A stretch of DNA of 64,000 nucleotides from Elusimicrobiota bacterium (GTDB lineage: Bacteria; Elusimicrobiota; Elusimicrobia; Elusimicrobiales; UBA9959). Positions 1 through 64,000 of the stretch are shown one piece after another (position 1 is the first letter of the stretch; each line of letters opens with the position of its first letter). The position numbers and the translations under genes were made by a program. The stretch spans positions 25,429-89,428 of the forward strand of contig DAIENX010000002.1 in the NCBI GenBank assembly GCA_027340875.1. Reading direction: 5' to 3'. The notes below the pieces were generated by a model, which saw only the letters and a list, made by a program, of their open reading frames with translations, ran no database searches and was not told the DNA's origin.

Positions 1-137
1 CTAGCCTTTTCAGTCTATTGCAAGACCGGTCTTTCCATTTTGTAGGATAAGGACAGGGGGATAGCTTCACGGTCCAGTTCATCGGCCGCGCCGAGGGGCG
101 CGGGGCCGCACTGTCCCCGTCAATCAAAGGGGGGAAA

Positions 138-776
138 ATGAACAAGAACATGAGAGTAACGACGAAGGCCAGGCACGCCTATACGCAGGCGTACGCCAAC
201 TACCTGCGCAGCGGGAACCTGGAGGAGGCCACGCGGCAGGTGGCGCAGGAGATTTACGAGCACAGGGGCAAGGCCCCCGGCACTCCGGACGGAGACTGGG
301 CGGAAGCCGCTAGGATAACGGCCGAATGGCCGGAGACGATAACGGAGGCCTCGGAGTCGCACCTGTTCGACAAGGCGCTGGCGAAGACGCGCGCCTGGCT
401 GAAGGACGTGGAAACGGAGCTGGACTACACCAATCCGAACGACGCCTACCGCGCCCTGCGCGCCGTTCTGCACGCCATCCGCGACAGGCTGCCGGTGCAG
501 GAGTGCGCCGAGTTCGCCTCGCAGATGCCGGTGTTGATAGCCGGCATGTATTACAGCGGCTGGACCCCGGCCAACAAGCCGGAGAAGCTGCGCACCGAGA
601 CGGAGTTCTTCGGGAAGGTGGGCGCCGCGCTGCCGCCCGGGGCGGACCCGGAGCGCGTTACCAGGGGCGTAATAGCCGTCCTGCAGAAGCATATCTCCCC
701 GGGGGAGATGAAGGACGTGAAGAGGAACTTTCCCGAGCGCCTGCGGTACCTCTGGGAGACCGAGGGAACGCACTGA
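138..776 (+). CDS. conserved hypothetical protein, DUF2934-like N-terminus plus DUF2267-like body
   Basis: 212-aa ORF with a purine-rich SD (AAAGGGGGGAAA) directly upstream of ATG 138. EIYEHRG..PDGDWAEA and ..HISPGEMKDVKRNFPERLRYLW resemble these DUF families as I recall them; not searched. Confidence 0.45.
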   Translation: MNKNMRVTTKARHAYTQAYANYLRSGNLEEATRQVAQEIYEHRGKAPGTPDGDWAEAARITAEWPETITEASESHLFDKALAKTRAWLKDVETELDYTNPNDAYRALRAVLHAIRDRLPVQECAEFASQMPVLIAGMYYSGWTPANKPEKLRTETEFFGKVGAALPPGADPERVTRGVIAVLQKHISPGEMKDVKRNFPERLRYLWETEGTH

Positions 777-821
777 GCCGGGAGGCGGGGCCGCTCCCGC
801 CGCGGTGAGCGGGGGGAGCGG

Positions 822-1535
822 TCAGGCCTTGAGCAGCGGGAGCACGGCCTTCTCCAGGTCGCGCGCGAAGGCGGTGTTCAGCAGGTCGGCCGGCCTGCCG
901 AGGGCCGTTTCCAACCCGTCGTCGAACCGGATGCCCGGGGAGGAGCCGGCGCGGCCGGAGCGGCCGCGCATGTTCTCCACCACGCCCAGCAGCGGTACCC
1001 CCAGCCTGCGGTAGAGCTCCAGCGAGCGCTCCAATACCGACCTGGCCATAACCGACGGGGTCGTCACCGCCAGCACCTCGGCCTTGGGCAGCAGCCTTAT
1101 GGCGTCGAGCGCGGTGTCGTTTATGCCGGGGGGCATGTCCACCACCAGGAAATCAAGGTCGCCCCACAGGGTGACCGCCAGCATCTCCACCACCGCGCCG
1201 GAGATATCGGCGCCGCGCAGCGGCACCGCCCTGCCCGAAGAGAAGAAAGAGACCGACATGAACCTTACGCCGGACACCTCCGGCGGAAGAAGGCCCATCT
1301 CCTCCTCCGGGTAGGCGCCGTCGGCGCCCAGGGCCACGTGGGCTGACGCCCCGCAGAAGTCCAGGTCGGCCAGACCGGTCCTGTAGCCTTTCTTCGCCAG
1401 CAGCAGGGCCAGCGTGGAGGCCGTGACGCTCTTGCCTATGCCGCCTTTCCAGCCGGTGACGGCGATGACGCGCTTCACCCTGGCCAGCCTGTCTCCTATG
1501 ACCGAGGGCCTCGGGTCTATCCTCGTCGGGGTCAT
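822..1535 (-). CDS. Mrp/MinD-family P-loop ATPase, probable ATPase-type HypB (nickel-insertion partner of HypA)
   Basis: Start taken at Met62 of ORF 822..1718 (ATG 1533-1535), which overlaps the hypA stop as ATGA. Deviant Walker A VTGWKGGIGKSV and DLDF / VVDMPPG motifs are typical of Mrp/NBP35/MinD. The upstream part of the ORF is Arg/Pro-rich and overlaps hypA. Confidence 0.6.
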   Translation of the reverse strand: MTPTRIDPRPSVIGDRLARVKRVIAVTGWKGGIGKSVTASTLALLLAKKGYRTGLADLDFCGASAHVALGADGAYPEEEMGLLPPEVSGVRFMSVSFFSSGRAVPLRGADISGAVVEMLAVTLWGDLDFLVVDMPPGINDTALDAIRLLPKAEVLAVTTPSVMARSVLERSLELYRRLGVPLLGVVENMRGRSGRAGSSPGIRFDDGLETALGRPADLLNTAFARDLEKAVLPLLKA

Positions 1536-1933
1536 TTTTCCCCCTTGAGGTATTTGATGTAGACGCCGCGGCCCGACTTCACCTCGAAGTCGGGGCTCGC
1601 GCAGGCGGGGCAGGCCAGGAAGGCGTGAGCGAGCTCCGGTATGAAATGGATGTTCTCGCCTTCCTCGTCGGTCTTCTTCAGGTGCTCCAGCGTGAAGTCC
1701 TTGCCGCAGGCGCGGCACCCGAAGGCGGCGGCTTCCTCTATGAGCTTGAAGCTGCAGGCGGGCGGCGGCGTGTCCTTGAGCAGCTCGCGCAGCGCCGTGG
1801 AGAAGATGTCCCTGTCTATGGCCTGCAGTTCGCCCAGCACCACGCCTATCTCCGAGAGTCTGCGGATCTTCTCCGAGGCCGCGTGCTTGTTAGCGGATTT
1901 TACCACCGATTCGGCTAGAGCCCATTCGTGCAT
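1532..1933 (-). CDS. hypA: hydrogenase nickel incorporation protein HypA
   Basis: 133 aa. N-terminal MHEWALA (MHE Ni-binding motif) and two CxxC pairs (CRACG, CPACAS) forming the Zn site. Confidence 0.85.
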   Translation of the reverse strand: MHEWALAESVVKSANKHAASEKIRRLSEIGVVLGELQAIDRDIFSTALRELLKDTPPPACSFKLIEEAAAFGCRACGKDFTLEHLKKTDEEGENIHFIPELAHAFLACPACASPDFEVKSGRGVYIKYLKGEK

Positions 1934-1934
1934 A

Positions 1935-3113
1935 TCAGCGTCCTATGTCCGTGGGCGCGCGGCCCAGGGAGTTCAGCAGCTTCACAACGGCCTGGATGCG
2001 GGAAGGCACGTCGTCCTCCACGCCGGCCCGGCCGGGGTAGATCTCGTACTGCCTGCGGTACTTCACCGGGGTCACGTTGATCATCAGGGAGTTCGCGCCG
2101 GCCATCAGCCCTTCCCTGGCGCCGTTGTCCTTGTCGAGCGTCTCGAGCGCGGTGGTGACCAGGATGTTGGCCTCCGGGTTCATCAGCCGGGCTCGTGCTA
2201 TGGTGTCCAGCATGGAGCCCAGCGGCGGCAACTTCTCCGCGGAAAGCGGCGTCTCGGGGTGCGGGATGAACGGGCCGAAAGAGAACATCTCCGCGCCCAG
2301 CTCGGCGGTGAGCCGGATGTTCCTGAAGGTGTCGCGGTTGGAGCCGCCCGGCAGGCCGGCGAGGAAGCCCGTGATGATCATGTAGCCGAGTTCCCGGACG
2401 CCGCGTATCAGTTCCAGCCGCGCGTCCAGAGAAGCGCCGGGCTTCATGCGGCCGAACAGGTCCGGGTTCGAGGTCTCGAAGCGCATAAGTACGCCGCGGG
2501 CGCCGGCCTTGTAGAGCGCGGCGTAGGTGGAAAGCGGGCGCGGGCCGATGCTGACTATCAGCAGCACCGGGCAGCGCTTAAGGATGCCCGAGACTATGCG
2601 GGCGAGCTTCGCCTCGTCGTACCAGGGGTCCTCGCCGGACTGGAGCACCAGGGCCTTGAACCCCAGCTCCTTCACGGCGTATTCCACCGCGTCGAGGATC
2701 TCGTCCTCGGTCATGCGGTAGCGGCCGACGGCGGAGTTGTCGCGGCGCAGGCCGCAGTAGAGGCAGTTGGCCGCGCAATGGCTGGAGAACTCGAGGATGC
2801 CGTGCACGCAGCAGGAGTTGCCGAGCTTCTTCTGCCGTACGGCGTTGGCGCGCTCGTGGAGCGTGCGCGGCGCGGCGGCCAGCTTCCTGTCGGTGTCGCG
2901 CAGGCGGAAGAAGAGCCGGCGCCACTCGGCCATGATCTCCATGGCCTCGTCCTCCGGCACGGTCTGGATCACGAAACCGCCCTGCGCGTAGACGTAGTCG
3001 CCTACCGAGACGCTGGCCAGGCCCGTGTGCGCCTTCTTGGTCTCGTCGAAGTACTCTATGGTGGCGGCGAAGCCTTCTAGCTTTACCACCTTGCCGGGTA
3101 TGGCGTAGCACAT
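1935..3113 (-). CDS. hydE: HypC-like domain fused to HydE-type radical SAM maturase
   Basis: 392 aa. Residues 1-~70 (MCYAIPGKVVKLEG...GDYVYAQGGFVIQ) match the HypC/HupF pattern, including the invariant Cys2. The remainder carries SSHCAANCLYCGLRRDN (CX3CX2C followed by GLRRDN, characteristic of HydE) and a BioB/HydE-like TIM-barrel core. Confidence 0.75.
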   Translation of the reverse strand: MCYAIPGKVVKLEGFAATIEYFDETKKAHTGLASVSVGDYVYAQGGFVIQTVPEDEAMEIMAEWRRLFFRLRDTDRKLAAAPRTLHERANAVRQKKLGNSCCVHGILEFSSHCAANCLYCGLRRDNSAVGRYRMTEDEILDAVEYAVKELGFKALVLQSGEDPWYDEAKLARIVSGILKRCPVLLIVSIGPRPLSTYAALYKAGARGVLMRFETSNPDLFGRMKPGASLDARLELIRGVRELGYMIITGFLAGLPGGSNRDTFRNIRLTAELGAEMFSFGPFIPHPETPLSAEKLPPLGSMLDTIARARLMNPEANILVTTALETLDKDNGAREGLMAGANSLMINVTPVKYRRQYEIYPGRAGVEDDVPSRIQAVVKLLNSLGRAPTDIGR

Positions 3114-3122
3114 GGCGAGCTC

Positions 3123-4499
3123 CTAGAAGTAGAGGTCCCTGCGGCCCCTGGCTATCTGGGCGAGGCGCCTGCCGGCCTCTTCCCTCAGGGCCAGGTTCTC
3201 GATGCCGCCTACGCATCTGCGGATGAGCTCCCTGCCCTTCCGGCGCAGCCCGGCGTCGCCGAAGTCGCTCAGGTACTCGGCGAAGGTCAGGGCGGCGTTC
3301 AGGTCGCAGAACTTGTGGATGTGGCCGGGCTTGGAGAGCTCCATGAATCGCTCTCCGGTGCGGCCGCTGCGGTAGCAGGCCGTGCAGAAGCTGGGTATCA
3401 GGTCGCTCTCGGCCGCGGCGCGCACCACCTCGCGCAGCGGGCGGGCGTCGTGGATGTCGAACTGAGGCTGCCTGGCGCCGCTGCAGTAGCCGCCGGTCAC
3501 CGGCACGGAGCCGGCGGAAGCCTGCGAGACGCCGATGTCGAAGGCCCTGCGGCGGATCTCGGGACTTTCCCGGGTGGACAGGATGATGCCGGCGTAGGGC
3601 ATGGCCAGCCGGAGTATGGCTATCAGCTTCAGGAAGTCGGCGTCGCTGACGGGATGGGCCGGCTTGTAGCTGACCGAGGGGGCCTCGCGCAGCCTTGGCA
3701 CGGAGATGGTGTGGGGGCCGACGTTGTGCACTGCCTCCAGGTTCCTCGCGTGCGCGGCCAGGCCCAGCAGCTCGAAGCGCCAGTCGTAGAGCCCGAACAG
3801 GACCCCCAGGCCGACGTCGTCTATGCCGCCCTCGAAGGCTCGGCCCGGAGCCCCGAGCTGCCGCTCATAGTCCGCTTTGGGGCCGGTGTGCAGGCTCTCG
3901 TAGGTGGGGCGGTGATAGGTCTCCTGGAAAAGCTGGTAGGTGCCGATGCCGGCCTCCTTGAGCTTTCTGTAGTTCTCTGGTGTGGTGGCGGCGATGTTGA
4001 CGTTGACCCTGCGGATGTTGCCCTTCGGGACCTTCACCGAGTAGATCCTCTTTATCACGCTTACGATGTAGTCTATCGTGTTGCGGGACGGGTCCTCGCC
4101 GGCCTCGAGCAGGATGCGTTTGTGGCCCTGGCCTATCAGGAACCTGGTCTCCCTCTCCACCTCGGCCAGCGTCAGCTTGCGCCTGCTCATGCTCCTATTG
4201 GCGGAGCGGAAGTTGCAGTAGCAGCACTCGTTGACGCAGTGGTCGGAGACGTAGAGCGGCGCGAACAGGACCAGCCTGCGCCCGTATATCTCGCGCTTTA
4301 CTTCGGAGGCGGCGCGGAACAGCCGCTCGGTCAGCGCGGTATCGGTGACGTGCACCAGCCTGGCGACGTCGGCCAGGGCGAGGCCTTTCTTCTTCCGCGC
4401 CTTCTCTATTATCGCGGCGATCTCGCCGTTCGACGGGTTCTTGGCCCTGTCGAGCATGTCCTGCAGGAAGCCGGTCCTCAGCGATAGCGGCACGGTCAT
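3123..4499 (-). CDS. hydG: HydG-type radical SAM tyrosine lyase (H-cluster CO/CN synthon maturase family)
   Basis: 458 aa. It has the ThiH/HydG N-terminal cluster motif SDHCVNECCYCNF and the HydG-specific C-terminal motif SFCTACYRSGRTGERFMEL...HIHKFCDLNA (CX2CX22C). Confidence 0.85.
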   Translation of the reverse strand: MTVPLSLRTGFLQDMLDRAKNPSNGEIAAIIEKARKKKGLALADVARLVHVTDTALTERLFRAASEVKREIYGRRLVLFAPLYVSDHCVNECCYCNFRSANRSMSRRKLTLAEVERETRFLIGQGHKRILLEAGEDPSRNTIDYIVSVIKRIYSVKVPKGNIRRVNVNIAATTPENYRKLKEAGIGTYQLFQETYHRPTYESLHTGPKADYERQLGAPGRAFEGGIDDVGLGVLFGLYDWRFELLGLAAHARNLEAVHNVGPHTISVPRLREAPSVSYKPAHPVSDADFLKLIAILRLAMPYAGIILSTRESPEIRRRAFDIGVSQASAGSVPVTGGYCSGARQPQFDIHDARPLREVVRAAAESDLIPSFCTACYRSGRTGERFMELSKPGHIHKFCDLNAALTFAEYLSDFGDAGLRRKGRELIRRCVGGIENLALREEAGRRLAQIARGRRDLYF

Positions 4500-4556
4500 A
4501 GGTTCCTCCGATCCATAGTTGTCTGCCTGTGCCCGGCCGTGGCCGGGAAAAATAGT

Positions 4557-5045
4557 TCAACGGGGCCCGAATTCCAGCAGGCAGCCCAGTATCAGCCGCG
4601 CGGAGCTCTCTACTTCCCGCGACAGGCCGGCGCCGTAGGCGGTGTTCTTGGGCTGTATGCCCAGAAACACGGTGCGGGCGCTGGTGTCCTCGCCTATTAT
4701 CCCGGCGACTACGCTCAGCGGTATGGAATGGGTGGAGAGGGTGCCTTCTCCGATGTGTTCCGGAGCTATGACGCGCACCTCGCCCGGGCTGCCGCCGAAA
4801 TCCGCCGCGTCGATGAATATCACCTTCGCCGGCTTCAGCCCGGCGGCCTTGTCGACCACGCTCTCCGGCCTATCGAAGGCGTTGATGAGTCTGAAGCCCA
4901 GCTCCCGGCCCAGCAGGCGGCCGCCGATGAACGGCCCCACCCCGTCGTCGCCCCTGAACGGGTTGCCGACCGTTATCACGAGGGTGTCGCCGCCCTCGCA
5001 GGGGGCCAGCGCCTGCCTGGCTTCAGCGGTTAACGTAGGTGACAT
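4557..5045 (-). CDS. [NiFe] hydrogenase maturation endopeptidase (HycI/HyaD/FrhD family)
   Basis: 162 aa. VGNPFRGDDGVGP motif and a downstream His (STHSIPL). Overlaps the 3' end of the large-subunit gene by 23 nt. Confidence 0.8.
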   Translation of the reverse strand: MSPTLTAEARQALAPCEGGDTLVITVGNPFRGDDGVGPFIGGRLLGRELGFRLINAFDRPESVVDKAAGLKPAKVIFIDAADFGGSPGEVRVIAPEHIGEGTLSTHSIPLSVVAGIIGEDTSARTVFLGIQPKNTAYGAGLSREVESSARLILGCLLEFGPR

Positions 5046-6351
5046 TGAGCATATGCGTCGAGCAGGAGATGCAGGGGTCGTAGGCCCTTACCAGCATCTC
5101 GAGCGCGAGCGTTATCTCCTCTTCGGTCTTGTGCAGTATCTCCGGCAGCAGTTTCTTCATGTCGTGCTGGATATTGTTGATGTTCTGGTTCGTCGGGATG
5201 ATGCAGTTGGCGTTGACTATGGCGCCCTTGGCGTCCGTCTGGTAGTTGTGGAACAGCGTCCCGCGCGGCACCTCCACGGCGCCCACGCCGTCCCCGGCGC
5301 GGAGCGGGACCTTGCCCTGTTCGTTCACCCCGACCAGCACCTGCTCGTCGTAGTTGATCCCGCGCTTGCGCAGGTCGTTCAGGATGGCGATCGCGTCCTC
5401 CAGGCAGTGCACGCACTCCACCAGCTGGGCGGCGGTGTTGAGGTAGGGGTTGCGGCAGACGGGTTTCAGGCCTATCCGCTCGGCCACGGCCTTGGCGTCC
5501 GGGTGCAGCTTGGCGGAGTTGAGATTGAAGCGGGCCAGCGCGCCTACCGCGTAGGACTCGCGGCTGAGCTTCGTGAACTTGGCGGAGGAGCGCGGGTCCA
5601 CGAACTCGTTGGTGACCTTCCTGTACTCCTTCTTGCTCATCCGCACGCCGTCCGTGGAGCCGATGTCCCCCTCCAGGAACGGGTACTCGGGGCCGTCGTT
5701 GACCATGGCCACGTACTCGGTGTCGCGCTCGAACTCCGGGAACTTGAAGCCGGCGGCCAGGTCCACGGTCACGGCCATGTCCGCGCGCATGCCGCGCAGG
5801 ATGTTCAGCATGCGGTCTATGTCGTGCTCGGAGGGCAGCTTGGTGAAGCCTCCGGCGACGCAGGAGATCGGGTGCACATGGCGGCCGACCAGGATCTCGC
5901 AGAGGTCGTTGCAGTCCTTCTTCATGCGCAGTGCCCGCCTGACCACCTTGTTGTGCGTGGCCACCAGCGGCACGAAGCTCTTGACCCCCAGCATGTCCGG
6001 GGCTACCAGCAGGTAGATGTGCAGGATATGGCTGTCCAGCGTCTCGAAGTGCATCAGCAGCTTGCGCAGCTTCAGGGTCTGGTCGGTGGGGGCTATCCCG
6101 AGGGCGTCCTCGGCGGCCTGTATGGAGGCCAGCGAATGGCCGCACGAGCAGATGCCGCAGATGCGGCTGGTGATGTGCTGCGCCTCGAACACCGAGCGGC
6201 CGCGCAGCATGCCCTCGAAGAAGCGCGGGGCCTCGACGACGTTGAACTCGCATTTCTCTATGCGGCCCTCCCTGACGTTGACCACGATGTTGCCGTGGCC
6301 CTCGACGCGGGTGACGTATTCGCTCTTGATGTCTACGTTCTTGTTAGCCAT
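5023..6351 (-). CDS. hyhL: [NiFe] hydrogenase large (alpha) subunit, group 3b type
   Basis: Start at MANKNV (ATG 6349-6351) inside the longer ORF 5023..6954. N-terminal Ni-Fe motif RICGICSCGHS and C-terminal DPCISCSTH followed by a short cleavable tail (MLNVTYVNR). Group 3b is inferred from the AsrA/AsrB-like partner subunits. Confidence 0.88.
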   Translation of the reverse strand: MANKNVDIKSEYVTRVEGHGNIVVNVREGRIEKCEFNVVEAPRFFEGMLRGRSVFEAQHITSRICGICSCGHSLASIQAAEDALGIAPTDQTLKLRKLLMHFETLDSHILHIYLLVAPDMLGVKSFVPLVATHNKVVRRALRMKKDCNDLCEILVGRHVHPISCVAGGFTKLPSEHDIDRMLNILRGMRADMAVTVDLAAGFKFPEFERDTEYVAMVNDGPEYPFLEGDIGSTDGVRMSKKEYRKVTNEFVDPRSSAKFTKLSRESYAVGALARFNLNSAKLHPDAKAVAERIGLKPVCRNPYLNTAAQLVECVHCLEDAIAILNDLRKRGINYDEQVLVGVNEQGKVPLRAGDGVGAVEVPRGTLFHNYQTDAKGAIVNANCIIPTNQNINNIQHDMKKLLPEILHKTEEEITLALEMLVRAYDPCISCSTHMLNVTYVNR

Positions 6352-7094
6352 TATTTCTTTCCTTCCCTGCACTTGTTGTACATGTCCATCTTCGCGGCTA
6401 TCATCGCGGGGGTCACGTTGTACTTGGCCATCACGTCCTTGGCGGCGTTCTCGCGCGGGTTGCTGATCATGCCGCGGCAGCCGTAGCAGACGTTGTTGTT
6501 GTTGACGCACCAGGAATTGCAGCCCGCCCTGGTGACCGGGCCCATGCAGGTCACGCCGCGCTCGTACATGCAGACGTTCTCGTTGAACTTGCACTCCACG
6601 CAGACCGGGTGGTCCGGCACGGTATAGGGCATCCCCTTCAGGATGTGCTTGAGGACCTCCACCAGCTCGGGGATGTAGGCCGGGCAGTTGTTGATGGTGT
6701 AGTCCACCTTGACCACCTGGTGCAGCGGCCTGGTCTTGGCGGTGGGGAAGCTCTTGTGGTCGGCGCCGTAGACGTACTTGCCTATCTCCTCCAGGTCGAA
6801 CGAGTTCTTCATCCCGTTCACGCCGCCGGTGGCGGCGCAGGCGCCGAAGGCCACCAGGACCTTGGCCCTCTCCCGGATCTTCTTGAGCCGTTCCGCGGAG
6901 TGGTCGTCGGTGACGCTGCCCTCCACGAACGCTACGTCGTACTTCCATTCCCACTTCTCGGACATGACCTCGCGGAACTCCACTACGTCCACCAGCTCGA
7001 GCACGTCGAGCAGGGTCTCGCCCATGTTGGCGAGCTGCAATTGGCAGCCCTCGCAGCAGGACAGATCGAAGAAAGCGACTTTAGGTTTTGACAT
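6351..7094 (-). CDS. hyhS: [NiFe] hydrogenase small (delta) subunit, group 3b type
   Basis: Start at MSKPKVAFFDLSCCEGCQ (Met44 of ORF 6351..7223). Has Cys clusters for the proximal, medial and distal FeS sites (GACAATGG, CPAY, CVECK..C, GCNSWC..CYGC). Its TAA stop overlaps the hyhL ATG by 1 nt (TAATG). Confidence 0.85.
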   Translation of the reverse strand: MSKPKVAFFDLSCCEGCQLQLANMGETLLDVLELVDVVEFREVMSEKWEWKYDVAFVEGSVTDDHSAERLKKIRERAKVLVAFGACAATGGVNGMKNSFDLEEIGKYVYGADHKSFPTAKTRPLHQVVKVDYTINNCPAYIPELVEVLKHILKGMPYTVPDHPVCVECKFNENVCMYERGVTCMGPVTRAGCNSWCVNNNNVCYGCRGMISNPRENAAKDVMAKYNVTPAMIAAKMDMYNKCREGKK

Positions 7095-7108
7095 GGCGGT
7101 CCTCCGGG

Positions 7109-7951
7109 TCACATCTTGGCTACGTTCTTTATCCTGTCGTAGCTGAACACCGGCCCGTCCTGGCAGCAGTAGTAGTTGTCGATGCTGTCGATCTGGCAGT
7201 GCCCGCACTTCCCCATGCCGCATTTCATGTGCCGCTCCAGGGAGAGGATGATGTTGCGCTCGGCTATCTTCTTCTTCAGCAGCTCGGAGATCACGAACTT
7301 GTACATGACAGGGGGGCCTACCACCACGGCGAAGGTCCTCTCCGGGTTGATCGTGACGCCCGGGATGATGGAGGTTATCAGGCCGATGTTGCCGGCCCAG
7401 TCCGGGCTGCCCTTGTCCACGGTCACGTTGAAGTTGACGTCCACCCGCTTCTGCCAGAACTCCAGGTCGTCGGCGAAGAGCATCTCGCTGGGGTTGCGGC
7501 AGCCCAGCAGGATGTCCACCTTGCCGAACTCGCGCCGGTTGTCGATCACGTAGTTTATCAGCGAGCGCAGCGGCGCTATGCCGAGGCCGCCCGCCACGAA
7601 GATCAGGTCGTTGCCGGCCAGCACCTTGACCGGGAAGCCCTTGCCGAACGGGCCGCGGATGCCGATCTCGTCGCCGGCCTCGAGGGCGTGCATAGCGTTG
7701 GTGACCCGGCCGGCCGCGCGCACGCAGAGCTCGAAGGAGCCGCGCTTGGTGGGGGAGGAGCAGAGCGAGATAGGGGCCTCGCCCACGCCGAAGACCGAGA
7801 CCTGGACGAACTGGCCTGGCTCGTAGTCCATCGCGCGGCCGTTGTCCAGCTCTATCTCGAAGAGCTTCTCCGAGGGGGTCATCCGCTTGACGCGGATGAT
7901 GCGGCCTTTCCTGACGCGCCAGTTAGAGTTGACGAGCTCTTCCTTTATCAT
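7109..7951 (-). CDS. hyhG: hydrogenase gamma subunit, FAD/NAD(P)-binding with 2Fe-2S (AsrB/PyrK-like)
   Basis: 280 aa starting at MIKEEL (Met243 of ORF 7109..8677). Ferredoxin-reductase-type fold motifs (GPFG, VAGGLGIAP) and a C-terminal CGMGKCGHCQ cluster. Confidence 0.8.
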   Translation of the reverse strand: MIKEELVNSNWRVRKGRIIRVKRMTPSEKLFEIELDNGRAMDYEPGQFVQVSVFGVGEAPISLCSSPTKRGSFELCVRAAGRVTNAMHALEAGDEIGIRGPFGKGFPVKVLAGNDLIFVAGGLGIAPLRSLINYVIDNRREFGKVDILLGCRNPSEMLFADDLEFWQKRVDVNFNVTVDKGSPDWAGNIGLITSIIPGVTINPERTFAVVVGPPVMYKFVISELLKKKIAERNIILSLERHMKCGMGKCGHCQIDSIDNYYCCQDGPVFSYDRIKNVAKM

Positions 7952-8994
7952 GCGGCCTCCTTTACCAGTGCTGTAAGCGTTTCCTTGAGCCGGATGCCCG
8001 CCATGCAGGTCCGGGTGCACCTGCCGCAGCCGGTGCAGAAGAAGCGGTAGTACTTGCCGAGCGAGAAGCGGAACTTGCGGTAATGGCGGTGCCGCAGGCG
8101 CTCGGCCTGGCCGCTGCGGAAATTCTCGCCGCCGGCCACCTTGGCGAAGGTCTCGACCTCGCAGGAATCCCAGGTCCGGACGCGCTTGCCGCTCTTCAGG
8201 TCCAGGTTCAGCGTGTCGGCTATGTCGAAGCAGTAGCAGGTGGGGCAGACGTTGGTGCAGTTGCCGCAGCCCAGGCATTTGTCCCCGATGGCCTTCCAGA
8301 CCGGGCTGTTCTCGCTCTTGTCGAAGATGGCCGGGAGCTTCTTGCGGTCGACGTTCACCTCGTCCTTGAAGCGGGAGCGCTTGGCGTCCCTGATGGCGTA
8401 GAGCGCCTCCATCTGGGCCTGCGTGGCGGGCTTGAACAGGTTGCTGCTGTCCACCAGGTCGTCGCCGGCCTGGGTGTTCACGTGCGCCATGAAGACCTCT
8501 CCCATGTCGGTGAAGAACAGGTCGTAGCCGCCGTTGGGGAAGTTCGAGTTCATCAGGTTGCAGCTGGCGTGCTCGTCGCAGTACTCGGTGCACTCCAGGC
8601 CGATGACGGTTATGTTGTCCTTGCGGCGCAGGTAGTTGTAGTCGCGCGGTCTTTCGGAGAAGACGATGTTCAGGCACTGGATGCCGTTCAGGTCGCAGGT
8701 GTGGACTCCGAAGATGACGGTGTTCTCGTGCTCGAGCAGGGCCTCGGCGTTCTCCACGTGGCCGGTGCTGAAGCTCAGCATCGTCTCCTTCTGCGGCAGG
8801 AAGTACTTCTTGGGGGGCAGTATCGTGGGTATGTGCTTGAGGGCTATGTCGTTAGCGGAGGTGACCTCCGTGAAGGCGTAGTTGCCGTAGCCCTTGCTGA
8901 CCGGCGCCACCACCTTGTGATTGCGCGAGAGCTTCACGATGAAGCTGTTAAGGTCGTCTTTTCTGAGGATGAAGTACCGCGTGTGCGTTCCCAT
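7948..8994 (-). CDS. hyhB: hydrogenase beta subunit, 4Fe-4S dicluster protein (AsrA-like)
   Basis: Start at MGTHTRYF (Met32 of ORF 7948..9087) with GGAGG 6 nt upstream. CLGCGNCTNVCPTCYC and CTGCGRCTRTC ferredoxin motifs. ATGA overlap with hyhG. Confidence 0.8.
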   Translation of the reverse strand: MGTHTRYFILRKDDLNSFIVKLSRNHKVVAPVSKGYGNYAFTEVTSANDIALKHIPTILPPKKYFLPQKETMLSFSTGHVENAEALLEHENTVIFGVHTCDLNGIQCLNIVFSERPRDYNYLRRKDNITVIGLECTEYCDEHASCNLMNSNFPNGGYDLFFTDMGEVFMAHVNTQAGDDLVDSSNLFKPATQAQMEALYAIRDAKRSRFKDEVNVDRKKLPAIFDKSENSPVWKAIGDKCLGCGNCTNVCPTCYCFDIADTLNLDLKSGKRVRTWDSCEVETFAKVAGGENFRSGQAERLRHRHYRKFRFSLGKYYRFFCTGCGRCTRTCMAGIRLKETLTALVKEAA

Positions 8995-9007
8995 AAGATG
9001 CCTCCGT

Positions 9008-9023
9008 GGCCGGGGCCCCGGCC
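9008..9023 (-). promoter_or_regulatory. perfect 16-bp GC palindrome in the hydrogenase operon leader
   Basis: GGCCGGGGCCCCGGCC reads identically on both strands. It lies 2 nt upstream (in operon orientation) of the hyhB SD. Confidence 0.3.
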
Positions 9024-9273
9024 TGGGACTTTCCGTCGGAAAATCCTCTATATTTATTGTGCAACATGGGGGGGCCGCTGTAAACAAGAACGGTCAACAG
9101 CGGGATTGAATTTAGTCAGGTCCCGGGGGGGAGTATGGTCAAGCCGCGCCCTGCCTTCGCCTGGCGCGCTGACGGCAAGGATATCCGCTTTCGGTCCCCC
9201 CGGTCCGGTCCCCAGATAACTGGATTTGTACGATATTTGGCCTGCCCGGGCAAGTAGCCTGTCGCGGTTATTC

Positions 9274-9279
9274 TATAAT
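9274..9279 (+). promoter_or_regulatory. candidate -10 box (TATAAT) for tlyA, 8 nt before the ATG
   Basis: Exact TATAAT. No clear SD between it and ATG 9288, so the mRNA is possibly leaderless. Confidence 0.35.
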
Positions 9280-9287
9280 AGTCAGGT

Positions 9288-10019
9288 ATGAAGAAGCGCT
9301 TGGACGTCGCGTGCGTGGAACTGGGGCTTTTCGAAAGCCGCGAGAAGGCCCTGCGCGCCATAATGGCGGGGCTGGTCATCGTCAACGGGAAGCCGGCCGA
9401 CAAGGCCGGCATGCCGGTGCGGGACGGGGACGTGCTGGACCTGGCCGCCCCCGGCTGCCCTTACGTCTCCCGCGGGGGGCTGAAGCTGAAAGGGGCATTG
9501 GAGGCCTTCGGGCTGGAGCCCGCGGGCAAGATCTGCCTGGACGTCGGCGTGGCTACCGGCGGTTTCACCGACTGCTTCCTGCAGGCCGGCGCTTCCAGGG
9601 TCTACGCCGTGGACGTAGGCGAGGGCCAGATCCACGAGAAGATAAAAGCCGACCCGCGCGTGGTCTTCATGCCGCGCACGAACGCGCGCTTCCTCAAGCC
9701 GGAGCTTTTCCCGGAGAGGCCGGAACTGTGCGCGATAGACGTCTCTTTCATCTCGCTGAAGCTTATCCTCGGGCCAGTTCTGTCGGTGATTGCTCCCGGA
9801 GGGAAGGTAATAGCCCTGGTCAAGCCGCAGTTCGAACTGCAGCCTTCTGACCTGCGCAAAGGCATCGTAAAGGACGAGGAGACAAGACTGGGCGTGATGG
9901 TCTCCATGAGGGCTTTCCTTGCGGGATCCCTGCCCGGCGCGCAAGAACTGGGCCTGAGGGATTCTCCTATAAAGGGCGCGAAGGGGAACCTCGAGTTCCT
10001 CTGGCTGCTGGGTGTTTAA
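9288..10019 (+). CDS. tlyA: TlyA-family rRNA 2'-O-methyltransferase (hemolysin A-like)
   Basis: 243 aa. N-terminal S4-like RLDVACVELGLFESREKA, YVSRGGLKL, the SAM motif CLDVGVATGGFTDC and a VDVSFISL motif. Confidence 0.85.
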   Translation: MKKRLDVACVELGLFESREKALRAIMAGLVIVNGKPADKAGMPVRDGDVLDLAAPGCPYVSRGGLKLKGALEAFGLEPAGKICLDVGVATGGFTDCFLQAGASRVYAVDVGEGQIHEKIKADPRVVFMPRTNARFLKPELFPERPELCAIDVSFISLKLILGPVLSVIAPGGKVIALVKPQFELQPSDLRKGIVKDEETRLGVMVSMRAFLAGSLPGAQELGLRDSPIKGAKGNLEFLWLLGV

Positions 10020-10035
10020 TAGCTTCCCCCCGGAG

Positions 10036-10075
10036 GAAAAAAGAAAGGGCCCCTTCCGGGGCCCTTTCTTTTTTT
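10036..10075. terminator. bidirectional rho-independent terminator between convergent tlyA and lipoprotein genes
   Basis: An 11-bp stem GAAAGGGCCCC / GGGGCCCTTTC with loop TTCC, flanked by an A-run upstream and a T-run downstream. Confidence 0.8.
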
Positions 10076-10087
10076 AGGCTGTACGGC

Positions 10088-10825
10088 TTAGTAGCACTGA
10101 CCCTGGTAGGTATAGATCTTCTCGGTCTCGACGGACTTGCCGGTGTAGCTGCCGAGCGTCTGATCGCCCTGCACGAACCCGGCGGCCAGGTCGCGCGTGG
10201 TGGTCTGGAAGTGGAAGGTCACGTTCTGGTGGCCCCACTGGGTGACCCACTGGGTGTAGCAGTTGGGGACGTGCGGAGGCTGGCCCTGGAAGTCGGGGGT
10301 GTGCACCGCGACCGGGTTGGGCACGGAAGGAGCCTGGCGGCTGCCGATCTCGTCCTGGCCGAGGCCGGCTTCCAGCGTCTTGGAGGCGGCGGTCTCATTG
10401 GACTTAAGGGCGCGGCAGATGGTCTCCGGGCGCTGGTAGGTGCAGGACTCCCAGCCGGACTGGTCGGCGGAGTTAGTGACGACGGTCTTCATCGTGCCCT
10501 TCAGGCCGAAGTTCTGGCCGATCTGGGCGGGGGTGAGGTCGAAGGTCTCGCCGATGTTGATGTTCTTGTCGAAGCTGATCTTGACCTTGGTGGGCTGGTC
10601 GGCGTTCTTGATCTCCAGCGTTATTTCCTTGTTGTTGCCGGACTTGCCGATGACGGCCTTGGTCTGGAACTGGCCGGGATTGATGGTCACGATCGCGCGG
10701 TTCTGGTTGGCGAAGGTCACAGGCGAAGTCAGGTCCAGCATACCGCCGAAGTTGATCTCGTTGCAGCCGACCAGGACGGCCATCATGGCGGCGATCCCGA
10801 GGCTGGATATTATCTTCTTGTTCAT
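10088..10825 (-). CDS. hypothetical lipoprotein
   Basis: 245 aa. Signal peptide with lipobox LVGC (MNKKIISSLGIAAMMAVLVGC) and SD AGGAGAG upstream. No family recognised. Lys/Asn/Thr/Gln-rich composition, unlike its neighbours. Confidence 0.7.
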   Translation of the reverse strand: MNKKIISSLGIAAMMAVLVGCNEINFGGMLDLTSPVTFANQNRAIVTINPGQFQTKAVIGKSGNNKEITLEIKNADQPTKVKISFDKNINIGETFDLTPAQIGQNFGLKGTMKTVVTNSADQSGWESCTYQRPETICRALKSNETAASKTLEAGLGQDEIGSRQAPSVPNPVAVHTPDFQGQPPHVPNCYTQWVTQWGHQNVTFHFQTTTRDLAAGFVQGDQTLGSYTGKSVETEKIYTYQGQCY

Positions 10826-10931
10826 CTTTTAACTCTCCTCATTGCTTACCGTATTCTGCTTCCCCTTAACCCGATCATCGATCACTGGGGTACCTTCCAT
10901 TAGACAAAATAGCGCGGACCCTGCATAGCGT

Positions 10932-10981
10932 CATAGGACCTATGCGCAAGTAGGTAAATGGTCCTATGCCGGGATAGGACC
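10932..10981. promoter_or_regulatory. cluster of ATAGGACC-type sites (one 13-bp palindrome plus two half-sites) in a divergent promoter region
   Basis: CATAGGACCTATG at 10932-10944, GGTCCTATG at 10960-10968 and ATAGGACC at 10974-10981. Confidence 0.35.
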
Positions 10982-11068
10982 TTCGGGCAAAGGTTCCCGG
11001 CGGCCGGCAACTATCCGAGCGCGGAGAAATAATAGTATCATGAGGCTCTAGGGCAGACCTTCATTAAT

Positions 11069-12235
11069 ATGGCGACGAAAAGACAAGGCCCCGCATGCGT
11101 GGTCTGGGAGCTGACGCTGGCCTGCAACCTCAAATGCCTGCATTGCGGCTCCACCGCGGGAGGGCGCCGCGAGGCCGAGCTTTCCACGGCCGAGGCGCTC
11201 GAGCTCTGTTCCGGCCTTAAGGAGGCCGGCTGCGGCGGCGTGGCCCTTATGGGCGGCGAGCCGCTGTTGAGGAAGGATTTCCCGGCCATCGCATCCAGGG
11301 TGAGGGAGCTGGGCATGGAGCTCTCCGTCATCACCAACGGCACGGTGCGGCCTGACGGGATATTTACCCTGCTGAAGAGCCTGGGCCCCAGGGCCGTGGC
11401 CATAAGCCTGGACGCGGCCGGCCCGGAGCTGCACGACCGGATACGCGGGGTCCCGGGCGCGTTCGCCAAGGCCTCTTCGTTCATCGAAGACGCGCTGAAA
11501 GCCGGCCTGCCGGTCAGCGTTATCACCACGGTGCATAAACTCAACATCTCCGAGCTTCCCGGGCTGCGCGATATAATAAAAGGAAGGGGGATAGCCTGGC
11601 AGGTGCAGACCGCCGGCGCGGAAGGCGGCCGTTTCTCGCGCGACCTGCTGCTGGACCAGGAGGAGTTCTATTCCGTCGGGATGTTCGTGGAATCCTGCCG
11701 CCGCGAATATTCCCCGGAGGAGCTCCCGGTCATAGGCGCCCATGACCTCGGCTACCATTCCCTGCTGCTGAAGAACGTCTCGCTCTACGAGAAATGGGAG
11801 GGCTGTCAGGCCGGCGTCTCGGTGGCCGGCATACGCAGCGACGGCGGCGTGCTCGGTTGCCTGGCGGTCAACGACGACCGCTTCGTGGAAGGCAGCGTGC
11901 GCAGGGAGCCGTTCCAGGCCATCTGGAGCCGGCCCGGCGCGTTCTCCTACGCGAGGGATTTTTCGCCCGGGAAGCTGGGGGAGAACTGTGCCGGCTGCGG
12001 TCACGCCGAGACCTGCCGCGGCGGCTGCAGCGAGATGTCGCTGATGAAGACGGGCCGTCCGCACAACGATCCCTATTGCTTCCGCGCCATAGAGGACAGG
12101 CTGTTCTTCAAAGGTCCCGGAGGGGCCGTCAGGAAGCTCGGCGCCTCTATCGCCGCCGGCCGCGGACGTGCGCCGTTCGGCCGGCTCGGCCGGATATTCT
12201 CGGGGAAAAGGGGGGAGGCCGGTGGAGACAGATAA
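11069..12235 (+). CDS. radical SAM protein with SPASM domain
   Basis: 388 aa. CNLKCLHC (CX3CX2C) at residues 19-26, GGEPLL, a twitch/SPASM region GCQAGVSVAGIRSDGGVLGC ... CAGCGHAETCRGGC. Confidence 0.8.
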   Translation: MATKRQGPACVVWELTLACNLKCLHCGSTAGGRREAELSTAEALELCSGLKEAGCGGVALMGGEPLLRKDFPAIASRVRELGMELSVITNGTVRPDGIFTLLKSLGPRAVAISLDAAGPELHDRIRGVPGAFAKASSFIEDALKAGLPVSVITTVHKLNISELPGLRDIIKGRGIAWQVQTAGAEGGRFSRDLLLDQEEFYSVGMFVESCRREYSPEELPVIGAHDLGYHSLLLKNVSLYEKWEGCQAGVSVAGIRSDGGVLGCLAVNDDRFVEGSVRREPFQAIWSRPGAFSYARDFSPGKLGENCAGCGHAETCRGGCSEMSLMKTGRPHNDPYCFRAIEDRLFFKGPGGAVRKLGASIAAGRGRAPFGRLGRIFSGKRGEAGGDR

Positions 12236-13202
12236 GGGCATACGCCTGAACCTGGGCTGCGGATATAACAGGCTCGAGGGCTGGCTTAACGCCGACGCCA
12301 GTCCGTACTCCGCGGCGGACCGCGTGATGGAGGCCCAGGACCTGGAGTTCGGGGCCTCGTCCGTGGAGGAGGTGAAGGCCCTGCAGCTCGTGGAGCATCT
12401 GGGCTTCTTCAGGACCAAGTATTTCCTGTCGGAATGCTGGCGGGTGCTGAAGCCCGGCGGCCGGCTGACGATAGAGACCCCGGACGTCGACGCGGCCTTC
12501 AGGGCCTATCTCGCGGGCGGTCACTCCGAGAAGGAGTCAGCGCTGGGCTGGATATTCGGTCCGGAGAGCCCGGGCATGCATCACCTCTACTGTTTCCCGC
12601 GGGAACTGCTGGCCGAGCTGCTCGCGGAGGCCGGCTTCTCCGTGGAAAAGCAGGAGGGCTTCCTGTTCCAGCCGTCCCGGCCGGCGCTGAGGTTCTCGGC
12701 CGTCAAGAAGGAAGGAGAGAAGGCTGCCCTTAATTCCGCCCTGCGCCGCCGCCTGCTGGACAGGGGGTTGGCCGCGTTCACGCGGGAGGAGGAGAGCGCG
12801 GGGCTGGAGCTGGCGGTGCGGAGGCTGGTGGCCGGCGGCGGGAATTCCGCGGCGGAGCTGGAGCAGGCCCTGATCAGCGCCCCGGCGGCCCTGGAGTATT
12901 TCGCGCTGGTGGAGGAGAACGAGCCGCGTCCGTCGCGCGAGGCGGCGGCCTGCGGCAGGCTGGCTTCCTGGTCGGCGCAGGGCAGGCTGGCGGCCGCGTT
13001 CCTGGAAGGGCTGCGCGGCGGGCTGGACGAGAACGCGGCGTTCTCGGCGGCGGAGTCGCTGGGCCGGCGCCTGCTCGCGGCCCCCCTGGAGGGCGGCGTC
13101 GAGCCGCCCGGGCCAAGGCCCCTGAACGGCGCCCCGGCGGCGTTCACTTTCGGCGCCGTTTCCGCCTGGGCTTTCCGCGAGAAGGCAGGCGGCAGGCGCT
13201 GA
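12222..13202 (+). CDS. class I SAM-dependent methyltransferase (Methyltransf_11-like) with an Ala-rich C-terminal extension
   Basis: GTG 12222 is preceded by GGGGAGG and overlaps the radical SAM gene by 14 nt. Motifs LNLGCGYNRLEGWLNAD, LQLVEHL and LKPGGRLTIETP. The C-terminal ~170 aa have no recognisable domain. Confidence 0.6.
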   Translation: METDKGIRLNLGCGYNRLEGWLNADASPYSAADRVMEAQDLEFGASSVEEVKALQLVEHLGFFRTKYFLSECWRVLKPGGRLTIETPDVDAAFRAYLAGGHSEKESALGWIFGPESPGMHHLYCFPRELLAELLAEAGFSVEKQEGFLFQPSRPALRFSAVKKEGEKAALNSALRRRLLDRGLAAFTREEESAGLELAVRRLVAGGGNSAAELEQALISAPAALEYFALVEENEPRPSREAAACGRLASWSAQGRLAAAFLEGLRGGLDENAAFSAAESLGRRLLAAPLEGGVEPPGPRPLNGAPAAFTFGAVSAWAFREKAGGRR

Positions 13203-13261
13203 GGCGGTTCCCCGCTGGAGAGAAAATTAATAGAATTCTGTCGTATCCTGGAGGTGGAGAG

Positions 13262-13576
13262 GTGAATATGAAGAAACTTTTAGAGCTGGGCGCGAAGACG
13301 GGCCTGACCAAGGCCGAAGTGAACCGTGTGGCGAGGTTCGGGCTGCTGGGCCTGCTGGCCGTGGGCCTGGCCGGCATAGCGGGCTGCTTCAGGGCTCAGA
13401 AAGCGGAGGCGCCGCAGAGCGCCGATAAACCGGGCACTCTGCAGGATATAGTCAGCTCGGTGAACAAGAGCACCGGCGCCGCGCAGGGCCAGGACAACTG
13501 CGGTCCTTACCCGGGCTACCCCTGCGGCACCCGGTATTACACGGTGAGCGTTTCGGATTTCCGGCGGTCAGCCTGA
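13262..13576 (+). CDS. small lipoprotein with Cys/Pro/Tyr-rich C-terminal tail (candidate modified peptide)
   Basis: 104 aa (GTG 13262; alternative ATG 13268). GGAGG at 13250-13254 and TAGAAT at 13231-13236 upstream. Hydrophobic segment ending in lipobox IAGC. C-terminus NCGPYPGYPCGTRYYTVSVSDF. Confidence 0.5.
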   Translation: MNMKKLLELGAKTGLTKAEVNRVARFGLLGLLAVGLAGIAGCFRAQKAEAPQSADKPGTLQDIVSSVNKSTGAAQGQDNCGPYPGYPCGTRYYTVSVSDFRRSA

Positions 13577-14505
13577 TGAGGGCCTGGCTGCTTTCCGTTC
13601 TTTTCCTGCTCCCGTCGGCGGCGGGCGCTTTCGACTGCCCGGCCGCCGGGGAGAAGCCGGAAGACTGCCCGTGGGCAGGGGTCGCCAGGCTGGCGGCCGG
13701 CGGAGCGGATATCGCGAAGACCCTCCGGGAGCATGCGCCGGGCCTGCTGGCCCAGGTGGACGCCGACAAGGCCAACGGCCGCCTGCTCGGTCTCTGGGGG
13801 GAGAGCATCAACTACGACGAGCTGGCCGAAGGCCAGATCGTAGACCCCGGCATACTTGCTTTCATAGCCGCGCGCCTGGGCGCCCCCGCGCCGGACGGCA
13901 GGATCATGCACGCCGGAGCGGAGCACACCTACGGCTATCTTTTCAGTCTCCTGCCGACGAAGTTCGGCTTTAAAAGGGCGCGCTGGGTCCGGCCTGACAT
14001 CGAGGACGGCCTGGGGCTGCCTCGCGGCACGGCGGGACCTTCTCCGTCGTCCGGCACGCTGCTCTCCAACGTGACCTGCATAGCCGGCGGCATAGCCCTC
14101 CGGGACGACCCGCGAGCCTTCGCCTCGCTCAGGGAGGCCGGCGCTTCCTGCGCCCCCGCGGCGCGGCGCTTCATCGAGGCCGGGGCCGGGCGCGTCAGGC
14201 TCACTGAGGACGTCGGTCTGCCAGGCGGCAGGACGGTCTCGCTGCGCACCGATTTCGTCCGTTTCGCGAAGAGCTCCGGCACCAACTCGCGCCTGCTGAT
14301 CTACTCCGTCAAGGATTCCGCCGCGGCCCATGCCTACCTGGTCACGGCCTTCCCCGTAAGCGAGGAATTCGAGGAGAAGGCCACCGCCCGTTCCGGCCTG
14401 GGGACCGATAAGCCGGTGCAGACCCGCTACAACGCCTTCGTCCGCGGCCTGACCGGCGCCGGCAGGTTCAAGGGCCGGCGAAGCGCGGCTAAACTGGAAA
14501 AATGA
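13576..14505 (+). CDS. secreted hypothetical protein
   Basis: 309 aa. Signal peptide MRAWLLSVLFLLPSAAGA. Its ATG overlaps the upstream TGA by 1 nt. No family recognised. Confidence 0.55.
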   Translation: MRAWLLSVLFLLPSAAGAFDCPAAGEKPEDCPWAGVARLAAGGADIAKTLREHAPGLLAQVDADKANGRLLGLWGESINYDELAEGQIVDPGILAFIAARLGAPAPDGRIMHAGAEHTYGYLFSLLPTKFGFKRARWVRPDIEDGLGLPRGTAGPSPSSGTLLSNVTCIAGGIALRDDPRAFASLREAGASCAPAARRFIEAGAGRVRLTEDVGLPGGRTVSLRTDFVRFAKSSGTNSRLLIYSVKDSAAAHAYLVTAFPVSEEFEEKATARSGLGTDKPVQTRYNAFVRGLTGAGRFKGRRSAAKLEK

Positions 14506-15989
14506 GGGGACTGCTTCTTCTGCCGCTGCTGGCCGCCCTGTCCGGGTGCGGCGGCTTCTATTCGGTCAGGGTGCCTTACCGCCTGCCGGCCAGCCCCGCG
14601 GCCGTTTCCGCCAGGCCGGCTTTGGGAGCGCTCTATCTGGTGCTGGTCCCTCCCGAAGGGGCGGCGGACAGGGAGCCCGGCCTTGCCGGCCTGCTCGGCA
14701 GACAGGGCCCTGACATGGACCTGCCTGCCCTCGCCGGGGCAGCGGCCGCCGCCATCAGGACCCCTTCGGTAAAGGTCTGCGCCTGGAACGTGGAAAGGGC
14801 CAGCGCATCGGCCGGCGCCTTCGCCTCCCGGTTCAGTCCCACCGGCCTGCTGGAGATATCGCTCTCGAGGCCGTCCATTTCCTCCGGGAAGGAGGAAAGG
14901 AGAGTGACCGTGACGGAGAAGGGGAAGAGCCGTCAGGTCAAGAGCAAGGTCTGGGTGTATACCGCCGTAGTCGGAGCGGACGTGAGGCTGTTGTCCTGGC
15001 CGGACCGGCGGCAGCTGGACAGCTGGTCGGATTCCGAGACGGTGTCCGAGGAGCGGGTGGACGATTCCCGCGATCCGGAGGACTGGTATTCCGGGTGGGA
15101 GGACCGGCTTTTCAAGGAGCTGGCCGGTAAAGTCGCCGCCAGGTACTCCGGGCGTACCGTGTTCAGGTCGCGCCCCCTGTTCGCCAAGAACAAGGACAAA
15201 CTTTCGGAGAAGGCCCTGGCGCTGGCGCGCTCCGGGGACTGGAGCGGCGCCGCGGCCATCTGGCGCGAAAGAGCCGCCGCCGGCGGCGGCTGGCGCGACT
15301 ATCTCGGCCTGGCGGTGGCGTCCGAGCTTTCCGGGGACCTTCCTGCCGCCCGCGGCTATTACGACCGCGCCAGGGCCGCCTCGGGCGGGGGAAAGGCCGC
15401 GTCCTCGGTGCGCTGGGAAGAAATATTCGGCGACATCGATTACGCCTCCTCGGCCCCGCCGGAGCGCGCCTGCGACGATTCCTGGTTCGGGGTGAAGACC
15501 GTCCTGCTGCCGTTCTCCGACGAGACCAACAGCGTGGACGGTCCGCCGCTGGTCAGGCAGCTGGTCTACGACCGGCTGAGGGAGGCCGGCTACGACCTGG
15601 TGCCGCTGGAGGCCGCGGACGAGGCCCTCAGGCGCCGCGGCTACAGCGACGGAGGCCAGCTGGCGGCCGCCAGGCCGGAGGAGATCGCTGCCTGGCTGGG
15701 CGCCGGCCGCCTGATATACTGCGATATCAGCGACTATGGCGAGGTCATAGCCGGCGTATACAACAGGCGCATGATAGCCGGCACGGCCAGGATATGGGAG
15801 AAAGGGGCGCCGGAAGTCTCCATCCGGGAAAGCGTGATAAAGATAAGCACGCAGAAGAGCCTGCTCGGCGGCCTCGCCTCACAGCTGGCCAGGGGACTGA
15901 TGGAGAGGATCGGGAACAAGCCGTTGGGCCTTGAGGCGGGTCTTTTCGCCAGGCAGCTGTCATCCGACCTGCCGGCCATGTCCAGATAG
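14502..15989 (+). CDS. lipoprotein with C-terminal DUF799/GNA1162-like domain
   Basis: 495 aa. Lipobox LSGC and an ATGA overlap with the upstream gene. The C-terminal segment VLLPFSDETNSVDG...REAGYDLVP...GAGRLIYCDISDYGE fits the DUF799 pattern as I recall it. Confidence 0.5.
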   Translation: MRGLLLLPLLAALSGCGGFYSVRVPYRLPASPAAVSARPALGALYLVLVPPEGAADREPGLAGLLGRQGPDMDLPALAGAAAAAIRTPSVKVCAWNVERASASAGAFASRFSPTGLLEISLSRPSISSGKEERRVTVTEKGKSRQVKSKVWVYTAVVGADVRLLSWPDRRQLDSWSDSETVSEERVDDSRDPEDWYSGWEDRLFKELAGKVAARYSGRTVFRSRPLFAKNKDKLSEKALALARSGDWSGAAAIWRERAAAGGGWRDYLGLAVASELSGDLPAARGYYDRARAASGGGKAASSVRWEEIFGDIDYASSAPPERACDDSWFGVKTVLLPFSDETNSVDGPPLVRQLVYDRLREAGYDLVPLEAADEALRRRGYSDGGQLAAARPEEIAAWLGAGRLIYCDISDYGEVIAGVYNRRMIAGTARIWEKGAPEVSIRESVIKISTQKSLLGGLASQLARGLMERIGNKPLGLEAGLFARQLSSDLPAMSR

Positions 15990-15996
15990 GAGCGGT

Positions 15997-17277
15997 TCAG
16001 CCGCGCTCGAATACCAGCAGCGTCTCGGCGTGAGGGGTGTTCGGGTAGAAGTCGAAGCCGGCCGAACGGGTCAGTTTGTATTTCTCCAGGAAGAAGGCCG
16101 CATCCCGACCCTGCGTTATCGGGTTGCAGGACAGGTAGATGATCTTCTTCGGCAGTATCTCCATGATGCGCTTTATGACCTTGTTGTGCAGGCCCGCGCG
16201 CGGCGGGTCCAGCACAAGTATGTCCGTGCCGTCGAAGAGGTTCTCCTTTGCCTTTTCGGAAAGCGAGCAGACCGTCTCGAAATTCCTCGCGCCGTTGGCC
16301 TCGGCGTTCAGCGCCGCGTACTTGGCCGAGCTGCCCGAGGCTTCCACCGCCAGCACCTTGTCGGCCAGGTCGCGCAGCGTCAGGCCTATAACGCCTACCC
16401 CCGAATAGAGGTCCACCAGCTTGCCGCATTTGAAGGCGGCCGCCCTTATCTCCTTCAGCGCCTCCGTGAACAGCTCGATGTTGTTCTGGAAGAAGCAGTC
16501 GAAGCCGTAGGAGAACTTCCCGCCGAGTATCTCCTCGGTGACGAAGTCGTCCCCCCAGGACTTCATGATGCCGTCCACCTGGCTGACCGAGCTGACGGGG
16601 TTGGAATAGATGGCCAGGAAGCCGTTGAGACCCTCCACCTTCATGTCGGGGAGCTGTATATCCTGCCTTTTCAGGAACAGGGCAGCCACGCGCGAGCCGG
16701 GGGTCTTGGCCTCGCGGATTATCAGCGTTTTGAGATCCGCCGTAGAAAGTTTCAGGGAGTTCAATATCTCCAGTATCCTCTTCGCGGCGGAGTTCGTTTC
16801 GGGGCTGATCAGCGCGCAGCCCTCGGGCAGCAGGTACTTCTCCCGGTAGTTGCCGCGCTTGTGGAAGGCGAAGGAAAGCGAGCCCGGTTCTCCGGTGAAG
16901 CTGTACTCTATCTTGGTCCGGTAGCCGTACGTCCTCTCGGCGCCGTAGAACTTGTCCAGCCGTATGGTCTCCTTCGTGGTCTGGTAGAGGAGGTCCTCTA
17001 TCAGGGCTTTCTTGGTCTCGCACTGGAAACCGTAGTCCATGACCTGCCACGGTGAACAGCTGAGGTAATGGTCCTCCTTAGGGGTCACGCGGTTAGGCGA
17101 AGGGGTGATTATCTCCAGCAGCTCGGCCTCCGCGAAGTTTCTCTTCTCGAAGGTGGTCCTGACCCGAGCGGTCTCGCCCGGCAGCACGCCGTAGCAGAAG
17201 ACCACCTTGCCCTCGCTGCGGCCTAGCGCCTTGCCTTCCCCTACTATCTTCTTGAATTCCAGCGTTATCTCTCTCAT
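15997..17277 (-). CDS. RNA (uracil-C5)-methyltransferase, TrmA/RlmD family
   Basis: 426 aa. N-terminal TRAM-like beta region, SAM motif LVDLYSGVGVIGL, LVLDPPRAGL and the catalytic YLSCNP motif. Confidence 0.75.
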   Translation of the reverse strand: MREITLEFKKIVGEGKALGRSEGKVVFCYGVLPGETARVRTTFEKRNFAEAELLEIITPSPNRVTPKEDHYLSCSPWQVMDYGFQCETKKALIEDLLYQTTKETIRLDKFYGAERTYGYRTKIEYSFTGEPGSLSFAFHKRGNYREKYLLPEGCALISPETNSAAKRILEILNSLKLSTADLKTLIIREAKTPGSRVAALFLKRQDIQLPDMKVEGLNGFLAIYSNPVSSVSQVDGIMKSWGDDFVTEEILGGKFSYGFDCFFQNNIELFTEALKEIRAAAFKCGKLVDLYSGVGVIGLTLRDLADKVLAVEASGSSAKYAALNAEANGARNFETVCSLSEKAKENLFDGTDILVLDPPRAGLHNKVIKRIMEILPKKIIYLSCNPITQGRDAAFFLEKYKLTRSAGFDFYPNTPHAETLLVFERG

Positions 17278-17389
17278 CGGTGTCCTGCCTTGCCCTCCCC
17301 CGGGCGGACTGCGGGGAGCGGCTGTTGTTCGTGAGGCTCAAAAAACGACGGCTAATATACTACAATACTTGGGGGGACGGCTCCCAATA

Positions 17390-18568
17390 ATGGACCTGTA
17401 CAGCGCGCTTATCAAGATCGACATCCAGCGGGCTTCCCGCGGCTTTCTGCTGAGCCTCGCGTCCGCCGCGCTGGTCCTTAACCTCTCCACCTCGTGGAAG
17501 ATCTTCGGCGGGGTGCCGCTGCGCGAGGCGGCCTCCCGCTCGCTGATGGCGGTGAATTCCTCTTTCTTCTACGATTCCGGCCTCTCGGAGCCAGTGCCGG
17601 TGGCGGCCCTGAAGGCCGGCATGCTTACGGGGGCGGACCCGGACCGGGTGGTCAGGGCCGAGGGCCTGGCTGCCTTAGCGGCGCTGTTCCTGGCTACCCT
17701 TTTCGTGCTCTGGAAGCGCTACGGCGATGCGGCCGCGTCGATGGCCGCGCTTTTCCTGGCGGCTAACCCGTATGCCGGCTACTACGCGATGCAGGGCGCG
17801 TCGCATCTGTACGCCCTTTTCTTCCTCCTGCTCTTCTGGCATTATTTCGACAGCCCGGAAGGCGGAAACCGCCACGCGGCGTTTGCGGGCGTCGCGGGCG
17901 GGCTGGCCTGTCTCAGCAGGCTGGATTCCGCCTGGGCTATGCTGATAATAGCCGCCCTTACCCTGGCGGTGAGGCGCGGGGGGCTGGACCTGAAGCGGGC
18001 TGGCCTTTCATTGGGCCTGGCGCTGCTGCTGTGCCTGCCGTACCTGGCCTGGCAGAAGTCACGGTACGGGAGTTCCATGTATTCGCAGGAGATATCCCTG
18101 AGACGTTGGGATAATGTCGACCGCTTCGGCTATGCCACCGGAGCAAAACGGGAACAGGGCCCGCTCCGGGTGACGGAGTTCGTTTTCCGCAACGGCGCCG
18201 CCGGTCCGCTGAACGACTCCTTCCGCGGCCTGGGAAGGGCGCTTTCCTATGAACTGCCCAAGACACTTTACTACAAGCCGCTGCTGGTGCTGGTCTTTCT
18301 CGGCGTATACGCCGGGTTCCTGCGCAAGAAGGACAGGCTTCTTTTCCTGCTGGCGGCGGTGCTGCTGCCGGTGCTGCCGCTGGCGGCCATCAACGAAGTC
18401 CCGTCCAGCGGCGGTATAGAGCTGAGCTATTATCTGCAGACGCTCTGGGCGCTGTGCGCGCTGGCCGGGCTTGGCCTGCAGGAGACCATGTCCTGGCTAG
18501 AGGAGTCCGGCATTAAATGGGCGGCTTCGCTGGCGGAGCGCGAAAGAAAGCACGGGAGGAAAAGGTGA
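17390..18568 (+). CDS. polytopic membrane protein, possibly a GT-C fold (ArnT/PMT-like) glycosyltransferase
   Basis: Start at MDLYSAL (Met62 of ORF 17207..18568), downstream of TACAAT at 17361-17366. Many predicted TM helices. The family call is weak. Confidence 0.35.
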   Translation: MDLYSALIKIDIQRASRGFLLSLASAALVLNLSTSWKIFGGVPLREAASRSLMAVNSSFFYDSGLSEPVPVAALKAGMLTGADPDRVVRAEGLAALAALFLATLFVLWKRYGDAAASMAALFLAANPYAGYYAMQGASHLYALFFLLLFWHYFDSPEGGNRHAAFAGVAGGLACLSRLDSAWAMLIIAALTLAVRRGGLDLKRAGLSLGLALLLCLPYLAWQKSRYGSSMYSQEISLRRWDNVDRFGYATGAKREQGPLRVTEFVFRNGAAGPLNDSFRGLGRALSYELPKTLYYKPLLVLVFLGVYAGFLRKKDRLLFLLAAVLLPVLPLAAINEVPSSGGIELSYYLQTLWALCALAGLGLQETMSWLEESGIKWAASLAERERKHGRKR

Positions 18569-19512
18569 AAATTCCAGTAAAGCACAAGTTCATCGCCGTC
18601 GTGGCGCTGATGTTCCTGCTCCCGTTCCTGCTGTTGAGCAGGCATTTCGTCTACGGCGAGCGGGAGATCCAGCAGCGGGACACGGTAGCCTACCTGGAGC
18701 TGCGCACCGTCACGGCCGCCTCGATCATCTCGGACGTGCTCAACCTGAACTACAGCCTCAACCGGATAGCGGGGCCGGAGGTCCAGTCCGGGGCGCAGGC
18801 CGTAAAGAAAGAGCTGGCTGCGCGCGTCAAGCAGAACCCTTTCGTCTATTCCGAGCTCGCGCTGCTGTCCGTTTCCGGTTCCGAGCTCGCCCGGTTCTCC
18901 GCGTACAAGGAGCCGGGGCCGCGGCTCGACTACGCCAAGAGCGACGTCTTCGCGGCGGCCAAGAAGACCTCCTCCCCGGCCGGGGCCGTGGAGTACGGGG
19001 AGTATACCCCGCCTGCGCTGGTGCTGACGGAGCCGCTCTACCGCAACGGCACGCCGGCCTATTACGCCGCCGGCCGTCTGAGCCTCGGCTACCTGGGAGA
19101 GGTCGTGCGGACGATGGGCCGCAATTCCCGCGGCAGCTTCGGACTGGTGGACATGGGCGGGCAGGTGATAGCGGATTCCCAGAGCATGTCCATAGTCCGC
19201 CCCGGGCTGAAAGCGCCTCCGGAGGTGCTCAAGATGGTCGCCGTGGCGGCCGGCAGGGAGTCCAGCAGCTTTTCCGGGGAGGCGAGCTTCCGCGGCAGGA
19301 CCCTGCTGGCGGCCGTGGCCAACGTCCCCGGCTCTATGTGGTGGGTATATGAGATAGTCGACCCGGCCCGATTGCCTGCGCGCACCGGATCGTTCTGGGT
19401 CTGGCGGGTGGTGCTGTCCGGCGTGGGGCTGATCATCGCGTTCAGCGTAATAACCTGGATGCTGGCCATGCGCTGGCTGGCCGGTGGCGATACCGGGTCC
19501 GCCGGCTCCTAG
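18565..19512 (+). CDS. membrane-anchored Cache-like periplasmic sensor domain protein without an output domain
   Basis: GTG 18565 overlaps the upstream TGA (GTGA) and GGGAGGAAAAG lies upstream. Layout is TM1, a ~270-aa extracytoplasmic region (..GSFGLVDMGGQVIADSQ..) and TM2, ending ~15 aa later. Confidence 0.45.
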   Translation: MKIPVKHKFIAVVALMFLLPFLLLSRHFVYGEREIQQRDTVAYLELRTVTAASIISDVLNLNYSLNRIAGPEVQSGAQAVKKELAARVKQNPFVYSELALLSVSGSELARFSAYKEPGPRLDYAKSDVFAAAKKTSSPAGAVEYGEYTPPALVLTEPLYRNGTPAYYAAGRLSLGYLGEVVRTMGRNSRGSFGLVDMGGQVIADSQSMSIVRPGLKAPPEVLKMVAVAAGRESSSFSGEASFRGRTLLAAVANVPGSMWWVYEIVDPARLPARTGSFWVWRVVLSGVGLIIAFSVITWMLAMRWLAGGDTGSAGS

Positions 19513-19680
19513 GAGCCTGTCCGGCATAAGGCTTTCATGCGTGAAATTGACGATTTTGTTGACGAGCCGAAGCGACGCGAGGCGAGCATCCTCGAAGAGA
19601 GGCTGTGAGCAGAGCGGCGCAAAGGCGCAGGCCAAAAGCGGAAATTGCAGGCGAAATTGCTTATGTCGGACCGGCTCCTA
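19510..19680. repeat. 171-bp element bounded by 21-bp imperfect terminal inverted repeats (MITE/REP-like or structured 3' UTR)
   Basis: The left repeat TAGGAGCCTGTCCGGCATAAG (19510-19530) matches the reverse complement of CTTATGTCGGACCGGCTCCTA (19660-19680) at 19 of 21 positions. The interior is lower in GC and carries GAAATTG three times (19543, 19641, 19653). Confidence 0.5.
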
Positions 19681-19701
19681 AGGGCGTTTTTCCGGCCCAT
19701 G

Positions 19702-19710
19702 TGCTATAAT
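19702..19710 (+). promoter_or_regulatory. extended -10 promoter element (TGcTATAAT) upstream of the GH13 gene
   Basis: TGCTATAAT lies 50 nt upstream of ATG 19760. Confidence 0.4.
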
Positions 19711-19759
19711 TGAACCGTGAGGGCGCCCGCCGCGCAGGCCGCGGGCCGATAAACAGGTC

Positions 19760-21259
19760 ATGCTCCGCTCCAATCCGCACCTGATAGAGATAAACGCCAG
19801 GCTGTGGCTGAAACAGCTCAGGGCCAAGTATTCCCAGCCTGAGCTGACGCTCTCGTCCATCCCTGACGACGAATGGCTGCAGCTTCGCCATCTTGGCATC
19901 GACATAGTCTGGCTGGTGGGCGTCTGGGAGCCCAGCCCGGAATCCGAGCGCATAGCCAGGCAGGACAAGGCCCTGCTGGAAGAGGTCAAGACCATCCCGC
20001 CGGGCTTCGGGCCGGAGGACCTCTGTTCGTCCCCTTACTCCATCCACTGGTACCGCCTGAACCAGGACCTGGGCTTCGAATGGGAGCTCAAGGCCCTGCG
20101 CGAGAAGCTGAATTCCATGGGGATGAAGCTGATGGTGGACCTGGTCTCCAACCACACCTCCAGGGACAATCCTTACATCCGGGAATGCCCGGACTGCTTC
20201 ATACACGGCACGGAGAAGGACTTCGCCGAGCACCCGGACTGGTTCTACGAGATGGAAGGGGGGGACGGCAGGAAGCTCTACATCGCCTACGGCCGTGACC
20301 CCAACTTCCCCGCCTGGACGGACAGCGCGCAGCTCAACTATTTCAATCCCGCCGCCAGGGAGCGGATGCTCTCGGTGCTGATGCGCATAGCGGACATGGC
20401 CGACGGCGTGCGCTGCGACATGGTGATGCTGACCCTGAACGAGATCCACGAGGCCACGTGGGGCTGGCTGCTGGGGCGCAACGGCTACCGCCGTCCGGAC
20501 GAAGAGTTCTGGGACGGGGCGATCCGCGCTGTCAGGGAGAAGCACCCCGAGTTCATCTTCCTGGCCGAGGTCTATTGGGGCTTGGAGTGGCGCGTGCAGC
20601 AGATGGGCTTCGACTATACCTACGACAAGGGCACCTACGACAGGCTCCGCTTCCAGGGGCCCCAGGAAGTGCGCGGACACCTGCGCGCCGAGAAGCTCTA
20701 CCAGAAGCGCTCGGCCCGTTTCATCGACAACCACGACGAGCAGCCCTCCCTTACGGCTTTCGGCCGTCAGAAGGCCATGTCGGCTGCGGTGATAATCTCC
20801 ACCATCAAGGGCCTGCGCTTCTATAACGACAACCAGCTGGACGGCGTTCCGATACGCCCGCCCCTGCAGCTGGCCGGGCTTTATGACAGGCCGTCGGACC
20901 AGGAGGTCCGGAAATTCTATTCCAAGCTGCTGAAGATAACCGATCACCCTGCTTTCCACGGAGGGGAGTGGTCGCTGCTGGAGGTCCGCAAGTGCGACAA
21001 GGAGAACAAGACCAACGCCAATATCCTCGCCTGGTCCTGGGCCCAGCGCCGCACGCTGAAGGTCGTAGTGGTCAACTACTCCGGAGAGCCGTCCTGCGGC
21101 GTGATCAACATCTCCCTCAAGAGCGATGGCGAGACGAAGGCCATCTTCGAGGAGCTGTCCGACAGGTTCTTCTCTTTCAAGGCGGGGGACCTGGCCGGCG
21201 GCCTGCGGCTGCAGGAGATGGCCCCCTATTCGGCCTACATCTTCGACGTGGAATTCTGA
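19760..21259 (+). CDS. alpha-amylase family (GH13) glycoside hydrolase
   Basis: 499 aa. GH13 conserved regions DLVSNHTS (I), GVRCDMV (II), FLAEVYW (III) and FIDNHD (IV). Confidence 0.8.
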   Translation: MLRSNPHLIEINARLWLKQLRAKYSQPELTLSSIPDDEWLQLRHLGIDIVWLVGVWEPSPESERIARQDKALLEEVKTIPPGFGPEDLCSSPYSIHWYRLNQDLGFEWELKALREKLNSMGMKLMVDLVSNHTSRDNPYIRECPDCFIHGTEKDFAEHPDWFYEMEGGDGRKLYIAYGRDPNFPAWTDSAQLNYFNPAARERMLSVLMRIADMADGVRCDMVMLTLNEIHEATWGWLLGRNGYRRPDEEFWDGAIRAVREKHPEFIFLAEVYWGLEWRVQQMGFDYTYDKGTYDRLRFQGPQEVRGHLRAEKLYQKRSARFIDNHDEQPSLTAFGRQKAMSAAVIISTIKGLRFYNDNQLDGVPIRPPLQLAGLYDRPSDQEVRKFYSKLLKITDHPAFHGGEWSLLEVRKCDKENKTNANILAWSWAQRRTLKVVVVNYSGEPSCGVINISLKSDGETKAIFEELSDRFFSFKAGDLAGGLRLQEMAPYSAYIFDVEF

Positions 21260-21277
21260 GCGGCGTCGCTCTGGGCA

Positions 21278-21307
21278 GAAGGCCGGCTGAAGCCGGCCTT
21301 TCTTTTT
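21278..21307. terminator. rho-independent terminator between the convergent GH13 and comF genes
   Basis: Stem GAAGGCCGGC / GCCGGCCTT(T), loop TGAA, followed by TTTCTTTTT. Confidence 0.75.
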
Positions 21308-21324
21308 GGTATGCGGCCGGAGCT

Positions 21325-22053
21325 TTACGGCTCCCGGGCCAGAGTGAAAGCCGCTACGGATACCGCCCCGGCCCGCCGGAGCCCGGAAGCCAGCTCCCTA
21401 AGGGTGGCCAGCGTGGTGGCCACGTCGTCCACAAGCAGTATGGACCTGCCTTTGACCAGCTCCGGCCTGGCCACCGAGAAGGCCCCCTCCACGTTCGCCA
21501 GCCTTTCCCGCTTGGAAAGAGCGGTCTGGCTGCCCGTATCCCTGTTCCTCGCCGCCGCGCCCTCCAGATGGAAAAGGTTGGCGCGGGCGGGCAGCGCGGC
21601 GGCCAGCAGCCCGGCCTGGTTGAAGCCTCTCTCCCGTTCCCGCGACGGATGCAGCGGCACCGCCACCGCGAAGCCGTGGCCGGCCAGCTCCGGGAAGCGC
21701 GGCAGCGCCGCGGCCATTTCAGCGCCGAGCCAAGCCGCCAGGTCGCTCCTTCCGCGGTATTTCAGCGCGTGCACGAGCGAGCGCAGCTGCGGGTTGAAGA
21801 CGAAAGCGGAGCGGGCAGCGGACAACGGGCCGCCGCGGGCGCCGCGGCAGTCCCTGCAGGAGGCCCCGCCGTCGGGCAGCGGCAGGCCGCAGAAAGCGCA
21901 GTACGGAGCTCGCAGCGGCTCCAGCCCCCCGGCGCACGGCGCGCAGAGCGGCTCCCCGGCCAGGTAATGCAGGTCCTCTCCGCAATGGGCGCAGGTCCGC
22001 GGCAGCAGCGCGTTCAGCAGCCATTTGCCGGCCTTCGAGAGCGCCGTTCTCAT
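21325..22053 (-). CDS. comF: ComF-family protein (phosphoribosyltransferase domain)
   Basis: Start at MRTALSK (Met36 of ORF 21325..22158). N-terminal CxxC pairs (CAHCG, CAPC, CAFCG, CRDC) and the PRTase motif ILLVDDVATTLATL. Confidence 0.75.
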   Translation of the reverse strand: MRTALSKAGKWLLNALLPRTCAHCGEDLHYLAGEPLCAPCAGGLEPLRAPYCAFCGLPLPDGGASCRDCRGARGGPLSAARSAFVFNPQLRSLVHALKYRGRSDLAAWLGAEMAAALPRFPELAGHGFAVAVPLHPSRERERGFNQAGLLAAALPARANLFHLEGAAARNRDTGSQTALSKRERLANVEGAFSVARPELVKGRSILLVDDVATTLATLRELASGLRRAGAVSVAAFTLAREP

Positions 22054-22085
22054 GTGATCCCCCTGTAGGCCCTCCCGGACCTGTG

Positions 22086-25000
22086 TCAGAACTGGAACGT
22101 AAGCGTGCTGCCCGCCTGGTAGGAGAGGTATTCCTCCTGCTTCAGGTATTTGTGCCACAGCCGTTGCAGGCCGAGGTTGAAGGTGAGACGCAGGTTCTTG
22201 GCGGCCTCGTAGTCCGCGCTGGAGTTCAGCGAGAAAAGCCTGTTGTTCTCCGCTATGGTTATGGGCGAGGTCTTGATCGCGTAGCTCAGCGTCGTGGTCC
22301 AGACTATGCGGTTTGTGAAGATGATGGCCTGCTTCATGAACGGCAGCTTGAGCCCCTTGGGCAGCTGGAAGTCTGACTTTATGAGCACGCTGGGCGTCAC
22401 GGTCCGGGTGTTGGCCGTGATCACTCCGAGCGCTCCCTTCGTCTTGTCGGATACGTAGTCCACCTTGGGGGTGAAGCGGAACTTGCCGCGGTCGAACGTG
22501 CCCTGCAGCGTGGCGTCGTCGTGGCGCGACTGCTGCGTGAAGCGGTCCACGCGCAGGTCCTTCTTGTCGGAGAGGCGCAGGTTGTAGCTGAGGGCGGTGT
22601 CTACCTTGTTCAGCAGCTTGAAGCGCAGGTCCACGCCATAGGTGCCAGCCGTCTCTAGGGAGACGGTCTTGGCCTCGTTGGTGTTGCGCGAGTATTTCAG
22701 GTTGACCGTCGCGCCCTGCGCCCAGCGCTGGACCCGCATCAGCGTCTCGAGCTGGGACAGCGAGAGTATCATGTCGGGGAAGGTGCGGTTCACGCTCTTG
22801 GATATGGTGCCGGTGACCTCGGAGCGCTGTACCGAGTTGGTGAAGTTGTTGGTCAGCGAGAGCGTCTTCAGCGGTGCCGCCCCTCCTGTCAGCCCGTAAC
22901 CCTCGAAAGGCTGCCAGCGCTGCGTGGAGTTAACGGTATCGCGCAGCGTTACCGAGTTGCGCAGCGCGAACGGGCTGGCGGGCTTGAGCGAGTCGCGCAG
23001 CCAGAGCCTGGAGCGGGTATTGTAGTCCTTCTCCACGTTCAGCCACGAGTCGCCGTCCTGGATCTGGTAGTTGGAGGACAGCACCAGCGAGCGGAGCAGG
23101 CGGTTCCGCGGCATCAGGTCGTTCATGCTGAAAGTCAGGCCCACGCCGCCCTGCGCGGTGCGGTTCACGGTCTTGATCTCGCCGGTGGTGAAGACATGGG
23201 AGGACCGCGCCACCGTCACCGTGGTGATGTTGAGGTTGTTGCTCTCTATCGTGGTCACGGAATAGTTGATGGACGGGTTCAGCCAGCGGGCGAACAGAAG
23301 GTTGGAATTGAAGTCCACCGTCTGCTGCAGCGACTTGTTGTAGCGCTCGAGGCTCAGCGGGTCGGAGAGAGGGCTCCTCTCCTCCCTCGCTGTCTGCAGC
23401 GAGTAGCCGGGGTTGAACGAGGACCCCGTCCACGGTATGAACGTGAGCTTGGCGCCGTAGGCGTCGGTGCGCTCGCGGGTCTTGTATAGGCCCGACAGCA
23501 GGAGGAGCTTGTCGGCGTTGTAGCTGACGCGGTTCAGACCCAGCGAGTAGTTGAGGTTGAGCGTCCGAGGGAAGAGCGGGAAGCTGCCGGGCACGCTGTA
23601 GCCCAGCGTGGCCGCGTAGAGGTCCCTGTCGTCCTTGCGGCTGAGCAGGCTGTAGTCCACTACCCCTTTGGTGTAGTTCAGGCCCAGCTTCGGCAGCGCG
23701 GGCAGGCTCAACGTGCCCGCCGCCGTGCCGTCGAACTTCTTCACGCGGCCCTGCTGCAGCGAATTGACCAGGTTGTTGGAGCCGGTGACCAGCGTGTTGG
23801 GCGTCACGGTTATCTGCCTGGCCGCGGTGAAGTTCATCGGGAAGAAGGCCAGGCGGCTGATGTTCAGATAACCGGTCTGCTGCTCGTTATCCTGGTTGGA
23901 GATGGCGGTGACAGGCGTCTGGAAGCTGCGGTCCATGAAGCGGTGCTTGCCGCCGAAGCTGATCCAGCCGGGTATCTCGAAGGCGCCCTCCACCTTGCGC
24001 GCGTTGCCGACCCGGGTCAGAGGCTTGGCGACGTGAAGCTCGTTGAAGTAGACGGTGCCGGTGTGCGCGGAGGAATCGGTGGCCTCCACGCCGGCTATGA
24101 ACTGCGGTATCTGCTGCAGGCTAGGGGCGCCGCTGGAGGAGACCGTCACTCCGAAGGTGCCGGAGGTCCAGACGTCCGGGATCTCGTCGCCGGTGATGTC
24201 CTCCTGGTCCAGTGTTATCAGCTTCCAGCCGGTGAAGTTCAGCGGCACGGAGGCCTTGAAATAATTGTTGCCGTCGCCGGCCTTCAGGTAGAAGGAGGCG
24301 CCCGCGTTCGCGCCGCTCTCGCTCTTGACCAGGAAGCGCAGCTCCTTGTGCTGGGAGACGTCTATCGCCCGGGTGAACTTGCGGTAGACGTAGACGGTGG
24401 ACGTGGAGTAGATCCCGGTGTAATCTATTGCCAGCGTCTGCTCCGTGATGGAGCTGGCATTGCTCTTCTTCTTCTGCTCGGAAACGGAGCCGTAGAGGTC
24501 GTTGAAGACCCGCGTCGCGTCCCCGCCGGCCTCGTAGATCGGGGTGTAGCCTGGGTTGTCCTGGTTGTTGACTCCGATGGCCTGCATCGAGCCCGGGCTG
24601 GTGGAGGACTGCACCGACCAGGTGTTGCCCACCGCGGAGATGCGGGCGAACTTGACGACGCCAGAGTTCGCCCCGCCGGCGGATTTCTTCAGCGTGATGC
24701 GGACCTGCTTGATGGCGCTCCACTTGTAGGTGTCGGTGGAGGTTATGGCCAGCGGCAGGTAAAGGGTGTGCCAGCCGGTGAAGTCCACGGTGTTCTTGCG
24801 GTTGCCTGGCGCCGGCGTGCTGTCGTTGTTGTCTATGAACGTGGTGCCGTTGACGTAGCCGAGGCTGCCGCCGGTGAAATCCTGCTGGTCCAGGCGGCCG
24901 TTCTTGTTCAGGTCCTCCGAGTCCAGGCGGCCGTTCCCGGAGCCGTAGCGCTTGCTGTTCTTGCCGGTGGGAGCGTAGAGCCAGCCGATGTCTTCCGCGC

Positions 25001-27440
25001 TGGAGACCTGGCTGTCACAGTTCAGGTCCTCGCTCTTCGGCGCTCCCGAAAGGACTAGGCCTGAGGTGCAGACGAAGTTCTGGCCGCCGGTGTTGTCGGA
25101 GTCTTCGTCGATCTGGCCCAGGTGGATGTTGAACTGCGGCCCGGGCGTGCTGGGGGAGTTCTGGCCGTACATCACCAGCTCGAGCACGTTCTTCTGCGAG
25201 AAGTCCAGGCCGGTGGGTGACAGCGGGTAGACTATCGAGACCTCGTTCGAGTTCGTGAAGTCGTAGCTGATATCCAGCACCTGCTGCGTGCCGTCCGAGG
25301 TGGCCGCCGGGTTGATGTCCCTGGCCTTCACGCTCTCGTTGTACCAGTCCAGCGACAGCGGGTCGGCCGGGCCGGAGGAGCCCGGGGGGTTTGAGGCGAT
25401 GAACCAGTAGTTCTTGTCCATCGACGGGGAGTCTTCCTGCTTGACGCCCTCCATGTTGTCTATCAGAGCGTATTTGTTCAGGTTGGGGTTCAGCCTGCTC
25501 TGCGCGGCCTCGGCCCCCAGCGTGGTCCTCAGCCCGAGCAGGTTAAGGCCCTTGAGCTGGGCGTCGCCTTCGTAGACCAGCATGCTGTTGGTCAGGTCGG
25601 TGATGTTGGGCACCGTGTTGGACTTGATGCCGCCCTGATAGAGCAGCGTGGAGCCGGCCGAGAAATGGCTGCCGAAATCGTAAGAGACTCGCCCGCCCAC
25701 CAGCGACTGGTTGCCCACGCCGCCGAACGGCGAGACCTCGTAGGTGATCTCTATCTTCGAGTCCTGGCCTATGCGCTCCGGGTAGTAGAACGTGATGAAG
25801 CCGGAGTCGTAGTCGATGAAATATTCCTCGTTGCGGCCCAGCTTCTTGCCGTCCACGCGCACCACCTCCGACTGCAGCACGATATTGGGCTCCAGGATGA
25901 AGGTCTTGAAGCGGTACGAGTATTCCACCCGGATGACGCGCTTGGAGACCGGGGCGGCGGAATAGATCTGCGGGTCTTCCTGCGAGGCGTTGTCCTGGTC
26001 GGCGAAAGGCTTGAGCAGATGGAAGATGCCCTGTTCGAAGTCCACCTCGATAGTGTCCGGGTAGGTCTGCGGCGGGTTCAGCGTGGAGCCCACCGGCGTC
26101 CGGTTCAGGTCCTGCACCTTCAGTATGAAGTTGCCGCTGCCGTTGTCGCGCACGAGATTGCTCTGGCCTATGGAGTAGTAGGTCTTGAGCTCCCGGCGGT
26201 GGGATACCTGCTGCGCGGCCACGGCCGTATCCGAGGAGATCGCGATGTCGTTCTGCGTCTTGATTATCGCCGGTATCGCCGGCGCCGCCGCCGCGTCCAG
26301 GGTCGACGTGGAGCTGTTCTGCGACAGCATGGTGCCGCCCGCGTTCTGGAAGTCTATTATCACCACGTCCTGCGGGTTCAGCGTACGGCCGAAGGTCACG
26401 AGGCCCTTGGCGTAGTCCATCACGTAGTCTATGCCGGGGCTCATCAGCTGGAACCGGCCGGTATAGCTGGAGGTCTGGACGGACATGTCCTTGCCGGTCA
26501 GGGCGAAGACGGTCACGTTATCCACCTGTGCCTGCGTCTGCTGGTCGATATAGACCCGCTCCGAACCCGACTTGATCGGCAGACGGGCCGTGTTGCCGAA
26601 GGTCACGTCGTAGTATTTGCGGCGCAGATAGTTGGTGTCGAGGACGTCGACCCCCTGGAACTGGGTGTTCCCCGTGAACTGCCGGGTCTTCGTCTGGCCT
26701 TTCGTGCGGGAGCCCACCACCGTCATCTTCAGGCGGTTGGTCCTCAGGTCGGCCCTGATGCCGAACAGCTGCTTGTTGTAGGAGACGAACTCCGTGGCCG
26801 GCAGCGAGAGGTCTATGTCGCCGAACGACACGTTCTGCACCACCTCGTTCGGGTCGCCCTGGTAGACCACCGAGATGTCCTGCTTGTCCTGCTTGGTGTC
26901 GTCGTAGTCGACGTTGACGGTGATCTTCTGGCCGACCTTGCCCTGCATGCGCACCTGCATCTGCTGTGTGATCTCGAACAGGCTGAGGCTGCGCGGGCGC
27001 GTGACGGTGGTCTGCTCGTTGATGAACTTCTTGCCGCTGTAACTGAGGGCTATCACCTTGCGGCCGGTGACCGACAGCGAAGTGCCGGATTCGCGGAACT
27101 CCACCTGCGGCTCCGGGGGGGCGGGGGCCTCCGTGGACACCGCCACGGCCGCCACCGGCGGCAGTTCCTCGCTCATGTAGCGGCCGGTCTCCACCGCTTC
27201 CCTGGCCTCGTTCCAGGCCTCGTTACTGTAGGTGATGGGCACGTCCTCGGCCATGCTGTCGATGTCCGCGGCTCCGGTGGAGGTGGACACCTCTCCGGAG
27301 TCCAGTATCGCGGACGGGTCCTGCCTGTCCAGCAGCAGGAAGCGGCCGCCGCCGGGGGAGAGCACGGCGAAATCAGCCGCCCGCGCGGGCGCGCAGCTCA
27401 GGGCCAGGGCAAGTGACAGCAGTACAGGTTTGAAGTTCAT
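22086..27440 (-). CDS. giant (1784 aa) outer-membrane beta-barrel protein, possibly SprA-like
   Basis: Signal peptide MNFKPVLLSLALALSCAPARA-ADF. The C-terminus ...AGSTLTFQF ends in an aromatic residue, typical of OMPs. Long Ser/Thr/Asn/Tyr-rich alternating segments and an acidic motif GRLDSEDLNKNGRLDQQDF. The SprA assignment is from memory only. Confidence 0.6.
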   Translation of the reverse strand: MNFKPVLLSLALALSCAPARAADFAVLSPGGGRFLLLDRQDPSAILDSGEVSTSTGAADIDSMAEDVPITYSNEAWNEAREAVETGRYMSEELPPVAAVAVSTEAPAPPEPQVEFRESGTSLSVTGRKVIALSYSGKKFINEQTTVTRPRSLSLFEITQQMQVRMQGKVGQKITVNVDYDDTKQDKQDISVVYQGDPNEVVQNVSFGDIDLSLPATEFVSYNKQLFGIRADLRTNRLKMTVVGSRTKGQTKTRQFTGNTQFQGVDVLDTNYLRRKYYDVTFGNTARLPIKSGSERVYIDQQTQAQVDNVTVFALTGKDMSVQTSSYTGRFQLMSPGIDYVMDYAKGLVTFGRTLNPQDVVIIDFQNAGGTMLSQNSSTSTLDAAAAPAIPAIIKTQNDIAISSDTAVAAQQVSHRRELKTYYSIGQSNLVRDNGSGNFILKVQDLNRTPVGSTLNPPQTYPDTIEVDFEQGIFHLLKPFADQDNASQEDPQIYSAAPVSKRVIRVEYSYRFKTFILEPNIVLQSEVVRVDGKKLGRNEEYFIDYDSGFITFYYPERIGQDSKIEITYEVSPFGGVGNQSLVGGRVSYDFGSHFSAGSTLLYQGGIKSNTVPNITDLTNSMLVYEGDAQLKGLNLLGLRTTLGAEAAQSRLNPNLNKYALIDNMEGVKQEDSPSMDKNYWFIASNPPGSSGPADPLSLDWYNESVKARDINPAATSDGTQQVLDISYDFTNSNEVSIVYPLSPTGLDFSQKNVLELVMYGQNSPSTPGPQFNIHLGQIDEDSDNTGGQNFVCTSGLVLSGAPKSEDLNCDSQVSSAEDIGWLYAPTGKNSKRYGSGNGRLDSEDLNKNGRLDQQDFTGGSLGYVNGTTFIDNNDSTPAPGNRKNTVDFTGWHTLYLPLAITSTDTYKWSAIKQVRITLKKSAGGANSGVVKFARISAVGNTWSVQSSTSPGSMQAIGVNNQDNPGYTPIYEAGGDATRVFNDLYGSVSEQKKKSNASSITEQTLAIDYTGIYSTSTVYVYRKFTRAIDVSQHKELRFLVKSESGANAGASFYLKAGDGNNYFKASVPLNFTGWKLITLDQEDITGDEIPDVWTSGTFGVTVSSSGAPSLQQIPQFIAGVEATDSSAHTGTVYFNELHVAKPLTRVGNARKVEGAFEIPGWISFGGKHRFMDRSFQTPVTAISNQDNEQQTGYLNISRLAFFPMNFTAARQITVTPNTLVTGSNNLVNSLQQGRVKKFDGTAAGTLSLPALPKLGLNYTKGVVDYSLLSRKDDRDLYAATLGYSVPGSFPLFPRTLNLNYSLGLNRVSYNADKLLLLSGLYKTRERTDAYGAKLTFIPWTGSSFNPGYSLQTAREERSPLSDPLSLERYNKSLQQTVDFNSNLLFARWLNPSINYSVTTIESNNLNITTVTVARSSHVFTTGEIKTVNRTAQGGVGLTFSMNDLMPRNRLLRSLVLSSNYQIQDGDSWLNVEKDYNTRSRLWLRDSLKPASPFALRNSVTLRDTVNSTQRWQPFEGYGLTGGAAPLKTLSLTNNFTNSVQRSEVTGTISKSVNRTFPDMILSLSQLETLMRVQRWAQGATVNLKYSRNTNEAKTVSLETAGTYGVDLRFKLLNKVDTALSYNLRLSDKKDLRVDRFTQQSRHDDATLQGTFDRGKFRFTPKVDYVSDKTKGALGVITANTRTVTPSVLIKSDFQLPKGLKLPFMKQAIIFTNRIVWTTTLSYAIKTSPITIAENNRLFSLNSSADYEAAKNLRLTFNLGLQRLWHKYLKQEEYLSYQAGSTLTFQF

Positions 27441-27550
27441 TCCTCGCTACGGCGCCGGCAACGGAACCACCCCGCCGGGGGCGGGCAAACAGCAACAGCC
27501 CGTACCGCGCGGCATTCCGCGCGGACCGGGCTACTACAGTACGGCCGATA

Positions 27551-27561
27551 TATAATAGAAT
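27551..27561 (+). promoter_or_regulatory. overlapping -10 boxes (TATAAT / TAGAAT) 6-11 nt upstream of the lptF ATG
   Basis: The sequence reads GATATATAATAGAATAAATAAATG with no SD, which suggests a leaderless transcript. Confidence 0.4.
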
Positions 27562-27567
27562 AAATAA

Positions 27568-28677
27568 ATGGCCGTGCCTATAGCCCGCCTGTACGTATTG
27601 AAGACGTTCGCCAAGTTCTTCCTGCTTTCCCTTTTTATATTCATTTCCCTGCTGGTCATGCTGAACTTCGTGGGCATAGTGAACCAGGGCGTGCTGGCCG
27701 GTTTCTCCTTCTATTTCTTCTCGGCGAGCATCTTCTACATGCTGCCGACCATCGTGTCGATGTCGCTGCCGCTGGCCTTCCTGCTGGCCGTGCTGCTCAG
27801 CCTCGGACAGATGTCGCAGGACGGCGAGATACTGGCCCTGCGCGCCGGCGGCTTCTCCTTCTTCGAGATCTTCTCGTGGGTGTTCGGCGCCGCAGTGCTG
27901 TCCGTGCTGCTTCTGGCGGCGGTCAATAACTGGCTGGGGCCGGCGGGGCAGAAGGTCTCCGGCGACTATACCGAGGCCATGCTTACGCGCCTGACCAAAA
28001 TAGACCTCAAGCCGCGCACCTTCCAGCAGATCTCTGACTGGGTGCTTTACGCCGACGAGGTCAACAGCCTGACCGGCTCGATGCGCGGCGTGAAGCTGAC
28101 GCGGCGGATAAATAAGAGGACCGGACCGGCCTTCATCAACAAGATCAGCGCCGCTTCCGGACGCTACAGCATGGCCATCGGCCGCGGCCTGCTCATTTCG
28201 CTTTCCGACGGGCAGTTCAGCCAGACCGATTACCGCCACCAGGAGAAGGTGCTGTACGGCCGCTTCGCCTCCTACTCCACGATGCTGCCGTTCTTCTCGG
28301 ACGCGGGGCCAAAGAGGAAGCTGGGTCCCAAGGAACTCACTTCCTCACAGCTCTTCGACCGTGCGGCCGGGGCCGCCGACGCGGACCAGGCCGCGCGCTA
28401 CCGGGTGGAGGCGCTGTCCCGTTTCGCGATGTCGCTGGCGCCGCTGGCGTTCTTCCTGGTGGGCGCCCCGCTGGGAGTCGGTCTGGACAAGCGCGGCAGG
28501 TCGGCCGCGTTCGCGCTCACGCTGCCGGTCATCTTCTTCTATTACGGGCTGACCATAACCGCCATGGTGCTCAGCCGCAAGCACGCCGTCCTCTACCCCT
28601 GGGCCATCTTCCTGCCCGCTGCGCTCATCATCGCCGCAGGGCTATGGTTCTGGAAGCGCAGGCTTTACGCGAAATGA
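27568..28677 (+). CDS. lptF: LptF/LptG-family LPS export permease
   Basis: 369 aa. YjgP/YjgQ-type N-terminus (IARLYVLKTFAKFFLLSLFIF), six-TM layout with a large periplasmic loop. Confidence 0.75.
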   Translation: MAVPIARLYVLKTFAKFFLLSLFIFISLLVMLNFVGIVNQGVLAGFSFYFFSASIFYMLPTIVSMSLPLAFLLAVLLSLGQMSQDGEILALRAGGFSFFEIFSWVFGAAVLSVLLLAAVNNWLGPAGQKVSGDYTEAMLTRLTKIDLKPRTFQQISDWVLYADEVNSLTGSMRGVKLTRRINKRTGPAFINKISAASGRYSMAIGRGLLISLSDGQFSQTDYRHQEKVLYGRFASYSTMLPFFSDAGPKRKLGPKELTSSQLFDRAAGAADADQAARYRVEALSRFAMSLAPLAFFLVGAPLGVGLDKRGRSAAFALTLPVIFFYYGLTITAMVLSRKHAVLYPWAIFLPAALIIAAGLWFWKRRLYAK

Positions 28678-29762
28678 ACAGGATATTCTTCCGATATATA
28701 GCCGCCAGTTTCTGGGCCCCGTTCGGGTTCGGGCTGACGGTCTTCTGCCTGCTCCTTACCTTCGGCAGCCTCTTCGATTCGCTGAACTTCTTCATCCGCA
28801 GCGGCGCCGGGCCGTGGGTCTTCGCCAGGTACGTTCTTTTCCAGGTGCCGTATTTCGTCGTCAAGATGGCGCCCATAGCCACCCTGCTGGCCGTGCTGTT
28901 CTCCCTGGGCGGCATGATGTCCAGAGGGGAGTGGAAGGCCGGCCTGGCCGGCGGCTGGCGCCCGATGGACATGATAAAGCCGCTGCTGGCGTGCGCGCTG
29001 CTGGTCGGTGCCGGACAGTTCCTGCTGCAGGAGACCATAGCCCCAGAGCTCTATCTGCGTTCCACCCACCTTTACGAGGAGAACCTCCGCGGCCGCGAGG
29101 ACTGGCAGAGGCTGGTCAAGAAGAACGTCACGTTCTCCGCCGGGGAGGGGACGTTCGTCACGGCCGCGCTCTTCGACGGGCTGAAGAAGACGATGTCGGG
29201 AGTGGTGGCGGATTTCTACGGCGGCGGCAGGCTCTCCCGCGAGCTCAACGCCGCCAGCGCCCGCTGGGACGACGCCGGGAGACGCTGGATATTCTCCTCC
29301 GGGGTGCGGGTCGACTACGAGGGCGACAGCCCGCGTTCCATCACGCGCTTTCCAGAGTACGTCTCCGAGGTCTCCGTGCCTCCGGAGGACCTGGTGCTGG
29401 AGCGCCTGGTCCCCGACGGGGTCTCCATCCCCGACGTGCTGGCGCGCATCGCCCGCCTGAAGGCGGTCGGCGCGCCCTCCGGAGAGGAGCGCACGCTGTT
29501 CTGGGTGCAGTTCTTCTCTCCGCTGGCCGCCCCGGTCATGGCGCTCATTGGCGCGGCCATGGCCATGTTCATGGGGCGGGGCAACAGGCTCTACAGCGTC
29601 GGCTTCTCGGTGGGCTTCGGCTTCTTCTTCTGGGCCATGCTGATCATGGGCCAGGAGGCGGGCAGCGCCGGGATGGTCTCCCCTTTCCTGGCCGGACTGC
29701 TTCCGGTGTTCGTTTTCGCGGCGGCGTCTTTCTGGGCGCTGAGTAAAGCCAGGGCGCTTTGA
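28674..29762 (+). CDS. lptG: LptF/LptG-family LPS export permease
   Basis: Start at MNRIFFRYIAASFWAPF (ATGA overlap with the lptF stop). Same fold pattern as the upstream paralogue. Confidence 0.75.
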   Translation: MNRIFFRYIAASFWAPFGFGLTVFCLLLTFGSLFDSLNFFIRSGAGPWVFARYVLFQVPYFVVKMAPIATLLAVLFSLGGMMSRGEWKAGLAGGWRPMDMIKPLLACALLVGAGQFLLQETIAPELYLRSTHLYEENLRGREDWQRLVKKNVTFSAGEGTFVTAALFDGLKKTMSGVVADFYGGGRLSRELNAASARWDDAGRRWIFSSGVRVDYEGDSPRSITRFPEYVSEVSVPPEDLVLERLVPDGVSIPDVLARIARLKAVGAPSGEERTLFWVQFFSPLAAPVMALIGAAMAMFMGRGNRLYSVGFSVGFGFFFWAMLIMGQEAGSAGMVSPFLAGLLPVFVFAAASFWALSKARAL

Positions 29763-29772
29763 GTCCCGAGGC

Positions 29773-29804
29773 AAAAAAAGCCGGCCCTGCGGCCGGCTTT
29801 TTTT
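29773..29804. terminator. bidirectional rho-independent terminator between lptG and tkt
   Basis: The sequence AAAAAAAGCCGGCC-CTGC-GGCCGGCTTTTTTT is a GC stem with A and T runs on either side. Confidence 0.8.
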
Positions 29805-29818
29805 ATCGGCCGTTCGGC

Positions 29819-31783
29819 CTACTTCACCATCTTGCGGGCCGTCTCGGCTATCCTGCGCGCGGTAAGGCCGAGCGCCTCATAGGCCTTTTCGGCCGGCGCC
29901 GACTTGCCGAACGTTTCCACTCCTACTGTCTCCACGTCGCCGCCGATCAGGTCGCGCCAGCCGGCGGACCTGCCGGCCTCCACGGCCACCTTCGGGAGCT
30001 CCGGTATGAACACGGAGTCGCGGTATGCCTTGTCCTGCCCGAGGAACAGCTCGAAGGACGGTACGGATATGATGCGCGCCCCGATGCCTTCCTTCTCCAG
30101 GAGGGCGGCGTCCTCGAACAGCAGCTGAACTTCCGAGCCGGAGCCGACCAGCTCCACTGACGGGACTATCGACGGGCCGCGCAGCAGGTAAGCGCCGCGC
30201 TTGACCCCGGCCGCTATCTTTTCGCGGTACTGGCCCATCAGCGGCAGCTTCTGGCGGGACAGGGCCAGGCAGGCCGGGCGGCCGGAACGGACCGCCGCCT
30301 CCCAGGCATAGAGCGTCTCCCAGGCGTCGGCCGGGCGCAGCACCGTCAGGTCCGGTATCAGCCTCAGGCTCATCAGGTGCTCTACGGGCTGGTGGGTAGG
30401 GCCGTCCTCGCCCACGCCTATGCTGTCGTGCGTGAAGACGAACACCGCGGGCGCCTTCATCAGCGCGGCCAGGCGCAGGGCCGGCCTCATATAGTCGGAG
30501 AATACCAGGAAGGTAGCGCCGAAGGGTATCAGCCCTCCGTGCAGGGCCAGGCCGTTGAGGACCGAGCCCATCGCGTGCTCGCGGATGCCGAAATGCAGCG
30601 TGCGCTCCGGCTCCTTGAGGAAGTCCGTCTTCGTCGAGGGGCCCAGGTCGGCCGAGCCGCCTGTGAGGCCCGGGAGCTTTTCGGCCATGAGGTTTATAAC
30701 CTTGCCCGAGGCCTCGCGGGTCGCGAGCGGCTTGTCGAAGAACTCGGGGCCTGGCTCGAACAGCCCGTCGGGTATCTCCCGGCCGAGCATGGCCTTGGCC
30801 AGCTCCGCCTTCTCCGGGAGGGCCTCTGAATAGTTCTTCCAGAGCTTCAGCCAGCGCTTGCGGTCGCGCTCACCGGCGGCGGCCAGCTCGGCGAAGCGGG
30901 CCTTGGCCTCCTCCGGAACGCAGAACTGCTGGTCGGGATCGCAGCCGAGAGTCCTCTTCGTGGCCTGTATCTCGTCGGGCTTGAGCGGCTCGCCGTGCAC
31001 CGAATTCCTGTCCTGCTTGGGACTGCCGAAGCCGATATGGGTCTTCGCGATTATCAGGGAGGGCTTCTCCTCTTCGCGCTTGGCCTTCTTGATCGCGTTG
31101 TCCACCTCGGCGAGGTCGTTGCCGTCCTCCACCTCTATCACCTGCCAGTCCTGCGCCTGGAAGCGCTTCTTAACGTCCTCGGTGAAGGTCAGGGCCGTGG
31201 AGCCCTCTATCGTGATGCCGTTGGAGTCGTAGAGGCAGATCAGCTTGCCCAGCTTCCAGTGGCCGGCCAGCGAAGCGGCCTCGTACGAGACTCCCTCCAT
31301 CAGGTCCCCGTCGCCGCAGAGCACGTAGGTATGGTGGTTGACCAGCTGGAACTCGGGGGTGTTAAGCTTCCCGGCCAGCAGTTTCTCGGCCAGGGCCATG
31401 CCGACGGCCGAGGCGAAGCCCTGGCCCAGCGGACCGGTGGTCATCTCCACGCCCTTGGTGTGGCCGTATTCCGGATGGCCCGGGGTCAGGCTGTCGAGCT
31501 GGCGGAAATCCTTGAGGTCGTCCATCGTCAGGCCGAAGCCGTACATGAACAGCATCGAGTAGAGCAGCGAGGAGCCGTGCCCGGCGGAGAGCACGAAGCG
31601 GTCCCGGTCGAACCAGCCGGGGTCTGAGGGGGAGATCCTCAGGTGCCCCGCCCAGATGGCGTACGCCAGCGGGGCGGCGCCCAGTGGCAGTCCGGGGTGG
31701 CCGGAGTTGGCCTTTCCCACCATGTCTATGGAAAGGGTCCGCAGGGTCTCCACGCAGAGCTTGTCGGTGTTGTCGAATTTCAT
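29819..31783 (-). CDS. tkt: transketolase
   Basis: 654 aa. Contains the GKANSGHPGLPLG and THDSIGVGEDGPTHQP motifs. Confidence 0.92.
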   Translation of the reverse strand: MKFDNTDKLCVETLRTLSIDMVGKANSGHPGLPLGAAPLAYAIWAGHLRISPSDPGWFDRDRFVLSAGHGSSLLYSMLFMYGFGLTMDDLKDFRQLDSLTPGHPEYGHTKGVEMTTGPLGQGFASAVGMALAEKLLAGKLNTPEFQLVNHHTYVLCGDGDLMEGVSYEAASLAGHWKLGKLICLYDSNGITIEGSTALTFTEDVKKRFQAQDWQVIEVEDGNDLAEVDNAIKKAKREEEKPSLIIAKTHIGFGSPKQDRNSVHGEPLKPDEIQATKRTLGCDPDQQFCVPEEAKARFAELAAAGERDRKRWLKLWKNYSEALPEKAELAKAMLGREIPDGLFEPGPEFFDKPLATREASGKVINLMAEKLPGLTGGSADLGPSTKTDFLKEPERTLHFGIREHAMGSVLNGLALHGGLIPFGATFLVFSDYMRPALRLAALMKAPAVFVFTHDSIGVGEDGPTHQPVEHLMSLRLIPDLTVLRPADAWETLYAWEAAVRSGRPACLALSRQKLPLMGQYREKIAAGVKRGAYLLRGPSIVPSVELVGSGSEVQLLFEDAALLEKEGIGARIISVPSFELFLGQDKAYRDSVFIPELPKVAVEAGRSAGWRDLIGGDVETVGVETFGKSAPAEKAYEALGLTARRIAETARKMVK

Positions 31784-32331
31784 TTTCTCTCCAGTAGGCT
31801 GATCTTCCAGGCCTGCAGGGCTATGACCGTCTTCGAGTCGCGTATCTTGCCGGTCCTGACCATGCGCCAGGCTTTTTTGAAAGGGATGGTCTCGAGCGTG
31901 AGGAACTCGTCCTCGTCGGGCTCGGGCTTGCCGCCGGCGAGGCCGGTGGCGAAATAGATGTGCAGCACCTCGGTGGAGAAGGCGGGGGTGGGCCAGTAGG
32001 AGAGGATGCGGTATATCTTCTTCGCGGTGTAGCCGGTCTCTTCCTTGAGCTCCGCCTTCACGCGCGCGAGCGGGCTGTCCTTGGCCGAATGGAGCTTGCC
32101 TGCCGGTATCTCCAGCGTGACCTGGCCTACCGGGTAGCGGAACTGGCGGACGAAGACTATGCGGCCGTCGGAGAGCACCGGCAGCACGGCGACCGCGCCC
32201 GGGTGGTCGACGAACTCGCGGGTGGCTTTTTTCCCGTTCGGTATGGTTACGGTATCCGCGCGGAAATTTACGGTGCCGGAAAAGATAAGCCGCTTCTTAT
32301 GCCTTTTCTCGGTATAAGGATGAACGGCCAT
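31780..32331 (-). CDS. NUDIX hydrolase (ADP-ribose pyrophosphatase-like)
   Basis: Start at MAVHPYT (Met79 of ORF 31780..32565). Nudix box GKLHSAKDSPLARVKAELKEETG. ATGA overlap with the tkt start. Confidence 0.75.
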   Translation of the reverse strand: MAVHPYTEKRHKKRLIFSGTVNFRADTVTIPNGKKATREFVDHPGAVAVLPVLSDGRIVFVRQFRYPVGQVTLEIPAGKLHSAKDSPLARVKAELKEETGYTAKKIYRILSYWPTPAFSTEVLHIYFATGLAGGKPEPDEDEFLTLETIPFKKAWRMVRTGKIRDSKTVIALQAWKISLLERK

Positions 32332-32442
32332 ATAACGATTATATAAATTCCGTAACCCCCGCGCCTTGACCAAAGTTCCGTGTCGCTCATCAGCGGTCAA
32401 ATCTTGGAGAGTGAGAGACAAAGACAGATATGTTTTGAGAAG

Positions 32443-32471
32443 CCGCCGTGGAGCCCCGGCGGTTTTGTTTT
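32443..32471 (+). terminator. intrinsic-terminator-like hairpin inside a divergent intergenic region (possible 3' end of a small RNA)
   Basis: Stem CCGCCG / CGGCGG (32443-48 and 32457-62), 8-nt loop, then TTTTGTTTT. Confidence 0.4.
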
Positions 32472-32563
32472 CAGGGGAGATCGATGGCGGCGCGCACGGT
32501 GTGCGCGACCGCGTGCCTGAAGACCCGATACCACGCCAGCGCCGTTCCAGGCGGGGATTTCCC

Positions 32564-32588
32564 ATAGGTCCTATTTTATTTATATAAT
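32564..32588 (+). promoter_or_regulatory. ATAGGTCCTAT palindrome followed by a TATAAT box upstream of dnaE
   Basis: The palindrome is at 32564-32574. TATAAT is at 32583-32588, 8 nt downstream. The 11-mer is the same one seen at 10933-10943. Confidence 0.35.
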
Positions 32589-32594
32589 TAAAGT

Positions 32595-32629
32595 CCGCGG
32601 TCAGGGAAACCGCGGGTTTTTCGTTTTCA
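32595..32629 (+). terminator. terminator- or attenuator-like hairpin in the dnaE leader
   Basis: CCGCGG (32595-32600) pairs with CCGCGG (32610-32615) across a 9-nt loop, then GTTTTTCGTTTTC. It ends about 10 nt before ATG 32640. Confidence 0.35.
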
Positions 32630-32639
32630 AATATCTGTA

Positions 32640-34706
32640 ATGGCTCCGGAATTCATTCACCTCCATAACCACTCCGAGTACTCGCTGCTCGACGGGATGC
32701 TGCGCATCTCCGACGGTCACGGCGGCCCCTCTGAATTCCTGAAGGGTCTCGCCGCCCAGCCCGGCAACGCCTTCGCTCTGACCGACCACGGCAACATGTA
32801 CGGCGCGATGGAGTTCTATTTCATAGCCCAGAGCCTGGGGCTCAAGCCCATCGTCGGCTGCGAATGCTACATCGCCCGCGGCTCGCGCAAGGACAAGGAG
32901 AAGGGGACCACCCGCCGCGACAACGGCCACATGACCGTGCTCGCGAAGAACGAGACAGGCTACAAGAATCTGATGAAGATGGTCTCCGCCTCGTTCATCG
33001 AAGGCTTCTACCACGATCCCCGCATAGACGAGGAGCTGCTCGAGAAGCACAAGGAAGGCCTCGTCTGCCTCTCCGGCTGCCTGAAGTCGCACGTAGCGCG
33101 CAATTGCGCCGAGGGCAAGATCGACGAGGCGGTCAAGCTCGCCTCCCGCTATAACGACATCCTCGGCAAGGGCAACTTCTACCTGGAACTGATGGACCAC
33201 AACATCCCCGAGGAGCAGGCGGCCATGGCCGGTCTCCTCGAGACGGCCAAACGCACCGGGATACCTCTCGTCGCCACCAACGACTGTCATTACCAGAAGA
33301 AAGAGGACTGGGAGGCGCACGACGCCCATATCTGCATCTCCACCGGCGCGCTGATGGATGACCCGGACCGCATGCGCATGACCACGCATGAACTCTATTA
33401 CAAGTCCCCGGCGGAGATGATAAAGCTCTTCTCGCATACCCCGGAGGCCGTGAAGAACACCCTCGTCATAGCCGACATGTGCAACCTCAAGGTGGACAAC
33501 AGCAAGCTGCACCTGCCCGCCTTCGACATTCCCGCCGAGTACAAGGCCAAATACGGCGACGAGGGGGACTTCCACTATCTGAAGGACCTTTGCGAAGAAG
33601 GCCTGCGCAAGAAGGTGCCTAACGCCGGGGAGGAGTACCGGAAGCGTCTCGAGTTCGAGCTGGATACCATCAAGAAGATGGGCTTCTCCAGCTACTTCCT
33701 GATAGTGATGGACTTCATCAGGCACGGCCGCAGCGTAGGCGTTCCCGTGGGCCCGGGCCGCGGCTCCGGCGCCGGCGCGCTGGTCGCCTACACGCTGGAC
33801 ATCACGCGGGTAGATCCGCTGCCCAACTCCCTGCTGTTCGAGCGTTTCCTCAACCCGGGCCGCAAGAGCATGCCAGACCTGGACATCGACTTTTCCGACG
33901 AGGGCCGCGAGCGGGTGGTGCAGTACGTGCGCGAGAAGTACGGCTCCTCGCGCGTGGCGAACATTATCACCTACGGCACCATCAAGGCCAAGAGCGCCAT
34001 TCGGGACGTCGGCCGCGTGATGGGCATACCGCTCGCCGACGTCAACGCGATAGCCAAACTGATCCCCGGCGACCCGAAGGCCACCCTCTTCAAGTCCATC
34101 AACGACAGCAGCGAGTTGAAGGGCTTCATGCGGGACCCGAAGCTCAAGAAGATGTTCGACATCGCGATGAAGGTGGAGGGCCTGCGCCGGCACACCGGAG
34201 TGCACGCCGCGGGCGTCGTCATTTCCAAGGACGACGTGACCGACTACGTCCCGCTCGCCAACCGCAACACCAAGGAGATCATCACCACGCAGTACGACGG
34301 CAACATGCTGGGCTCGCTCGGCATGCTGAAGGTGGACTTCCTCGGCCTGCGCACGCTTTCGGTCATTGAGACCGCCTCCGAGTTCATACGCACGCTGCCC
34401 GGCAAGTCGGATTTTGACATATATTCCATCCCGATGGACGACAAGGCCACGTTCGACCTGCTCTGCGAGGGCCGGACCACCGGCGTGTTCCAGCTGGAAA
34501 GCGAGGGCATGAAGAAGCTGGTCAAGGGTCTAAAACCCACGGTCTTCAGCGACATCGCGGCCCTCGTGGCGCTATACCGCCCCGGCCCGATAGAGAGCGG
34601 CATGCTCGAGATGTTCGTCGAGCGCAAGCACGGCCGCAAGAGGATCGTCTACGACCACCCGCTGCTCGAGCCCATCCTGAAGGACACCTACGGTACGATG
34701 GTGTAA
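32640..34706 (+). CDS. dnaE: DNA polymerase III alpha subunit, N-terminal 688-aa fragment (ends at an in-frame TAA)
   Basis: PHP domain (HLHNHSEYSLLDG) and polymerase core (GPGRGSGAGALVAY, DIDF). The ORF stops at ..LKDTYGTMV*, where the conserved YQEQVM motif begins. Confidence 0.9.
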   Translation: MAPEFIHLHNHSEYSLLDGMLRISDGHGGPSEFLKGLAAQPGNAFALTDHGNMYGAMEFYFIAQSLGLKPIVGCECYIARGSRKDKEKGTTRRDNGHMTVLAKNETGYKNLMKMVSASFIEGFYHDPRIDEELLEKHKEGLVCLSGCLKSHVARNCAEGKIDEAVKLASRYNDILGKGNFYLELMDHNIPEEQAAMAGLLETAKRTGIPLVATNDCHYQKKEDWEAHDAHICISTGALMDDPDRMRMTTHELYYKSPAEMIKLFSHTPEAVKNTLVIADMCNLKVDNSKLHLPAFDIPAEYKAKYGDEGDFHYLKDLCEEGLRKKVPNAGEEYRKRLEFELDTIKKMGFSSYFLIVMDFIRHGRSVGVPVGPGRGSGAGALVAYTLDITRVDPLPNSLLFERFLNPGRKSMPDLDIDFSDEGRERVVQYVREKYGSSRVANIITYGTIKAKSAIRDVGRVMGIPLADVNAIAKLIPGDPKATLFKSINDSSELKGFMRDPKLKKMFDIAMKVEGLRRHTGVHAAGVVISKDDVTDYVPLANRNTKEIITTQYDGNMLGSLGMLKVDFLGLRTLSVIETASEFIRTLPGKSDFDIYSIPMDDKATFDLLCEGRTTGVFQLESEGMKKLVKGLKPTVFSDIAALVALYRPGPIESGMLEMFVERKHGRKRIVYDHPLLEPILKDTYGTMV

Positions 34707-34715
34707 CAGGAACAG

Positions 34716-36152
34716 GTGATGGAGATAGCCAAGAGCATGGCCAAGTTCACTCCGAGCGAGGCCGACGACTTCCGCAAGGCGATGGGCAAGAAGAAACTGG
34801 ACGTGATGGAGAAGCTGCGCGAGAAGTTCATCAGGCAGTCCAAGGAGCACCACGACGTCCCGAACAAGCTCTCCGCCAAGATATTCGACGACATGGCCAA
34901 GTTCGCGGGCTACGGCTTCAATAAGTCCCATTCCGTAGCCTATGCCCTGGTGGCCTACCAGACCGCGTGGCTGAAGGCCAACTACCCCACCGAGTTCATG
35001 GCCGCGCTGCTGACCAGCGAGATCGGCCACAGCCCTATCGGCTCCGAGGACAAGGAGAACAAGCTGGTGACCTATATCGGAGAGGCCCAGGACATGGAGA
35101 TAGGGATCCTGGGGCCGAGCGTGAACCGCTCCCAAAAGCGCTTTTCCATAGAGCCCCATAACGGCAAGCCCGCCATCCGCTTCGCGCTGACCGCGGTGAA
35201 GAACGTAGGTGAGGGCGTCGTGGAGGCTATGGTGGCCGAGCGCGCCAAGAACGGCCCGTTCCGCTCTTTCGAGGAGTTCACGCTGCGGGCGGATTCCAAG
35301 CAGCTCAACAAGCGCGTGCTGGAATCCCTGGCCAAGGGCGGCGCCTTCGACTGCTTCTACCCGGCCGAGAAGGCCGAGATCTCGCGGACGAAGGCGATGG
35401 AGGCCTACGAGTCCTTCTGCGGCGGCAAGGGCTCTTACGACTGCAACCAGACCATGCTGTTCGCGGAAGAGAAGAAGGAAGCGCCCGTGATGAACGAACA
35501 CACGCTGCTGAAGAACGAGCGCGAGGTGCTGGGCTTCTATTTCTCCGGCCACCCGCTGAACAGCTACCGCCGCCATCTGGCCATGGTCTCGAACGCCCCG
35601 GTGGAGAAGGTGCTGGCCGGCGCTTTCGCCGAAGGGGCGGTCGTGCGCGTGGCCGGCATCGTGGCCCAGTTCAAGAGCATGCAGACCAAGAAGACCGGCG
35701 AGCCGATGGCCAAGTTCGAGGTGGAGGACCTGACCGGGAACCTCGGCGTCTGCCTGTTCCCCAAGAAGTACAAGGTCTACGGTCCGCAGCTCGGACCCAA
35801 CAAGGTCGTAGTGGTCGCCGGCAAGGTGCAGAAATCTGATTTCGGTGAGCAGAATTACGAGCTGATAGCAGAGGAGGCCTACAGCCTCTTCGACGCGATG
35901 AACAAGTGGGCCAGGGGGCTGGTGGTCAAGCTGCCGGAAGGCATACTCTTCGACGAAAAGCAGCTGCACGAGCTCAAGACGCTGCTCGGGCGCAACCACG
36001 GCATGTGCCCGGTCTATTTCCAGGTGGACGCCAAGGGGCGCGGCACCTACCTGATAGAGACGACGGAGCGGGTGGAGCTCGGCGACGAGCTTCTGAGGGA
36101 GATAGAGAGGCTGCTCGGAGACAAGACATGGAAAGTGGAAAGCGGATCCTGA
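34716..36152 (+). CDS. dnaE: DNA polymerase III alpha subunit, C-terminal 478-aa fragment (same frame as 32640..34706)
   Basis: 34716-32640 is a multiple of 3. The fragment continues as (QEQV)MEIAKSMAKFTPSEADDFRKAMGKKK, GYGFNKSHSVAYA and an OB-fold region. Confidence 0.9.
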   Translation: MMEIAKSMAKFTPSEADDFRKAMGKKKLDVMEKLREKFIRQSKEHHDVPNKLSAKIFDDMAKFAGYGFNKSHSVAYALVAYQTAWLKANYPTEFMAALLTSEIGHSPIGSEDKENKLVTYIGEAQDMEIGILGPSVNRSQKRFSIEPHNGKPAIRFALTAVKNVGEGVVEAMVAERAKNGPFRSFEEFTLRADSKQLNKRVLESLAKGGAFDCFYPAEKAEISRTKAMEAYESFCGGKGSYDCNQTMLFAEEKKEAPVMNEHTLLKNEREVLGFYFSGHPLNSYRRHLAMVSNAPVEKVLAGAFAEGAVVRVAGIVAQFKSMQTKKTGEPMAKFEVEDLTGNLGVCLFPKKYKVYGPQLGPNKVVVVAGKVQKSDFGEQNYELIAEEAYSLFDAMNKWARGLVVKLPEGILFDEKQLHELKTLLGRNHGMCPVYFQVDAKGRGTYLIETTERVELGDELLREIERLLGDKTWKVESGS

Positions 36153-36502
36153 TAGCCGACGACGACCCGGACCTGATAGACCTGCTGGAAACCTACTTCC
36201 GCAGGCAGGGCTTCGACGTTACCGCCAAGGTCAACGGTAAGGACGCGCTGCAGGCGGCCGAGTCCGACAGGTTCGACCTTGTGCTGCTGGACGTGATGAT
36301 GCCGTATATAGACGGCTACCACGTGGCCAGCGAGATCTCCTCCCGACTCGGGACCAACGCGCCCAAGATCATCATAATGACCTCGAGGGACACTTCGAGC
36401 GAGCGCGGCATCGCCCTGCTGAGCGGCGCCAACGAGATAGTGCAGAAGCCCTTCTCGCTGGAGGACATGGACGCCAAGGTGAAGGCCGTGCTCGGGACGT
36501 GA
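36128..36502 (+). CDS. stand-alone response regulator receiver (CheY-like)
   Basis: Start at MESGKRILIADDD (Met75 of ORF 35906..36502). Contains DLVLLDVMMP and an IIMTS...KPF pattern. Overlaps the dnaE 3' end by 25 nt. Confidence 0.75.
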   Translation: MESGKRILIADDDPDLIDLLETYFRRQGFDVTAKVNGKDALQAAESDRFDLVLLDVMMPYIDGYHVASEISSRLGTNAPKIIIMTSRDTSSERGIALLSGANEIVQKPFSLEDMDAKVKAVLGT

Positions 36503-36536
36503 CCCGCGGCGCAGAAATAAACTCAAGGAAGGTAAG

Positions 36537-37280
36537 ATGAAAAAACTCAACCTCGTACTGGCCATGCTCCTCGTCCTGCCGGCGCTCGCCGCCGCGAAGG
36601 ACGACGGCGGGGAAGCTGTCGTCCTCCCGGACACGGAGATGATAGACATCCCGACCGCCGGCATACTGGACTACTACGGCTTCATGCTGAAGACCCGTTT
36701 CTACTCCGCCGGCGGGGTGCTCGGCGGGATCAACTTCGGCGTGCAGGAGCGGCTGAACCTGGGCGCCTCGATGCTGGTGGACAGGCTGGTCGGCTCGGAT
36801 TCCCCTATTAAGATGCGCCGTCCCGAGATCCGCGTCAAGTTCCGCTTCTCCGACGGCGGCTATTACATCCCGGCCATGGCCGTAGGTTACGACGGACAGG
36901 GCTACTACTACGACCCGGCGGCCAAGAAGTACCTGGAGAAGGGGCACGGGCTCTACCTGGTGGGCTCCAAGGAAGTGCTCGCCCCAGGCCTGGCCGTGCA
37001 CGGCGGCTTCAACGTCTCGGACTTCGACAAGCAGTACCTGTTCGGCTTCCTGGGCGTAAACTACACGCTGGAGGACAAGGTGGCCTTCATGGTGGAGGAG
37101 GACAACCTCTTTCACACTGACGACCCTTCCAGGCTCAACATCGGCACGCGCCTCTACGTTACGCCCTACTTCCAGCTGGACTTCGGCGTGCGCGAGATAA
37201 ACCGCAGCGGGCGCTACTCCAACGGTCTCAAGCGCCGCGCGGAGCGCATAGTGCAGATGCGCTATAACACCAGTTTCTGA
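36537..37280 (+). CDS. hypothetical outer-membrane beta-barrel protein
   Basis: 247 aa. Signal peptide MKKLNLVLAMLLVLPALAAA. Alternating aromatic and hydrophobic strands. C-terminal ..RYNTSF. Confidence 0.55.
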   Translation: MKKLNLVLAMLLVLPALAAAKDDGGEAVVLPDTEMIDIPTAGILDYYGFMLKTRFYSAGGVLGGINFGVQERLNLGASMLVDRLVGSDSPIKMRRPEIRVKFRFSDGGYYIPAMAVGYDGQGYYYDPAAKKYLEKGHGLYLVGSKEVLAPGLAVHGGFNVSDFDKQYLFGFLGVNYTLEDKVAFMVEEDNLFHTDDPSRLNIGTRLYVTPYFQLDFGVREINRSGRYSNGLKRRAERIVQMRYNTSF

Positions 37281-37312
37281 CCTTATCCGGACTTATTACC
37301 AAGGAGACGAAA

Positions 37313-38347
37313 ATGAGCAAGAAAATAGCTATCCTTACCGGCGGCGGGGACTGCCCCGGCCTGAACCCGGCCATAAAGGGCTGCGTCTGGGCGGCGGAGA
37401 AGTTCGGGTTCGAATGCATAGGCCTCAACGACGGCTGGAAGGGCCTGGTGGACGGCCTGACCACGCCGCTGAACCGCGAACTGACCGAGTACGCGATAAC
37501 CCAGGGCGGCACGATGCTCGGAACCTCCCGTACCAACCCCTTCAAGAACGAGGATAACGTAAAGAAGTGTCTGGACACGTTCAAAAAGCTGGACCTGCAC
37601 GCGCTGGTCGCGATGGGCGGCGAGGACACCCTTGGCGTGGCCACCCGCTTCTACAGGGACCACGAGCTCAACGTGGTCGGCGTGCCTAAGACGATGGACA
37701 ACGACCTGAACGCCACCGACTATACTTTCGGCTTCGACACTTCCGTTACCAAGGCGATGGAGGCCGCCGCCTCCCTGATGGATACCGGCCGCAGCCACCG
37801 GCGCGTGATGGTGCTCGAGGTCATGGGCCGCCATGCCGGCTGGGTGGCGTTGTTCACCGCCATCGCGGCCGCGGCCGACTTCGTCTGTATCCCGGAGAGA
37901 ACGATAGACACGGAGGCCATGCTGAAGAAGATCAGGGGCTCCTACGCCCGCAAGAGGTTCGCGCTGGTGGTCACCAGCGAGGCTTCCGAACTGCCGGCGG
38001 TCGGAGAGGGCGAGCAGAAGCGCGAGCTCGACCAGTTCGGCCACGTGATCCTCAAGGACCGCGGCATGGGCGAGCGCATAGCCTCATTCATAGAGAAGAA
38101 CACCGGCCTGGAGACCCGCTCGGCGGTGATAGGCCACATGCAGCGCGGCGGCGCGCCCACGCTGTTCGACCGCATGCTCGGAGTGCGCGTCGGCGTCAAG
38201 GCGGCCGAGTTGGTGCGCGACGGCAAGTTCGGCCAGATGTCCGCCCTGGTGGGCAATCAGATAGTCGGCGTGCCGCTGGAAAAGGCCACCGGAGAGCTCA
38301 AGACCGTCTCCAAGGACTGGGACGAGCTCATGACGGTGTTGTTCTAG
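37313..38347 (+). CDS. pfp: 6-phosphofructokinase, probably pyrophosphate-dependent
   Basis: 344 aa with TGGGDCPGLN. MGGEDT has Asp at the E. coli Gly104 position and PKTMDND has Lys at the Gly124 position. Both are signatures reported for PPi-dependent enzymes. Confidence 0.7.
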   Translation: MSKKIAILTGGGDCPGLNPAIKGCVWAAEKFGFECIGLNDGWKGLVDGLTTPLNRELTEYAITQGGTMLGTSRTNPFKNEDNVKKCLDTFKKLDLHALVAMGGEDTLGVATRFYRDHELNVVGVPKTMDNDLNATDYTFGFDTSVTKAMEAAASLMDTGRSHRRVMVLEVMGRHAGWVALFTAIAAAADFVCIPERTIDTEAMLKKIRGSYARKRFALVVTSEASELPAVGEGEQKRELDQFGHVILKDRGMGERIASFIEKNTGLETRSAVIGHMQRGGAPTLFDRMLGVRVGVKAAELVRDGKFGQMSALVGNQIVGVPLEKATGELKTVSKDWDELMTVLF

Positions 38348-38356
38348 GAGAGGGAA

Positions 38357-38899
38357 ATGGAAAACGCTCAAGCCAAGGCGCCGGCCAAGTTCCAGCGCCG
38401 GACGATACTGATAAAGAAGCACCTGCAGTACCGCTACATGTCGCTGATCTTCTTCAGCGTACTGCTGGCGTTCATCGTGGTGGGCCTCGACGTGCTCTGG
38501 ACGGTCTCTAAGGTCGTCAACGAGCATCCGATGATGCAGCCGCTGCTGGACGAGATGGCTCAGATGGTGCCTCTGTTCGCGCTGAAGATAGTGATGTACA
38601 TGGTGATGGTGCTGATAGTCTCGGCCGTCATCTCGCACCGCATGGCCGGCCCCATCTTCAAGTTCGAGAAGAGCTGCTCCACCGTGGCCGACGGCGACCT
38701 GACGCACCGCGTGTACCTGCGCGAGGGCGACCAGCTCACCGAGCTGCAGGACCACTTCAACAACATGACGGGGGCCGTGAACGAGGTGGTCAGGGAGTAC
38801 GAGAAGTTCCGCGGGGAAGCCGCCGCCGGGGGGATGGCCGAGAAGGCCGCCGAGCTGGGCCGCAAGGTCTCGGAGATAATGCCCAAGTTCAAGATATGA
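38357..38899 (+). CDS. two-TM HAMP-domain protein without an output domain
   Basis: 180 aa. Two TM helices, then a HAMP-like segment SHRMAGPIFKFEKSCSTVADGDLTHRVYLREGDQLTELQDHFNNM. Confidence 0.6.
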   Translation: MENAQAKAPAKFQRRTILIKKHLQYRYMSLIFFSVLLAFIVVGLDVLWTVSKVVNEHPMMQPLLDEMAQMVPLFALKIVMYMVMVLIVSAVISHRMAGPIFKFEKSCSTVADGDLTHRVYLREGDQLTELQDHFNNMTGAVNEVVREYEKFRGEAAAGGMAEKAAELGRKVSEIMPKFKI

Positions 38900-40176
38900 C
38901 CCTTCTTCCTGCCGCGCTGGCGCTGGCCCTGGCCGCCGCGCCGGCGCCGGCCTTGGCCGAGGGGAACCCCCTGACCCTGGAAGAGGCCGTCTCGATAGCC
39001 GTCAAGAACAGCCCGGCGGCACTGGCCGCCGAGCAGGACATAATCATCACCCGGCAGCGGGTCAGCGAGGCCAGGTTCATGGCGCTGCCGCAGCTGGCCC
39101 TGTACGGCAGCGTGAGCCGGCTCAACCTGGATTCGCCCGTAGTCTCCGGCGCGGATTCCGGCGGTCCGGTGATCTACCGGGAGTTGGGCGACTACTTCTA
39201 TCAGCTGCGCGCCCAGGCGCTGCAGCCGCTCTATACCGGCGGCAGGAACACCAATGTTCTAAAGCTCGCCAAGACCGCCAACAGCCAGGCCAAGGTCAAT
39301 TTCGAGGCGGCCCGGTCGTCGGCCGCGCTGGAGGCCAAGAGGGCCTTCTATTCCCTGCTCTACCATTCCAGGATAAGAGGAGCCTCCTCTTACTGGCTGG
39401 AGCTGGCATCCAAGCTGTCCTCGGCGATGCGAAAGGACCCATTCGAGGAGATGGAAGCGGCTATGCTCCTGTCTTCGCTCTCGGACCGGCTCGCGGAGGC
39501 TTCGGAGGGGCTGGATAACGCCAAGACGGACCTTCTCAAGGCCCTGAACAGGGAGCCCGGCTTCGACGTAGAGGCCCAGGGCGATTTCAGACCGCTGCCG
39601 GTGGACGCCGACGTCAGCCGCAGCCTCGTTACCGCGATGGAGGCCAGGCCGGAGCTGAAGAGCGAGGTCTACAAGGCCCAGATGGAGGACATCGCCGTGA
39701 ACATGGCGCTGGTGAGGCGCTACCCTACCATTTTCCTTTCCGCCAGCTACGACCTGAGCGCCTACAAGTTCTCCTCTCTCTCGGAAAGTACGGAGCGAAA
39801 CGGCAACTGGCTGGCCTCGGTGGGGATACGATTCCCTCTCTCTTACGATATCTGGACCCAGGTGCAGCAGCGCCGCGCCCAGCAGCGGCAGGGCGAGCTG
39901 AAGAGGGCCGAACTGCAGGACAATATACGCTTCGGGATAATCTCCGCGCATAAGGAGGCGGTCGCCCGCCAGCAGGAGGCCGCGCGCCTTTCCGAAGAGT
40001 TCGAGCGCATGAAAGCGGCTTACGAGACGGCTTCGCGCCCGTCCCGGCCGTCGATGTCCCAGCTGCGCGCCCTCTGCTCGCTCTGCGGTCTGGAGCGCAA
40101 GTACCTGGACGCGGTCTATAAGCAGCTGCTGGCCCGCATACGCCTGGAGTGGGCCCAGGGAAGGGATTTCCAGTAG
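38896..40176 (+). CDS. TolC-family outer membrane efflux protein
   Basis: 426 aa. Signal peptide, LTLEEAVSIAVKNSPAALAAEQD, and a two-repeat coiled-coil/barrel pattern. ATGA overlap with the upstream gene. Confidence 0.7.
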   Translation: MTLLPAALALALAAAPAPALAEGNPLTLEEAVSIAVKNSPAALAAEQDIIITRQRVSEARFMALPQLALYGSVSRLNLDSPVVSGADSGGPVIYRELGDYFYQLRAQALQPLYTGGRNTNVLKLAKTANSQAKVNFEAARSSAALEAKRAFYSLLYHSRIRGASSYWLELASKLSSAMRKDPFEEMEAAMLLSSLSDRLAEASEGLDNAKTDLLKALNREPGFDVEAQGDFRPLPVDADVSRSLVTAMEARPELKSEVYKAQMEDIAVNMALVRRYPTIFLSASYDLSAYKFSSLSESTERNGNWLASVGIRFPLSYDIWTQVQQRRAQQRQGELKRAELQDNIRFGIISAHKEAVARQQEAARLSEEFERMKAAYETASRPSRPSMSQLRALCSLCGLERKYLDAVYKQLLARIRLEWAQGRDFQ

Positions 40177-40188
40177 CCTTCATCCAGC

Positions 40189-41199
40189 ATGCGCCCGAAG
40201 AGGATCCTTCTCGCACTTATACTGGCCTTCGCGCCTGGAGCCGCGCTCCACGCGCAGGAGCCGGAGGCCCGCGCCCCGCCGGCGGGATTGGTCCCCTGGG
40301 CCGCGTCCTGGGGCGACGAGACCGATGACGACGTACTGCGGGAGGCGGTCTGGACCCGCGTGGCCTCTTCCAAGCCTCCGGCGCGGCCTTCGGTGGGGCT
40401 CGCCTTGTCCGGCGGCGGCGCCAGGGGTTTCGCGCACGCCGGTGTGCTTGAGGCCCTCGAGTACGCCGGCTTCCCTGTCGACGAAGTTTCCGGCACCTCG
40501 ATGGGTTCGGTAATAGGCTCCCTTTACGCGGCCGGCACGCCCGTGCAGGAGATCTGGAAGTTCGGCCGCGAAGCGGAGCGGCTCAAGATCTCTCGGGACT
40601 TCCGGAACATCAGGGTTCTCGGACTGCTGCTGGCCGACAAGCTGCTCACGCCCACCCATATAAACGAGTTCATAGAAAGTCATCTGGGCGGCAAGACCTT
40701 TGCCGATCTCCGCATCCCCTTCGCCTGTTCCGCGATGGACCTCCGCACCGGCGAGAAGATCGTCTTCACCGAGGGTCCGCTGGCCATAGCCGTGCGCGCC
40801 AGCGTGGACCTGCCCGGCATCTTCGCGCCGGTGCAGTACCGACACCGCTATCTGGTAGACGGCGGAGTGGTCGATTTCATCCCCGTGGAGGCCGCCAAGC
40901 AGTTGGGCGCAGAATGGGTGCTGGCCAGCGTTACCAGCAGCTCGCAGAGCCGCATGCCGGAGAACGTCCTTATGTCGCTGCTTCAGGTCATAGATATCAG
41001 GGGCTCCCTGCTGGCCGGCGCCGAGGAGAAAGAGGCCGGCTTCGTCTTCAAACCCGAGCTGGGCGGCGTGGGCGTGGCGGATTTCGACAAATGCGAGGAC
41101 GCCGGAGAGGTCGGCCTGCTCGAGGCCTCGCGCCGCATGAACGAGGCCAAAGAGGCGCTGCTGATCTATTCCGCGCCGAGGGTGGTGGAGAAGTTGTGA
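40189..41199 (+). CDS. secreted patatin-like phospholipase
   Basis: 336 aa. Signal peptide, oxyanion motif LSGGGARGFAHAG, nucleophile elbow GTSMGS and the catalytic Asp in VDGGVVD. Confidence 0.8.
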   Translation: MRPKRILLALILAFAPGAALHAQEPEARAPPAGLVPWAASWGDETDDDVLREAVWTRVASSKPPARPSVGLALSGGGARGFAHAGVLEALEYAGFPVDEVSGTSMGSVIGSLYAAGTPVQEIWKFGREAERLKISRDFRNIRVLGLLLADKLLTPTHINEFIESHLGGKTFADLRIPFACSAMDLRTGEKIVFTEGPLAIAVRASVDLPGIFAPVQYRHRYLVDGGVVDFIPVEAAKQLGAEWVLASVTSSSQSRMPENVLMSLLQVIDIRGSLLAGAEEKEAGFVFKPELGGVGVADFDKCEDAGEVGLLEASRRMNEAKEALLIYSAPRVVEKL

Positions 41200-42173
41200 G
41201 GACCCTGCTGCTGACGCTGCTGCTGCTTGCATCCGCCCGGTCGGAGGCCTTCCTGTTCTTCGGAGGCTCCCGCGACCGCGCCGCCGAGGCCGCGCTGGAG
41301 CAGGCGCGCGCCGCCTACGCGGCAGGCGACTGCCAGACCGCCCTTCAGAAGGCCGACGGGCTGCTGGCGGGCAAGCCTCCCTCCGCGGTCAGGGAAGGCG
41401 CTTACGCGCTGATGGGGCCGTGCTATGAGACGAGCGGAGCCGCGGACAAGGCCATAGGACTGTACCGGCTGGCCCTCGGACTGTATCCGGACAACATCGT
41501 CTTCTCCTCGCGCCTGGCGGACATCTACAACCGTTCCGGTTTCTACGAGAACGCGGTCCCGCTTTTGCTCAAGGTCCTGAACCTGCGTCCGGGCGACCTC
41601 GGAGCCACGCTGGGTCTGGCCAGGGCCTATTCTTCGCTCGGTTTCCTTTCCAAAGCCAAGGACTATTATTCCAAAACGGCGGCGCTGCAGAACTTCGGGG
41701 ACGCCGGTCTGCTCGAAGAATACGCCCGCTGCATGCTCAGGAAGCGGGACTGGGACGAGTCGCTGTTCCTGGCCGGCAAAGGGGCCGCGCTCTCCCCGCG
41801 CTCGGCCGTCTGGCCGCTCGTGGAGGCAAGGGTGGCCGCCGGCCGCGGGGATTACTATGCCGCCGTAGCGTCGATGGAGCGGGCGATGCGCTTTTCGGAC
41901 GCCAGGCGCCTGAGGATGGAAAGGGCTCTCTACCTGCTGCTAGGGGGCCTGCCAAGGCGCGCGGCCGATGCCGCCGAAGCGGAGCTCTCCTCCGCTCCGG
42001 AGGACCCGCTGGCTTCCGCGATAAAGGGCATGGCCCTGTATTCCCTGGGAGAACGCGCTCCGGCCGGCGCTTACTTCAAAGCCGCAGAAAAGGGGGGCGG
42101 GTTCACGGCCAGGCTGGCCGGAGCGTTCCTGAAAGGGCCCGGCTCGACGGGGGAGGCCGCGTGCGCAAAATGA
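41196..42173 (+). CDS. TPR-repeat protein with signal peptide
   Basis: GTG 41196 overlaps the patatin TGA (GTGA). VRTLLLTLLLLASARSEA is followed by TPR-like helices (AIGLYRLALGLYPDN, AVPLLLKVLNLRPGD). Confidence 0.55.
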   Translation: MRTLLLTLLLLASARSEAFLFFGGSRDRAAEAALEQARAAYAAGDCQTALQKADGLLAGKPPSAVREGAYALMGPCYETSGAADKAIGLYRLALGLYPDNIVFSSRLADIYNRSGFYENAVPLLLKVLNLRPGDLGATLGLARAYSSLGFLSKAKDYYSKTAALQNFGDAGLLEEYARCMLRKRDWDESLFLAGKGAALSPRSAVWPLVEARVAAGRGDYYAAVASMERAMRFSDARRLRMERALYLLLGGLPRRAADAAEAELSSAPEDPLASAIKGMALYSLGERAPAGAYFKAAEKGGGFTARLAGAFLKGPGSTGEAACAK

Positions 42174-42967
42174 AGTTCTGGAAGCTGTCCGGGGCCGGGA
42201 ACGATTTCGTGCTGCTGACCGGGGGCGGGCTGACCGGCGCCCGGCTGAAGAAGCTGGCGCGTTCTCTCTGCGAGCGAAAGCTCTCCGTAGGCGCCGACGG
42301 TCTGCTTTACGTGAACCGGACCGGCTCCGGGGCCGTAAGCGTCCGCTATTTCAATCCGGACGGATCGGAGGCTTTCTGCGGCAACGGTTCGCGCTGCGCC
42401 GCCCTCTGGGCCAGCCGCCGGGGACTGGTCTCCGGCAGCTTCACGCTCAGGACGATAGCCGGCGACCTGGAAGCCAGGGTCCTGTCCCGTGGCATGGTGG
42501 AGATGCGCATGCCCGACGTGCGCGCGGTCAGCCTGCGCCATCCGGGCAGCTACCCGGCCGGAGTGCGCGAGGTCCATTTCCTCGACACCGGCGTGCCGCA
42601 CGCGGTCGTGCAGGTGCGCTCCGCGGCCGCGGCGGACGTGGAAAGGCTGGGGCGCGCGCTGAGGCATAATCGGGCGTTCGGGGGCCCGGGCGCCAACGTG
42701 AATTTCGTGGAGGTAAGGAACGGCGGCCTGGTAGTGCGCACTTACGAGCGCGGAGTGGAGGGGGAGACCCTGGCCTGCGGCACGGGGATAGCGGCCAGCG
42801 CTGTGGCGCTGGTCCTGGACGGCAAGGTCAGGTCCCCGGTGGACGTGACCGCCCGCAGCGGGGAGCGTTTCCGCGTCAGCCTGAGGCCAGGCGAGGGCGG
42901 CGCCTCGGAAATCCGCATGAGCGGCCCGGCCGCGCTGGTATTCGAAGGCCGTCTGATGGTCGTCTGA
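42170..42967 (+). CDS. dapF: diaminopimelate epimerase
   Basis: MKFWKLSGAGNDFVLL, FNPDGSEAFCGNGSRC and TLACGTG (two catalytic Cys). ATG 42170 overlaps the upstream TGA; the ORF track starts at GTG 42161. Confidence 0.85.
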   Translation: MKFWKLSGAGNDFVLLTGGGLTGARLKKLARSLCERKLSVGADGLLYVNRTGSGAVSVRYFNPDGSEAFCGNGSRCAALWASRRGLVSGSFTLRTIAGDLEARVLSRGMVEMRMPDVRAVSLRHPGSYPAGVREVHFLDTGVPHAVVQVRSAAAADVERLGRALRHNRAFGGPGANVNFVEVRNGGLVVRTYERGVEGETLACGTGIAASAVALVLDGKVRSPVDVTARSGERFRVSLRPGEGGASEIRMSGPAALVFEGRLMVV

Positions 42968-43050
42968 TGCGCAGAGCGCTTGATACGACACGCACATAGT
43001 ACAGAGCAAAGCTCCTTAATACGGCACATGCATAGCACAGGGGAGATAAC

Positions 43051-43938
43051 ATGCTGAAACTTAAAGGATGTTTTACCGCCATCGTCACCCCGTTCAAGGG
43101 CGGCAAGCCCGATCTCGAGGCGCTTAAAAAGATAGTCGACTTCCAGGCCGGCAAAGGGGTCAGCGGCATAGTGCCCTGCGGGTCCACCGGCGAAGCGGCC
43201 ACGCTGGTTCCCGAGGAATACCTGGCGGTCATCAAGGCCGCGGTCGCCGCCGCGAAAGGCCGCCTGCAGGTTATGCCGGGAGTAGGGACGAATTCCACGG
43301 CGAGATCGGTGGAGATGGTGAAGAAGGTCTCCGCGCTAGGAGTGGACGGTCTGCTGGCCATAGTTCCTTACTACAATAAGCCCACGCAGGACGGCCTCGC
43401 CGCGCATTTCTCAGAGATCGCCGGCGCCACGCGCCTGCCGGTGGTCCTTTATAACATCCCGGGCCGCACCGGCGTCAACATGCTGCCGGCCACCGTCCTC
43501 TCGCTCAGGCGCCGCTTCAACAATATCACCGGCATCAAGGAGGCTTCCGGCAGCCTGGACCAGGTCAGCGAGATAATAAACGGCGCCGACCAGGCCTTCT
43601 CGGTGATGAGCGGGGACGATTCCCTGACCCTGCCGATGATGTCGGTGGGCGCCCGCGGCGTTATCTCGGTAGTGTCCAACATCGCTCCGGCGGAGACGGC
43701 GAAGATGTGCGAGCTGTTCCTGCAGGGCGACATCTGCGGCGCCGCCGAACTTCACCATACGCTCTTCCCGCTGGTCAAGAAACTGTTCGTGGAGACCAAC
43801 CCTATCCCGGTAAAGTACGCCGCCTCCCTGCTCGGCCTGTGCTCGCCGGAGCCGCGCCTGCCCCTGACCCCTCTGACGGTTAAGAACAGGGCCCCGCTCA
43901 AGAAGGCCATGGCCGCCGCCGGAATAGGGGCGGCGTAG
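43051..43938 (+). CDS. dapA: 4-hydroxy-tetrahydrodipicolinate synthase
   Basis: 295 aa. Contains TAIVTPF, GSTGEAATL, YNKPTQ and GIKEASG (Schiff-base Lys). Confidence 0.9.
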   Translation: MLKLKGCFTAIVTPFKGGKPDLEALKKIVDFQAGKGVSGIVPCGSTGEAATLVPEEYLAVIKAAVAAAKGRLQVMPGVGTNSTARSVEMVKKVSALGVDGLLAIVPYYNKPTQDGLAAHFSEIAGATRLPVVLYNIPGRTGVNMLPATVLSLRRRFNNITGIKEASGSLDQVSEIINGADQAFSVMSGDDSLTLPMMSVGARGVISVVSNIAPAETAKMCELFLQGDICGAAELHHTLFPLVKKLFVETNPIPVKYAASLLGLCSPEPRLPLTPLTVKNRAPLKKAMAAAGIGAA

Positions 43939-43945
43939 CCGGGCC

Positions 43946-45532
43946 ATGACGTCGAGGGGGCGAACTGCGGCTCTCTCCGCCGTGGCGGCCGCGCTCGGCG
44001 CCTGCTTCCTCCTGCTCGGCCTCAGCGCCTCGCGCCGTTCGTCGGCTTCGTTCGACGAGAGCTTCAATATCCTCTCCGGCTGGGAATTCTCCAGGAGCGG
44101 CCGCCTGCCTGCCGGGCAGCCGAACCCTCCGCTGCTGCTGCGCCTGCTGGCCCTGCCGCTCCAGTCCGAAGACTTGACGCGGCCGGACGAAGAGGCCTGC
44201 CTCGCGGAGCCGAGATCCTGCGGCTACCGCTTCATCTACGGCAACACCGTTCCGCCGGACACCCTGCTGGGCCGGGCCCGCGCGGTCTCCATGGCGCAGG
44301 GCCTGCTGCTGGTGCTCCTCTGCGGGCTGTGGGCCTACGGACTCGGCGGCGCGGCCGCCGCCGTCCCGGCGCTGGCGCTTGCCGCCTTCATGCCGCCGCT
44401 GCTGGCGCACTCCGCGGTGGCCGGCGCGGACATGGGCAACGCGCTGCTCTGCACCGCCGCGCTGTACCTGTTCTGGCGGTCCTCGGTCTCACGCCGGGTC
44501 CTGTTCACGGCCGCGGCGGGTATATTCTTAGGTCTCGCCCTGGCGGGGAAGTACACGGCCGCCATCCTGCTGCCGCTCTGCGCTTTCTATGCCCTGCGCG
44601 GCGGCGAAGGACGAGGCCGCCGATCCATCTGGTGGTCCTTGGCCGCCATCGCGGCCCTCTTACTGGCCTGTCTTCCCGAGCCGCCGTGGCGGTGGCTGTC
44701 CCGCGGTCTGGCGGTGGCCCGCGAGCTCGATGGCGGGCATCTCACCTACCTGCTGGGCGCAGTAAGCCGCGAGGGCAGCTGGTATTATTTTCCGCTGGCC
44801 CTTCTGGTGAAGACGCCGCTGCCTGCGCTCATCCTCGGGGCGGCCGGCCTGCGCTACTTCCCGGCCGGCAGGTCGGACAGGTTTTATCTGCTGCTGCCGG
44901 CGGCCGCCTGGCTGGCTCTGGGCCTGGCGGCGAAGACCCAGGTGGGGGTACGCCATCTGCTGCCGCTGTACCCGCTGCTCTGCGTCTGGTCCGGCGCGGC
45001 GGCCGGGGAGCTCTGGAAGGCCGGCGGCGCCGCACGCAGAACGCTTACTGCGGGGCTGCTGTTCTGGCAGGCGGCGGCCGCCGTGGCCGCCTCTCCCTGG
45101 CAGCTCTCCTACTTCAACGAGCTGGCCGGCGGAGAGACGAGCGGTTACCGCTTCCTGCTGGACTCCAACCTGGATTGGGGACAGGGCCTGAAGGAACTGG
45201 CAGCCTACTCACGTGCGAAAGGGACGGACCACGTCTACCTGAGCTATTTCGGTTGCGGGGACCCGCACGCTTACGGCCTGAAGTATTCGCCGGTGCTGAT
45301 GACCACCTGCGCGCGTCTGCCCGGCGACGGCCCGCCGCCGGGAGGCGGCAGGCAGCTTCTCGCCGTTTCGGCCACTAACCGGCTGGGCGTGTATTACACG
45401 CCGAGGACGCTGTTCGGCTGGCTGGACGGCAGAGCCCCGTACAGGATAGCTGGCGGTTCCATCTGGGTGTACGACGTAACGGGGGACGCCAGGGCCCTGA
45501 AGTTGCTTTCCTGCCCGGGGCTCTCTCAGTAA
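43946..45532 (+). CDS. GT-C fold membrane glycosyltransferase (ArnT/PMT, GT39/GT83-like)
   Basis: 528 aa and polytopic. NPPLLLRLLALPL loop motif near the first TM helices and a soluble C-terminal domain. Confidence 0.5.
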   Translation: MTSRGRTAALSAVAAALGACFLLLGLSASRRSSASFDESFNILSGWEFSRSGRLPAGQPNPPLLLRLLALPLQSEDLTRPDEEACLAEPRSCGYRFIYGNTVPPDTLLGRARAVSMAQGLLLVLLCGLWAYGLGGAAAAVPALALAAFMPPLLAHSAVAGADMGNALLCTAALYLFWRSSVSRRVLFTAAAGIFLGLALAGKYTAAILLPLCAFYALRGGEGRGRRSIWWSLAAIAALLLACLPEPPWRWLSRGLAVARELDGGHLTYLLGAVSREGSWYYFPLALLVKTPLPALILGAAGLRYFPAGRSDRFYLLLPAAAWLALGLAAKTQVGVRHLLPLYPLLCVWSGAAAGELWKAGGAARRTLTAGLLFWQAAAAVAASPWQLSYFNELAGGETSGYRFLLDSNLDWGQGLKELAAYSRAKGTDHVYLSYFGCGDPHAYGLKYSPVLMTTCARLPGDGPPPGGGRQLLAVSATNRLGVYYTPRTLFGWLDGRAPYRIAGGSIWVYDVTGDARALKLLSCPGLSQ

Positions 45533-46362
45533 GGGCCGGTGCTGAGCAGTACGGCGGTCCCGGACGAGAGCGAGATGTCCTCTTCCTCTTCGGGTTGGTC
45601 TTCCTCTTCGTCCTCGGGCAGGTAGCCGGAGGCGCGCATCCTGGAGATTATCCTCTCCTTCTGTCTTTCCATGAAGCGCGTATCCTTTACCGGGCTGTAG
45701 CGGCGCGGGCTGGGGAGCACGGCCGCGAGGGCGGCGGCCTCCTCCGGCGTCAGGTCGGCCGCGCTCTTGTCGAAGTACTCGCGGGCGGCGGCCTCCGCGC
45801 CGTAGATGCCGCGGCCCCATTCCGCGACGTTGAGGTACAGCTCCAGTATCCTGCTCTTGCCGAGCGTCCGCTCCAGGCGCCGGGCTATCAGCATCTCCTT
45901 GAGCTTGCGCAGCGGGTTCTTGGACGGCGAGAGATAGAGGTTGCGGGCCAGCTGCTGGGTTATGGTGCTGCCGCCGCGCGCGAAGCGCTTCTGTTTCCAG
46001 TCGGTCTCCAGCGCCTTCCTCGTGCTTTCCCAGTCTATGCCGCCGTGGCGGTAGAACGCGTCGTCCTCCGAGATGACGACGGCATGCCGCAGGTTCTCCG
46101 AGATGTCCCCGAGCCCGCGCCAGATCATCACGCGCGGCAGCTTCTTCCCCTTGGCCCGCGCCCGGGCCTCGTTTATCAGCATGAACGATGTGACCGATGG
46201 GTTCTTCGTCCTGAGTGGCGAGACGTCGGGCAGGAGCAGCAGGTATGAGGCCGATAAGGCCAGGGGCAGCAGCAGCAGGGCGGCCAGGAGATAGAGCTCT
46301 TTGCCGGCCAGCGGCCGCCAGTCGATCAGTTTCCGGAGCGAATGTCCAGACATGGCGGCCAC
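45526..46362 (-). CDS. mtgA: monofunctional peptidoglycan glycosyltransferase (GT51)
   Basis: Contains ISEDDAFYRHGGID, GGSTITQQLARNLYL and RKLKEMLIARRLE. It has an acidic C-terminal tail. The 3' end overlaps the convergent gene by 7 nt. Confidence 0.8.
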   Translation of the reverse strand: MAAMSGHSLRKLIDWRPLAGKELYLLAALLLLPLALSASYLLLLPDVSPLRTKNPSVTSFMLINEARARAKGKKLPRVMIWRGLGDISENLRHAVVISEDDAFYRHGGIDWESTRKALETDWKQKRFARGGSTITQQLARNLYLSPSKNPLRKLKEMLIARRLERTLGKSRILELYLNVAEWGRGIYGAEAAAREYFDKSAADLTPEEAAALAAVLPSPRRYSPVKDTRFMERQKERIISRMRASGYLPEDEEEDQPEEEEDISLSSGTAVLLSTGPY

Positions 46363-46368
46363 TTGAGA

Positions 46369-47673
46369 CTAGCGGCCCCGCAATATCTCGCGGGCGGCCT
46401 CGAGCCCTTCCTTCACGCTTTCTTCCATGAAGGAATACTTCCAGGCGCCGTAGCGGCCGATGGAACGGGCTTTTCTCGACTTGAGCCAGTCGAAGATGAC
46501 AGGCAGGGCCCGGGCCCGTTCCCGGTTATAGACGACGTAGGCGCAGGGGATCTTCAGCCAGAGCCTCTCGGCTATCTGCGAGGAGCTCCTGATGAACCCG
46601 CAGGACTTCAGCCCCTTTATGACCGCGGCTTCCGCGGAAGCGAGGCCCAGCGCCGAGCCTGGGGTGGCCAGTTCTATGTAGAACGATTCATATCCGCGCG
46701 GCGCCATCGCCGCGGAGAAGTTGGTGGCTATGCCGGCGCGGTAAAAGGGGAACTCGGCGCCCGGGAAGTAGCCCCAGTGCATCGGAGAGGCCGCGCCTTT
46801 TACTCCGAGGTTGAGCACGTAAACGGTATTGTGCCGCAGCGAGGCCGCGGCGCGGCGCACGGCCGCCGGGGCGTCCTCCGCGCGCGCGATAAGCTCGTTC
46901 AGTGGAGCGGTGTTCACCAGACGGCGGAAATGCACCGGCCCGAAATGGCGCACGTTGGCCACGCCCTTACGCAGGTTCAGGCTCTCCACTTCGAGTCCCA
47001 GTCGCAGGCCGCTCAGGCCGCGGGCCAGGGCGTTGGACAGCGAGCCGATGCCGCCTCTCCTGGGGTAATAGAAGACGGTATTGTAGCCGAGGCCTTCGGC
47101 CTTCCTGCCGTATGCCCCCTGTACTACCTCCTCGGGCCGGGGCATCGGCACGAACGGCGCGCACCATTCCGTGGTGAGACGCTCGAGAGGGTACTGCCAG
47201 AGCTTGGCGTTGTACGGCAGCATGAAGTGCCTGGAGATGCCTTCGCCGAAGACGCGCCTGGTCCAGCGGCTGAAGACCTCGGAGCCGTCGCCCGGGGCTT
47301 GGCCGCCGGAGGAGTAGGCCTTCAGGAAGCCGCTCACGCATTCGGACTTGACCCCGGCCGGCATTCCCGAGAGGTTGGCCTGGAACGGGTACGGGGTCCA
47401 GCTTCTGTGCGCGTAGATGCGGGCGTCGCGCTTCAGTTCCCGCGCGTTGCCCTTCAGCGCGCCGAGTATCAGCCTGCGCGTCTCCGGCCAGCGCAGGTGC
47501 AGCAGGTGCCCGGAATAGTCGAAGTGGTAGCCGCCTTTCTTTATCGTGGCCGCCAGGCCGCCGGGGCGGTTCTCCTTCTCGGCGATCAGATAGTCCTTGC
47601 GGCCTTCCAGCGCGCCGCCGGCTGCCAGGCCGGCGAGCCCGCCGCCGATCACGAGCACGTCCGTCTTAAGCAT
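46369..47673 (-). CDS. FAD-dependent enzyme resembling eukaryote-type UDP-galactopyranose mutase
   Basis: 434 aa with VLVIGGGLAGLAAG. Blocks TPYPFQANLS, FMLPYNAKLWQYP, FYYPRRGGIG, FPFYRAGIATNFS and GRYGAWKY parallel my recollection of Aspergillus UGM (VPYPFQNNIS, FMRPYNFKVWAVP, FRFPARGGTG, CPFYRATIFSNYS, GRFGSWRY). Confidence 0.5.
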   Translation of the reverse strand: MLKTDVLVIGGGLAGLAAGGALEGRKDYLIAEKENRPGGLAATIKKGGYHFDYSGHLLHLRWPETRRLILGALKGNARELKRDARIYAHRSWTPYPFQANLSGMPAGVKSECVSGFLKAYSSGGQAPGDGSEVFSRWTRRVFGEGISRHFMLPYNAKLWQYPLERLTTEWCAPFVPMPRPEEVVQGAYGRKAEGLGYNTVFYYPRRGGIGSLSNALARGLSGLRLGLEVESLNLRKGVANVRHFGPVHFRRLVNTAPLNELIARAEDAPAAVRRAAASLRHNTVYVLNLGVKGAASPMHWGYFPGAEFPFYRAGIATNFSAAMAPRGYESFYIELATPGSALGLASAEAAVIKGLKSCGFIRSSSQIAERLWLKIPCAYVVYNRERARALPVIFDWLKSRKARSIGRYGAWKYSFMEESVKEGLEAAREILRGR

Positions 47674-48757
47674 GCGCCCCGGCCTCCGGAGAGGAGCCCT
47701 TCACGCCGTAGCAGCTCCAGCTGTTGCCGTCCCGGTTGCTGATGCTGACGCCGCCCAGGCCCGCCCTGTCGAACCAGGGCCTGACGTCGTCCTCGTCGTA
47801 ATAATTGACCACCGGCACGAACAGCTTGTCCATGATCGTGCAGTGCATCTCGCGGAAGTTGCGCACGGCGTACTGGCGGTACGGCACCTTCTCCGCCGCC
47901 GCGTAAAGGCCCGCGGCGCGCAGCGACAGGTAGGCCCACTTGGCGAAGAGCAGCGGCAGCGCGCACGGCAGGCTGAGCAGGTTGGCCAGCGGCTTCGGCA
48001 TCCGGTGCATCGCCTTGCGCAGGAACTCTATAGCCGGCACCGCCGGGTCCTTGCCGTAGACCCAGATGAAGATCTCGCCGCCGGCCTTCAGCGCGTTCAC
48101 GAGGCTCCTGAAACCGGTCTCCGGCTCCGGCAGGTGGTGGATGACGCCGTGGGAGATGATGAAGTCCAGCCCGGGCTTGAAGGGCAGGTGGAAGATGTCT
48201 CCCTGCACGGCGGTCACGTTGCCGTAATGGGCGGTGCGCCGGCCCGCCGTCTCCACGTCCAGGCCCAGGTTCATGCCGAAAAGGCGCTTCGCGCCGTAAT
48301 GCTGCATCCTGTCCAGGAAGAAGCCTACGCCGGTGCCGGCCTCGAGCACGTTCTTGCCCTGCACGATGTCGGGCGGCAGAGGGGCCAGCGTGCGGACATA
48401 TTCGTTCTCGCAGAACTCCGGCGAGAGCTCGGTGAACTCGTTCCACTCGTAGGCGAAGGCGCTCATCGTGGCGCGCTGTTTGGCCAGGAAGTCCTCCGTC
48501 TCTATCGTGCTGCGGTGGTCCCGCTTCTCGAGAGGGAACGAGAAGGAGAAGCCGGAGAAATCCTCCTTCAGCTGGGCGGCCAGCACCGGCATCAGCGAAT
48601 CCGGCAGCAGGCGCGGGATGCCCCTGATCACCGGGTAGTCGCGGCCGCAGCCGGCGCACTTGAGCAAGGCCTTCTCTATCGCAGGGTCGGAACCTTCAGC
48701 CGACAGGCCGCCGCCGCATACGGGGCAGGCCAGGAAATTCAGGTCGTCTCTTCTCAT
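47666..48757 (-). CDS. Trm112-like zinc-ribbon fused to a class I SAM methyltransferase
   Basis: Start at MRRDDLNFLACPVCGG...CAGCGRDYPVIRGIPRLL (Met318 of ORF 47666..49708), then VLEAGTGVGFF and GGEIFIWVYG. ATGA overlap with the upstream gene. Confidence 0.6.
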   Translation of the reverse strand: MRRDDLNFLACPVCGGGLSAEGSDPAIEKALLKCAGCGRDYPVIRGIPRLLPDSLMPVLAAQLKEDFSGFSFSFPLEKRDHRSTIETEDFLAKQRATMSAFAYEWNEFTELSPEFCENEYVRTLAPLPPDIVQGKNVLEAGTGVGFFLDRMQHYGAKRLFGMNLGLDVETAGRRTAHYGNVTAVQGDIFHLPFKPGLDFIISHGVIHHLPEPETGFRSLVNALKAGGEIFIWVYGKDPAVPAIEFLRKAMHRMPKPLANLLSLPCALPLLFAKWAYLSLRAAGLYAAAEKVPYRQYAVRNFREMHCTIMDKLFVPVVNYYDEDDVRPWFDRAGLGGVSISNRDGNSWSCYGVKGSSPEAGAHA

Positions 48758-50007
48758 GCTTCCTCCAGTGGCTTCTTGGCGCAGGACTCTCCCGGCGGCA
48801 GGCCCCTCAGCCTGCGCCAGCCTTCGGCCAGCGCGCAGGCCGCGAACATTATGAAGTAAGGGTCGGCCGGGACGCGATAGCGCAGCGTCACCGCGAAAGG
48901 GATATAGACGGCCGTATAGGAGACCAGCAGCGCCAGTAGCAGCGAGGTCTTCCTGAACGCGGGCAGCGCCAGGAAGAACCCGGCGGCGGCCAGCGGTATG
49001 TAGAGGCCGGACGTGGCCATCGCCGCCCATTTCTGCCAGCGGTAGGCTATCACCGGGTAGAGGCGCCACAGGTGCAGCGTACGGCGGTATAGCAGCCAGG
49101 CGTACTTGCCCGGGTTGTTCCTGATCCAGGACAGGGCCTTCTCCTTGCAGTACTTGTCGCGTTCCGGCAGCGGCAGGGAACCGACGTAGTTCCAGTCGGA
49201 CGGCAGGAACTGGTTCACTTCGGCCACGCCGGGGCCCTTGTCTATCTCGCCGGTGTTCTCGTCGAGCAGGGCCTCGTCGCAGGCGGAGCCGTAAAGCGTG
49301 AACCAGGGCGTGCTGACCGGCATCACGTAGCCGCCGCTGAAATGGAGGTAGTTGCGCATCGACCAGGGCAGTATCACCAGCAGCGAGAAGGCCCCGGCGA
49401 GGAAGCCGGCGCGGAACCGGCCGGTGCGCCACCACAGCCAGGCGCAGGCCAGCAGGAAGAAAGGCAGTACCACCGATTTGGTAAGCGCGGCGCAGCCTAT
49501 CAGCAGGCCCGCGAAGGCCAGGTTGCGCGTCGACGGGGCGGCGGCGGCCCGGACCACGCGGTACACCGCCGCGGCGAGTATGAAGGTGAGGAACGTCTCG
49601 CTGAGCAGGTCGGCGGAATAGGCGATGAAGTACGGGTAATAGGCCAGCAGGGCGGCCGTTATCCTGGCGGTGAGGGCGTCGAAGAGCTCGGCCGCTGTCC
49701 GGTAGCATATCCAGACGGTGGCCGCGGAAAGGATGGTCTGGATAACCTTGGCGGCTATTACGGACTTCCCGAAGACGGAGAACACCGCCGCCAGGAAGAA
49801 GGCGTAGCCCGGCGGGCGCCAGGAGCCGCCGAAGCCGTTGCCGGAGGCCACGGACCAGCCGGTGTTCATCCAGTCGTAGGCGTCGGGGGAGAGGCTGCCG
49901 GCCCCGGTCTTCAGGACGTAGACCAGGCGCAGCAGCAACGCCAGCCCCGCGCAGGCCAGCAGGTAGTTCCTTTCCGACGACAGCCAGGCCGCCGCTCTTT
50001 TGATCAT
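48754..50007 (-). CDS. GT-C fold membrane glycosyltransferase (ArnT/PMT-like)
   Basis: 417 aa and polytopic, with the WRPPGYAFFLAAVFSVFG motif. ATGA overlap with the upstream GT2. Confidence 0.5.
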   Translation of the reverse strand: MIKRAAAWLSSERNYLLACAGLALLLRLVYVLKTGAGSLSPDAYDWMNTGWSVASGNGFGGSWRPPGYAFFLAAVFSVFGKSVIAAKVIQTILSAATVWICYRTAAELFDALTARITAALLAYYPYFIAYSADLLSETFLTFILAAAVYRVVRAAAAPSTRNLAFAGLLIGCAALTKSVVLPFFLLACAWLWWRTGRFRAGFLAGAFSLLVILPWSMRNYLHFSGGYVMPVSTPWFTLYGSACDEALLDENTGEIDKGPGVAEVNQFLPSDWNYVGSLPLPERDKYCKEKALSWIRNNPGKYAWLLYRRTLHLWRLYPVIAYRWQKWAAMATSGLYIPLAAAGFFLALPAFRKTSLLLALLVSYTAVYIPFAVTLRYRVPADPYFIMFAACALAEGWRRLRGLPPGESCAKKPLEEA

Positions 50008-50963
50008 TTCTGCCCCTGCTCCATGTCGAACAGCATCGCGAAGAGCAGGAACTGCGTGCCGGAGATTATCATCAGCGCCACCAGGATGGCGCGGGCCGGC
50101 GTCACGGCGTAGCCGCCGAGGAAGAGCTTGTCGTAGACCAGGTACAGGCCGTCCAGCAGGCCGGCCGGCAGCAGCACCAGCGCCAGGTAGTAGAAGAACA
50201 CCAGCGGGTGGAAGTCCCGGTACATGTACTTGAAGTTCAGGCGCCAGAAGAAGTCGCGCACCAGCATCGGCGAGACCTTCAGGGCGTAGTTGAAGCCCTT
50301 GATCTGGCTCTGGCGCTCGCCGGGCAGATAGACCGCGGTGCGCGGTATGTCCACGATGCGCAGGCTGTAGGCGTTCATCCTGACCAGGAAATCCATCGGG
50401 TAGCCGTAGCCTTTCCAGGCCCTGTCCCAGTTTATGGTCTCTATGGCCTTCTTCGTGATCGCCGTGTAGCCGTCCACCACGTCCATCGTCTTGTAGTAGC
50501 CGGAGGAGATCTTGGTCAGCGCGGTTATCAGCCAGTTGCCGAACAGGCGGACCTTGGGCATCTTGGAGAGCGTGTCCTCCAGCTTGGAGTCCATGAAGCG
50601 GTTGCCCTTGGAATAGTCGGCCCTGCCGTCTATCAGCGGGTCCAGGAACTGGGCGGCCTCCGCGAGCTGCATCTGGTTGTCGCCGCCCACCACCATAGCG
50701 ATGTCGTAGCCGTCGGCGGCCGACTGCCGGTAGCCGGTGATGATGCCGCCGCCCGGGCCCTGGTTCACGGTGTGCCTCAACAGGGTGACGCGGGGGTCCT
50801 TCTTGGCGTATTCGAGCACCACCTCGGCCTGGCGGTCCGGGCTCACGTCGTCGACCACGTAGACCTTGTCCACCAGCGGCGGCACTCCGGCCAGCGTGCT
50901 GGAGATGAGCTTTTCCTCGTTATAGGCCGGTATGACCAGCGAGATCTTCTTTCCTCGGTACAT
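50004..50963 (-). CDS. GT2 polyprenyl-phosphate glycosyltransferase (ArnC/GtrB/DPM1-like) with C-terminal TM helices
   Basis: 319 aa. Contains ISLVIPAYNEE, VVDDVSPD and a GGDNQM (DxD-like) motif, plus two C-terminal hydrophobic helices. Confidence 0.7.
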   Translation of the reverse strand: MYRGKKISLVIPAYNEEKLISSTLAGVPPLVDKVYVVDDVSPDRQAEVVLEYAKKDPRVTLLRHTVNQGPGGGIITGYRQSAADGYDIAMVVGGDNQMQLAEAAQFLDPLIDGRADYSKGNRFMDSKLEDTLSKMPKVRLFGNWLITALTKISSGYYKTMDVVDGYTAITKKAIETINWDRAWKGYGYPMDFLVRMNAYSLRIVDIPRTAVYLPGERQSQIKGFNYALKVSPMLVRDFFWRLNFKYMYRDFHPLVFFYYLALVLLPAGLLDGLYLVYDKLFLGGYAVTPARAILVALMIISGTQFLLFAMLFDMEQGQK

Positions 50964-51032
50964 GTCGTTCCCCTATAGAAGTCTATATGATAGCCTCTTT
51001 TGCCCCGGCTAGGCAAATTGCCGCAGGATTAA

Positions 51033-51041
51033 TGATAGAAT
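51033..51041 (+). promoter_or_regulatory. extended -10-like element (TGaTAGAAT) 12 nt upstream of ATG 51054
   Basis: TGATAGAAT lies in an AT-rich divergent region. Confidence 0.3.
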
Positions 51042-51053
51042 AGAAGCGGAACT

Positions 51054-52130
51054 ATGGCCCCTGACGCAAAGAACCTGAAATTCGCCCTGGTCGGCTGCGG
51101 CCGCATAGCCAGAAGGCACTCCGATCTGCTCGGCGGCGGGCAGATAGCAGGCGCGCGGCTGGCCGCCGTCTGCGACATAGTCCCGGAAAAGGCGAAGGCG
51201 CTTGGCGAGAAGTTCGGCGTGCCGTACTATACCGACATGCTGGAGATGATGGCGAAGACCCCGGTGGACGCCGTCTCCATGCTGACCGAGAGCGGCAACC
51301 ACGCCAGGCACGTGGTAGAGCTGGCGAAGTTCGGCAAGCATATCGTGGTCGAGAAGCCGATGGCGCTGACCCTCGACGATGCCGACGCGATGATCAAGGC
51401 CTGCGCCGGAGCCGGGATAAAGCTTTTCGTCGTGAAGCAGAACCGCTTCAACGTGCCGGTGGTCAAGCTGCGAGAGGCCCTGGAGGCCGGCCGCTTCGGC
51501 AAGCTGGTGCTGGGCACCGTGCGCGTGCGCTGGTGCCGCGAACAGGGCTACTACGACCAGGACAGGTGGCGCGGAACCTGGGCGCTGGACGGCGGCGTGC
51601 TGGCCAACCAGGCCAGCCACCACGTGGACCTGCTCGAGTGGATGATGGGCGACGTCGAGGACGTCTTCGCGATGAGCGCCACCGCGCTCGTCAAGATAGA
51701 GACCGAGGATACCGCCGTGGTCAGCCTGCGCTTCCGCAACGGGGCGCTCGGTGTGATAGAGGCCACCACGGCCGCCCGCCCCAAGGACCTCGAGGGTTCC
51801 ATTTCCATCATGGGCGAGAACGGCGCCGTGGAGATAGGCGGCTTCGCGGTCAACCAGATGAAGACCTGGAATTTCCGGACGCCACAGCCCGGCGACTCCG
51901 AGGTGATGACGAAGTATTCCGTCAACCCGCCGGACGTCTACGGCTTCGGCCACAAGGCCTACTACGAGCACGTCGTGGACTGCATAGTCAACGACACGAA
52001 ACAGCTGGTGGACGGGGCCGAGGGCCGGCGCAGCCTGGAGCTTATCGCCGGTATCTACGAATCCATAGAGACCAAGCGCGAGGTCAGCCTGCGTTCGCGG
52101 CCCAGGAAGACCCGGCTGGGGGGGAAATGA
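51054..52130 (+). CDS. Gfo/Idh/MocA-family sugar-nucleotide dehydrogenase (WbpB-like)
   Basis: 358 aa with the Rossmann motif FALVGCGRIARRH and EKPMAL. The context is an acetyltransferase and an aminotransferase. Confidence 0.65.
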   Translation: MAPDAKNLKFALVGCGRIARRHSDLLGGGQIAGARLAAVCDIVPEKAKALGEKFGVPYYTDMLEMMAKTPVDAVSMLTESGNHARHVVELAKFGKHIVVEKPMALTLDDADAMIKACAGAGIKLFVVKQNRFNVPVVKLREALEAGRFGKLVLGTVRVRWCREQGYYDQDRWRGTWALDGGVLANQASHHVDLLEWMMGDVEDVFAMSATALVKIETEDTAVVSLRFRNGALGVIEATTAARPKDLEGSISIMGENGAVEIGGFAVNQMKTWNFRTPQPGDSEVMTKYSVNPPDVYGFGHKAYYEHVVDCIVNDTKQLVDGAEGRRSLELIAGIYESIETKREVSLRSRPRKTRLGGK

Positions 52131-52597
52131 TGGGGAAACCCGAGGTAAGGATAGCCGGCATAGTCGACGTTAAGTTCGGGGACGGCGTCAAGGTCGTCGG
52201 CCCGTCCAACCTGTACGGCTGCGAGATAGGCGACGGCACCTTCGTCGGGCCCTTCGTGGAGGTCCAGAAGGGGGCGAAGATAGGCAGCCGCTGCAAGGTG
52301 CAGTCCCATGCCTTCGTCTGCGAATTGGTCACCGTCGGGGACGACTGCTTCATCGGCCACGGCGTGATGTTCATCAACGACACTTTCTCCTCAGGCGGCC
52401 CCGCCGGCGGCAGGAAGGAGCTATGGAAGTCCACCAAAATAGGCGACAGGGTATCGATAGGCTCGAACGCCACGCTGCTGCCGGTCTCGGTATGCGACGG
52501 CGCCGTGATAGGGGCCGGGGCAGTTGTCACTAAGGATATAACGAAGCCCGGCATCTACGCCGGCAACCCGGCAAGGCTGATAAGGGAGCTTAAATGA
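52127..52597 (+). CDS. hexapeptide-repeat (left-handed beta-helix) N-acetyltransferase (WbpD-like)
   Basis: Start at MMGKPEV (ATGA overlap with the upstream stop). Repeated [LIV]G-x4 hexapeptides (IGDGTFVGPFVEV, IGSRCKVQSHAFV, IGDRVSIGSNATL). Confidence 0.7.
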   Translation: MMGKPEVRIAGIVDVKFGDGVKVVGPSNLYGCEIGDGTFVGPFVEVQKGAKIGSRCKVQSHAFVCELVTVGDDCFIGHGVMFINDTFSSGGPAGGRKELWKSTKIGDRVSIGSNATLLPVSVCDGAVIGAGAVVTKDITKPGIYAGNPARLIRELK

Positions 52598-53715
52598 CGA
52601 CGACCAGGACCGCCGTTCCGTTCGCCGACCTGCACGCGCAGTACCTGACCATCAAGAAAGAGATAGATGGCGCTATCGCCGAGGTTATCGGGTCCTCCGC
52701 TTTTATCCGCGGACCGCATGTGGACGCTTTCGAGAAGGAGTTCTCCGCCCTGATAGGGTCCCCGCACTGCGTCTCCTGCGGCAACGGCACCGACGCGCTG
52801 TACCTGACGATGCGCGCGCTGGGCCTGAAGCCCGGCGACGAGGTGATAACCGCCGCGCACTCCTGGATAGCCACCAGCGAGACCATAACGCAGGCCGGAG
52901 GCTCGGTGGTCTTCTGCGACACCGACTACGACACTTTCACCATAGACCCGGCGCTGATAGAGGCGAAGATAACCCCGCGCACCGTAGGCATCATACCCGT
53001 GCACCTGTACGGCCAGCCGGCGGACATGCCGGCGATAATGCAAATAGCTTCGAAGCACAGGCTCTGGGTGCTGGAGGACTGCGCGCAGGCCCACCTGGCG
53101 CGCGTGGACGGCCGGACGGCCGGGACCTTCGGCATGGCCGGCTCGTTCTCTTTCTATCCCGGCAAGAACCTGGGCGCTATGGGCGACGCGGGCGCGGTAG
53201 TTACGGCGGACGGGGTCCTGGCGGAGCGGATAGCGATGCTGGCCCGCCACGGCGGGCTGAAGAAAGGCGATCACCGGATAGAGGGCGTGAACAGCCGTCT
53301 GGACGGCCTGCAGGCGGCCGTGCTCTCCGTGAAGATGAAGAAACTGGCGGCCTGGACGGCCGAGCGCAGGCGCCTGGCCGGCGTCTACGACATGGCGCTG
53401 ACGGGCATAGACGGCCTCGAGGTTCCCATCTGCGCCGGCGGCCGGGAGCACGTCTACCATCTCTACGTCGTGCGCCATGAGAGGCGCGACGAGCTGAAGA
53501 AGTACCTCGCCGATCGCGGCATCGAGACCGTGATAAACTACCCGGTTTCCCTGCCGTATTTGCCGGCCTATTCACGCCTGGGAGCGCGGCCGGAGGATTT
53601 CCCCAACGCCTACCGGAACCAGTCGCGCGTGCTATCGCTGCCGATGTTCCCGGAGATGACCGAGGCCCAGCAGCACGCGGTGATAGACGCGGTCAAGGCC
53701 TTCTGCGGGGCCTGA
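52594..53715 (+). CDS. DegT/DnrJ/EryC1/StrS-family sugar aminotransferase (WbpE-like)
   Basis: 373 aa. Contains CGNGTDAL, FSFYPGKNLGAMGDAG and NSRLDGLQAA. ATGA overlap with the upstream gene. Confidence 0.8.
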   Translation: MTTTRTAVPFADLHAQYLTIKKEIDGAIAEVIGSSAFIRGPHVDAFEKEFSALIGSPHCVSCGNGTDALYLTMRALGLKPGDEVITAAHSWIATSETITQAGGSVVFCDTDYDTFTIDPALIEAKITPRTVGIIPVHLYGQPADMPAIMQIASKHRLWVLEDCAQAHLARVDGRTAGTFGMAGSFSFYPGKNLGAMGDAGAVVTADGVLAERIAMLARHGGLKKGDHRIEGVNSRLDGLQAAVLSVKMKKLAAWTAERRRLAGVYDMALTGIDGLEVPICAGGREHVYHLYVVRHERRDELKKYLADRGIETVINYPVSLPYLPAYSRLGARPEDFPNAYRNQSRVLSLPMFPEMTEAQQHAVIDAVKAFCGA

Positions 53716-53716
53716 T

Positions 53717-55579
53717 TCAGCTAAGGTATTCGGCCTGCCAGAGGAAGAGCGAGGCCAGGCAGGTCAGCTTCCGGGTGTTGTCGCGGCGCCCTTCCAGGTG
53801 CTCCCTGAAGAGGCCTTCGGCGAAGGAATAATCGCAGAAATCCGGGTTCTTTGCCCTGGCCGCTCCCAGCGAGTCCAGGAAGAAGCCTTTCAGCTCCCTC
53901 TTCAGCCACTCCGCGGTAGGCATGCTGAAGCCCTTCTTGGGCATCTTCAGTATCTCCTCCGGCAGGTAATGCCGCAGCGTCTTGCGGATGATGTGCTTCG
54001 TCGTGAAGCCCTTCATCTTCAGCGACAGCGGCACCTCCTCGGCCAGTTCCAGCATCTCGTTGTCCAGGAAAGGCACGCGCGCCTCCTGCGAGTTGAACAT
54101 CGTGACCAGGTCGGTGGAATGCAGCGAGCAGTAAGGCAGGAAGACGTTCAGGTCCAGGTACATCAGGCGGTCCAGCAGGCGGGCCGAGGCCACGTCGGGC
54201 AGATGCTGGGAGAATACCTCGAACGGGTCCTCGTGCTTCAGGTGCGGCATCAGCGCCCGTATCTCCCTGTCCGTCAGTATCTCCTTGTACTTCATGTGGG
54301 CTATCTCGGGCCGGAAGGCGGCGCCGCGGGCGAACGATTTGATCTTGAAGTCCAGGCTCAGCCTGGCGGTGGAGACCGGCAGGCGCTCGGCCGCGGCGCG
54401 CAGCGCGTCTTTCACCGGTCCCGGCAGGTACTGGTAGACGCGGCCCACCTTGGCGGCCGTCAGCGTGGGATATCCGGCGAAGAGCTCGTCGCCGCCGGCG
54501 CCGGTCAGGGCCACCGTGATGTCCTTCCTCGAAACGGCGGACAGGCGCTGCATCGCCAGCCAGGTCCAGTCGCCGTGCGGCTCGGCGAAGCCTTTCACGG
54601 CTGCGGGCAGCATCGCGGCTACGTCGGATGCGCCGAACAGACAGTCGTGGTGCTCGGTGCCGTATTTCCGGGCGACCAGGCGCGCTTCGGCGGTCTCGTT
54701 ATGGGTGCCGCCGTCGGCGTAGCCTACCGTGTAGGTCTTCGGGCGCACCCCGAGCTTCGACATCATCGCTACGATGGCCGTGGAATCAAGGCCGCTGGAC
54801 AGGAACACCCCCAGCGGCACTTCGCTCACCAGCTGGCGCTTTACCGAGGCCAGCAGCGAGGACTCTATGCGTTCCGAGGCCTCGGCCTCGGACATCTTCT
54901 GCGGGCGGAAGCGAAAGTTCCAGTAAGGCCTGACTTCGGCCTTGCCGCCGCCGGCCTTTATGAAATGCCCCTGCGGCAGGCGGCGTATATGCCTGAACAC
55001 GGAGCGGGGGGAGGAGATGTAGTAGAAGGACAGGTAGTCGGCCAGCGCCTGCGGGTCGGCCTCGCGGGGCATGCCGGGGAAGGACAGCAGCGCCTTTATC
55101 TCCGAGGCGAAATAGAGAGAGCCTCCGAGGTCCGCGTAGAAGAGCGGCTTGATGCCCACGCGGTCGCGCGCGACGAACAATTCCTGTTTCTTAGCGTCCC
55201 AGAGGGCGAAGGCGAACATGCCGTTGAGCTTGTCCAGGCATTTCTCGCCGAGCTCTTCGTAGAGATGGACGATGACCTCGGTGTCGGAGCTGGTGGCGAA
55301 GCGGTGCCTGGGCTCCAGATCCTTCCTGAGCTCCCGGTAGTTGTAGATCTCGCCGTTGAGCACCACGGCCAGTGAGCGGTCCTCGCTGAAGACGGGCTGG
55401 CGGCCGCCGGCCACGTCGATGATGCTCAGCCTGCGCATCGCCAGGCCGCAGTGCCTGTCGGTCAGCACGCCGTCGTCGTCCGGGCCGCGGTGGAACATCT
55501 CGAAGAGACCGGACTTGAGGTCAGCCTCCCTCACCGGCTTGCCGGAGGAATAGTTAATCTGTCCCAGTATTCCGCACAT
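53717..55579 (-). CDS. asnB: asparagine synthase (glutamine-hydrolysing)-type amidotransferase
   Basis: 620 aa. N-terminal nucleophile MCGI and the PP-loop SSGLDST. Confidence 0.8.
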   Translation of the reverse strand: MCGILGQINYSSGKPVREADLKSGLFEMFHRGPDDDGVLTDRHCGLAMRRLSIIDVAGGRQPVFSEDRSLAVVLNGEIYNYRELRKDLEPRHRFATSSDTEVIVHLYEELGEKCLDKLNGMFAFALWDAKKQELFVARDRVGIKPLFYADLGGSLYFASEIKALLSFPGMPREADPQALADYLSFYYISSPRSVFRHIRRLPQGHFIKAGGGKAEVRPYWNFRFRPQKMSEAEASERIESSLLASVKRQLVSEVPLGVFLSSGLDSTAIVAMMSKLGVRPKTYTVGYADGGTHNETAEARLVARKYGTEHHDCLFGASDVAAMLPAAVKGFAEPHGDWTWLAMQRLSAVSRKDITVALTGAGGDELFAGYPTLTAAKVGRVYQYLPGPVKDALRAAAERLPVSTARLSLDFKIKSFARGAAFRPEIAHMKYKEILTDREIRALMPHLKHEDPFEVFSQHLPDVASARLLDRLMYLDLNVFLPYCSLHSTDLVTMFNSQEARVPFLDNEMLELAEEVPLSLKMKGFTTKHIIRKTLRHYLPEEILKMPKKGFSMPTAEWLKRELKGFFLDSLGAARAKNPDFCDYSFAEGLFREHLEGRRDNTRKLTCLASLFLWQAEYLS

Positions 55580-57356
55580 ATCTCAAAAGCAGGAGCCTGT
55601 TCCCGCTGTAGTCGAAGGTCCTCTCTTCTTCGAACTTGCCGGAGGAGAGGAGGGCGGCGGTTATGCCGCGGAAATCCGCGTCTATGCCGGGGATATTCGT
55701 GCCGGGCAGCAGCAGGTAGTCGAAGCGCCCGTCGGCCACCCTGGCTTCTGCCCTCCCCGCGTCGAGGCCAGGCGGGAGGTCCCTGTCCCAGCGCACCTTG
55801 CCGGCCAGGCCGTACTTGGCCAGGTAGAAGTGGCTGGGTTCCACCTCCATCGGAGCGTAGACGCTCTGACCGGGCCTTAGATAGCGCGCCGCCTCGGAGT
55901 AGGGGTAGACGTTGGCGGCGAAATTGAAGGCCGTCTTGCGCTGGTAAGGGTCTTTGGCCAGCATCGCCTGCCAGGCGAACAGGGCCAGTGCGGCGTATGG
56001 CAGCAGCCTGCCTGCCTGGCCCTTCAGCTTCGAGGAAAGGGCGGAGAGCGCCGGCAGAACAAGGACCGCCAGTCCTATGTAGAAGGGCTGCGCGTGACGC
56101 ACGTAGCCTACCGCGGCGCTGGCGCTGATCATGACATAGTAGGCCGCAGTGAAATAGAGCAGCAGCCAGAGAGGGACCGATCGTCTCCGCATCACGGAGA
56201 ACGCCGCGGAGGCGGCCAGCAGGGCCGTGATCGCGGCTCCCGAAGTGCGGTACAGGTCTATGAGGTCCAGCGTCATCAGCCGCGGGGAGAGCAGGTTGGC
56301 GGCCTGGAGGGCTGTGTTCCGTATCCCGGTCAGCGTGCTGATGGTTATGAACGGCAGGCCCAGCGCCGCTGGTATCGCCAGCGTCTTCAGCCCGTAAAGC
56401 CATTTCTCCCTACGGTCGGGGAGGAAGATGGCCAGTGCGGCCAGTGCCGGCAGGAAGGAGAGCAGGAGCCCCAGCAGCAACTGCTTGTAGAAGAAGCCCG
56501 CCGCGGTCCAGAACGCGCATTTCAGGAATTCCTTCCTGTCCCCGTCTACGGCGGCCAGGAAGTGATAGATGGCCGCCGCGAAGAAAAGGACGGTGCCGGC
56601 CTCGAGTTCCGCGCTGATGGCCAGGTTGAAGAAGGTGGGGAAGAAGAGCACCAGCAGGAAGGATAACCGCCGCGGCAGCCCTGACCCCAGCAGTCTCGAG
56701 GTTCGGAGCATATATGCCGCGGCCGCCGTCATGAACAGGAACTGCACCAGCCTGGGGGCGGCCTCGTTGACGCCGAGCAGCGCATAGGCGGGGAAGTACA
56801 GGAACTTGCTGAGGGGGGGGTAGCGGAGCACTGTTTCGAAGCGGCCGATAGCGCCGGCGATACCCCAGCGCAGGTCGGCGAGGAAATATATGTTGCCGGC
56901 CGCGAGCAGGGCGATGGCCGCAGTCCCGCGTCCCGGCACAAAGCGGTCTGCCGGCGCCTTGCGGACCGCGGCAATGGCCAGAAGCAGGGCCGGGACGGAG
57001 AACAGCGGCAGCAGCCTGATGTTCAATCCGGCGGCCGAGGTCAGGCGGCCTAGCAGCCAGGCCGCCGGCCCGGCGTGGGACTGTGCGTCCGAACCCGTCG
57101 GCAGAGGCAGGAGCCAGAAGGGCAGGCACACCGCCGCCGCGGCGGCCGCCACAGGCCAGAGCTCCCTGAGCTCCTCTGCCGGAGCCTGGAGCTCGACCTC
57201 GTCCAGGGACGTATAGAGCAGGGCCGCCGAAAGCAGAAGGAACAGGTTCAGGAGGGCCCATTGCGCCGGCCACGGGAGCGGCAGCCTCCATACGGGGTAC
57301 GCGGCGTAAGAAGCCGCGGTCAGCGCGGAGAGTACCCAGTTGAGGCGGAACTTCAT
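55554..57356 (-). CDS. large polytopic membrane protein, probably a GT-C fold glycosyltransferase
   Basis: Start at MKFRLNW (Met128 of ORF 55554..57737), with an ATGA overlap with the upstream gene. RYPPLSKFLYFPAY motif, more than 10 TM helices and a soluble C-terminal domain. Confidence 0.4.
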   Translation of the reverse strand: MKFRLNWVLSALTAASYAAYPVWRLPLPWPAQWALLNLFLLLSAALLYTSLDEVELQAPAEELRELWPVAAAAAAVCLPFWLLPLPTGSDAQSHAGPAAWLLGRLTSAAGLNIRLLPLFSVPALLLAIAAVRKAPADRFVPGRGTAAIALLAAGNIYFLADLRWGIAGAIGRFETVLRYPPLSKFLYFPAYALLGVNEAAPRLVQFLFMTAAAAYMLRTSRLLGSGLPRRLSFLLVLFFPTFFNLAISAELEAGTVLFFAAAIYHFLAAVDGDRKEFLKCAFWTAAGFFYKQLLLGLLLSFLPALAALAIFLPDRREKWLYGLKTLAIPAALGLPFITISTLTGIRNTALQAANLLSPRLMTLDLIDLYRTSGAAITALLAASAAFSVMRRRSVPLWLLLYFTAAYYVMISASAAVGYVRHAQPFYIGLAVLVLPALSALSSKLKGQAGRLLPYAALALFAWQAMLAKDPYQRKTAFNFAANVYPYSEAARYLRPGQSVYAPMEVEPSHFYLAKYGLAGKVRWDRDLPPGLDAGRAEARVADGRFDYLLLPGTNIPGIDADFRGITAALLSSGKFEEERTFDYSGNRLLLLRYVRNTGTD

Positions 57357-58078
57357 TTGGTTGCCGTAATCAGCAGGGAGCCGGCTATCTCGCGCAGCAG
57401 CGGCACCCGCTCCAGGAAGGTCCCGAAGCTGTCCGCCGCCGGCGCCAGCGCTCCTGGCACCCATGGGTGCAGGAAGTCGAACGGGCGCGCTGACGGCGCG
57501 GCGAAGCCGGCGCGCCGCAGCTCGCCGGCTATGTTCCACCTGAAGAAGGCCGTCTCGTCCGGGGAATCTCCCAGCAGTCGCTTCAGCGGCGGGATGTTCT
57601 TCTGCAGCATGATCTGCGGGTTGAGCATGTTGGGCTCGGTGAAGACGAAGGTGCCGCCGGGACGCAGCACGCGCAGCATCTCCGGAAGGGCCTTGGAGAG
57701 GTCGAGGTGGTGCAGCACCGAGCTGCCGCAGACGCAATCGAAGGAGTCGTCCGGGAAGTCCAGGCGTTCTACGTTCATCACCAGGAACTTAAGATTCGGG
57801 GAGGCGCTGTTGCGCTGGCGCGCCTTGTCCGCCAGCTCGGGGGAGAGGTCTATGGCGGTGATCTCTGCGCCGGAGCGGGCCAGCAGCCCGGAGAAGATGC
57901 CGGTGCCGCAGCCTATTTCGAGGACCTTTCTGTCAGGGGCCAGCCGCCCCTCCGAGATGTACATCGCGGCCCGGCGTTCCGAGCGCAGGCGTCCGGCCAC
58001 GCCGGACCAGCCCCAGTAGAATTCCGGGTTGTCGGATATCTTCCGGCCGTGCGCCAGCTCGTTCTCTATCCTGTCCAT
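57353..58078 (-). CDS. class I SAM-dependent methyltransferase
   Basis: 241 aa. Contains VLEIGCGTGIFS, DCVCGSSVLHHL and LRPGGTFVFTEP. Confidence 0.7.
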   Translation of the reverse strand: MDRIENELAHGRKISDNPEFYWGWSGVAGRLRSERRAAMYISEGRLAPDRKVLEIGCGTGIFSGLLARSGAEITAIDLSPELADKARQRNSASPNLKFLVMNVERLDFPDDSFDCVCGSSVLHHLDLSKALPEMLRVLRPGGTFVFTEPNMLNPQIMLQKNIPPLKRLLGDSPDETAFFRWNIAGELRRAGFAAPSARPFDFLHPWVPGALAPAADSFGTFLERVPLLREIAGSLLITATK

Positions 58079-58090
58079 TCTTTCCCCGCG

Positions 58091-60444
<2,354 letters not shown>

Positions 60445-61578
60445 TTACTTCGCGGTAACGGACAGCGAGGTCTTGACCGCGTCGGTCACTGCCTTGATCT
60501 GCTCGTCCGTCAGCTCCGGGTACATCGGCAGCGAGAAGACGGTGTCCATCACGGCGTCGCAGACGGGCAGGTCGCCCCTCTTGCCGCCGAGGTGTCGGTA
60601 CGCCTCCTGCAGGTGCAGGGCTATCGGATAGTAGATCTGGTTCGCGATACCCTGCTCGGTCAGGTACTTCTGCGCGTTGTCGCGCTTGGCCTTGCTGTCG
60701 AAGCGTATCGTGTAGTAGTTGAACGAGTGCTTCGCGTTAGCCGGCACGGCCGGGGTCACGCAGACGCCCTTGAGCTGCTCGGCGTACTTGGCGGCGACCT
60801 TCGCGCGCATCTCTGTCCACTTCTCTACGTGCTTCAGGCGGATGGAGAGGACCGCGGCCTGCACGGTGTCGAGGCGGCTGTTGAAGCCCTCCATCTCGTG
60901 ATGGTAGCGCACCTTGCTGCCGTGGTTGCGCAGCTGGATCAGCGTCGCGTGGATGTTCTCGTCGTTGGTCAGCACGGCGCCGCCGTCGCCGAAAGCGCCG
61001 AGGTTCTTCGCGGGGAAGAAGCTGAAAGTGCCGCAGTGGCCCATCGTGCCGAGGTACTTCCAGTCCTTGCCGCCCAGCTTGTACTTGCCGGTGAAGGCCT
61101 GCGCGGTGTCCTCTACCACTATGAGGCCGTGCTTCTTGGCTATGGCCATGATCGCGTCCATGTCGCACGGCATGCCGTAGAGGTGCACCGGTACGATGGC
61201 GCGGGTCTTTTTCGTGATCTTCTTCTCTACGGACTTCGGGTCGAGGTTGAAGGTGACGGGGTCGATGTCGGCGAACACGGGGACCGCGCCTACCTGGGAG
61301 ATGGTCTCCGAGGTGGCGATGAAGGTGAACGGGGAGGTGATGACCTCGTCGCCCTTCTTGATGCCGCTGGCGATGTAGGCCATGCGCAGCGCGTCGGTGC
61401 CGTTGGCCACGCCGACGCAGTACTTCGCGCCGTTATGGGCGGCGAAGTCCTTTTCGAACTTGGCTACGTCCTCGCCCAGTATGAAATGGGCCTTGTTGAA
61501 AACGTTCTTGACGGCCGCCTCTATCTCGTCCTTTATCGGGGGATAACCGGCCAGCATATCTACCATGGGTACTTTCAT
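60445..61578 (-). CDS. DegT/DnrJ/EryC1/StrS-family sugar aminotransferase
   Basis: Start at MKVPMVD (Met20 of ORF 60445..61635) with AGGAGGGA upstream. Contains ANGTDAL, FSFFPAKNLGAFGDGG and NSRLDTVQAA. Confidence 0.8.
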   Translation of the reverse strand: MKVPMVDMLAGYPPIKDEIEAAVKNVFNKAHFILGEDVAKFEKDFAAHNGAKYCVGVANGTDALRMAYIASGIKKGDEVITSPFTFIATSETISQVGAVPVFADIDPVTFNLDPKSVEKKITKKTRAIVPVHLYGMPCDMDAIMAIAKKHGLIVVEDTAQAFTGKYKLGGKDWKYLGTMGHCGTFSFFPAKNLGAFGDGGAVLTNDENIHATLIQLRNHGSKVRYHHEMEGFNSRLDTVQAAVLSIRLKHVEKWTEMRAKVAAKYAEQLKGVCVTPAVPANAKHSFNYYTIRFDSKAKRDNAQKYLTEQGIANQIYYPIALHLQEAYRHLGGKRGDLPVCDAVMDTVFSLPMYPELTDEQIKAVTDAVKTSLSVTAK

Positions 61579-61657
61579 GATTCCCTCCTGTGACCGCAAT
61601 GATATCATTATAATAAAATAAAACCTTTCGCCCAAGGGAGGGAGGCGCCGCCCGATT

Positions 61658-61666
61658 TGTTATAAT
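61658..61666 (+). promoter_or_regulatory. extended -10 promoter element (TGtTATAAT) 9 nt upstream of ATG 61676
   Basis: Exact TGnTATAAT with no SD before the start codon. The AT-rich island also contains the palindrome ATGATATCAT (61599-61608) and a minus-strand TATAAT (61607-61612). Confidence 0.4.
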
Positions 61667-61675
61667 CTATCCTTA

Positions 61676-62389
61676 ATGAAGACCACCATCGTCATCCCGT
61701 CCTATAACGAGATGAAGACGCTGCCCGCCGTGCTGAAGGCGGTGGCGGCCGTTCCGCTGGACAAGGAGGTCATAGTGGTGGACGACGGGTCGAAGGACGG
61801 CACCCGCGAGTGGCTGGAGAAAGCCATAGCCGCCAAAGAGTTCCCGTGCGACCTGAAGCTGATCAAGCACGAGAGGAACAGGGGCAAGGGGGGCGCGCTG
61901 ATAACCGGTTTCGGAGCGGCCGCCGGCGACATCGTGATAGTGCAGGACGCCGACCTCGAATACGACCCTTCCCAGATCCAGGACATCGTGCGCCCCATCA
62001 TGGAGGACCGCGCCGACGCCGTCTTCGGCTCGCGGATGCTGACCGCGAGGACCTATACCTACAGCCCCGTCTACCTCGCCGGCAACAAGTTCCTGACCTT
62101 CCTGGTGGCCCTGCTGTTCGGGATGCGGGTGACGGACTCCTACACCTGCTACAAGGCCTTTCGCACCCCGCTGCTCAGGAAGATGCGGATAGCCTCCACC
62201 GGCTTCGAGATAGAAGCGGAGCTCTCCTGCAAGACGGCCTTCTTCGGGCTGCGCTTCCTTGAGCTGCCCATAAAGTACACCTCCCGCTCCAGGCAGGAGG
62301 GCAAGAAGATCAACTACAAGGACGCCGTCAAGGGCGTGCTTAAGATCCTGAAGCTGCGGCTGACCCTGCGGTCCGCCGATTTCAACTGA
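61676..62389 (+). CDS. GT2 glycosyltransferase (DPM1/polyprenyl-phosphate sugar synthase-like)
   Basis: 237 aa. Contains IVIPSYNE, VVDDGSKDGT and VQDADLEYDP. Confidence 0.75.
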   Translation: MKTTIVIPSYNEMKTLPAVLKAVAAVPLDKEVIVVDDGSKDGTREWLEKAIAAKEFPCDLKLIKHERNRGKGGALITGFGAAAGDIVIVQDADLEYDPSQIQDIVRPIMEDRADAVFGSRMLTARTYTYSPVYLAGNKFLTFLVALLFGMRVTDSYTCYKAFRTPLLRKMRIASTGFEIEAELSCKTAFFGLRFLELPIKYTSRSRQEGKKINYKDAVKGVLKILKLRLTLRSADFN

Positions 62390-63258
62390 TGCGCGCACTT
62401 ATCATAGGCGCTTCCGGGCAGGTGGGCGGGGCCCTCTCCTCCCTCTGTGTGAGGCGCAGGATAGAGGTGTACGGCACCTCCCGCGCCGGCCAGGGCTTCC
62501 TGTACCTCGACCTCGGCTCTCCGGAAAGCGTGAAGGACGCCTTCGCCAAGGCCAGGCCGGACCTGGTGCTGCTGGCCTCCGCGTTCACCAATGTGGACGG
62601 CTGCGAGCGCGAGCCGGAGCGGGCGCGCCGGATCAACGCCGAGGGCCCGGCGCTGGTGGCGGAGGAATGCCGCAAGGCCGGCTCTAAGCTGGTCTATTTC
62701 TCTACCGAGTACGTCTTCGACGGGAAGAACGGGCCTTATGCCGAGGAGGACCCGGCGGGCCCGGTCAGCGTATACGGACGCACCAAGCTGGAAGGGGAGA
62801 AAGCCTGCCTCGAGCTGCCCGGCGCGCTGGCCGTCCGCACCACGGTGGTGTTCAGCCACGACCCCGATTCCAGGAACTTCGTGATGCAGCTGATAAGCAG
62901 CCGCCGCGCCGGCGCCAGGATGCGGGTGCCGTCGGACCAGTACTCCAATCCTACGTACGCTCCGGAGCTGGCCGCCGCGGTGCTGGACCTCGTTGACAAA
63001 GGGGCCTCGGGCGTCTACAACGTAGTCGGTCCGGACCGGCTGAACCGCTACGAGTTCGCGCTCAAGGCCTGCGCGGCCTTCGGCTTCGACCCCGCCTTCC
63101 TGGAGCCTAAGCTCACTTCGGAGCTGGGCCAGCTGGCGCCGAGGCCGCTGAACGCGGGGCTCAAGAGCGACAAGCTGGCCGGCACTCTCGGCCGCCGGCT
63201 GCCGCCGGTGGAGGAGAGCCTGCGGAAGATAGCCGGCCTGCTGAAACAGTATGAATGA
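62389..63258 (+). CDS. rmlD: dTDP-4-dehydrorhamnose reductase-like SDR (RmlD family)
   Basis: 289 aa. Contains IIGASGQVG and STEYVFDGKNGPYAEEDPAGPVSVYGRTKLEGE (the YxxxK motif). Its ATG overlaps the upstream TGA by 1 nt. Confidence 0.7.
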   Translation: MRALIIGASGQVGGALSSLCVRRRIEVYGTSRAGQGFLYLDLGSPESVKDAFAKARPDLVLLASAFTNVDGCEREPERARRINAEGPALVAEECRKAGSKLVYFSTEYVFDGKNGPYAEEDPAGPVSVYGRTKLEGEKACLELPGALAVRTTVVFSHDPDSRNFVMQLISSRRAGARMRVPSDQYSNPTYAPELAAAVLDLVDKGASGVYNVVGPDRLNRYEFALKACAAFGFDPAFLEPKLTSELGQLAPRPLNAGLKSDKLAGTLGRRLPPVEESLRKIAGLLKQYE

Positions 63259-64000
63259 CCTGCTGGAGAATTCCCGCCTTTATATCATAGCGTTCGTGCT
63301 GCCGCTGCTGCTGTCGCTGGGGCTGACGCCGCTGCTGCGCGCGTTGGCGCTGCGCTTCGGCCATCTGGACAAACCCACGGAGATCAAGACGCACAAGCAT
63401 CCCACCCCGCTTATGGGCGGCACGGCCATCTTCCTGGCCTTCTCGGCCTCGCTGGTCTTCATGCGCTTCTACACGTCGTTCCCGACCGGCACGCTGCGCG
63501 ACCTGCGCCTGCTGATGGGCGGGGGGGCCGTGATGTTCGCCCTGGGCCTGGTGGACGACCTCCGCAAGCCGCACGGACTGGGCTTCAAGACCAAGTTCGT
63601 CGTGCAGTTCGCGGTGGCGGCCGCGGTGGCGCTGCACGGCATCCGCATACATTTCATCCAGCCGGACTACCTGGGTTTCCTCATCAGCGTGTTGTGGATA
63701 GTGGGCGTCTCCAACGCTTTCAACATCATCGACATCATGGACGGGCTGTCCGCCGGGCAGGCCGCGCTGGCGGCCTTCGGCTTCCTGCTGATAGCCTTCC
63801 CGTCGGAGGCCATCTACGTCAACTTCGCCTCGGCGGCGCTGGCGGGGGCCGCGCTGGGCTTCCTGCCTTACAATTTCTCGAAGAGGCTGAAGATCTTCAT
63901 GGGGGACTCGGGCAGCCTGCTGTGCGGGTTCGTGCTGGCGCTGGTGGCGATGGGTACGCGCTATACCGACGTGAACCCGCTGGGCGTGTACGCGCCCATC
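63251..64000 (+). CDS. MraY/WecA-family polyprenyl-phosphate N-acetylhexosamine-1-phosphate transferase (GT4), 3'-truncated by the window end
   Basis: My own translation from ATG 63251 gives MNDLLENSRLYIIAFVLPLL...HKHPTPLMGG...NAFNIIDIMDGL...MGDSGSL, open to base 64000. It is absent from the ORF track because no stop is reached. Overlaps the rmlD end by 8 nt. Confidence 0.7.
   Translation, partial: MNDLLENSRLYIIAFVLPLLLSLGLTPLLRALALRFGHLDKPTEIKTHKHPTPLMGGTAIFLAFSASLVFMRFYTSFPTGTLRDLRLLMGGGAVMFALGLVDDLRKPHGLGFKTKFVVQFAVAAAVALHGIRIHFIQPDYLGFLISVLWIVGVSNAFNIIDIMDGLSAGQAALAAFGFLLIAFPSEAIYVNFASAALAGAALGFLPYNFSKRLKIFMGDSGSLLCGFVLALVAMGTRYTDVNPLGVYAPI

Follow-up and report, generated by a model that had tools for sequence, protein, structure and literature searches.

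A [NiFe] hydrogenase operon encoding HydG and a HypC–HydE fusion points to a possible hybrid route of active-site maturation

The window analysed here is a 64 kb stretch of DNA, and at positions 822-8994 it holds nine co-directional genes, all on the minus strand, as are all features given below. The first four encode a group 3b [NiFe] hydrogenase: hyhB (7948..8994, 348 aa), the beta subunit, of the sulfhydrogenase/AsrA-like 4Fe-4S dicluster type (NCBIfam ShyB/HydB, 235/232 bits; Pfam Fer4_22); hyhG (7109..7951, 280 aa), the gamma subunit with FAD/NAD(P)-binding and 2Fe-2S regions (NF006220, 293.6 bits; Pfam FAD_binding_6, NAD_binding_1 and DHODB_Fe-S_bind); hyhS (6351..7094, 247 aa), the small (delta) subunit (NCBIfam sulfhydrogenase HydD/ShyD, 170/163 bits; Pfam Oxidored_q6); and hyhL (5023..6351, 442 aa), the [NiFe] large (alpha) subunit, whose best PDB matches are to sulfhydrogenase I alpha (9NEZ/5YXY, ~210 bits). 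The group 3b assignment rests on all four subunits finding their best NCBIfam and PDB matches among Shy/Hyd sulfhydrogenase subunits; none of the four reached the Thermococcales-specific equivalog cut-offs. HyhL carries the motifs RICGIC (aa 63-68) and DPCISCSTH (aa 425-433), the latter followed by a 9-aa C-terminal extension, and keeps both the PRG arginine and the PT(N) motif. Its CN-contacting residues are the standard ones, which implies a final (CN)2(CO) composition of the site.

Three further genes encode [NiFe] maturation functions. An endopeptidase of the HycI/HoxW type (4557..5045, 162 aa; Pfam HycI) scored 97.4 bits with TIGR00072 (cut-off 47.45). HypA (1532..1933, 133 aa) is a nickel metallochaperone of the long archaeal type (NF003008, 145.8 bits, cut-off 125), and its gene overlaps by 4 nt with that of an ATPase-type HypB of the Mrp/MinD family (822..1535, 237 aa), the best PDB match of which is the Thermococcus kodakarensis HypB-AT (3VX3, 204.9 bits), the runner-up being an iron-sulfur cluster carrier protein (ApbC type) at only 109 bits.

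Between the endopeptidase and HypA lie two radical SAM genes. The product of the first (3123..4499, 458 aa) is a full member of the HydG family, scoring 513.5 bits with TIGR03955 (cut-off 312.15), while the paralogous ThiH model gave 272.7 bits, below its own cut-off of 380. It matches T. italicus HydG (4WCX) over its full length (503 bits), and both the radical SAM motif CVNECCYC (CX3CX2C; aa 88-95, 4215..4238) and the C-terminal auxiliary-cluster motif CX2CX22C (aa 372-398, 3306..3386) align with those of 4WCX and 4RTB. In a trimmed alignment it is ~54% identical to canonical HydG, and HydGs of solved structure nest, in a neighbour-joining tree, within the spread of fusion-linked HydGs. Cleavage of tyrosine by radical SAM chemistry and synthesis of the Fe(CO)2(CN) synthon are inferred from family membership and sequence.

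The second gene (1935..3113, 392 aa) encodes a fusion of HypC with a HydE-like protein (PF01455, PF04055 and BATS domains). The HypC domain (about aa 1-78, 2880..3113) scored 50.8 bits with PF01455 (cut-off 28.5; match at aa 1-75) and fell short with the TIGR00074 model (42.5 bits against a cut-off of 48); it matches T. kodakarensis HypC (2Z1C). The protein starts with MCYAIP, and the pattern Met-Cys2-x3-Pro6 is invariant among the 68 aligned family members. The histidine of free-standing HypC (His51 in Escherichia coli, His45 in T. kodakarensis) is replaced by Gln44, a glutamine which is likewise invariant in the fusion family.

The HydE-like radical SAM part spans aa 81-384, with its radical SAM motif CAANCLYC at aa 113-120 (2754..2777). 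The score with the NCBIfam HydE model TIGR03956 (224.7 bits) lies just under the cut-off of 254.6, which is cleared by four HypC-fused relatives (P0121, P0122, P0137 and P0138, 263-371 bits), and Thermotoga maritima HydE (TmHydE) aligns to aa 84-387 with 220 bits. An AF2 model of the fusion reached pLDDT 93.7 and pTM 0.91, and the ten best Foldseek hits to it were all TmHydE, complex-B-bound entries included (TM 0.83-0.88, top 0.86). The HmdB model gave only 58.6 bits.

The cavity of this domain is partly that of a canonical HydE. The complex-B/Fe(I)-binding residues Arg159, Arg180, Met224 and Thr269 of TmHydE are all kept, whereas Thr134 is replaced by isoleucine and Arg155 by glycine, with an arginine one position earlier. 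There is also a family-specific CCVH motif (Cys101, Cys102 and His104; 2802..2813) at the positions of TmHydE Val51, His52 and Arg54, so that His52 and Arg54 become cysteine and histidine. Cys-x-His-Gly was found in 17/17 HypC-fused library representatives showing the motif that precedes the radical SAM site, and also in the unfused P0133, P0141 and P0147; unfused representatives lacking it carry [H/Y/F]-x-Arg-Gly instead. TmHydE Arg54 has been reported in contact with the CN ligands of Fe(I) units (PMC11826987), and none of the Cys-x-His HydEs that we examined retains this arginine, which canonical HydE conserves.

An earlier note, made without database searches, had described nine minus-strand genes running from hyhB to an 'Mrp/MinD ATPase', with a [NiFe] catalytic subunit and a HydG retaining both its radical SAM site and CX2CX22C; all of this held, coordinates included, with the ATPase refined to HypB on its best PDB match. 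Its statement that the genes are joined by overlaps of 1-4 nt or gaps below 60 nt held only in part, as hyhL and the endopeptidase gene overlap by 23 nt (the remaining junctions being -4, 14, -1, 57, 9, 1 and -4 nt, negative values denoting overlaps), and the naming of the radical SAM pair as HydG and HydE holds at family level, the HydE-like part falling below the NCBIfam cut-off. Also upheld was the claimed lack of HypD, HypE, HypF, HydF and any H-cluster protein: when the 40 remaining genes were scanned with Pfam, and the 64 kb window was searched by tblastn with HypB-F of E. coli and with HydF and HydA seeds, neither HypD/E/F nor HydF nor an [FeFe] hydrogenase turned up in the window, the rest of the genome being outside the scope of the search.

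Relatives of the fusion are encoded in 397 species-level genomes, from many bacterial phyla and the DPANN archaea, and in at least 486 metagenome stretches. We examined the neighbourhoods of 160 of them, 80 genome loci and 80 metagenome loci (L097-L176), amounting to ~2 Mb of flanking DNA, and six extra loci (L091-L096) fetched by protein look-up. HydG adjoins the fusion at ~70% of the 160 loci (54/79 among the genome loci), and a HydG match was present in 59/86 of the metagenome and extra loci taken together. About 30% of the loci have a [NiFe] large subunit no more than 10 kb away (27/80 genome loci, 19/80 metagenome loci and 5/6 extra loci, with 24/86 for the latter two sets), a linkage with a binomial p of ~7e-26 against a background of 2% that was assumed and not measured. 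The linked large subunits belong to at least three groups (3b, Mbh-type group 4 and Hox-like), and the usual order is large subunit, endopeptidase, HydG, fusion, HypA, HypB. Leaving HydG aside, the endopeptidase and the [NiFe] large subunit are the genuine neighbours met most often; no other family is common across phyla in these neighbourhoods. Two relatives within [NiFe] loci (P0121 and P0137) are single HypC–HydE–HydG polypeptides, and one unfused HydE of the Cys-x-His subtype sits directly after the C-terminus of a large subunit.

Across the ~2 Mb flanking the 160 loci, E. coli seeds gave zero matches to HypD, HypE, HypF or free HypC. The same seeds recover the HypD and HypE of archaea (269 and 229 bits), and the search was therefore sensitive enough. 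Operons such as those of the window, L015 and L037 have the endopeptidase, HypA and HypB all present with HypDEF missing. HydF occurs at 3/160 loci, in one Omnitrophota lineage only, where a true HydF and an [FeFe] hydrogenase cluster are found 4 kb away from the pair (L035, L045 and L134). HydA of the Fe_hyd_lg_C type was found at ~4/160 loci, as compared with ~50 loci with [NiFe] large subunits, and in two Firestonebacteria-like loci (L030 and L127) it precedes fusion–HypA–HypB; thus the pair may serve [FeFe] enzymes in some organisms. About half of the loci, among them most of those from DPANN, show no hydrogenase gene within 10 kb. Several Planctomycetota loci have the fusion but no HydG. 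The pair adjoins a molybdopterin oxidoreductase in several Omnitrophota, where it follows a Fer4_11/NrfD/molybdopterin enzyme and a conserved protein of 483 aa whose family is unknown.

These neighbourhoods bear on the remaining claims of the earlier note, which had inferred a hybrid [NiFe] maturation route and named what would refute it. The first such outcome, a pair outside the HydG and HydE clades, is not seen, as both proteins fall in those families. The second, hypCDEF and an [FeFe] hydrogenase with hydF elsewhere in the genome without conserved linkage in relatives, does not apply either, since the linkage is conserved well beyond the source lineage and in at least three hydrogenase groups, although the genome may still encode HypDEF, HydF or an [FeFe] hydrogenase at another place. 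The inference is supported yet unproven, resting on comparative genomics alone, with no biochemistry and whole genomes unread.

[NiFe] and [FeFe] hydrogenases are a textbook case of convergence: unrelated machineries assemble their active sites, HypA-F using carbamoyl phosphate and HydEFG tyrosine. With the [FeFe] system the present module shares a full-scoring HydG with both cluster motifs and the HydE fold. It differs in the rarity of HydF, in the fusion of HydE to HypC, in having a [NiFe] hydrogenase as its genomic partner, in its altered cavity and in the lack of auxiliary-cluster cysteines in the HydE domain. With HypCDEF it has in common the [NiFe] target, a HypC module with the essential N-terminal cysteine, and the HypA, HypB and endopeptidase steps, but neither the operon nor any of the related loci that we examined encodes the HypD scaffold or HypE and HypF, which turn carbamoyl phosphate into cyanide, and HypC is not free-standing. 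The HypA and HypB proteins resemble those of T. kodakarensis, yet here they occur in a Gram-negative bacterial MAG and are coupled to HydG and HypC~HydE. HypX synthesizes CO aerobically for O2-tolerant [NiFe] hydrogenases, alongside HypCDEF; the pair would likewise be a dedicated, lineage-restricted source of carbonyl ligand beside hydrogenase genes, but of an unrelated family and chemistry (radical SAM tyrosine cleavage as opposed to formyl-THF/formyl-CoA decarbonylation). HcgA and HmdB, which act on the FeGP cofactor of [Fe]-hydrogenase, are also BioB/HydE-like radical SAM enzymes for an iron-carbonyl cofactor; the fusion is much closer to HydE, and no hmd or hcg genes are nearby.

It may be, then, that this [NiFe] operon carries a self-contained maturation set in which HydG and the HypC–HydE fusion take the slot of HypD/E/F, a reading which we consider as likely to be wrong as right and which rests on comparative genomics only, without biochemistry. 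In this view, HydG would cleave tyrosine and assemble an Fe(CO)2(CN)(Cys) synthon on its C-terminal cluster, as is established for canonical HydG; we infer this step for the window HydG because of its identity to canonical HydG and its intact motifs. The HydE domain would then bind the synthon and strip its cysteine by radical chemistry, an inference drawn from the four retained binding residues. Canonical HydE dimerises two Fe(I) units. Here, by inference, a mononuclear Fe–CO/CN unit may instead be caught at the Cys101/Cys102/His104 site of the barrel cavity and handed over to Cys2 of the attached HypC domain. The HypC domain would dock on the large-subunit precursor and insert the iron unit, nickel would be added by HypA and the ATPase-type HypB, and the endopeptidase would trim the C-terminus; each of these roles is established for the protein family concerned. 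Against the route stands a ligand mismatch: the HydG synthon is (CO)2(CN) whereas HyhL is expected to hold (CN)2(CO), and the conversion is unexplained.

The alternative that survives best is that HypD/E/F are encoded elsewhere in the genome and that HydG and the fusion supply only CO, or pre-carbonylated iron, to the HypCD scaffold, as an anaerobic counterpart of HypX. This is possible, and we rank it below the route just set out. Where the CO of [NiFe] sites comes from under anaerobic conditions is unresolved, the retained HypC domain could dock on HypD, the ligand mismatch becomes easier to accommodate if HypE and HypF bring cyanide, and linkage to [NiFe] operons fits an auxiliary supplier as well as a full replacement. 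On the other hand, HypD was never within 10 kb of the HypC-bearing gene at the 160 loci, whereas canonical operons, that of E. coli among them, place hypC next to hypD; operons like those of the window, L015 and L037 lack only HypDEF among the maturation functions; and the histidine required in the HypC/HypD system is an invariant glutamine in the fusion.

It is unlikely that the two proteins are ordinary [FeFe] maturases, serving an [FeFe] hydrogenase elsewhere together with HydF, with their position in [NiFe] operons reflecting co-regulation and HypC being an accessory iron-handling module. The window HydG is indeed indistinguishable from canonical HydG, many fusions are annotated as HydE by NCBI, and HydF or HydA are neighbours at L035, L045, L030 and L127. 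Yet HydF is confined to one lineage and HydA to ~4 loci, against the ~50 loci with [NiFe] large subunits of three groups; the HypC family is [NiFe]-specific, and both the fusion and the triple fusion lie inside [NiFe] operons; and the canonical cavity Arg54 is lost in all the HydEs of the Cys-x-His subtype that we examined. Finally, the pair might make or mend some other iron-carbonyl or iron-sulfur cofactor, for example that of the molybdopterin oxidoreductase in Omnitrophota or of an unknown DPANN enzyme, with [NiFe] sites as only one of several uses. This gains some support from the Omnitrophota gene order and from the DPANN loci without a nearby hydrogenase but is very unlikely, given that no alternative neighbour family is common to several phyla and that HypC, HypA, HypB and the endopeptidase are each specific to [NiFe] systems.

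A bolder form of the preferred reading, which we advance tentatively and think rather more apt to fail than to stand, is that HydG and the fusion replace HypD/E/F entirely, tyrosine giving both CO and CN, the iron unit being captured at Cys-Cys-x-His and the protein's own HypC domain delivering it. If so, an organometallic biosynthesis common to both major hydrogenase classes would operate in hundreds of uncultured species of bacteria and archaea, and it would be settled where these anaerobic [NiFe] enzymes obtain their CO. Even the more cautious hybrid route, if true, would provide a concrete enzymatic source of the CO ligand for anaerobic [NiFe] hydrogenases, a long-standing open question, and a compact cofactor cassette of two genes, at times one, useful for heterologous hydrogenase production. 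To our knowledge, a HydG/HypC~HydE route to a [NiFe] site has not been described, and we found no prior account of one. That the module is conserved in [NiFe] operons and HypDEF are never found close to it suggests a natural combination of the two machineries, in which case the hydE and hydG matches now taken in genome surveys as markers of [FeFe] maturation, those in DPANN included, would need rereading; many of the fusions carry the label HydE in NCBI.

The operon on the minus strand at 822-8994 of the window (G+C ~64%) was delimited by picking real frames from third-position G+C and then backing them by profile searches. It comprises hyhB (7948-8994, 348 aa), hyhG (7109-7951, 280 aa), hyhS (6351-7094, 247 aa), hyhL (5023-6351, 442 aa), an endopeptidase gene (4557-5045, 162 aa), hydG (3123-4499, 458 aa), the gene of a HypC~HydE-like fusion (1935-3113, 392 aa), hypA (1532-1933, 133 aa) and an Mrp/MinD ATPase gene (822-1535, 237 aa). 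From hyhB to the ATPase gene the junctions are -4, 14, -1, -23, 57, 9, 1 and -4 nt; being all between -4 and 57 nt with one exception at -23, they join the nine genes into a single tightly packed operon. All four structural subunits have sulfhydrogenase (group 3b) subunits as their best matches in both NCBIfam and the PDB. The large subunit, HyhL, carries the RICGIC and DPCISCSTH motifs and a 9-residue extension for the endopeptidase, and it retains the PRG arginine and PT(N) motif, residues that hydrogen-bond the two cyanides in [NiFe] structures, so its pocket resembles a standard Fe(CN)2(CO) site. HypA is of the long archaeal type (NF003008, 145.8 bits), which pairs with ATPase-type HypB. 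The best PDB match of the Mrp/MinD ATPase is such a HypB from T. kodakarensis (3VX3, 204.9 bits, versus 109 for the next match), and a generic Fe-S carrier was rejected on this margin.

The operon thus holds every canonical maturation function except HypD, HypE and HypF. Scanned against Pfam, the remaining 40 predicted window genes returned only housekeeping and envelope functions, and tblastn of the window with E. coli HypB-F, verified HydF and verified HydA gave nothing further; the 64 kb are therefore without HypD/E/F, free HypC, HydF or [FeFe] hydrogenase. The earlier note had described a run of nine minus-strand genes joined by short overlaps or gaps, with no HypDEF, HydF or H-cluster protein in the window: the run held, its sole departure being the 23-nt overlap of hyhL with the endopeptidase gene, and the absence held by Pfam and tblastn for these 64 kb only.

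On the equivalog model for HydG (cut-off 312), the window HydG reached 513.5 bits, versus 272.7 bits on that of ThiH (cut-off 380), which was rejected in its place. Against the crystallised HydG of T. italicus it aligned end to end at 503 bits (~54% identity in a trimmed alignment), with both the radical SAM motif and the CX2CX22C segment at the C-terminus included. In HydG the latter segment holds the synthon-building cluster. Residues 1-75 of the fusion form a HypC/HupF domain (Pfam, 50.8 bits) matching T. kodakarensis HypC (2Z1C), and residues 84-387 align with T. maritima HydE (TmHydE) at 220 bits, with 37% identity by Foldseek. No other family comes near HydE as a match for the fusion; the HydE score of 224.7 bits is slightly below the curated cut-off of 254.6, and PylB, BioB and HmdB, at 110, 72 and 59 bits versus 225, were rejected. 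With 68 family members as input, AlphaFold2 gave a confident model (pLDDT 93.7, pTM 0.91), whose ten best PDB matches by Foldseek are all TmHydE, entries with the complex-B ligand included.

Exhaustive searching of 1.84 billion representative proteins yielded 408 relatives at E <= 1e-30. The fusion family is large and well conserved: its clusters at 56-66% identity number more than 120, each bears PF01455 and PF04055, and NCBI labels most of them 'HydE'. Scanning one genome per GTDB species placed relatives in 397 genomes, from Planctomycetota, Omnitrophota, Elusimicrobiota, Lentisphaerota, Firestonebacteria, WOR-3, Zixibacteria, Ignavibacteria, Margulisbacteria, Saganbacteria and Spirochaetes as well as five DPANN archaeal phyla, and a metagenome scan added at least 486 further stretches. 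The closest species-level relative of the window is 'bacterium isolate SKS1.bin104', at 95% identity.

ORF calling covered the 80 top-ranking genome loci and another 86 (80 from metagenomes, plus L091-L096 fetched by protein look-up), and all were queried with the proteins of the window, HypB-F and HycE of E. coli, and verified HydF and HydA seeds. The fusion ORF was recovered in 79/80 genome and 82/86 further loci. HydG was matched in 55 of the 80 (directly adjacent in 54) and 59 of the 86, on either side of the fusion, and a [NiFe] large subunit lay within 10 kb in 27/80 and 24/86. Against a background of 2%, which is assumed rather than measured, the 27 genome loci give a binomial p of ~7e-26. 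The linked hydrogenases are varied: 3b operons, Mbh-type membrane-bound group 4 enzymes with Mnh/Mrp subunits by Pfam, and enzymes with ~480-aa large subunits, some accompanied by NuoF-like diaphorase genes (Hox-like). In a recurrent order, large subunit, endopeptidase, HydG, fusion and sometimes then HypA and HypB, the pair is placed and patterned as general maturation genes are. Its linkage with [NiFe] operons, and with accessory genes specific to [NiFe] enzymes, is strong and recurs.

Neither HypD, HypE, HypF nor free HypC was found at any of the 80 genome or 86 further loci, and HypD/E/F gave no match to the E. coli seeds across ~2 Mb of flanks. The same seeds retrieve archaeal HypD at 269 bits and HypE at 229 bits, so sensitivity is not the cause of this negative result, which concerns neighbourhoods and not whole genomes. 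HydF is nearly absent too, being confined to genome loci L035 and L045 and to metagenome locus L134, which is the same contig as L045. In this one Omnitrophota lineage, the only one with the module beside full [FeFe] machinery, the HydG-fusion pair is followed 4 kb downstream, at 15.3-21 kb, by a true HydF with both HydF_dimer and HydF_tetramer domains and by a bifurcating-type [FeFe] cluster. Also encoded there are a Rex-like regulator, a sensor kinase, subunits resembling NuoE/NuoF and the first part of HydA; an NfnAB-like pair lies upstream. True HydA (Fe_hyd_lg_C) occurs at about four loci; in Firestonebacteria-like loci it precedes fusion, HypA, HypB and a SPASM radical SAM gene.

The earlier note had read the two radical SAM proteins as HydG and HydE and proposed profile scoring, a phylogeny and a survey of hyhL-hydG-hydE linkage. 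Both assignments held against ThiH, PylB, BioB and HmdB, with the HydE score below its cut-off, and the linkage proved conserved in relatives. In the neighbour-joining tree, which holds only three canonical references, fusion-linked HydGs mix with crystallised canonical ones, so a separate clade for [NiFe]-linked genes is unsupported, and any specialisation therefore lies in HydE, not HydG.

Some of the best relatives are single polypeptides combining HypC, HydE and HydG. P0121 (906 aa; HypC 46 bits, HydE 348, HydG 607) comes directly after hyhB-G-S-L, an endopeptidase gene and one for a cNMP-binding protein. P0137 (881 aa; 51, 371 and 631 bits) belongs to the locus of another [NiFe] hydrogenase, where diaphorase-like genes lie on one side of it and the small/large subunit genes on the other, and HypA follows downstream. 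In the 803-aa P0148, HydE is joined to HydG but HypC is missing; the canonical His-x-Arg of its HydE part marks it as a separate fusion event in the ordinary [FeFe] maturase lineage. In locus L095 the unfused HydE is preceded by an 89-aa ORF, which encodes an HTH protein and not HypC.

Residue changes specific to the HydE subtype accompany the fusion. Just before the β1 strand and radical SAM loop, Cys-x-His-Gly is present in 17/17 representatives recognised as HypC-fused and showing the motif (Cys102/His104 in the window fusion, preceded by Cys101), and in unfused representatives without it the corresponding residues are [His/Tyr/Phe]-x-Arg-Gly (TmHydE His52/Arg54). Cys-x-His also occurs in three apparently unfused proteins, P0133, P0141 and P0147, of which P0141 directly follows a [NiFe] large-subunit C-terminus (…DPCMSCAAH…), ahead of HydG. 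Computational work on TmHydE found Arg54, Thr134, Arg155 and Thr269 to contact cyanide ligands of the Fe(I) units in dimerisation, and cites crystallographic work in which Met224 is an Fe(I) ligand (PMC11826987). Arg159, Arg180, Met224 and Thr269 of TmHydE are kept in the window fusion as Arg211, Arg232, Met276 and Thr321; Arg54 corresponds to His104, Thr134 to Ile186 and Arg155 to Gly207, with an Arg one position earlier, and the auxiliary-cluster cysteines are absent. The HypC domain shares the hallmark N-terminal Met-Cys-x3-Pro with free HypC but replaces its conserved histidine (E. coli His51, T. kodakarensis His45) with an invariant Gln.

HydG and the HydE domain stand in the exact HypD/E/F slot, which makes replacement of these proteins the most economical reading. 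It may be that HydG makes its usual Fe(CO)2(CN)(Cys) synthon, which the HydE domain would process; the Cys-Cys-x-His site and HypC Cys2 would capture a mononuclear Fe-CO/CN unit rather than allow dimerisation, the HypC domain would insert it into HyhL, and HypA, ATPase-type HypB and the endopeptidase would then complete maturation. Drawn from sequence, with HypDEF elsewhere in the genomes not excluded, this replacement seems to us as likely to be right as wrong. Against it, conversion of a (CO)2(CN) synthon to (CN)2(CO) is unexplained, approximately half of the loci, including most DPANN and several Planctomycetota, have no hydrogenase gene within 10 kb, and in some Omnitrophota the pair adjoins a molybdopterin oxidoreductase. 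Alternatively, the pair could supply auxiliary CO alongside HypDEF encoded elsewhere; genomes beyond the loci are unread, so this is possible, yet we consider it unlikely. The HydF/[FeFe] cluster or HydA beside the pair in the Omnitrophota and Firestonebacteria-like loci suggests that the module may also feed [FeFe] enzymes, or only these in some organisms, but we consider this reading less likely still.

A search of the full-text literature gave no account of a HypC-HydE fusion or of HydG/HydE taking part in the maturation of [NiFe] enzymes, and the most relevant HydEFG survey, a Cell 2024 paper on archaeal hydrogenases, mentions neither; a Clostridium maturation survey had no bearing on the question. 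All components come from known families, and the novelty lies in how they are combined, in the fusion and in the apparent target, which would surprise a specialist. Where anaerobic [NiFe] hydrogenases obtain their CO is unresolved, and the replacement hypothesis bears directly on it.

Several minor observations concern the surroundings of the module. Six loci (L006, L007, L022, L026, L027 and L107, at ~7.1-8.6 kb) encode a conserved 483-aa Omnitrophota protein without a Pfam family, whose gene overlaps the hydG start and comes after a Fer4_11/NrfD/molybdopterin oxidoreductase set, with no hydrogenase within 10 kb. Solo fusions occur in Planctomycetota/Brocadiia MAGs (L008, L011, L012, L014, L016, L019, L067 and L164), with neither HydG nor hydrogenase within the fetched flanks; in L008 a phosphopantetheinyl transferase gene comes next. 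A radical SAM/SPASM gene (11069-12235, plus strand) lies ~2 kb upstream of the hydrogenase operon, and related genes directly follow fusion-HypA-HypB in Firestonebacteria-like loci (L030, 5435-6430; L120, L127 and L111); it may belong to the module as an additional accessory, or its position may be coincidental. The convergent neighbour of ATPase-type hypB, a DUF2267 gene (138-776, plus strand), keeps its position only in the closest relatives (L001, L002 and L010).

Elsewhere in the window, a 1784-aa ORF (22086-27440, minus strand) has coding-like codon bias (GC3 0.91) and no Pfam match at E <= 1e-5. The dnaE gene for DNA polymerase III alpha (32640-36152, plus strand) is split by an in-frame TAA at 34704-34706, standing where the conserved YQEQVM motif has its Tyr codon (…TYGTMV*QEQVME…), probably through a sequencing or assembly error or because the gene is a pseudogene; L008 carries an intact Brocadiia homologue of 1148 aa.

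Follow-up and report, generated by a model that had tools for sequence, protein, structure and literature searches.

[NiFe] and [FeFe] hydrogenases are a textbook example of convergent evolution, and their maturation machineries are unrelated. In the HypCDEF pathway of [NiFe] maturation, HypD acts as the scaffold, HypE and HypF make cyanide from carbamoyl phosphate, and Cys2 of HypC is an essential ligand of the iron. To our knowledge, every Fe(CN)2CO unit is taken to be made by this pathway, although where its CO ligand comes from under anaerobic conditions is unsettled. A gene in the window analysed here (the whole 64-kb stretch of DNA, to which all coordinates refer) joins the two machineries in a single polypeptide, which begins as HypC and continues as HydE, a radical-SAM maturase of [FeFe] hydrogenase. 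What might such a protein do, and for which class of hydrogenase? All of the features described below lie on the minus strand.

A HypC domain joined to a HydE-type barrel

The fusion gene (1935..3113) encodes 392 amino acids in one reading frame, uninterrupted from ATG to TGA, and its translation opens with MCYAIPGKVVKLEG. A HypC domain (residues 1 to about 75) is followed by a helical linker and then by a complete HydE-type radical-SAM barrel. Pfam HupF_HypC (PF01455) matches residues 1-63 with 50.8 bits against a gathering score of 28.5, Radical_SAM matches residues 108-260 with 51.4 bits, and BATS covers residues 282-364. The NCBIfam profile rSAM_HydE (TIGR03956) aligns with residues 81-384 at 224.7 bits (E 1.9e-66), missing its equivalog cut-off of 254.6; profile positions 1-26 have no counterpart in the fusion, where, unlike in HydE, the HypC domain and a long linker helix occupy the place of the N-terminus. 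The original prediction had been that HypC and a radical-SAM enzyme of the HydE type share one frame as a fusion, and the reading frame, the profiles for both halves and the conservation described below all agree with it.

Among solved structures, the HydE half matches that of Thermotoga maritima HydE (TmHydE; PDB 3cix/7o1o) with 220 bits, residues 84-387 aligning with TmHydE 34-334. For the HypC half, the hits are T. kodakarensis HypC (2z1c, E 5e-7) and the HypC structure 3vyr. AlphaFold2 predicts one compact single-chain model (pLDDT 93.4, pTM 0.91), which Foldseek aligns with TmHydE at a TM-score of 0.86-0.88 on the target. A generic radical-SAM enzyme of the BioB, PylB or HmdB type was ruled out for this half, HydE being far ahead as both profile and structure match.

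The HypC domain (residues 1-75; 2889..3113) carries the N-terminal Met-Cys and the invariant Cys2-x3-Pro-Gly of HypC, HybG and HupF, with Cys2 encoded at nt 3108-3110. M1, C2, P6 and G7 are invariant in alignments of 24, 47 and 61 sequences (Cys2, Pro6 and Gly7 in 61/61 family members), as are Y3 and I5 in the family alignments. The predicted strands (7-13, 16-21, 24-29, 40-44 and 47-52; pLDDT about 90) form a small, OB-like beta-barrel of about 50 residues which, as in HypC, HybG and HupF, leads into a helix. Whereas HypC is a free protein of 8-10 kDa, here it is covalently joined to a 35-kDa enzyme. Moreover, Gln44 occupies the position of E. coli HypC His51, and glutamine is found there in 61/61 members of the family. 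The N-terminus is therefore HypC-like, as had been proposed, with respect to Cys2, but not with respect to this histidine. The score with NCBIfam hypC_hupF (TIGR00074) is narrowly below the cut-off (42.5 bits, cut-off 48), which the relatives P0137 and P0138 exceed with 50.7 and 53.7 bits, respectively. The linker (2874..2954), predicted as a long helix of residues 54-78 (pLDDT about 90) with a loop to residue 80, is itself conserved, W64, F68, L71 and D75 being invariant across the family alignments.

Two genes might in principle have been joined by a frameshift, an assembly chimera or a mis-called start, or the HypC match might be a false positive, a possibility raised a priori by the original prediction and to which the narrow miss with TIGR00074 lends something. 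It is refuted by the comparative data. Independent assemblies from separate phyla keep the full length (at least 120 clusters, 410 genomes), the M-C-Y-x-I-P-G start is invariant, the HypC match is over threshold in Pfam and recurs with HypC structures in the PDB, and the AlphaFold2 model is confident as a single chain. It is comparison with relatives, rather than reads, that excludes a frameshift or chimera, through the full-length conservation, the conserved junction and linker and the confident model, and on these grounds the fusion is confirmed as genuine and conserved.

The at least 120 protein-cluster representatives share 56-67% identity with the fusion over 100% of its length and contain both Pfam domains, and the 410 species-level genomes that encode a fusion relative include DPANN archaea as well as Planctomycetota, Omnitrophota and Elusimicrobiota. 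The architecture had been put forward as one not known before. In the searchable literature, outside which most subscription journals lie, neither a HypC-HydE fusion nor a role of HydG in [NiFe] maturation is described, and the text of a Cell 2024 paper on archaeal hydrogenases makes no mention of the fusion. The family is thus conserved widely and apparently undescribed, but it is also large and already present in public databases.

A radical-SAM barrel with a re-lined pocket

Like TmHydE, the second half of the protein (residues 81-392; 1938..2873) is a full (beta-alpha)8 barrel, as assigned by TIGR03956, the TmHydE match and Foldseek. Its radical-SAM cluster motif, C113-x3-C117-x2-C120 (2754..2777), is of the CX3CX2C type, is invariant in all alignments and aligns with TmHydE C63, C67 and C70. 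The fused members also retain the equivalents of TmHydE V105, L157, M224, T269, M291 and K309 (K or R). Alignment maps Met224 to Met276 (2286..2288), methionine in 41/42 fused members, Met291 to Met344 (2082..2084), invariant in two of the family alignments and methionine in 39/42 fused members with gaps or leucine in the others, and Lys309 to R362, with arginine in 32 members and lysine in 8. In TmHydE, Met224 is the iron-binding thioether of the product site (PMC10114646, PMC11826987), and Met291 serves with it as an iron relay, or as a backflow valve (PMC11826987). Unlike in HydE, the cysteines of the auxiliary cluster are absent.

The pocket itself is different. The subfamily signature C101-C102-V-H104 (2802..2813), at the N-terminus of strand beta1, stands in place of TmHydE V51-H52-I-R54; C102 and H104 are present in 42/42 fused members, where canonical HydE has H/Y/F and R. 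In TmHydE numbering, R54 is replaced by His and H52 by Cys in 42/42 members, V51 by Cys in 35/42, and R155 by Gly or Ala in 42/42 (G207 in the window protein), while T134 has become hydrophobic (I186 here; F, I or V across the 42). T269 is kept. At the dimerisation site of TmHydE, R54, T134, R155 and T269 are in contact with the CN ligands, R54 with those of the Fe(I) species (PMC11826987), and mutation of S3-site residues impairs [FeFe] maturation (PMC10114646). To judge from how the barrel is arranged and from published work on TmHydE, one would expect the Cys/His motif, Met276 and Cys2 of the HypC domain to lie close to one another.

Sequences with the C-x-H signature form one clan in a neighbour-joining tree built without the signature columns; with midpoint rooting the root fell within the groups, and an unrooted bipartition test was used. 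The core is moderately diverged, unfused relatives beginning at 48% identity, and some relatives do pass the HydE equivalog cut-off (P0138 with 263 bits, P0121 and P0137 with 348 and 371 bits). Judged by its sequence, the HydE half is a distinct subfamily with a re-lined product pocket and not a standard HydE. The expectation of a full HydE-like enzyme is accordingly upheld as regards the complete barrel, but has to be amended as regards the pocket and the place of the protein below the NCBIfam HydE cut-off.

Genes around the fusion

Nine closely packed genes make up the operon hyhBGSL-hycI-hydG-hypC/hydE-hypA-mrp, in which the fusion is the seventh and the gaps measure -23 to +57 nt. The first four genes encode a group-3b-like [NiFe] hydrogenase: hyhB, the beta Fe-S subunit (7948..8994, 348 residues; the homologue in locus L089 has Fer4_22); hyhG, the gamma diaphorase-type subunit (7109..7951, 280 residues; NAD_binding_1 and DHODB_Fe-S_bind in the L089 homologue); a small subunit resembling HyhS/delta (6351..7094, 247 residues; PF01058 in the homologues of L089 and L092); and a HyhL-like large subunit (5023..6351, 442 residues), whose homologues in related loci are labelled NiFeSe_Hases. 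The latter contains the motifs RICGICSCGH and, near its C-terminus, DPCISCSTH, followed by an extension of nine residues. Next comes a HycI-type large-subunit maturation endopeptidase (4557..5045; PF01750, and TIGR00072 with 97.4 bits).

hydG (3123..4499, 458 residues) encodes a canonical tyrosine lyase/CO and CN synthase (TIGR03955, 513.5 bits against a cut-off of 312). It aligns end to end with T. italicus HydG (4wcx, 503 bits) and has the C-terminal CX2CX22C auxiliary-cluster motif, CTACYRSGRTGERFMELSKPGHIHKFC aligning with that of the T. italicus protein. Its stop codon lies 9 nt upstream of the fusion start. On the other side, the start of hypA (1532..1933, 133 residues; PF01155 with 76 bits, NF003008 with 145.8 bits against a cut-off of 125), encoding the nickel metallochaperone, is 1 nt past the fusion stop, and the hypA stop is overlapped by the ATG of a gene for a Mrp/NUBPL-type P-loop ATPase (822..1535, 237 residues from MTPTRID; PF10609, 160.9 bits). 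Mrp/MinD-type ATPases act as HypB in Thermococcales, and this one is likely to substitute for HypB. A nickel-insertion module, consisting of HypA and a candidate HypB-type NTPase, and an endopeptidase thus adjoin the structural genes, as is the case for HypC, HybG and HupF. HypD, HypE, HypF and a free-standing HypC were all absent from the 64-kb window (phmmer, E<=1e-3; HypD motifs GPGCPVC and GFETT). The operon context, with a canonical HydG directly upstream and hycI, hypA and a Mrp-type ATPase around the fusion, is the strongest evidence and had been missed by the original prediction.

The same associations recur elsewhere. The neighbourhoods of 160 related loci, spanning about 2.1 Mb, were compared with identical thresholds as two sets of 80, many of the loci being on short contigs and some contigs common to both sets. 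HydG, which is also the usual neighbour of HydE, is present in 55/80 and 48/80 loci, and in 53/80 genome loci it adjoins the fusion on the same strand. Within 10 kb, 37/80 loci of either set have one or more [NiFe]-specific genes (large subunit, HycI, HypA or HypB), as against 3/80 and 2/80 with one or more [FeFe]-specific genes; HydF is found in 2/80 and 1/80, as is HydA, never directly adjacent. In 14 and 7 loci, a same-strand HycI is no more than 150 bp away from the HydG/fusion pair, HypA is directly beside the pair in 7 and 16 loci, and the [NiFe] genes are often in overlapping or near-overlapping frames with it. The fusion hence differs from HydE in having [NiFe] genes, HycI and HypA/HypB as neighbours instead of HydF and HydA. 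[NiFe] hydrogenases of three kinds are found beside the pair (group-3b-like, group-4 Mbh/HycE-like and one further type), which argues for a role in maturation and not as a subunit.

A phmmer search of the 160 loci (10 kb to either side), with the same threshold and HypD motifs as for the window, recovered homologues of HycI, HypA, HypB and HycE, but none of HypD, HypE, HypF or free-standing HypC. Thus the HypD partner of ordinary HypC is missing from the vicinity of the fusion, and HydG and a radical-SAM barrel are encoded where the other components of the HypCDEF pathway are not.

There are exceptions to the [NiFe] context. In one Omnitrophota lineage (L026 and L037), genes for a true HydF and for an [FeFe] hydrogenase of the HydABC type lie about 4-10 kb from the pair, and in L021 and L127 a true HydA is found near the fusion together with HypA and HypB; these fusions are of the C-x-H type too. 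At several loci from Planctomycetota/Brocadiia the fusion is isolated, neither HydG nor hydrogenase genes being present within 10 kb.

The architecture varies, and all of the variants adjoin [NiFe] genes. HypC-HydE-HydG triple fusions occur in P0121, which follows genes for beta, gamma, small and large subunits and HycI, and in P0137, which precedes small and large subunits and HypA. P0141 is an unfused C-x-H-type HydE; its start and the stop of a [NiFe] large-subunit gene (...DPCMSCAAH...) overlap, and HydG comes next. Two candidates for a free HypC beside an unfused C-x-H-type HydE were rejected, the small upstream ORF of L087 being a winged-helix regulator and the upstream ORF of L088 the last part of a [NiFe] large subunit. 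As a control, the R-type HydE-HydG fusion P0148 has an [FeFe]-type sensory hydrogenase on one side and HydF on the other; among the closest R-type HydEs it was the usable one, P0142 and P0146 being on contigs too short to include neighbours. Such R-type fusions, like HypC-HydE, covalently couple consecutive steps of maturation. However, they remain within the [FeFe] system, beside genes for HydF or [FeFe] hydrogenase, whereas HypC-HydE crosses both systems. The algal HydEF is another known maturase fusion within the [FeFe] system.

A possible assembly line and its alternatives

From the observed architecture, conservation, pocket substitutions and gene associations we infer a chemistry, a direction of transfer and a replacement of HypDEF. 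With a probability that we put at roughly 0.55, the fusion is the central piece of an alternative assembly line for the [NiFe] iron site made of [FeFe]-type parts, in which HydG and the fusion deliver a mono-iron carbonyl/cyanide unit. The adjoining HydG would cleave tyrosine to give a cysteine-bound Fe(CO)2(CN) synthon. This would be accepted by the HydE-type barrel, whose radical-SAM site would remove the cysteine backbone in a HydE-like manner. The pocket of ordinary HydE is lined by Arg and Thr and allows two Fe(I) units to dimerise for HydF; the re-lined pocket, with Cys101-Cys102-x-His104 and both arginines lost, may instead trap a mono-iron carbonyl/cyanide unit. From there the unit could move on to Cys2 of HypC, and the tethered domain would load it into the apo large subunit before HypA and the Mrp-type ATPase insert nickel and HycI trims the C-terminus. 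The fusion would stand in for HypD as scaffold and HypC as carrier, and HydG for HypE and HypF and for the anaerobic source of CO. By the content of the operon, the apparent end of the line is that of the HypCDEF pathway: iron with diatomic ligands passing to the large subunit via a HypC-type Cys2, followed by HypA/HypB and the endopeptidase. The hand-off from HydG/HydE chemistry to [NiFe] maturation that had been predicted fits the gene neighbourhoods, its chemistry being a matter of inference. More tentatively, and with the odds somewhat against it, the route may be wholly independent of HypD, HypE and HypF and widespread in uncultivated bacteria and DPANN archaea, with CO and CN drawn from tyrosine by HydG, a mono-iron unit formed in the Cys-Cys-x-His HydE barrel and delivery by the attached HypC. 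Such a route would be the first biosynthetic bridge between [FeFe] and [NiFe] maturation, and would provide a defined anaerobic source of the CO ligand.

Several observations weigh against the assembly line. HydG produces two CO and one CN, whereas the [NiFe] iron carries one CO and two CN, so that a ligand exchange has to be postulated. The HypC half is without the His51 equivalent, the HydE core is only moderately diverged, with some relatives passing the equivalog cut-off, HydF or [FeFe] hydrogenase genes are found near some C-x-H fusions, and several of the Planctomycetota/Brocadiia fusions have neither HydG nor hydrogenase neighbours. Some of these would suit a plainer account, in which these lineages simply use the fusion as their HydE, working with HydG and HydF in [FeFe] maturation, and the HypC-like OB-fold is a borrowed accessory for handling iron or synthon. 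It could accept complex-B from HydG or hand the product to HydF, and the [NiFe] neighbours would reflect a clustering of genes for hydrogen metabolism. The HydE name given by NCBI, the match to TmHydE with its Met224, Met291 and Lys309 equivalents, the members over the TIGR03956 cut-off, HydG as the commonest neighbour, and the HydF, HydABC and HydA genes of the four exceptional loci are all in keeping with this. Nevertheless, it seems improbable to us: [FeFe]-specific genes are rare around the pair and never directly adjacent to it, while [NiFe]-specific genes are common; HycI and HypA/HypB, with which it is co-operonic, have no role in [FeFe] maturation; R54, T134 and R155, which belong to the dimerisation and product site important for that process, have all been replaced; and the R-type control does adjoin HydF, as expected.

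Alternatively, the pair might supplement the standard pathway, providing no more than a portion of the [NiFe] iron site (Fe-CO being the most plausible) while distant HypD, HypE and HypF add the cyanides, or a single module might feed both [NiFe] and [FeFe] enzymes where an organism possesses the two. Either arrangement would share the [NiFe] neighbourhood evidence and escape the mismatch in ligand numbers, and the combination of HydA, fusion, HypA and HypB in L021 and L127 would be in keeping with it. The absence of HypDEF holds for 10 kb to either side, and if these proteins are encoded elsewhere in the carrier genomes, the pair might merely supplement the Hyp pathway. In canonical systems, however, hypC, hypD, hypE and hypF usually cluster with hypA and hypB or the structural genes, and here HypDEF are missing from all 160 loci despite HypA/HypB directly beside the fusion, as is a free HypC to partner a distant HypD. 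In addition, HydG yields cyanide as well as CO, which would make a separate HypEF redundant. On balance, we regard a supplementary role as rather doubtful.

Should the assembly line prove correct, [FeFe] and [NiFe] maturation would share chemistry in nature. The case for this rests on the encoding of the fusion with HydG, the [NiFe] protease and the nickel-insertion factors, the lack of HypDEF nearby and the re-lining of the pocket with Cys and His. It could then be tested whether [NiFe] enzymes derive their CO and CN from tyrosine. An iron-site module of two genes, or one in the triple fusions, would be of interest for heterologous production of [NiFe] hydrogenases, and a natural HydE variant apparently stalled at the mono-iron stage would help to dissect the debated mechanism of HydE.

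There is also a consequence for annotation. Members of the family are named '[FeFe] hydrogenase H-cluster radical SAM maturase HydE' by NCBI, and hundreds of such genes are labelled either as this [FeFe] maturase or as 'biotin synthase'. As a result of the HydE labels, metabolic reconstructions can infer [FeFe] maturation in what is a [NiFe] context.

The hypC-hydE gene and its operon

The gene at 1935-3113 (-) is an uninterrupted reading frame of 392 codons, starting ATG-TGC (Met-Cys) and ending at TGA. Pfam HupF_HypC matches residues 1-63 at 50.8 bits (threshold 28.5), Radical_SAM residues 108-260 and BATS residues 282-364. The best NCBIfam model in the C-terminal part is rSAM_HydE (residues 81-384, 224.7 bits, E 2e-66), which scores below its curated equivalog cut-off of 254.6 and has profile positions 1-26 without a match; competing profiles are much weaker (PylB 110 bits, BioB 72, HmdB 59). 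NCBIfam hypC_hupF reaches 42.5 bits (cut-off 48). Among solved structures, residues 1-66 align with HypC of Thermococcus kodakarensis (2z1c, 3vyr), and residues 84-387 with residues 34-334 of Thermotoga maritima HydE (TmHydE) at 220 bits. On the strength of these domain scans and structural alignments, the original prediction of a HypC domain and a HydE-type enzyme in one frame is correct throughout.

The same architecture is widely conserved. A large protein collection holds at least 120 cluster representatives with 56-67% identity and 100% query coverage, all with PF01455 and PF04055, from Planctomycetota, Brocadiia, Omnitrophota, Elusimicrobiota and Lentisphaerae. Among genomes sampled at one per GTDB species, 410 encode a relative, with the range extended to Firestonebacteria, WOR-3, Ignavibacteria, Zixibacteria, Margulis-/Saganbacteria, Spirochaetes and the DPANN archaea (Micr-, Aenigmat-, Woese-, Nano- and Altiarchaeota), and a metagenome scan adds at least 473 more. 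The start M1-C2-Y3-x-I5-P6-G7 is invariant in alignments of the family, and the linker residues W64, F68, L71 and D75 are conserved. An AlphaFold2 model built from a 47-sequence alignment is a single compact unit (mean pLDDT 93.4, pTM 0.91) with disorder limited to residues 1-3, and its top structural matches are TmHydE entries (TM 0.86-0.88 on target). A frameshift or chimeric join, about which there had been concern, is excluded by the full-length relatives across phyla, the invariant start and linker, and the compact model. In two representatives from an exhaustive search, P0121 (906 aa) and P0137 (881 aa), HydG is joined on as well to give a HypC-HydE-HydG triple fusion. The linker is some 35-40 residues longer in archaeal and some bacterial members (protein ~430 aa); in others (P0016, P0028, P0002/P0020/P0036) two barrel loops are extended by insertions of 11-43 residues, one following the GLP motif and one preceding MFSFGPF (alignment columns 274-348).

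Nine genes run in one direction here, all (-), with intergenic gaps of -23 to +57 nt, and the fusion is the seventh. It follows hyhB (beta subunit, 8994-7948), hyhG (gamma, 7951-7109), hyhS (small, 7094-6351), hyhL (large, 6351-5023), the endopeptidase gene hycI (5045-4557) and hydG (4499-3123), and precedes hypA (nickel metallochaperone, 1933-1532) and a NUBPL/Mrp-type ATPase gene (1535-822). The large subunit has the nickel-site motifs RICGIC and DPCISCSTH and a short C-terminal extension. Judged by its profile and alignment scores, the HydG is thoroughly canonical, with 513.5 bits against TIGR03955 (cut-off 312). It aligns over its full length with T. italicus HydG (4wcx; 503 bits), and the alignment takes in the CX2CX22C motif, whose auxiliary cluster bears the dangler iron. 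HypA exceeds the cut-off of NF003008, the model for long (archaeal-type) HypA. Genes past 9.1 kb are unrelated to the operon.

The ATPase (PF10609, 160.9 bits), whose ATG overlaps the hypA stop, takes the place expected for a HypB GTPase; among the genome loci it is common only to L001 and L006, while eight related loci (three genome, five metagenome) have a classical HypB instead. At 3114-3125 (-), hydG and hypC-hydE share a frame, and only a TAG stop plus three codons (TAG GAG CTC GCC ATG) lie between them. This is probably coincidence, since the natural triple fusions run in the opposite order, HypC-HydE-HydG. HypC requires a free N-terminal Cys.

Residues of the HypC and HydE halves

Cys2, Pro6 and Gly7 are invariant in the HypC half. 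The domain has the HypC fold and Cys2 but departs from textbook HypC: where E. coli HypC carries His51, 61/61 family members have Gln.

In TmHydE, the substrate is the [Fe(Cys)(CO)2(CN)] complex-B of HydG, and the 5'-deoxyadenosyl radical attacks the cysteine sulfur, after which an Fe(I)(CO)2(CN)(SH) unit moves from Met291 to Met224. V105, L157 and M291 line the cavity in which two such units dimerise, R54, T134, R155 and T269 contact the cyanides, and mutations at the S3 site impair maturation (PMC10114646, PMC11826987). To map these residues, TmHydE and the window protein were aligned with 42 fused proteins and 123 other representatives. The fused family keeps the three cluster cysteines, V105, L157, T269, M224 (M276, 41/42), M291 (M344) and K309 (as R/K). 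Five other positions differ: R54, which is Arg in 107/123 of the other representatives, is His in 42/42 fused proteins; H52, elsewhere His, Tyr or Phe, is Cys in 42/42; V51 is Cys in 35/42; T134 is Phe, Ile or Val; and R155 is Gly or Ala in 42/42.

The resulting C-[VIL]-H-G signature coincides perfectly with the HypC domain among 150 representatives, and also occurs in a few relatives that are unfused or truncated. A neighbour-joining tree (no bootstrap) omitting those five columns places all 51 C-x-H sequences and two intruders on one branch. These sequence criteria mark the HydE half as a separate subfamily. Its signature occupies the N-terminal end of strand beta1 (residues 102-113 in the model). 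This is the barrel end opposite the SAM cluster, at which the product (S3) site and exit of TmHydE have been placed (PMC10114646, PMC11826987). As the HypC domain is attached through helices preceding beta1, barrel topology suggests that it sits on this signature and product side.

Gene neighbourhoods and a candidate iron-site module

Related loci were taken from genomes (80) and metagenomes (80), each up to ±10 kb and ~2.1 Mb in total, with a few contigs in both. ORFs were called and searched with phmmer, at identical thresholds for both sets, using the window proteins, E. coli K-12 HypA-F, HycI and HycE, and bona fide HydF and HydA from the loci themselves. HydG is present in 55/80 genome and 48/80 metagenome loci, and adjoins the fusion on the same strand in 53/80 of the former. 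At least one [NiFe]-specific gene occurs in 37/80 loci of each set: a large subunit in 27/80 and 20/80, HycI in 24/80 and 19/80 (14 and 7 at ≤150 bp on the same strand), HypA in 10/80 and 20/80 (7 and 16 likewise) and HypB in 3/80 and 5/80. These are lower bounds, because only 42 genome and 21 metagenome loci reach 15 kb. At least one [FeFe]-specific gene was found in 3/80 and 2/80 (HydF 2/80 and 1/80, HydA the same). HypD, HypE, HypF and free HypC were found in none of the 80 genome or 80 metagenome loci within up to ±10 kb of the fusion; the same phmmer runs nevertheless recovered HycI, HypA, HypB and HycE homologues.

The [NiFe] enzymes flanking HydG and the fusion (the pair) fall into three kinds. 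Some are group-3b-like with four subunits; others are group-4 Mbh/HycE-like, accompanied by Mrp-antiporter-like membrane subunits; the third kind has a ~480-aa large subunit. Both triple fusions lie within [NiFe] operons, ordered beta-gamma-small-large-HycI-cNMP-binding-triple fusion in L089 and triple fusion-188 aa-small-large...HypA in L092. P0141 belongs to the same HydE subfamily but is unfused; its start overlaps the stop of a [NiFe] large-subunit gene (protein ending YDPCMSCAAHFLKVRWNEA), and HydG is next. A control, the HydE-HydG fusion P0148 with the canonical Arg, is flanked by a sensory [FeFe] hydrogenase with two-component genes and by HydF. In its locus (L096, 85-7324), P0148 is a canonical two-domain protein of 803 aa, and the sensory hydrogenase is fused to a histidine kinase (Fe_hyd_lg_C, HisKA and HATPase_c).

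The best-supported reading is that HydG and the fusion form an iron-site module for [NiFe] hydrogenases. From the architecture, conservation, residue pattern and gene associations we infer its chemistry and a replacement of HypDEF. HydG would provide iron with tyrosine-derived CO and CN already bound, and radical chemistry in the HydE barrel would strip the cysteine scaffold. The re-lined Cys/His pocket may then retain a mono-iron unit without promoting dimerisation, and Cys2 of the tethered HypC domain would bring it to the large subunit, where HypA, the HypB-like ATPase and HycI would complete maturation.

Two alternatives are retained. The CO:CN ratio of complex-B is 2:1, against 1:2 at the [NiFe] site, which counts against such a module, and the absence of HypDEF applies within the loci. 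It is thus conceivable, if unlikely, that the pair is a supplementary or dual-use module, for instance a CO donor alongside distant HypDEF. Slightly less probable still, the fusion could be the usual HydE of [FeFe] maturation, carrying a HypC-like domain in an accessory role. This would suit the chief departure from the [NiFe] association, one Omnitrophota lineage (L026/L037) in which HydF and a HydABC-type [FeFe] hydrogenase lie ~4 kb from the pair. HydA is also near the fusion in L021/L127, yet there HypA and HypB lie directly 3' of it. In L026 and L037 (5800-8650 and 14640-21170) Rex-like regulators and two NfnAB/GltD-like genes stand on one side of HydG and the fusion, and a bifurcating-type [FeFe] cluster, Rex-HydF-(637 aa)-NuoE-NuoF-HydA, on the other.

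Every part of the fusion is of a known kind. Its family is labelled HydE, 'biotin synthase' or HypC in public databases and, as far as we can tell, is visible there but uninterpreted. The architecture had been flagged as unfamiliar; in agreement, full-text searches of PubMed Central open-access papers and bioRxiv to mid-2026 turned up no account of HypC joined to HydE or of HydG taking part in [NiFe] maturation, and only ten papers since 2015 name HypC and HydG together. A 2022 survey restated HypCDEF as the well-conserved route, and a 2024 survey of archaeal hydrogenases reported incomplete HydEFG sets in archaea, with the HypC-HydE architecture absent from its text. A HypDEF-independent pathway, if true, would be new.

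Other genes in the window and related loci

A 1784-aa ORF at 22086-27440 (-) has no Pfam match at E≤1e-5, and neither have long ORFs at 10088-10825, 11048-12418, 12168-13202, 13576-14505 and 17207-18568; given the 64% G+C of the genome, some may not be genes. A divergent gene for a DUF2267 protein (138-776 (+)) lies just downstream of the operon's final gene. In Omnitrophota from Hainich groundwater (L081/L082), hydG is separated from a molybdopterin oxidoreductase operon (Fer4-NrfD-Molybdopterin) by an ORF of 483 aa (7136-8587) without a Pfam match; several nearby genes in L082 look split, possibly reflecting a lower-quality long-read assembly. In L012 (7577-8356), L021 (11013-11621) and three further loci, hydG is directly preceded by a gene for an adenylyltransferase of the ThiF/MoeB family (PF00899, 235.7 bits).

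Follow-up and report, generated by a model that had tools for sequence, protein, structure and literature searches.

The described systems closest to the locus studied here are those in which a radical SAM enzyme with a SPASM domain modifies a genetically encoded peptide or protein. In PqqE/PqqA, the enzyme acts on a short ribosomal peptide whose Tyr-containing core is nearly invariant. In quinohemoprotein amine dehydrogenase, the cytoplasmic radical SAM/SPASM enzyme QhpD modifies the small subunit QhpC, which bears a removable N-terminal leader and works in the periplasm beside larger exported proteins of the same operon; Cys-to-Asp/Glu thioethers are formed in this maturation, which also employs an ABC exporter and a protease of its own. 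anSME acts on a Sec substrate that is still in the cytoplasm, at a (C/S)-x-(P/A)-x-R motif that lies inside a large enzyme without a leader. RRE domains are common, but not universal, in radical SAM RiPP systems. The TvgB/TigE cyclopropylglycine synthases act on a conserved Val or Ile in short, sometimes repeated motifs (TVGG, TIGSVS) and contain a strictly conserved GYW whose Tyr ligates auxiliary cluster I (PMC10878394).

Here, we analyze five consecutive genes in a 64,000-nt stretch of an Elusimicrobiota bacterium genome (contig DAIENX010000002.1; hereafter, the window), the first three of which appear to form an undescribed peptide-modification system of anaerobic bacteria and archaea. The radical SAM/SPASM enzyme (rSAM) of the window has PqqE as its closest solved relative by sequence (6c8v, E 7.6e-18) and by fold, and its putative substrate likewise is short and ribosomal and has a Tyr in its near-invariant core. 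Conservation this strong points to a product that is fixed, not to an antibiotic that varies. The rSAM is nevertheless not PqqE: it scores 93.5 bits against TIGR02109 (cut-off 381), no PqqD/RRE partner or pqqBCDF genes lie nearby, the core reads Y-x-T-V-S-x-x-D-F instead of the E-x3-Y of PqqA, and bacterial versions would keep the product attached to an exported protein. As in the QhpD/QhpC operon, a small leader-bearing protein is encoded together with larger exported proteins, but Cys is not conserved family-wide, export would proceed via a classical lipoprotein/Sec signal straight after the leader, and the large partners are dispensable and lineage-specific. The anSME structure 4k37 is a structural neighbor of the rSAM model, and modification of a Sec substrate before export is predicted in both cases; unlike the anSME target, the substrate here would be a small protein dedicated to this role, which has a leader and whose core differs from the anSME motif. 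The T-V/I-S of the core, repeated in loci L070 and L074, resembles the TvgB/TigE motifs, but the rSAM has no N-terminal RRE and no GYW (G228-Y-H here, GYN or GFN in homologues), and we rejected its assignment as a cyclopropyl synthase.

Locus layout and the two enzymes

The ORF list and sequence reads agree with the preliminary description of five tightly coupled genes on one strand, save for the start of the small gene (Table 1). The rSAM and methyltransferase genes overlap by 14 nt with GTG 12222 as the start, although relatives of the methyltransferase open at MKLNIGCG, about 6 codons 3' of this position. The small gene and the 309-aa gene overlap by 1 nt (TGATG), and the 309-aa and 495-aa genes by 4 nt (ATGA). 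Two starts, 13262 and ATG 13268, are candidates for the small gene, and ATG 13268 is most likely because every homologue opens with MKK(L/F)YELG. The protein is therefore 102 aa long instead of the 104 aa first given, and the gap after the methyltransferase gene is 65 nt instead of 59 nt. An SD-like GGAGGTGGAGAGG precedes the small gene, in line with the SD first noted in this gap, but the -10-like box does not hold up, as a sigma-70 scan of the + strand from 10700 to 16200 found no site. The five genes constitute two modules, one comprising the rSAM, the methyltransferase and the small lipoprotein and the other the 309-aa and 495-aa proteins; genes 4 and 5 would be co-transcribed with genes 1 to 3.

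Table 1. Positions of genes and protein features at the locus, in window coordinates
Feature	Position (nt)	Strand	Description
Radical SAM/SPASM enzyme gene	11069..12235	+	388 aa
Class I methyltransferase gene	12222..13202	+	326 aa; GTG start 12222
Small lipoprotein gene	13268..13576	+	102 aa; precursor-like, with leader, signal peptide with lipobox, linker and conserved C-terminal core
Leader-like segment, aa 1-23	13268..13336	+	MKKLLELGAKTGLTKAEVNRVAR; common to archaeal stand-alone peptides
Hydrophobic signal segment	13337..13387	+	ends in lipobox IAG-C40
Conserved core, aa 78-98	13499..13561	+	CGPYPGYPCGTRYYTVSVSDF
Secreted 309-aa protein gene	13576..14505	+	
495-aa lipoprotein gene	14502..15989	+	
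GNA1162-like domain, aa 334-467	15501-15902	+	PF05643; C-terminal part of the 495-aa protein

The rSAM matches Pfam models PF04055 (87.3 bits, cut-off 29.5) and PF13186 SPASM (27.3 bits, cut-off 21.5). Its cofactor-binding motifs are intact: the CX3CX2C cysteines (C19/C23/C26) and seven SPASM cysteines (C246, C264, C307, C310, C316, C320 and C337) are invariant in 62 homologues, and the latter conform to the SPASM pattern tested, C-x9-17-G-x4-C ... C-x2-C-x5-C-x3-C ... C. The sequence reads without a signal peptide. No Pfam PqqD match was obtained, the cluster motif already begins at residue 19, and the AF2 model (pLDDT 88.5) contains the rSAM core, the SPASM domain and C-terminal helices and nothing else; this absence of an RRE domain lowers our confidence in a RiPP assignment but leaves it standing. 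The best-scoring curated NCBIfam families are both peptide maturases, TIGR03913 "GDL motif peptide-associated" (194.6 bits, cut-off 591.75) and TIGR04103 "nif11-class" (167.3 bits, cut-off 725). Alignments to both are full-length with scores no more than a third of the cut-offs, so the rSAM does not belong to the GDL-motif family, and its precursor fits no curated peptide model. Other candidates also fell short, including MftC (TIGR03962; 125.3 versus 265 bits, with a precursor core unlike the C-terminal GVY of MftA), AhbD (133 versus 500 bits) and NirJ (121 versus 515 bits). The folds nearest to the model are those of PqqE, SkfB, SuiB and CteB, mostly RiPP maturases. By sequence and fold, the rSAM groups with peptide maturases rather than with cofactor clades, and we predict it to be a peptide maturase itself, in keeping with the peptide-modifying class to which it was initially assigned.

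The second enzyme, described from the outset as a SAM methyltransferase with an Ala-rich extension, matches PF08241 (Methyltransf_11) at 24.2 bits (cut-off 21.2). The catalytic domain, about 155 aa at the N-terminus, has a GCG motif and, in an alignment across bacteria and archaea, holds all 30 invariant positions, among them G12-C13-G14, D25, D33 and E58-H59. The helical, Ala-rich C-terminal extension is also found in archaeal and Geobacter homologues. We read no signal peptide in the sequence, and a PDB search retrieved no close relative. A UbiG-like match of the methyltransferase is weak (E 4.9e-4). An HMM of the N-terminal domain finds the methyltransferase on the rSAM strand in 72 of 84 rSAM loci; the 12 loci that lack it include the entire Kunitz-type bacterial subgroup. 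The methyltransferase is thus an accessory tailoring enzyme.

The small lipoprotein and its relatives

The small protein has 92 homologues, none of them named, and is represented by only 53 entries among 1.84 billion proteins; Pfam and NCBIfam models, including curated peptide models, do not match it. Alignment shows that both ends are conserved while the middle is variable. The leader follows the consensus KLYELGxKTGLxxxEV across loci, and K[IL]YE[IL]GxxLGL[ND]xx[DE][IV] in archaeal stand-alone peptides. The core consensus is Y-x-T-V/I-S-x-x-D-F, present in the window as Y90-x-T92-V93-S94-x-x-D97-F98, and the Cys/Pro/Tyr tail flagged in the preliminary description is part of the conserved core region. 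Among 67 distinct cores, Tyr is found in all 67, Thr in 58, Val or Ile in 66, Ser in 64, Asp in 62 and Phe in 56. Between leader and core, Elusimicrobia proteins carry a lipoprotein signal peptide; the I-A-G-C40 of the window fits the lipobox pattern [LVI][ASTVI][GAS]C after a hydrophobic segment, in line with the protein having first been called a lipoprotein, and Cys40 is invariant in Elusimicrobia homologues. Hydrophobic segment and lipobox are both present in 34 distinct bacterial precursors, and in precursors of the Geobacter type a signal peptidase I site (SAQA/GG) takes the place of the lipobox.

In archaea, the small genes encode bare peptides of 57-84 aa, in some of which the core is repeated in tandem. 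When 4516 ORFs were searched, an HMM of the Elusimicrobia leader alone matched archaeal small ORFs beside the rSAM (E 9e-6 to 5e-3), and an HMM of the bacterial (Elusimicrobia) core alone matched archaeal peptides (E 6e-6 to 5e-4). Most archaeal cores have no Cys; thus, thioether formation via Cys, one of the chemistries first listed for this enzyme class, cannot be the reaction shared by the family. As far as its sequence tells, the small protein is built like the precursor of a ribosomal peptide and is therefore likely to be the substrate, one that undergoes modification in the cytoplasm before it is exported.

We examined the surroundings of 84 rSAM loci from a reference set with a single genome for each GTDB species, in which rSAM homologues are 46-87% identical, and 46-51% between bacteria and archaea. 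The module of rSAM, methyltransferase and small gene is found repeatedly in Elusimicrobia and also occurs in bacteria of the Geobacter/Syntrophus type, in a Nitrospiraceae MAG and in Thermoplasmatota archaea. The short precursor gene beside a maturase, with leader and core, that marks a RiPP system is present at about 70 of the 84 loci; there are one to five such genes per locus, nearly all on the rSAM strand and no more than a few kb away. No precursor was found near the rSAM in the remaining 14, some of which are short contigs, and in L009 and L010 the rSAM and methyltransferase genes are followed only by an unrelated Ala/Pro-rich lipoprotein. As the preliminary description had proposed checking, gene order is kept in relatives: rSAM, methyltransferase and small gene follow one another in the majority of about 60 bacterial loci, the next gene is that of the 309-aa protein in 26, and all five genes are in order in 10, conservation well above chance. 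In Elusimicrobia, the precursor gene lies downstream of the enzyme genes; the Geobacter/Syntrophus type has it immediately upstream of them, archaea have it on both sides, and its pairing with the rSAM is kept in spite of this variation. L066 and L069 encode five paralogous peptides each, L070 and L074 have tandem cores within one peptide, and in L071 duplicated rSAM genes adjoin four peptides. Judging from their names, the host lineages appear to be anaerobic. Relatives also have putative further tailoring genes. In L016, genes for UbiU/TrhP-like U32 proteins separate the rSAM gene from the methyltransferase gene, and the corresponding gap is of matching size, by length alone, in L007, L011 and L081. 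A PaaK-like ligase is found in 13 of 20 archaeal loci.

The remaining two genes have a narrower distribution. The 309-aa protein, which reads with an ordinary signal peptide, has 234 homologues, all in Elusimicrobia, and no Pfam match. Its AF2 model is confident (pLDDT 90.9), with nothing in the PDB at E <= 0.001 by Foldseek, and many polar and aromatic residues are invariant. Its gene is translationally coupled to the precursor gene, which it directly follows in the 26 loci. The protein is a lineage-specific Elusimicrobia partner and probably not a substrate. The 495-aa protein has a lipobox (LSGC) and a C-terminal PF05643 GNA1162-like domain (29.6 bits, cut-off 25.9, E 6.3e-7; PDB 4hrv GNA1162, E 4.3e-5), which accounts for the earlier label DUF799-like; its approximately 330 extra N-terminal residues have no match. 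Its gene is present in 12 scanned loci plus L085-L088, always after the 309-aa gene when both are present. The module is confined to Elusimicrobia. In L087/L088, the 309-aa gene is present without the rSAM and methyltransferase genes. GCA_001799815 has kept the pair at the same syntenic site after loss of both enzyme genes, and its precursor is reduced to a 28-codon relic. The two proteins form a separable, Elusimicrobia-specific envelope pair that may bind or use the mature lipoprotein.

Proposed maturation route and competing readings

We consider it likely that genes 1 to 3 encode a RiPP-like maturation system whose substrate is the small lipoprotein. The leader, the N-terminal 23 residues, would recruit the cytoplasmic rSAM, which would carry out a radical modification within the C-terminal Y-x-T-V/I-S-x-x-D-F; in the window, the predicted site falls within Y90 to F98. 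Most likely, 2 H would be lost through an intramolecular cross-link or in some other way, at the invariant Tyr and/or Val/Ile, and the class I methyltransferase may methylate the protein once or more. Sec export of the modified protein would then be directed by the hydrophobic segment and lipobox after the leader, and a single cut by signal peptidase II is predicted to take off leader and signal peptide together. The product would be a short lipid-anchored protein that displays its modified tail in the envelope. In favor of this route are the co-occurrence of genes and motifs, the hallmarks of a precursor (conserved ends around a variable middle, paralogous peptides at one locus and tandem cores), the intact cofactor motifs of the enzymes, and signal peptides on the small protein but on neither enzyme. 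Four observations sit less easily with it. No precursor lies near the rSAM in 14 of the 84 loci; the rSAM has no RRE, which leaves leader recognition without explanation; a cross-linked tail must traverse Sec, plausible only with a small ring; and a near-invariant core is unusual for antimicrobial RiPPs, which points to a conserved cellular role.

We also weighed whether all five genes constitute one obligate envelope machine, with the modified lipoprotein as a subunit or cofactor carrier alongside the 309-aa and 495-aa proteins, much as the small subunit of quinohemoprotein amine dehydrogenase, once cross-linked by its radical SAM/SPASM enzyme, assembles with larger exported subunits. The overlaps that couple genes 3 to 5, the fixed order of four genes in 26 loci and of five in 10, and the invariant residues and unmatched fold of the 309-aa protein would fit such a machine, yet it is unlikely, given that the rSAM and precursor occur without genes 4 and 5 in Geobacter, Syntrophus, archaea and many Elusimicrobia, and that GCA_001799815 keeps the pair without either enzyme. 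The same losses bear on whether the 309-aa and 495-aa proteins are themselves substrates of the two enzymes. They are exported products of the same operon, but leader and core regex scans of the window match the small gene only, both proteins are missing at most rSAM loci, and both are kept after enzyme loss; their being substrates is highly improbable. The envelope-targeted modification envisaged in the preliminary description accordingly survives for the small lipoprotein as likely target and not for the larger proteins as equal ones: only the small lipoprotein has a leader and core that track the rSAM into archaea, and the three exported products are not equivalent.

It is very unlikely that the rSAM and methyltransferase make or modify a cofactor, lipid, nucleoside or other small molecule, with the small protein as a mere neighbor, membrane partner or regulator. 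Peptides with leader and core accompany the rSAM from phylum to phylum even where the gene order differs, and multi-copy and tandem-core peptides make no sense as partners. In favor of a small molecule, the identity between bacterial and archaeal enzymes is unusually high for a RiPP enzyme, the RRE is absent, the precursor is undetected at some rSAM loci, and heme and heme d1 enzymes are among the sub-threshold NCBIfam matches, although the AhbD and NirJ scores are far under their cut-offs.

The searchable literature yielded no paper describing a system of rSAM, methyltransferase and small lipoprotein, in line with the first impression that this composition is new, and our verdict on genes 1 to 3 is a new form of radical SAM peptide maturation. 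UbiU and TrhP carry out O2-independent hydroxylations. A rather doubtful reading is that the product is a peptide-derived, protein-tethered cofactor or reactive group made without oxygen, as opposed to an antibiotic-type peptide: the rSAM would cross-link the Tyr core, UbiU/TrhP-like U32 proteins might hydroxylate the ring in some lineages, and the methyltransferase would O-methylate it. A core near-invariant across two domains of life would fit this reading, as would PqqE as nearest solved relative, the weak UbiG-like match of the methyltransferase and hosts that seem anaerobic by name. If it is true, Elusimicrobia would carry a quinone-like moiety on a lipoprotein, the carrier would be a secreted Kunitz-domain protein in the Geobacter/Syntrophus type, and free peptides would take this role in Thermoplasmatota.

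Gene layout of the locus

ORF calls and direct reading of the sequence, junctions included, bear out the five plus-strand genes and the overlaps reported for them in the preliminary description. The exception is the small gene, which had been given as 104 aa after a 59-nt gap: the SD-like GGAGGTGGAGAGG is indeed present ahead of it, but every homologue begins MKK(L/F)YELG, so we place the start at ATG 13268. The "-10-like box" proposed for the same gap is unsupported, since a simple sigma-70 promoter and terminator scan gave nothing above shuffled controls. Pfam assigned Radical_SAM plus SPASM, Methyltransf_11 and, at the C-terminal end of the 495-aa protein (aa 334-467), the GNA1162-like domain that corresponds to the earlier "DUF799-like" label; it gave no match for the small protein or the 309-aa protein, whose 100%-identical database copies come from an Elusimicrobia MAG.

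The genes immediately downstream are syntenic with many Elusimicrobia relatives, which sets the downstream boundary of the operon at 15989; the alpha-amylase label is taken from the relatives' genes only, the gene in the window being named by synteny. Upstream lies a divergent lipoprotein gene that only the closest relatives share (L005, L006 and L044) and that is apparently not part of the system. Three copies of ATAGGACC occur about 90-135 nt upstream of the radical SAM start (four in the window versus 1.1 expected); a single copy stands at this distance in the closest relative, L044, and the other loci have none, and the cluster may be an operator site. Rfam gave two sub-threshold matches only in the window, and an RT-15 RNA match inside the 495-aa gene (26.9 bits versus a gathering score of 82, E 0.0022) is probably due to chance. 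PADLOC returned generic viperin-like radical SAM matches only.

Coordinates of features in the window and in loci of relatives (L handles)
Feature	Locus	Position	Strand	Description
Radical SAM/SPASM enzyme	window	11069-12235	+	388 aa
Methyltransferase	window	12222-13202	+	326 aa; GTG start; 14-nt overlap with radical SAM gene
Small protein	window	13262 or 13268-13576	+	104 or 102 aa; 59- or 65-nt gap after methyltransferase
Secreted protein	window	13576-14505	+	309 aa; 1-nt overlap with small gene
GNA1162-like lipoprotein	window	14502-15989	+	495 aa; 4-nt overlap with 309-aa gene
Divergent lipoprotein	window	10088-10825	-	245 aa; no family match
ATAGGACC triplet	window	10933-10981		within 50 bp; two direct, one inverted
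RT-15 RNA match	window	15134-15275
Downstream flank	window	15997-21259		RlmD-like (- strand), 453-aa membrane protein, dCache_1 protein, alpha-amylase
Tandem paralogous radical SAM/SPASM genes	L071	6929-9056		two genes beside four precursor peptides, one on the opposite strand
Inserted gene pairs	L016	9154-12210		four genes between radical SAM and methyltransferase
PaaK-like ligase	L067	11342-12724	-
PaaK-like ligase	L064	5169-6572
Precursor relic	L088	5918-6004		28-codon 3' end
Ala/Pro-rich lipoprotein	L085	5323-5523
Ala/Pro-rich lipoprotein	L087	5678-5848
Ala/Pro-rich lipoprotein	L009	10204-10389
Ala/Pro-rich lipoprotein	L010	10203-10400

The small protein as a candidate precursor

We fetched and scanned 84 loci, examining the best 80 of 528 genome hits. 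Homologues of the radical SAM enzyme are 54-87% identical in Elusimicrobia, 55-62% in Geobacteraceae, Syntrophus, Smithellaceae and a Nitrospiraceae MAG, and 46-51% in MAGs of Thermoplasmatota, Thorarchaeota and Nanohalarchaeota; one host, Geobacter hydrogenophilus DSM 13691 (L050), is cultured. A gene with the leader and core of the small protein is present in about 70 of these loci, and several of the rest are short contigs. In archaea, ORFs of 57-84 aa adjoin the radical SAM gene, numbering one to five per locus. Their N-terminus, K[IL]YE[IL]GxxLGL[ND]Kx[DE][IV], matches the bacterial KLYELGAKTGLTxxEVNRV, and they end in Y[GY]T[IV]S[IV][KN]DF. HMMs built from Elusimicrobia leaders alone or cores alone retrieve these archaeal ORFs from 4516 six-frame ORFs, with best E-values of 9e-6, 1e-3 and 2e-3 for the leader and 6e-6, 1e-5 and 2e-4 for the core, and the two lists contain the same archaeal ORFs.

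Three architectures carry these ends. Archaeal peptides consist of leader, short linker and core and lack a hydrophobic segment, with two Thorarchaeota peptides that have a membrane segment as exceptions. In Elusimicrobia the leader is followed by a hydrophobic segment with an invariant lipobox Cys at its end, a linker with a TLQDxxNSVNxST motif, and the core. In Geobacter, Syntrophus, Smithella and Nitrospiraceae it is followed by a signal peptide (SAQA/GG-type site), then by a Kunitz/BPTI domain (PF00014, E 1.6e-14) and the core; the gene of this type lies immediately upstream of the radical SAM gene. The Elusimicrobia tail, CGPYPGYPCGTRYYTVSxxDF, is almost unchanged in the Geobacter counterpart, CGGPFPGYPCGTKYYTVSVRDF. 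Among 67 distinct cores, Tyr is present in all, Val/Ile in 66, Ser in 64, Asp in 62, Thr in 58 and Phe in 56, and at the sequence level the core is conserved across two domains of life. Peptides in L070 and L074 contain two or three tandem cores, and a Kunitz-type subgroup without methyltransferase (L042, L043, L048, L051 and L053) has the core YPVSKYG[AG]V[GS][IL]RDF.

Conserved ends around a variable middle, multiple copies, tandem cores, and a pairing that survives changes in gene order are together typical of ribosomal peptide precursors and the enzymes that mature them. Based on these features, we consider the small protein the likely substrate of the radical SAM enzyme. The enzymes lack export signals and depend on SAM and reduced Fe-S clusters; modification would therefore take place in the cytoplasm, before export. 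The bacterial leader forms the N-region of the signal peptide, and a single cut by signal peptidase II (or I) would take off both, which would account for the absence of a leader protease from the window operon. We infer this order of events, and give modification followed by export and signal-peptidase cleavage an even chance of being correct.

Enzyme class and candidate chemistry

The radical SAM enzyme had been placed with the peptide-modifying class, and the profile scores agree. Its top curated families are peptide maturases, though far below their cut-offs (TIGR03913, 194.6 bits versus 591.75; the score for TIGR04103 is 167.3 versus 725). C19/C23/C26 and seven SPASM cysteines are invariant among 62 homologues. 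By sequence, the nearest solved relative is PqqE (E 7.6e-18), and the folds nearest to the AF2 model (pLDDT 88.5) are PqqE, SkfB, SuiB, BlsE, CteB, anSME and ChlB. Membership in a cofactor clade (AhbD, NirJ, MoaA, PqqE, MftC) can be rejected, as all of these families score far under their curated cut-offs and below the peptide maturases. Neither placement in such a clade nor a lack of conserved gene order was found. The cyclopropylglycine synthases likewise target Val or Ile in short motifs, but their defining GYW motif is missing here, as is an N-terminal RRE domain, and membership in that family is ruled out. A thioether on the two tail cysteines, as in sactipeptides or ranthipeptides, cannot be the shared reaction because Cys is not conserved in archaea. 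Most archaeal cores lack it, and so do the cores of L054, L058 and L059. Since Tyr, Val/Ile and Asp-Phe are universally conserved, these residues are the best candidates for the site of the radical SAM reaction.

The methyltransferase is accessory. Its catalytic-domain profile has a same-strand match in 72 of the 84 loci, archaea included; sequence and profile searches of the PDB gave generic weak matches only, and the window enzyme matches the DVU_1556 methyltransferase family very weakly. Five bacterial loci without it have Ala or Gly in place of Thr at core position +2. This link between enzyme and Thr is weak, because four archaeal loci without the methyltransferase keep Thr. Further tailoring genes occur in some loci. 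The insertion in L016 comprises two pairs, each with one U32 protein (PF01136; best NCBIfam families UbiU and TrhP) and a partner of 228-235 aa without a family match; L007, L011 and L081 have a gap of this size between radical SAM and methyltransferase genes. UbiU and TrhP are hydroxylases whose reactions are O2-independent. A PaaK-like adenylate-forming ligase of 460-470 aa, which matches the DVU_1553 ligase family below threshold, is found in 13 of 20 archaeal loci (L067, L064 and 11 further). The U32 and PaaK-like genes are compatible with a multi-step modification pathway.

Two separable modules and their significance

The gene-neighborhood check confirmed conservation, with the 309-aa gene directly after the precursor gene in 26 loci and all five genes in order in 10. 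Most radical SAM loci nevertheless lack the 309-aa and 495-aa genes, having in that position an RDD protein, ankyrin and PDZ proteins, or nothing, whereas GCA_001799815 (L087/L088) retains the pair at the same TlyA...RlmD site without radical SAM enzyme or methyltransferase. The "operon" is therefore two separable modules joined. Directly upstream of the 309-aa gene, L088 carries a relic of the precursor gene ending YPRGTRYYTVSLADFRRQA, evidence of a recent deletion; the remainder of the precursor is absent there. The second module may use the mature lipoprotein, but does not require the enzyme genes in its vicinity. The 234 members of the 309-aa family all come from Elusimicrobia, and none carries an annotation; the AF2 model is confident (pLDDT 90.9), yet Foldseek found no PDB match with E <= 0.001, so the fold does not yield a function. 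The proposal of an envelope-targeted modification pathway is partly supported: it fits the small exported protein as the likely target, whereas a family-wide Cys thioether and an equivalent role for the 309-aa and 495-aa proteins are not supported.

A conserved Ala/Pro-rich lipoprotein of 56-66 aa (MKK..LFALPLVAL.FA..CKKQEA...) was observed in two settings: between methyltransferase and precursor in L085 and L086, and also in L009/L010, which have no precursor, and L087/L088, which have only the relic.

No Pfam or NCBIfam model matched the precursors even at E <= 10, database names for all parts are "hypothetical" or "radical SAM protein", and only 53 bacterial-type precursors emerged when 1.84 billion representative proteins were searched by profile. 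The literature searched, with non-exhaustive coverage, yielded no description of this system. It is best filed under radical SAM/SPASM peptide maturation, its precursor being unusual in joining a leader to a signal peptide. The family lacks a curated model and is represented in at least three lineages of bacteria as well as in Thermoplasmatota archaea. One unusual feature is the near-invariance of the core between bacteria and archaea, which suggests that the product is fixed and serves a conserved cellular role, and is not a diversifying antimicrobial. Another is that the RiPP leader in bacteria directly precedes an ordinary lipoprotein or Sec signal peptide in the same protein. Leader removal would then fall to a housekeeping signal peptidase and would leave a modified envelope protein, which in Geobacter has a Kunitz domain. 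Radical SAM/SPASM maturases count among the principal sources of new peptide chemistry, and the small size of these peptides suits direct co-expression and mass spectrometry. If true, this reading would tie the enzymology of RiPPs to the maturation of lipoproteins and secreted proteins, and would provide a defined substrate for discovering a new reaction.
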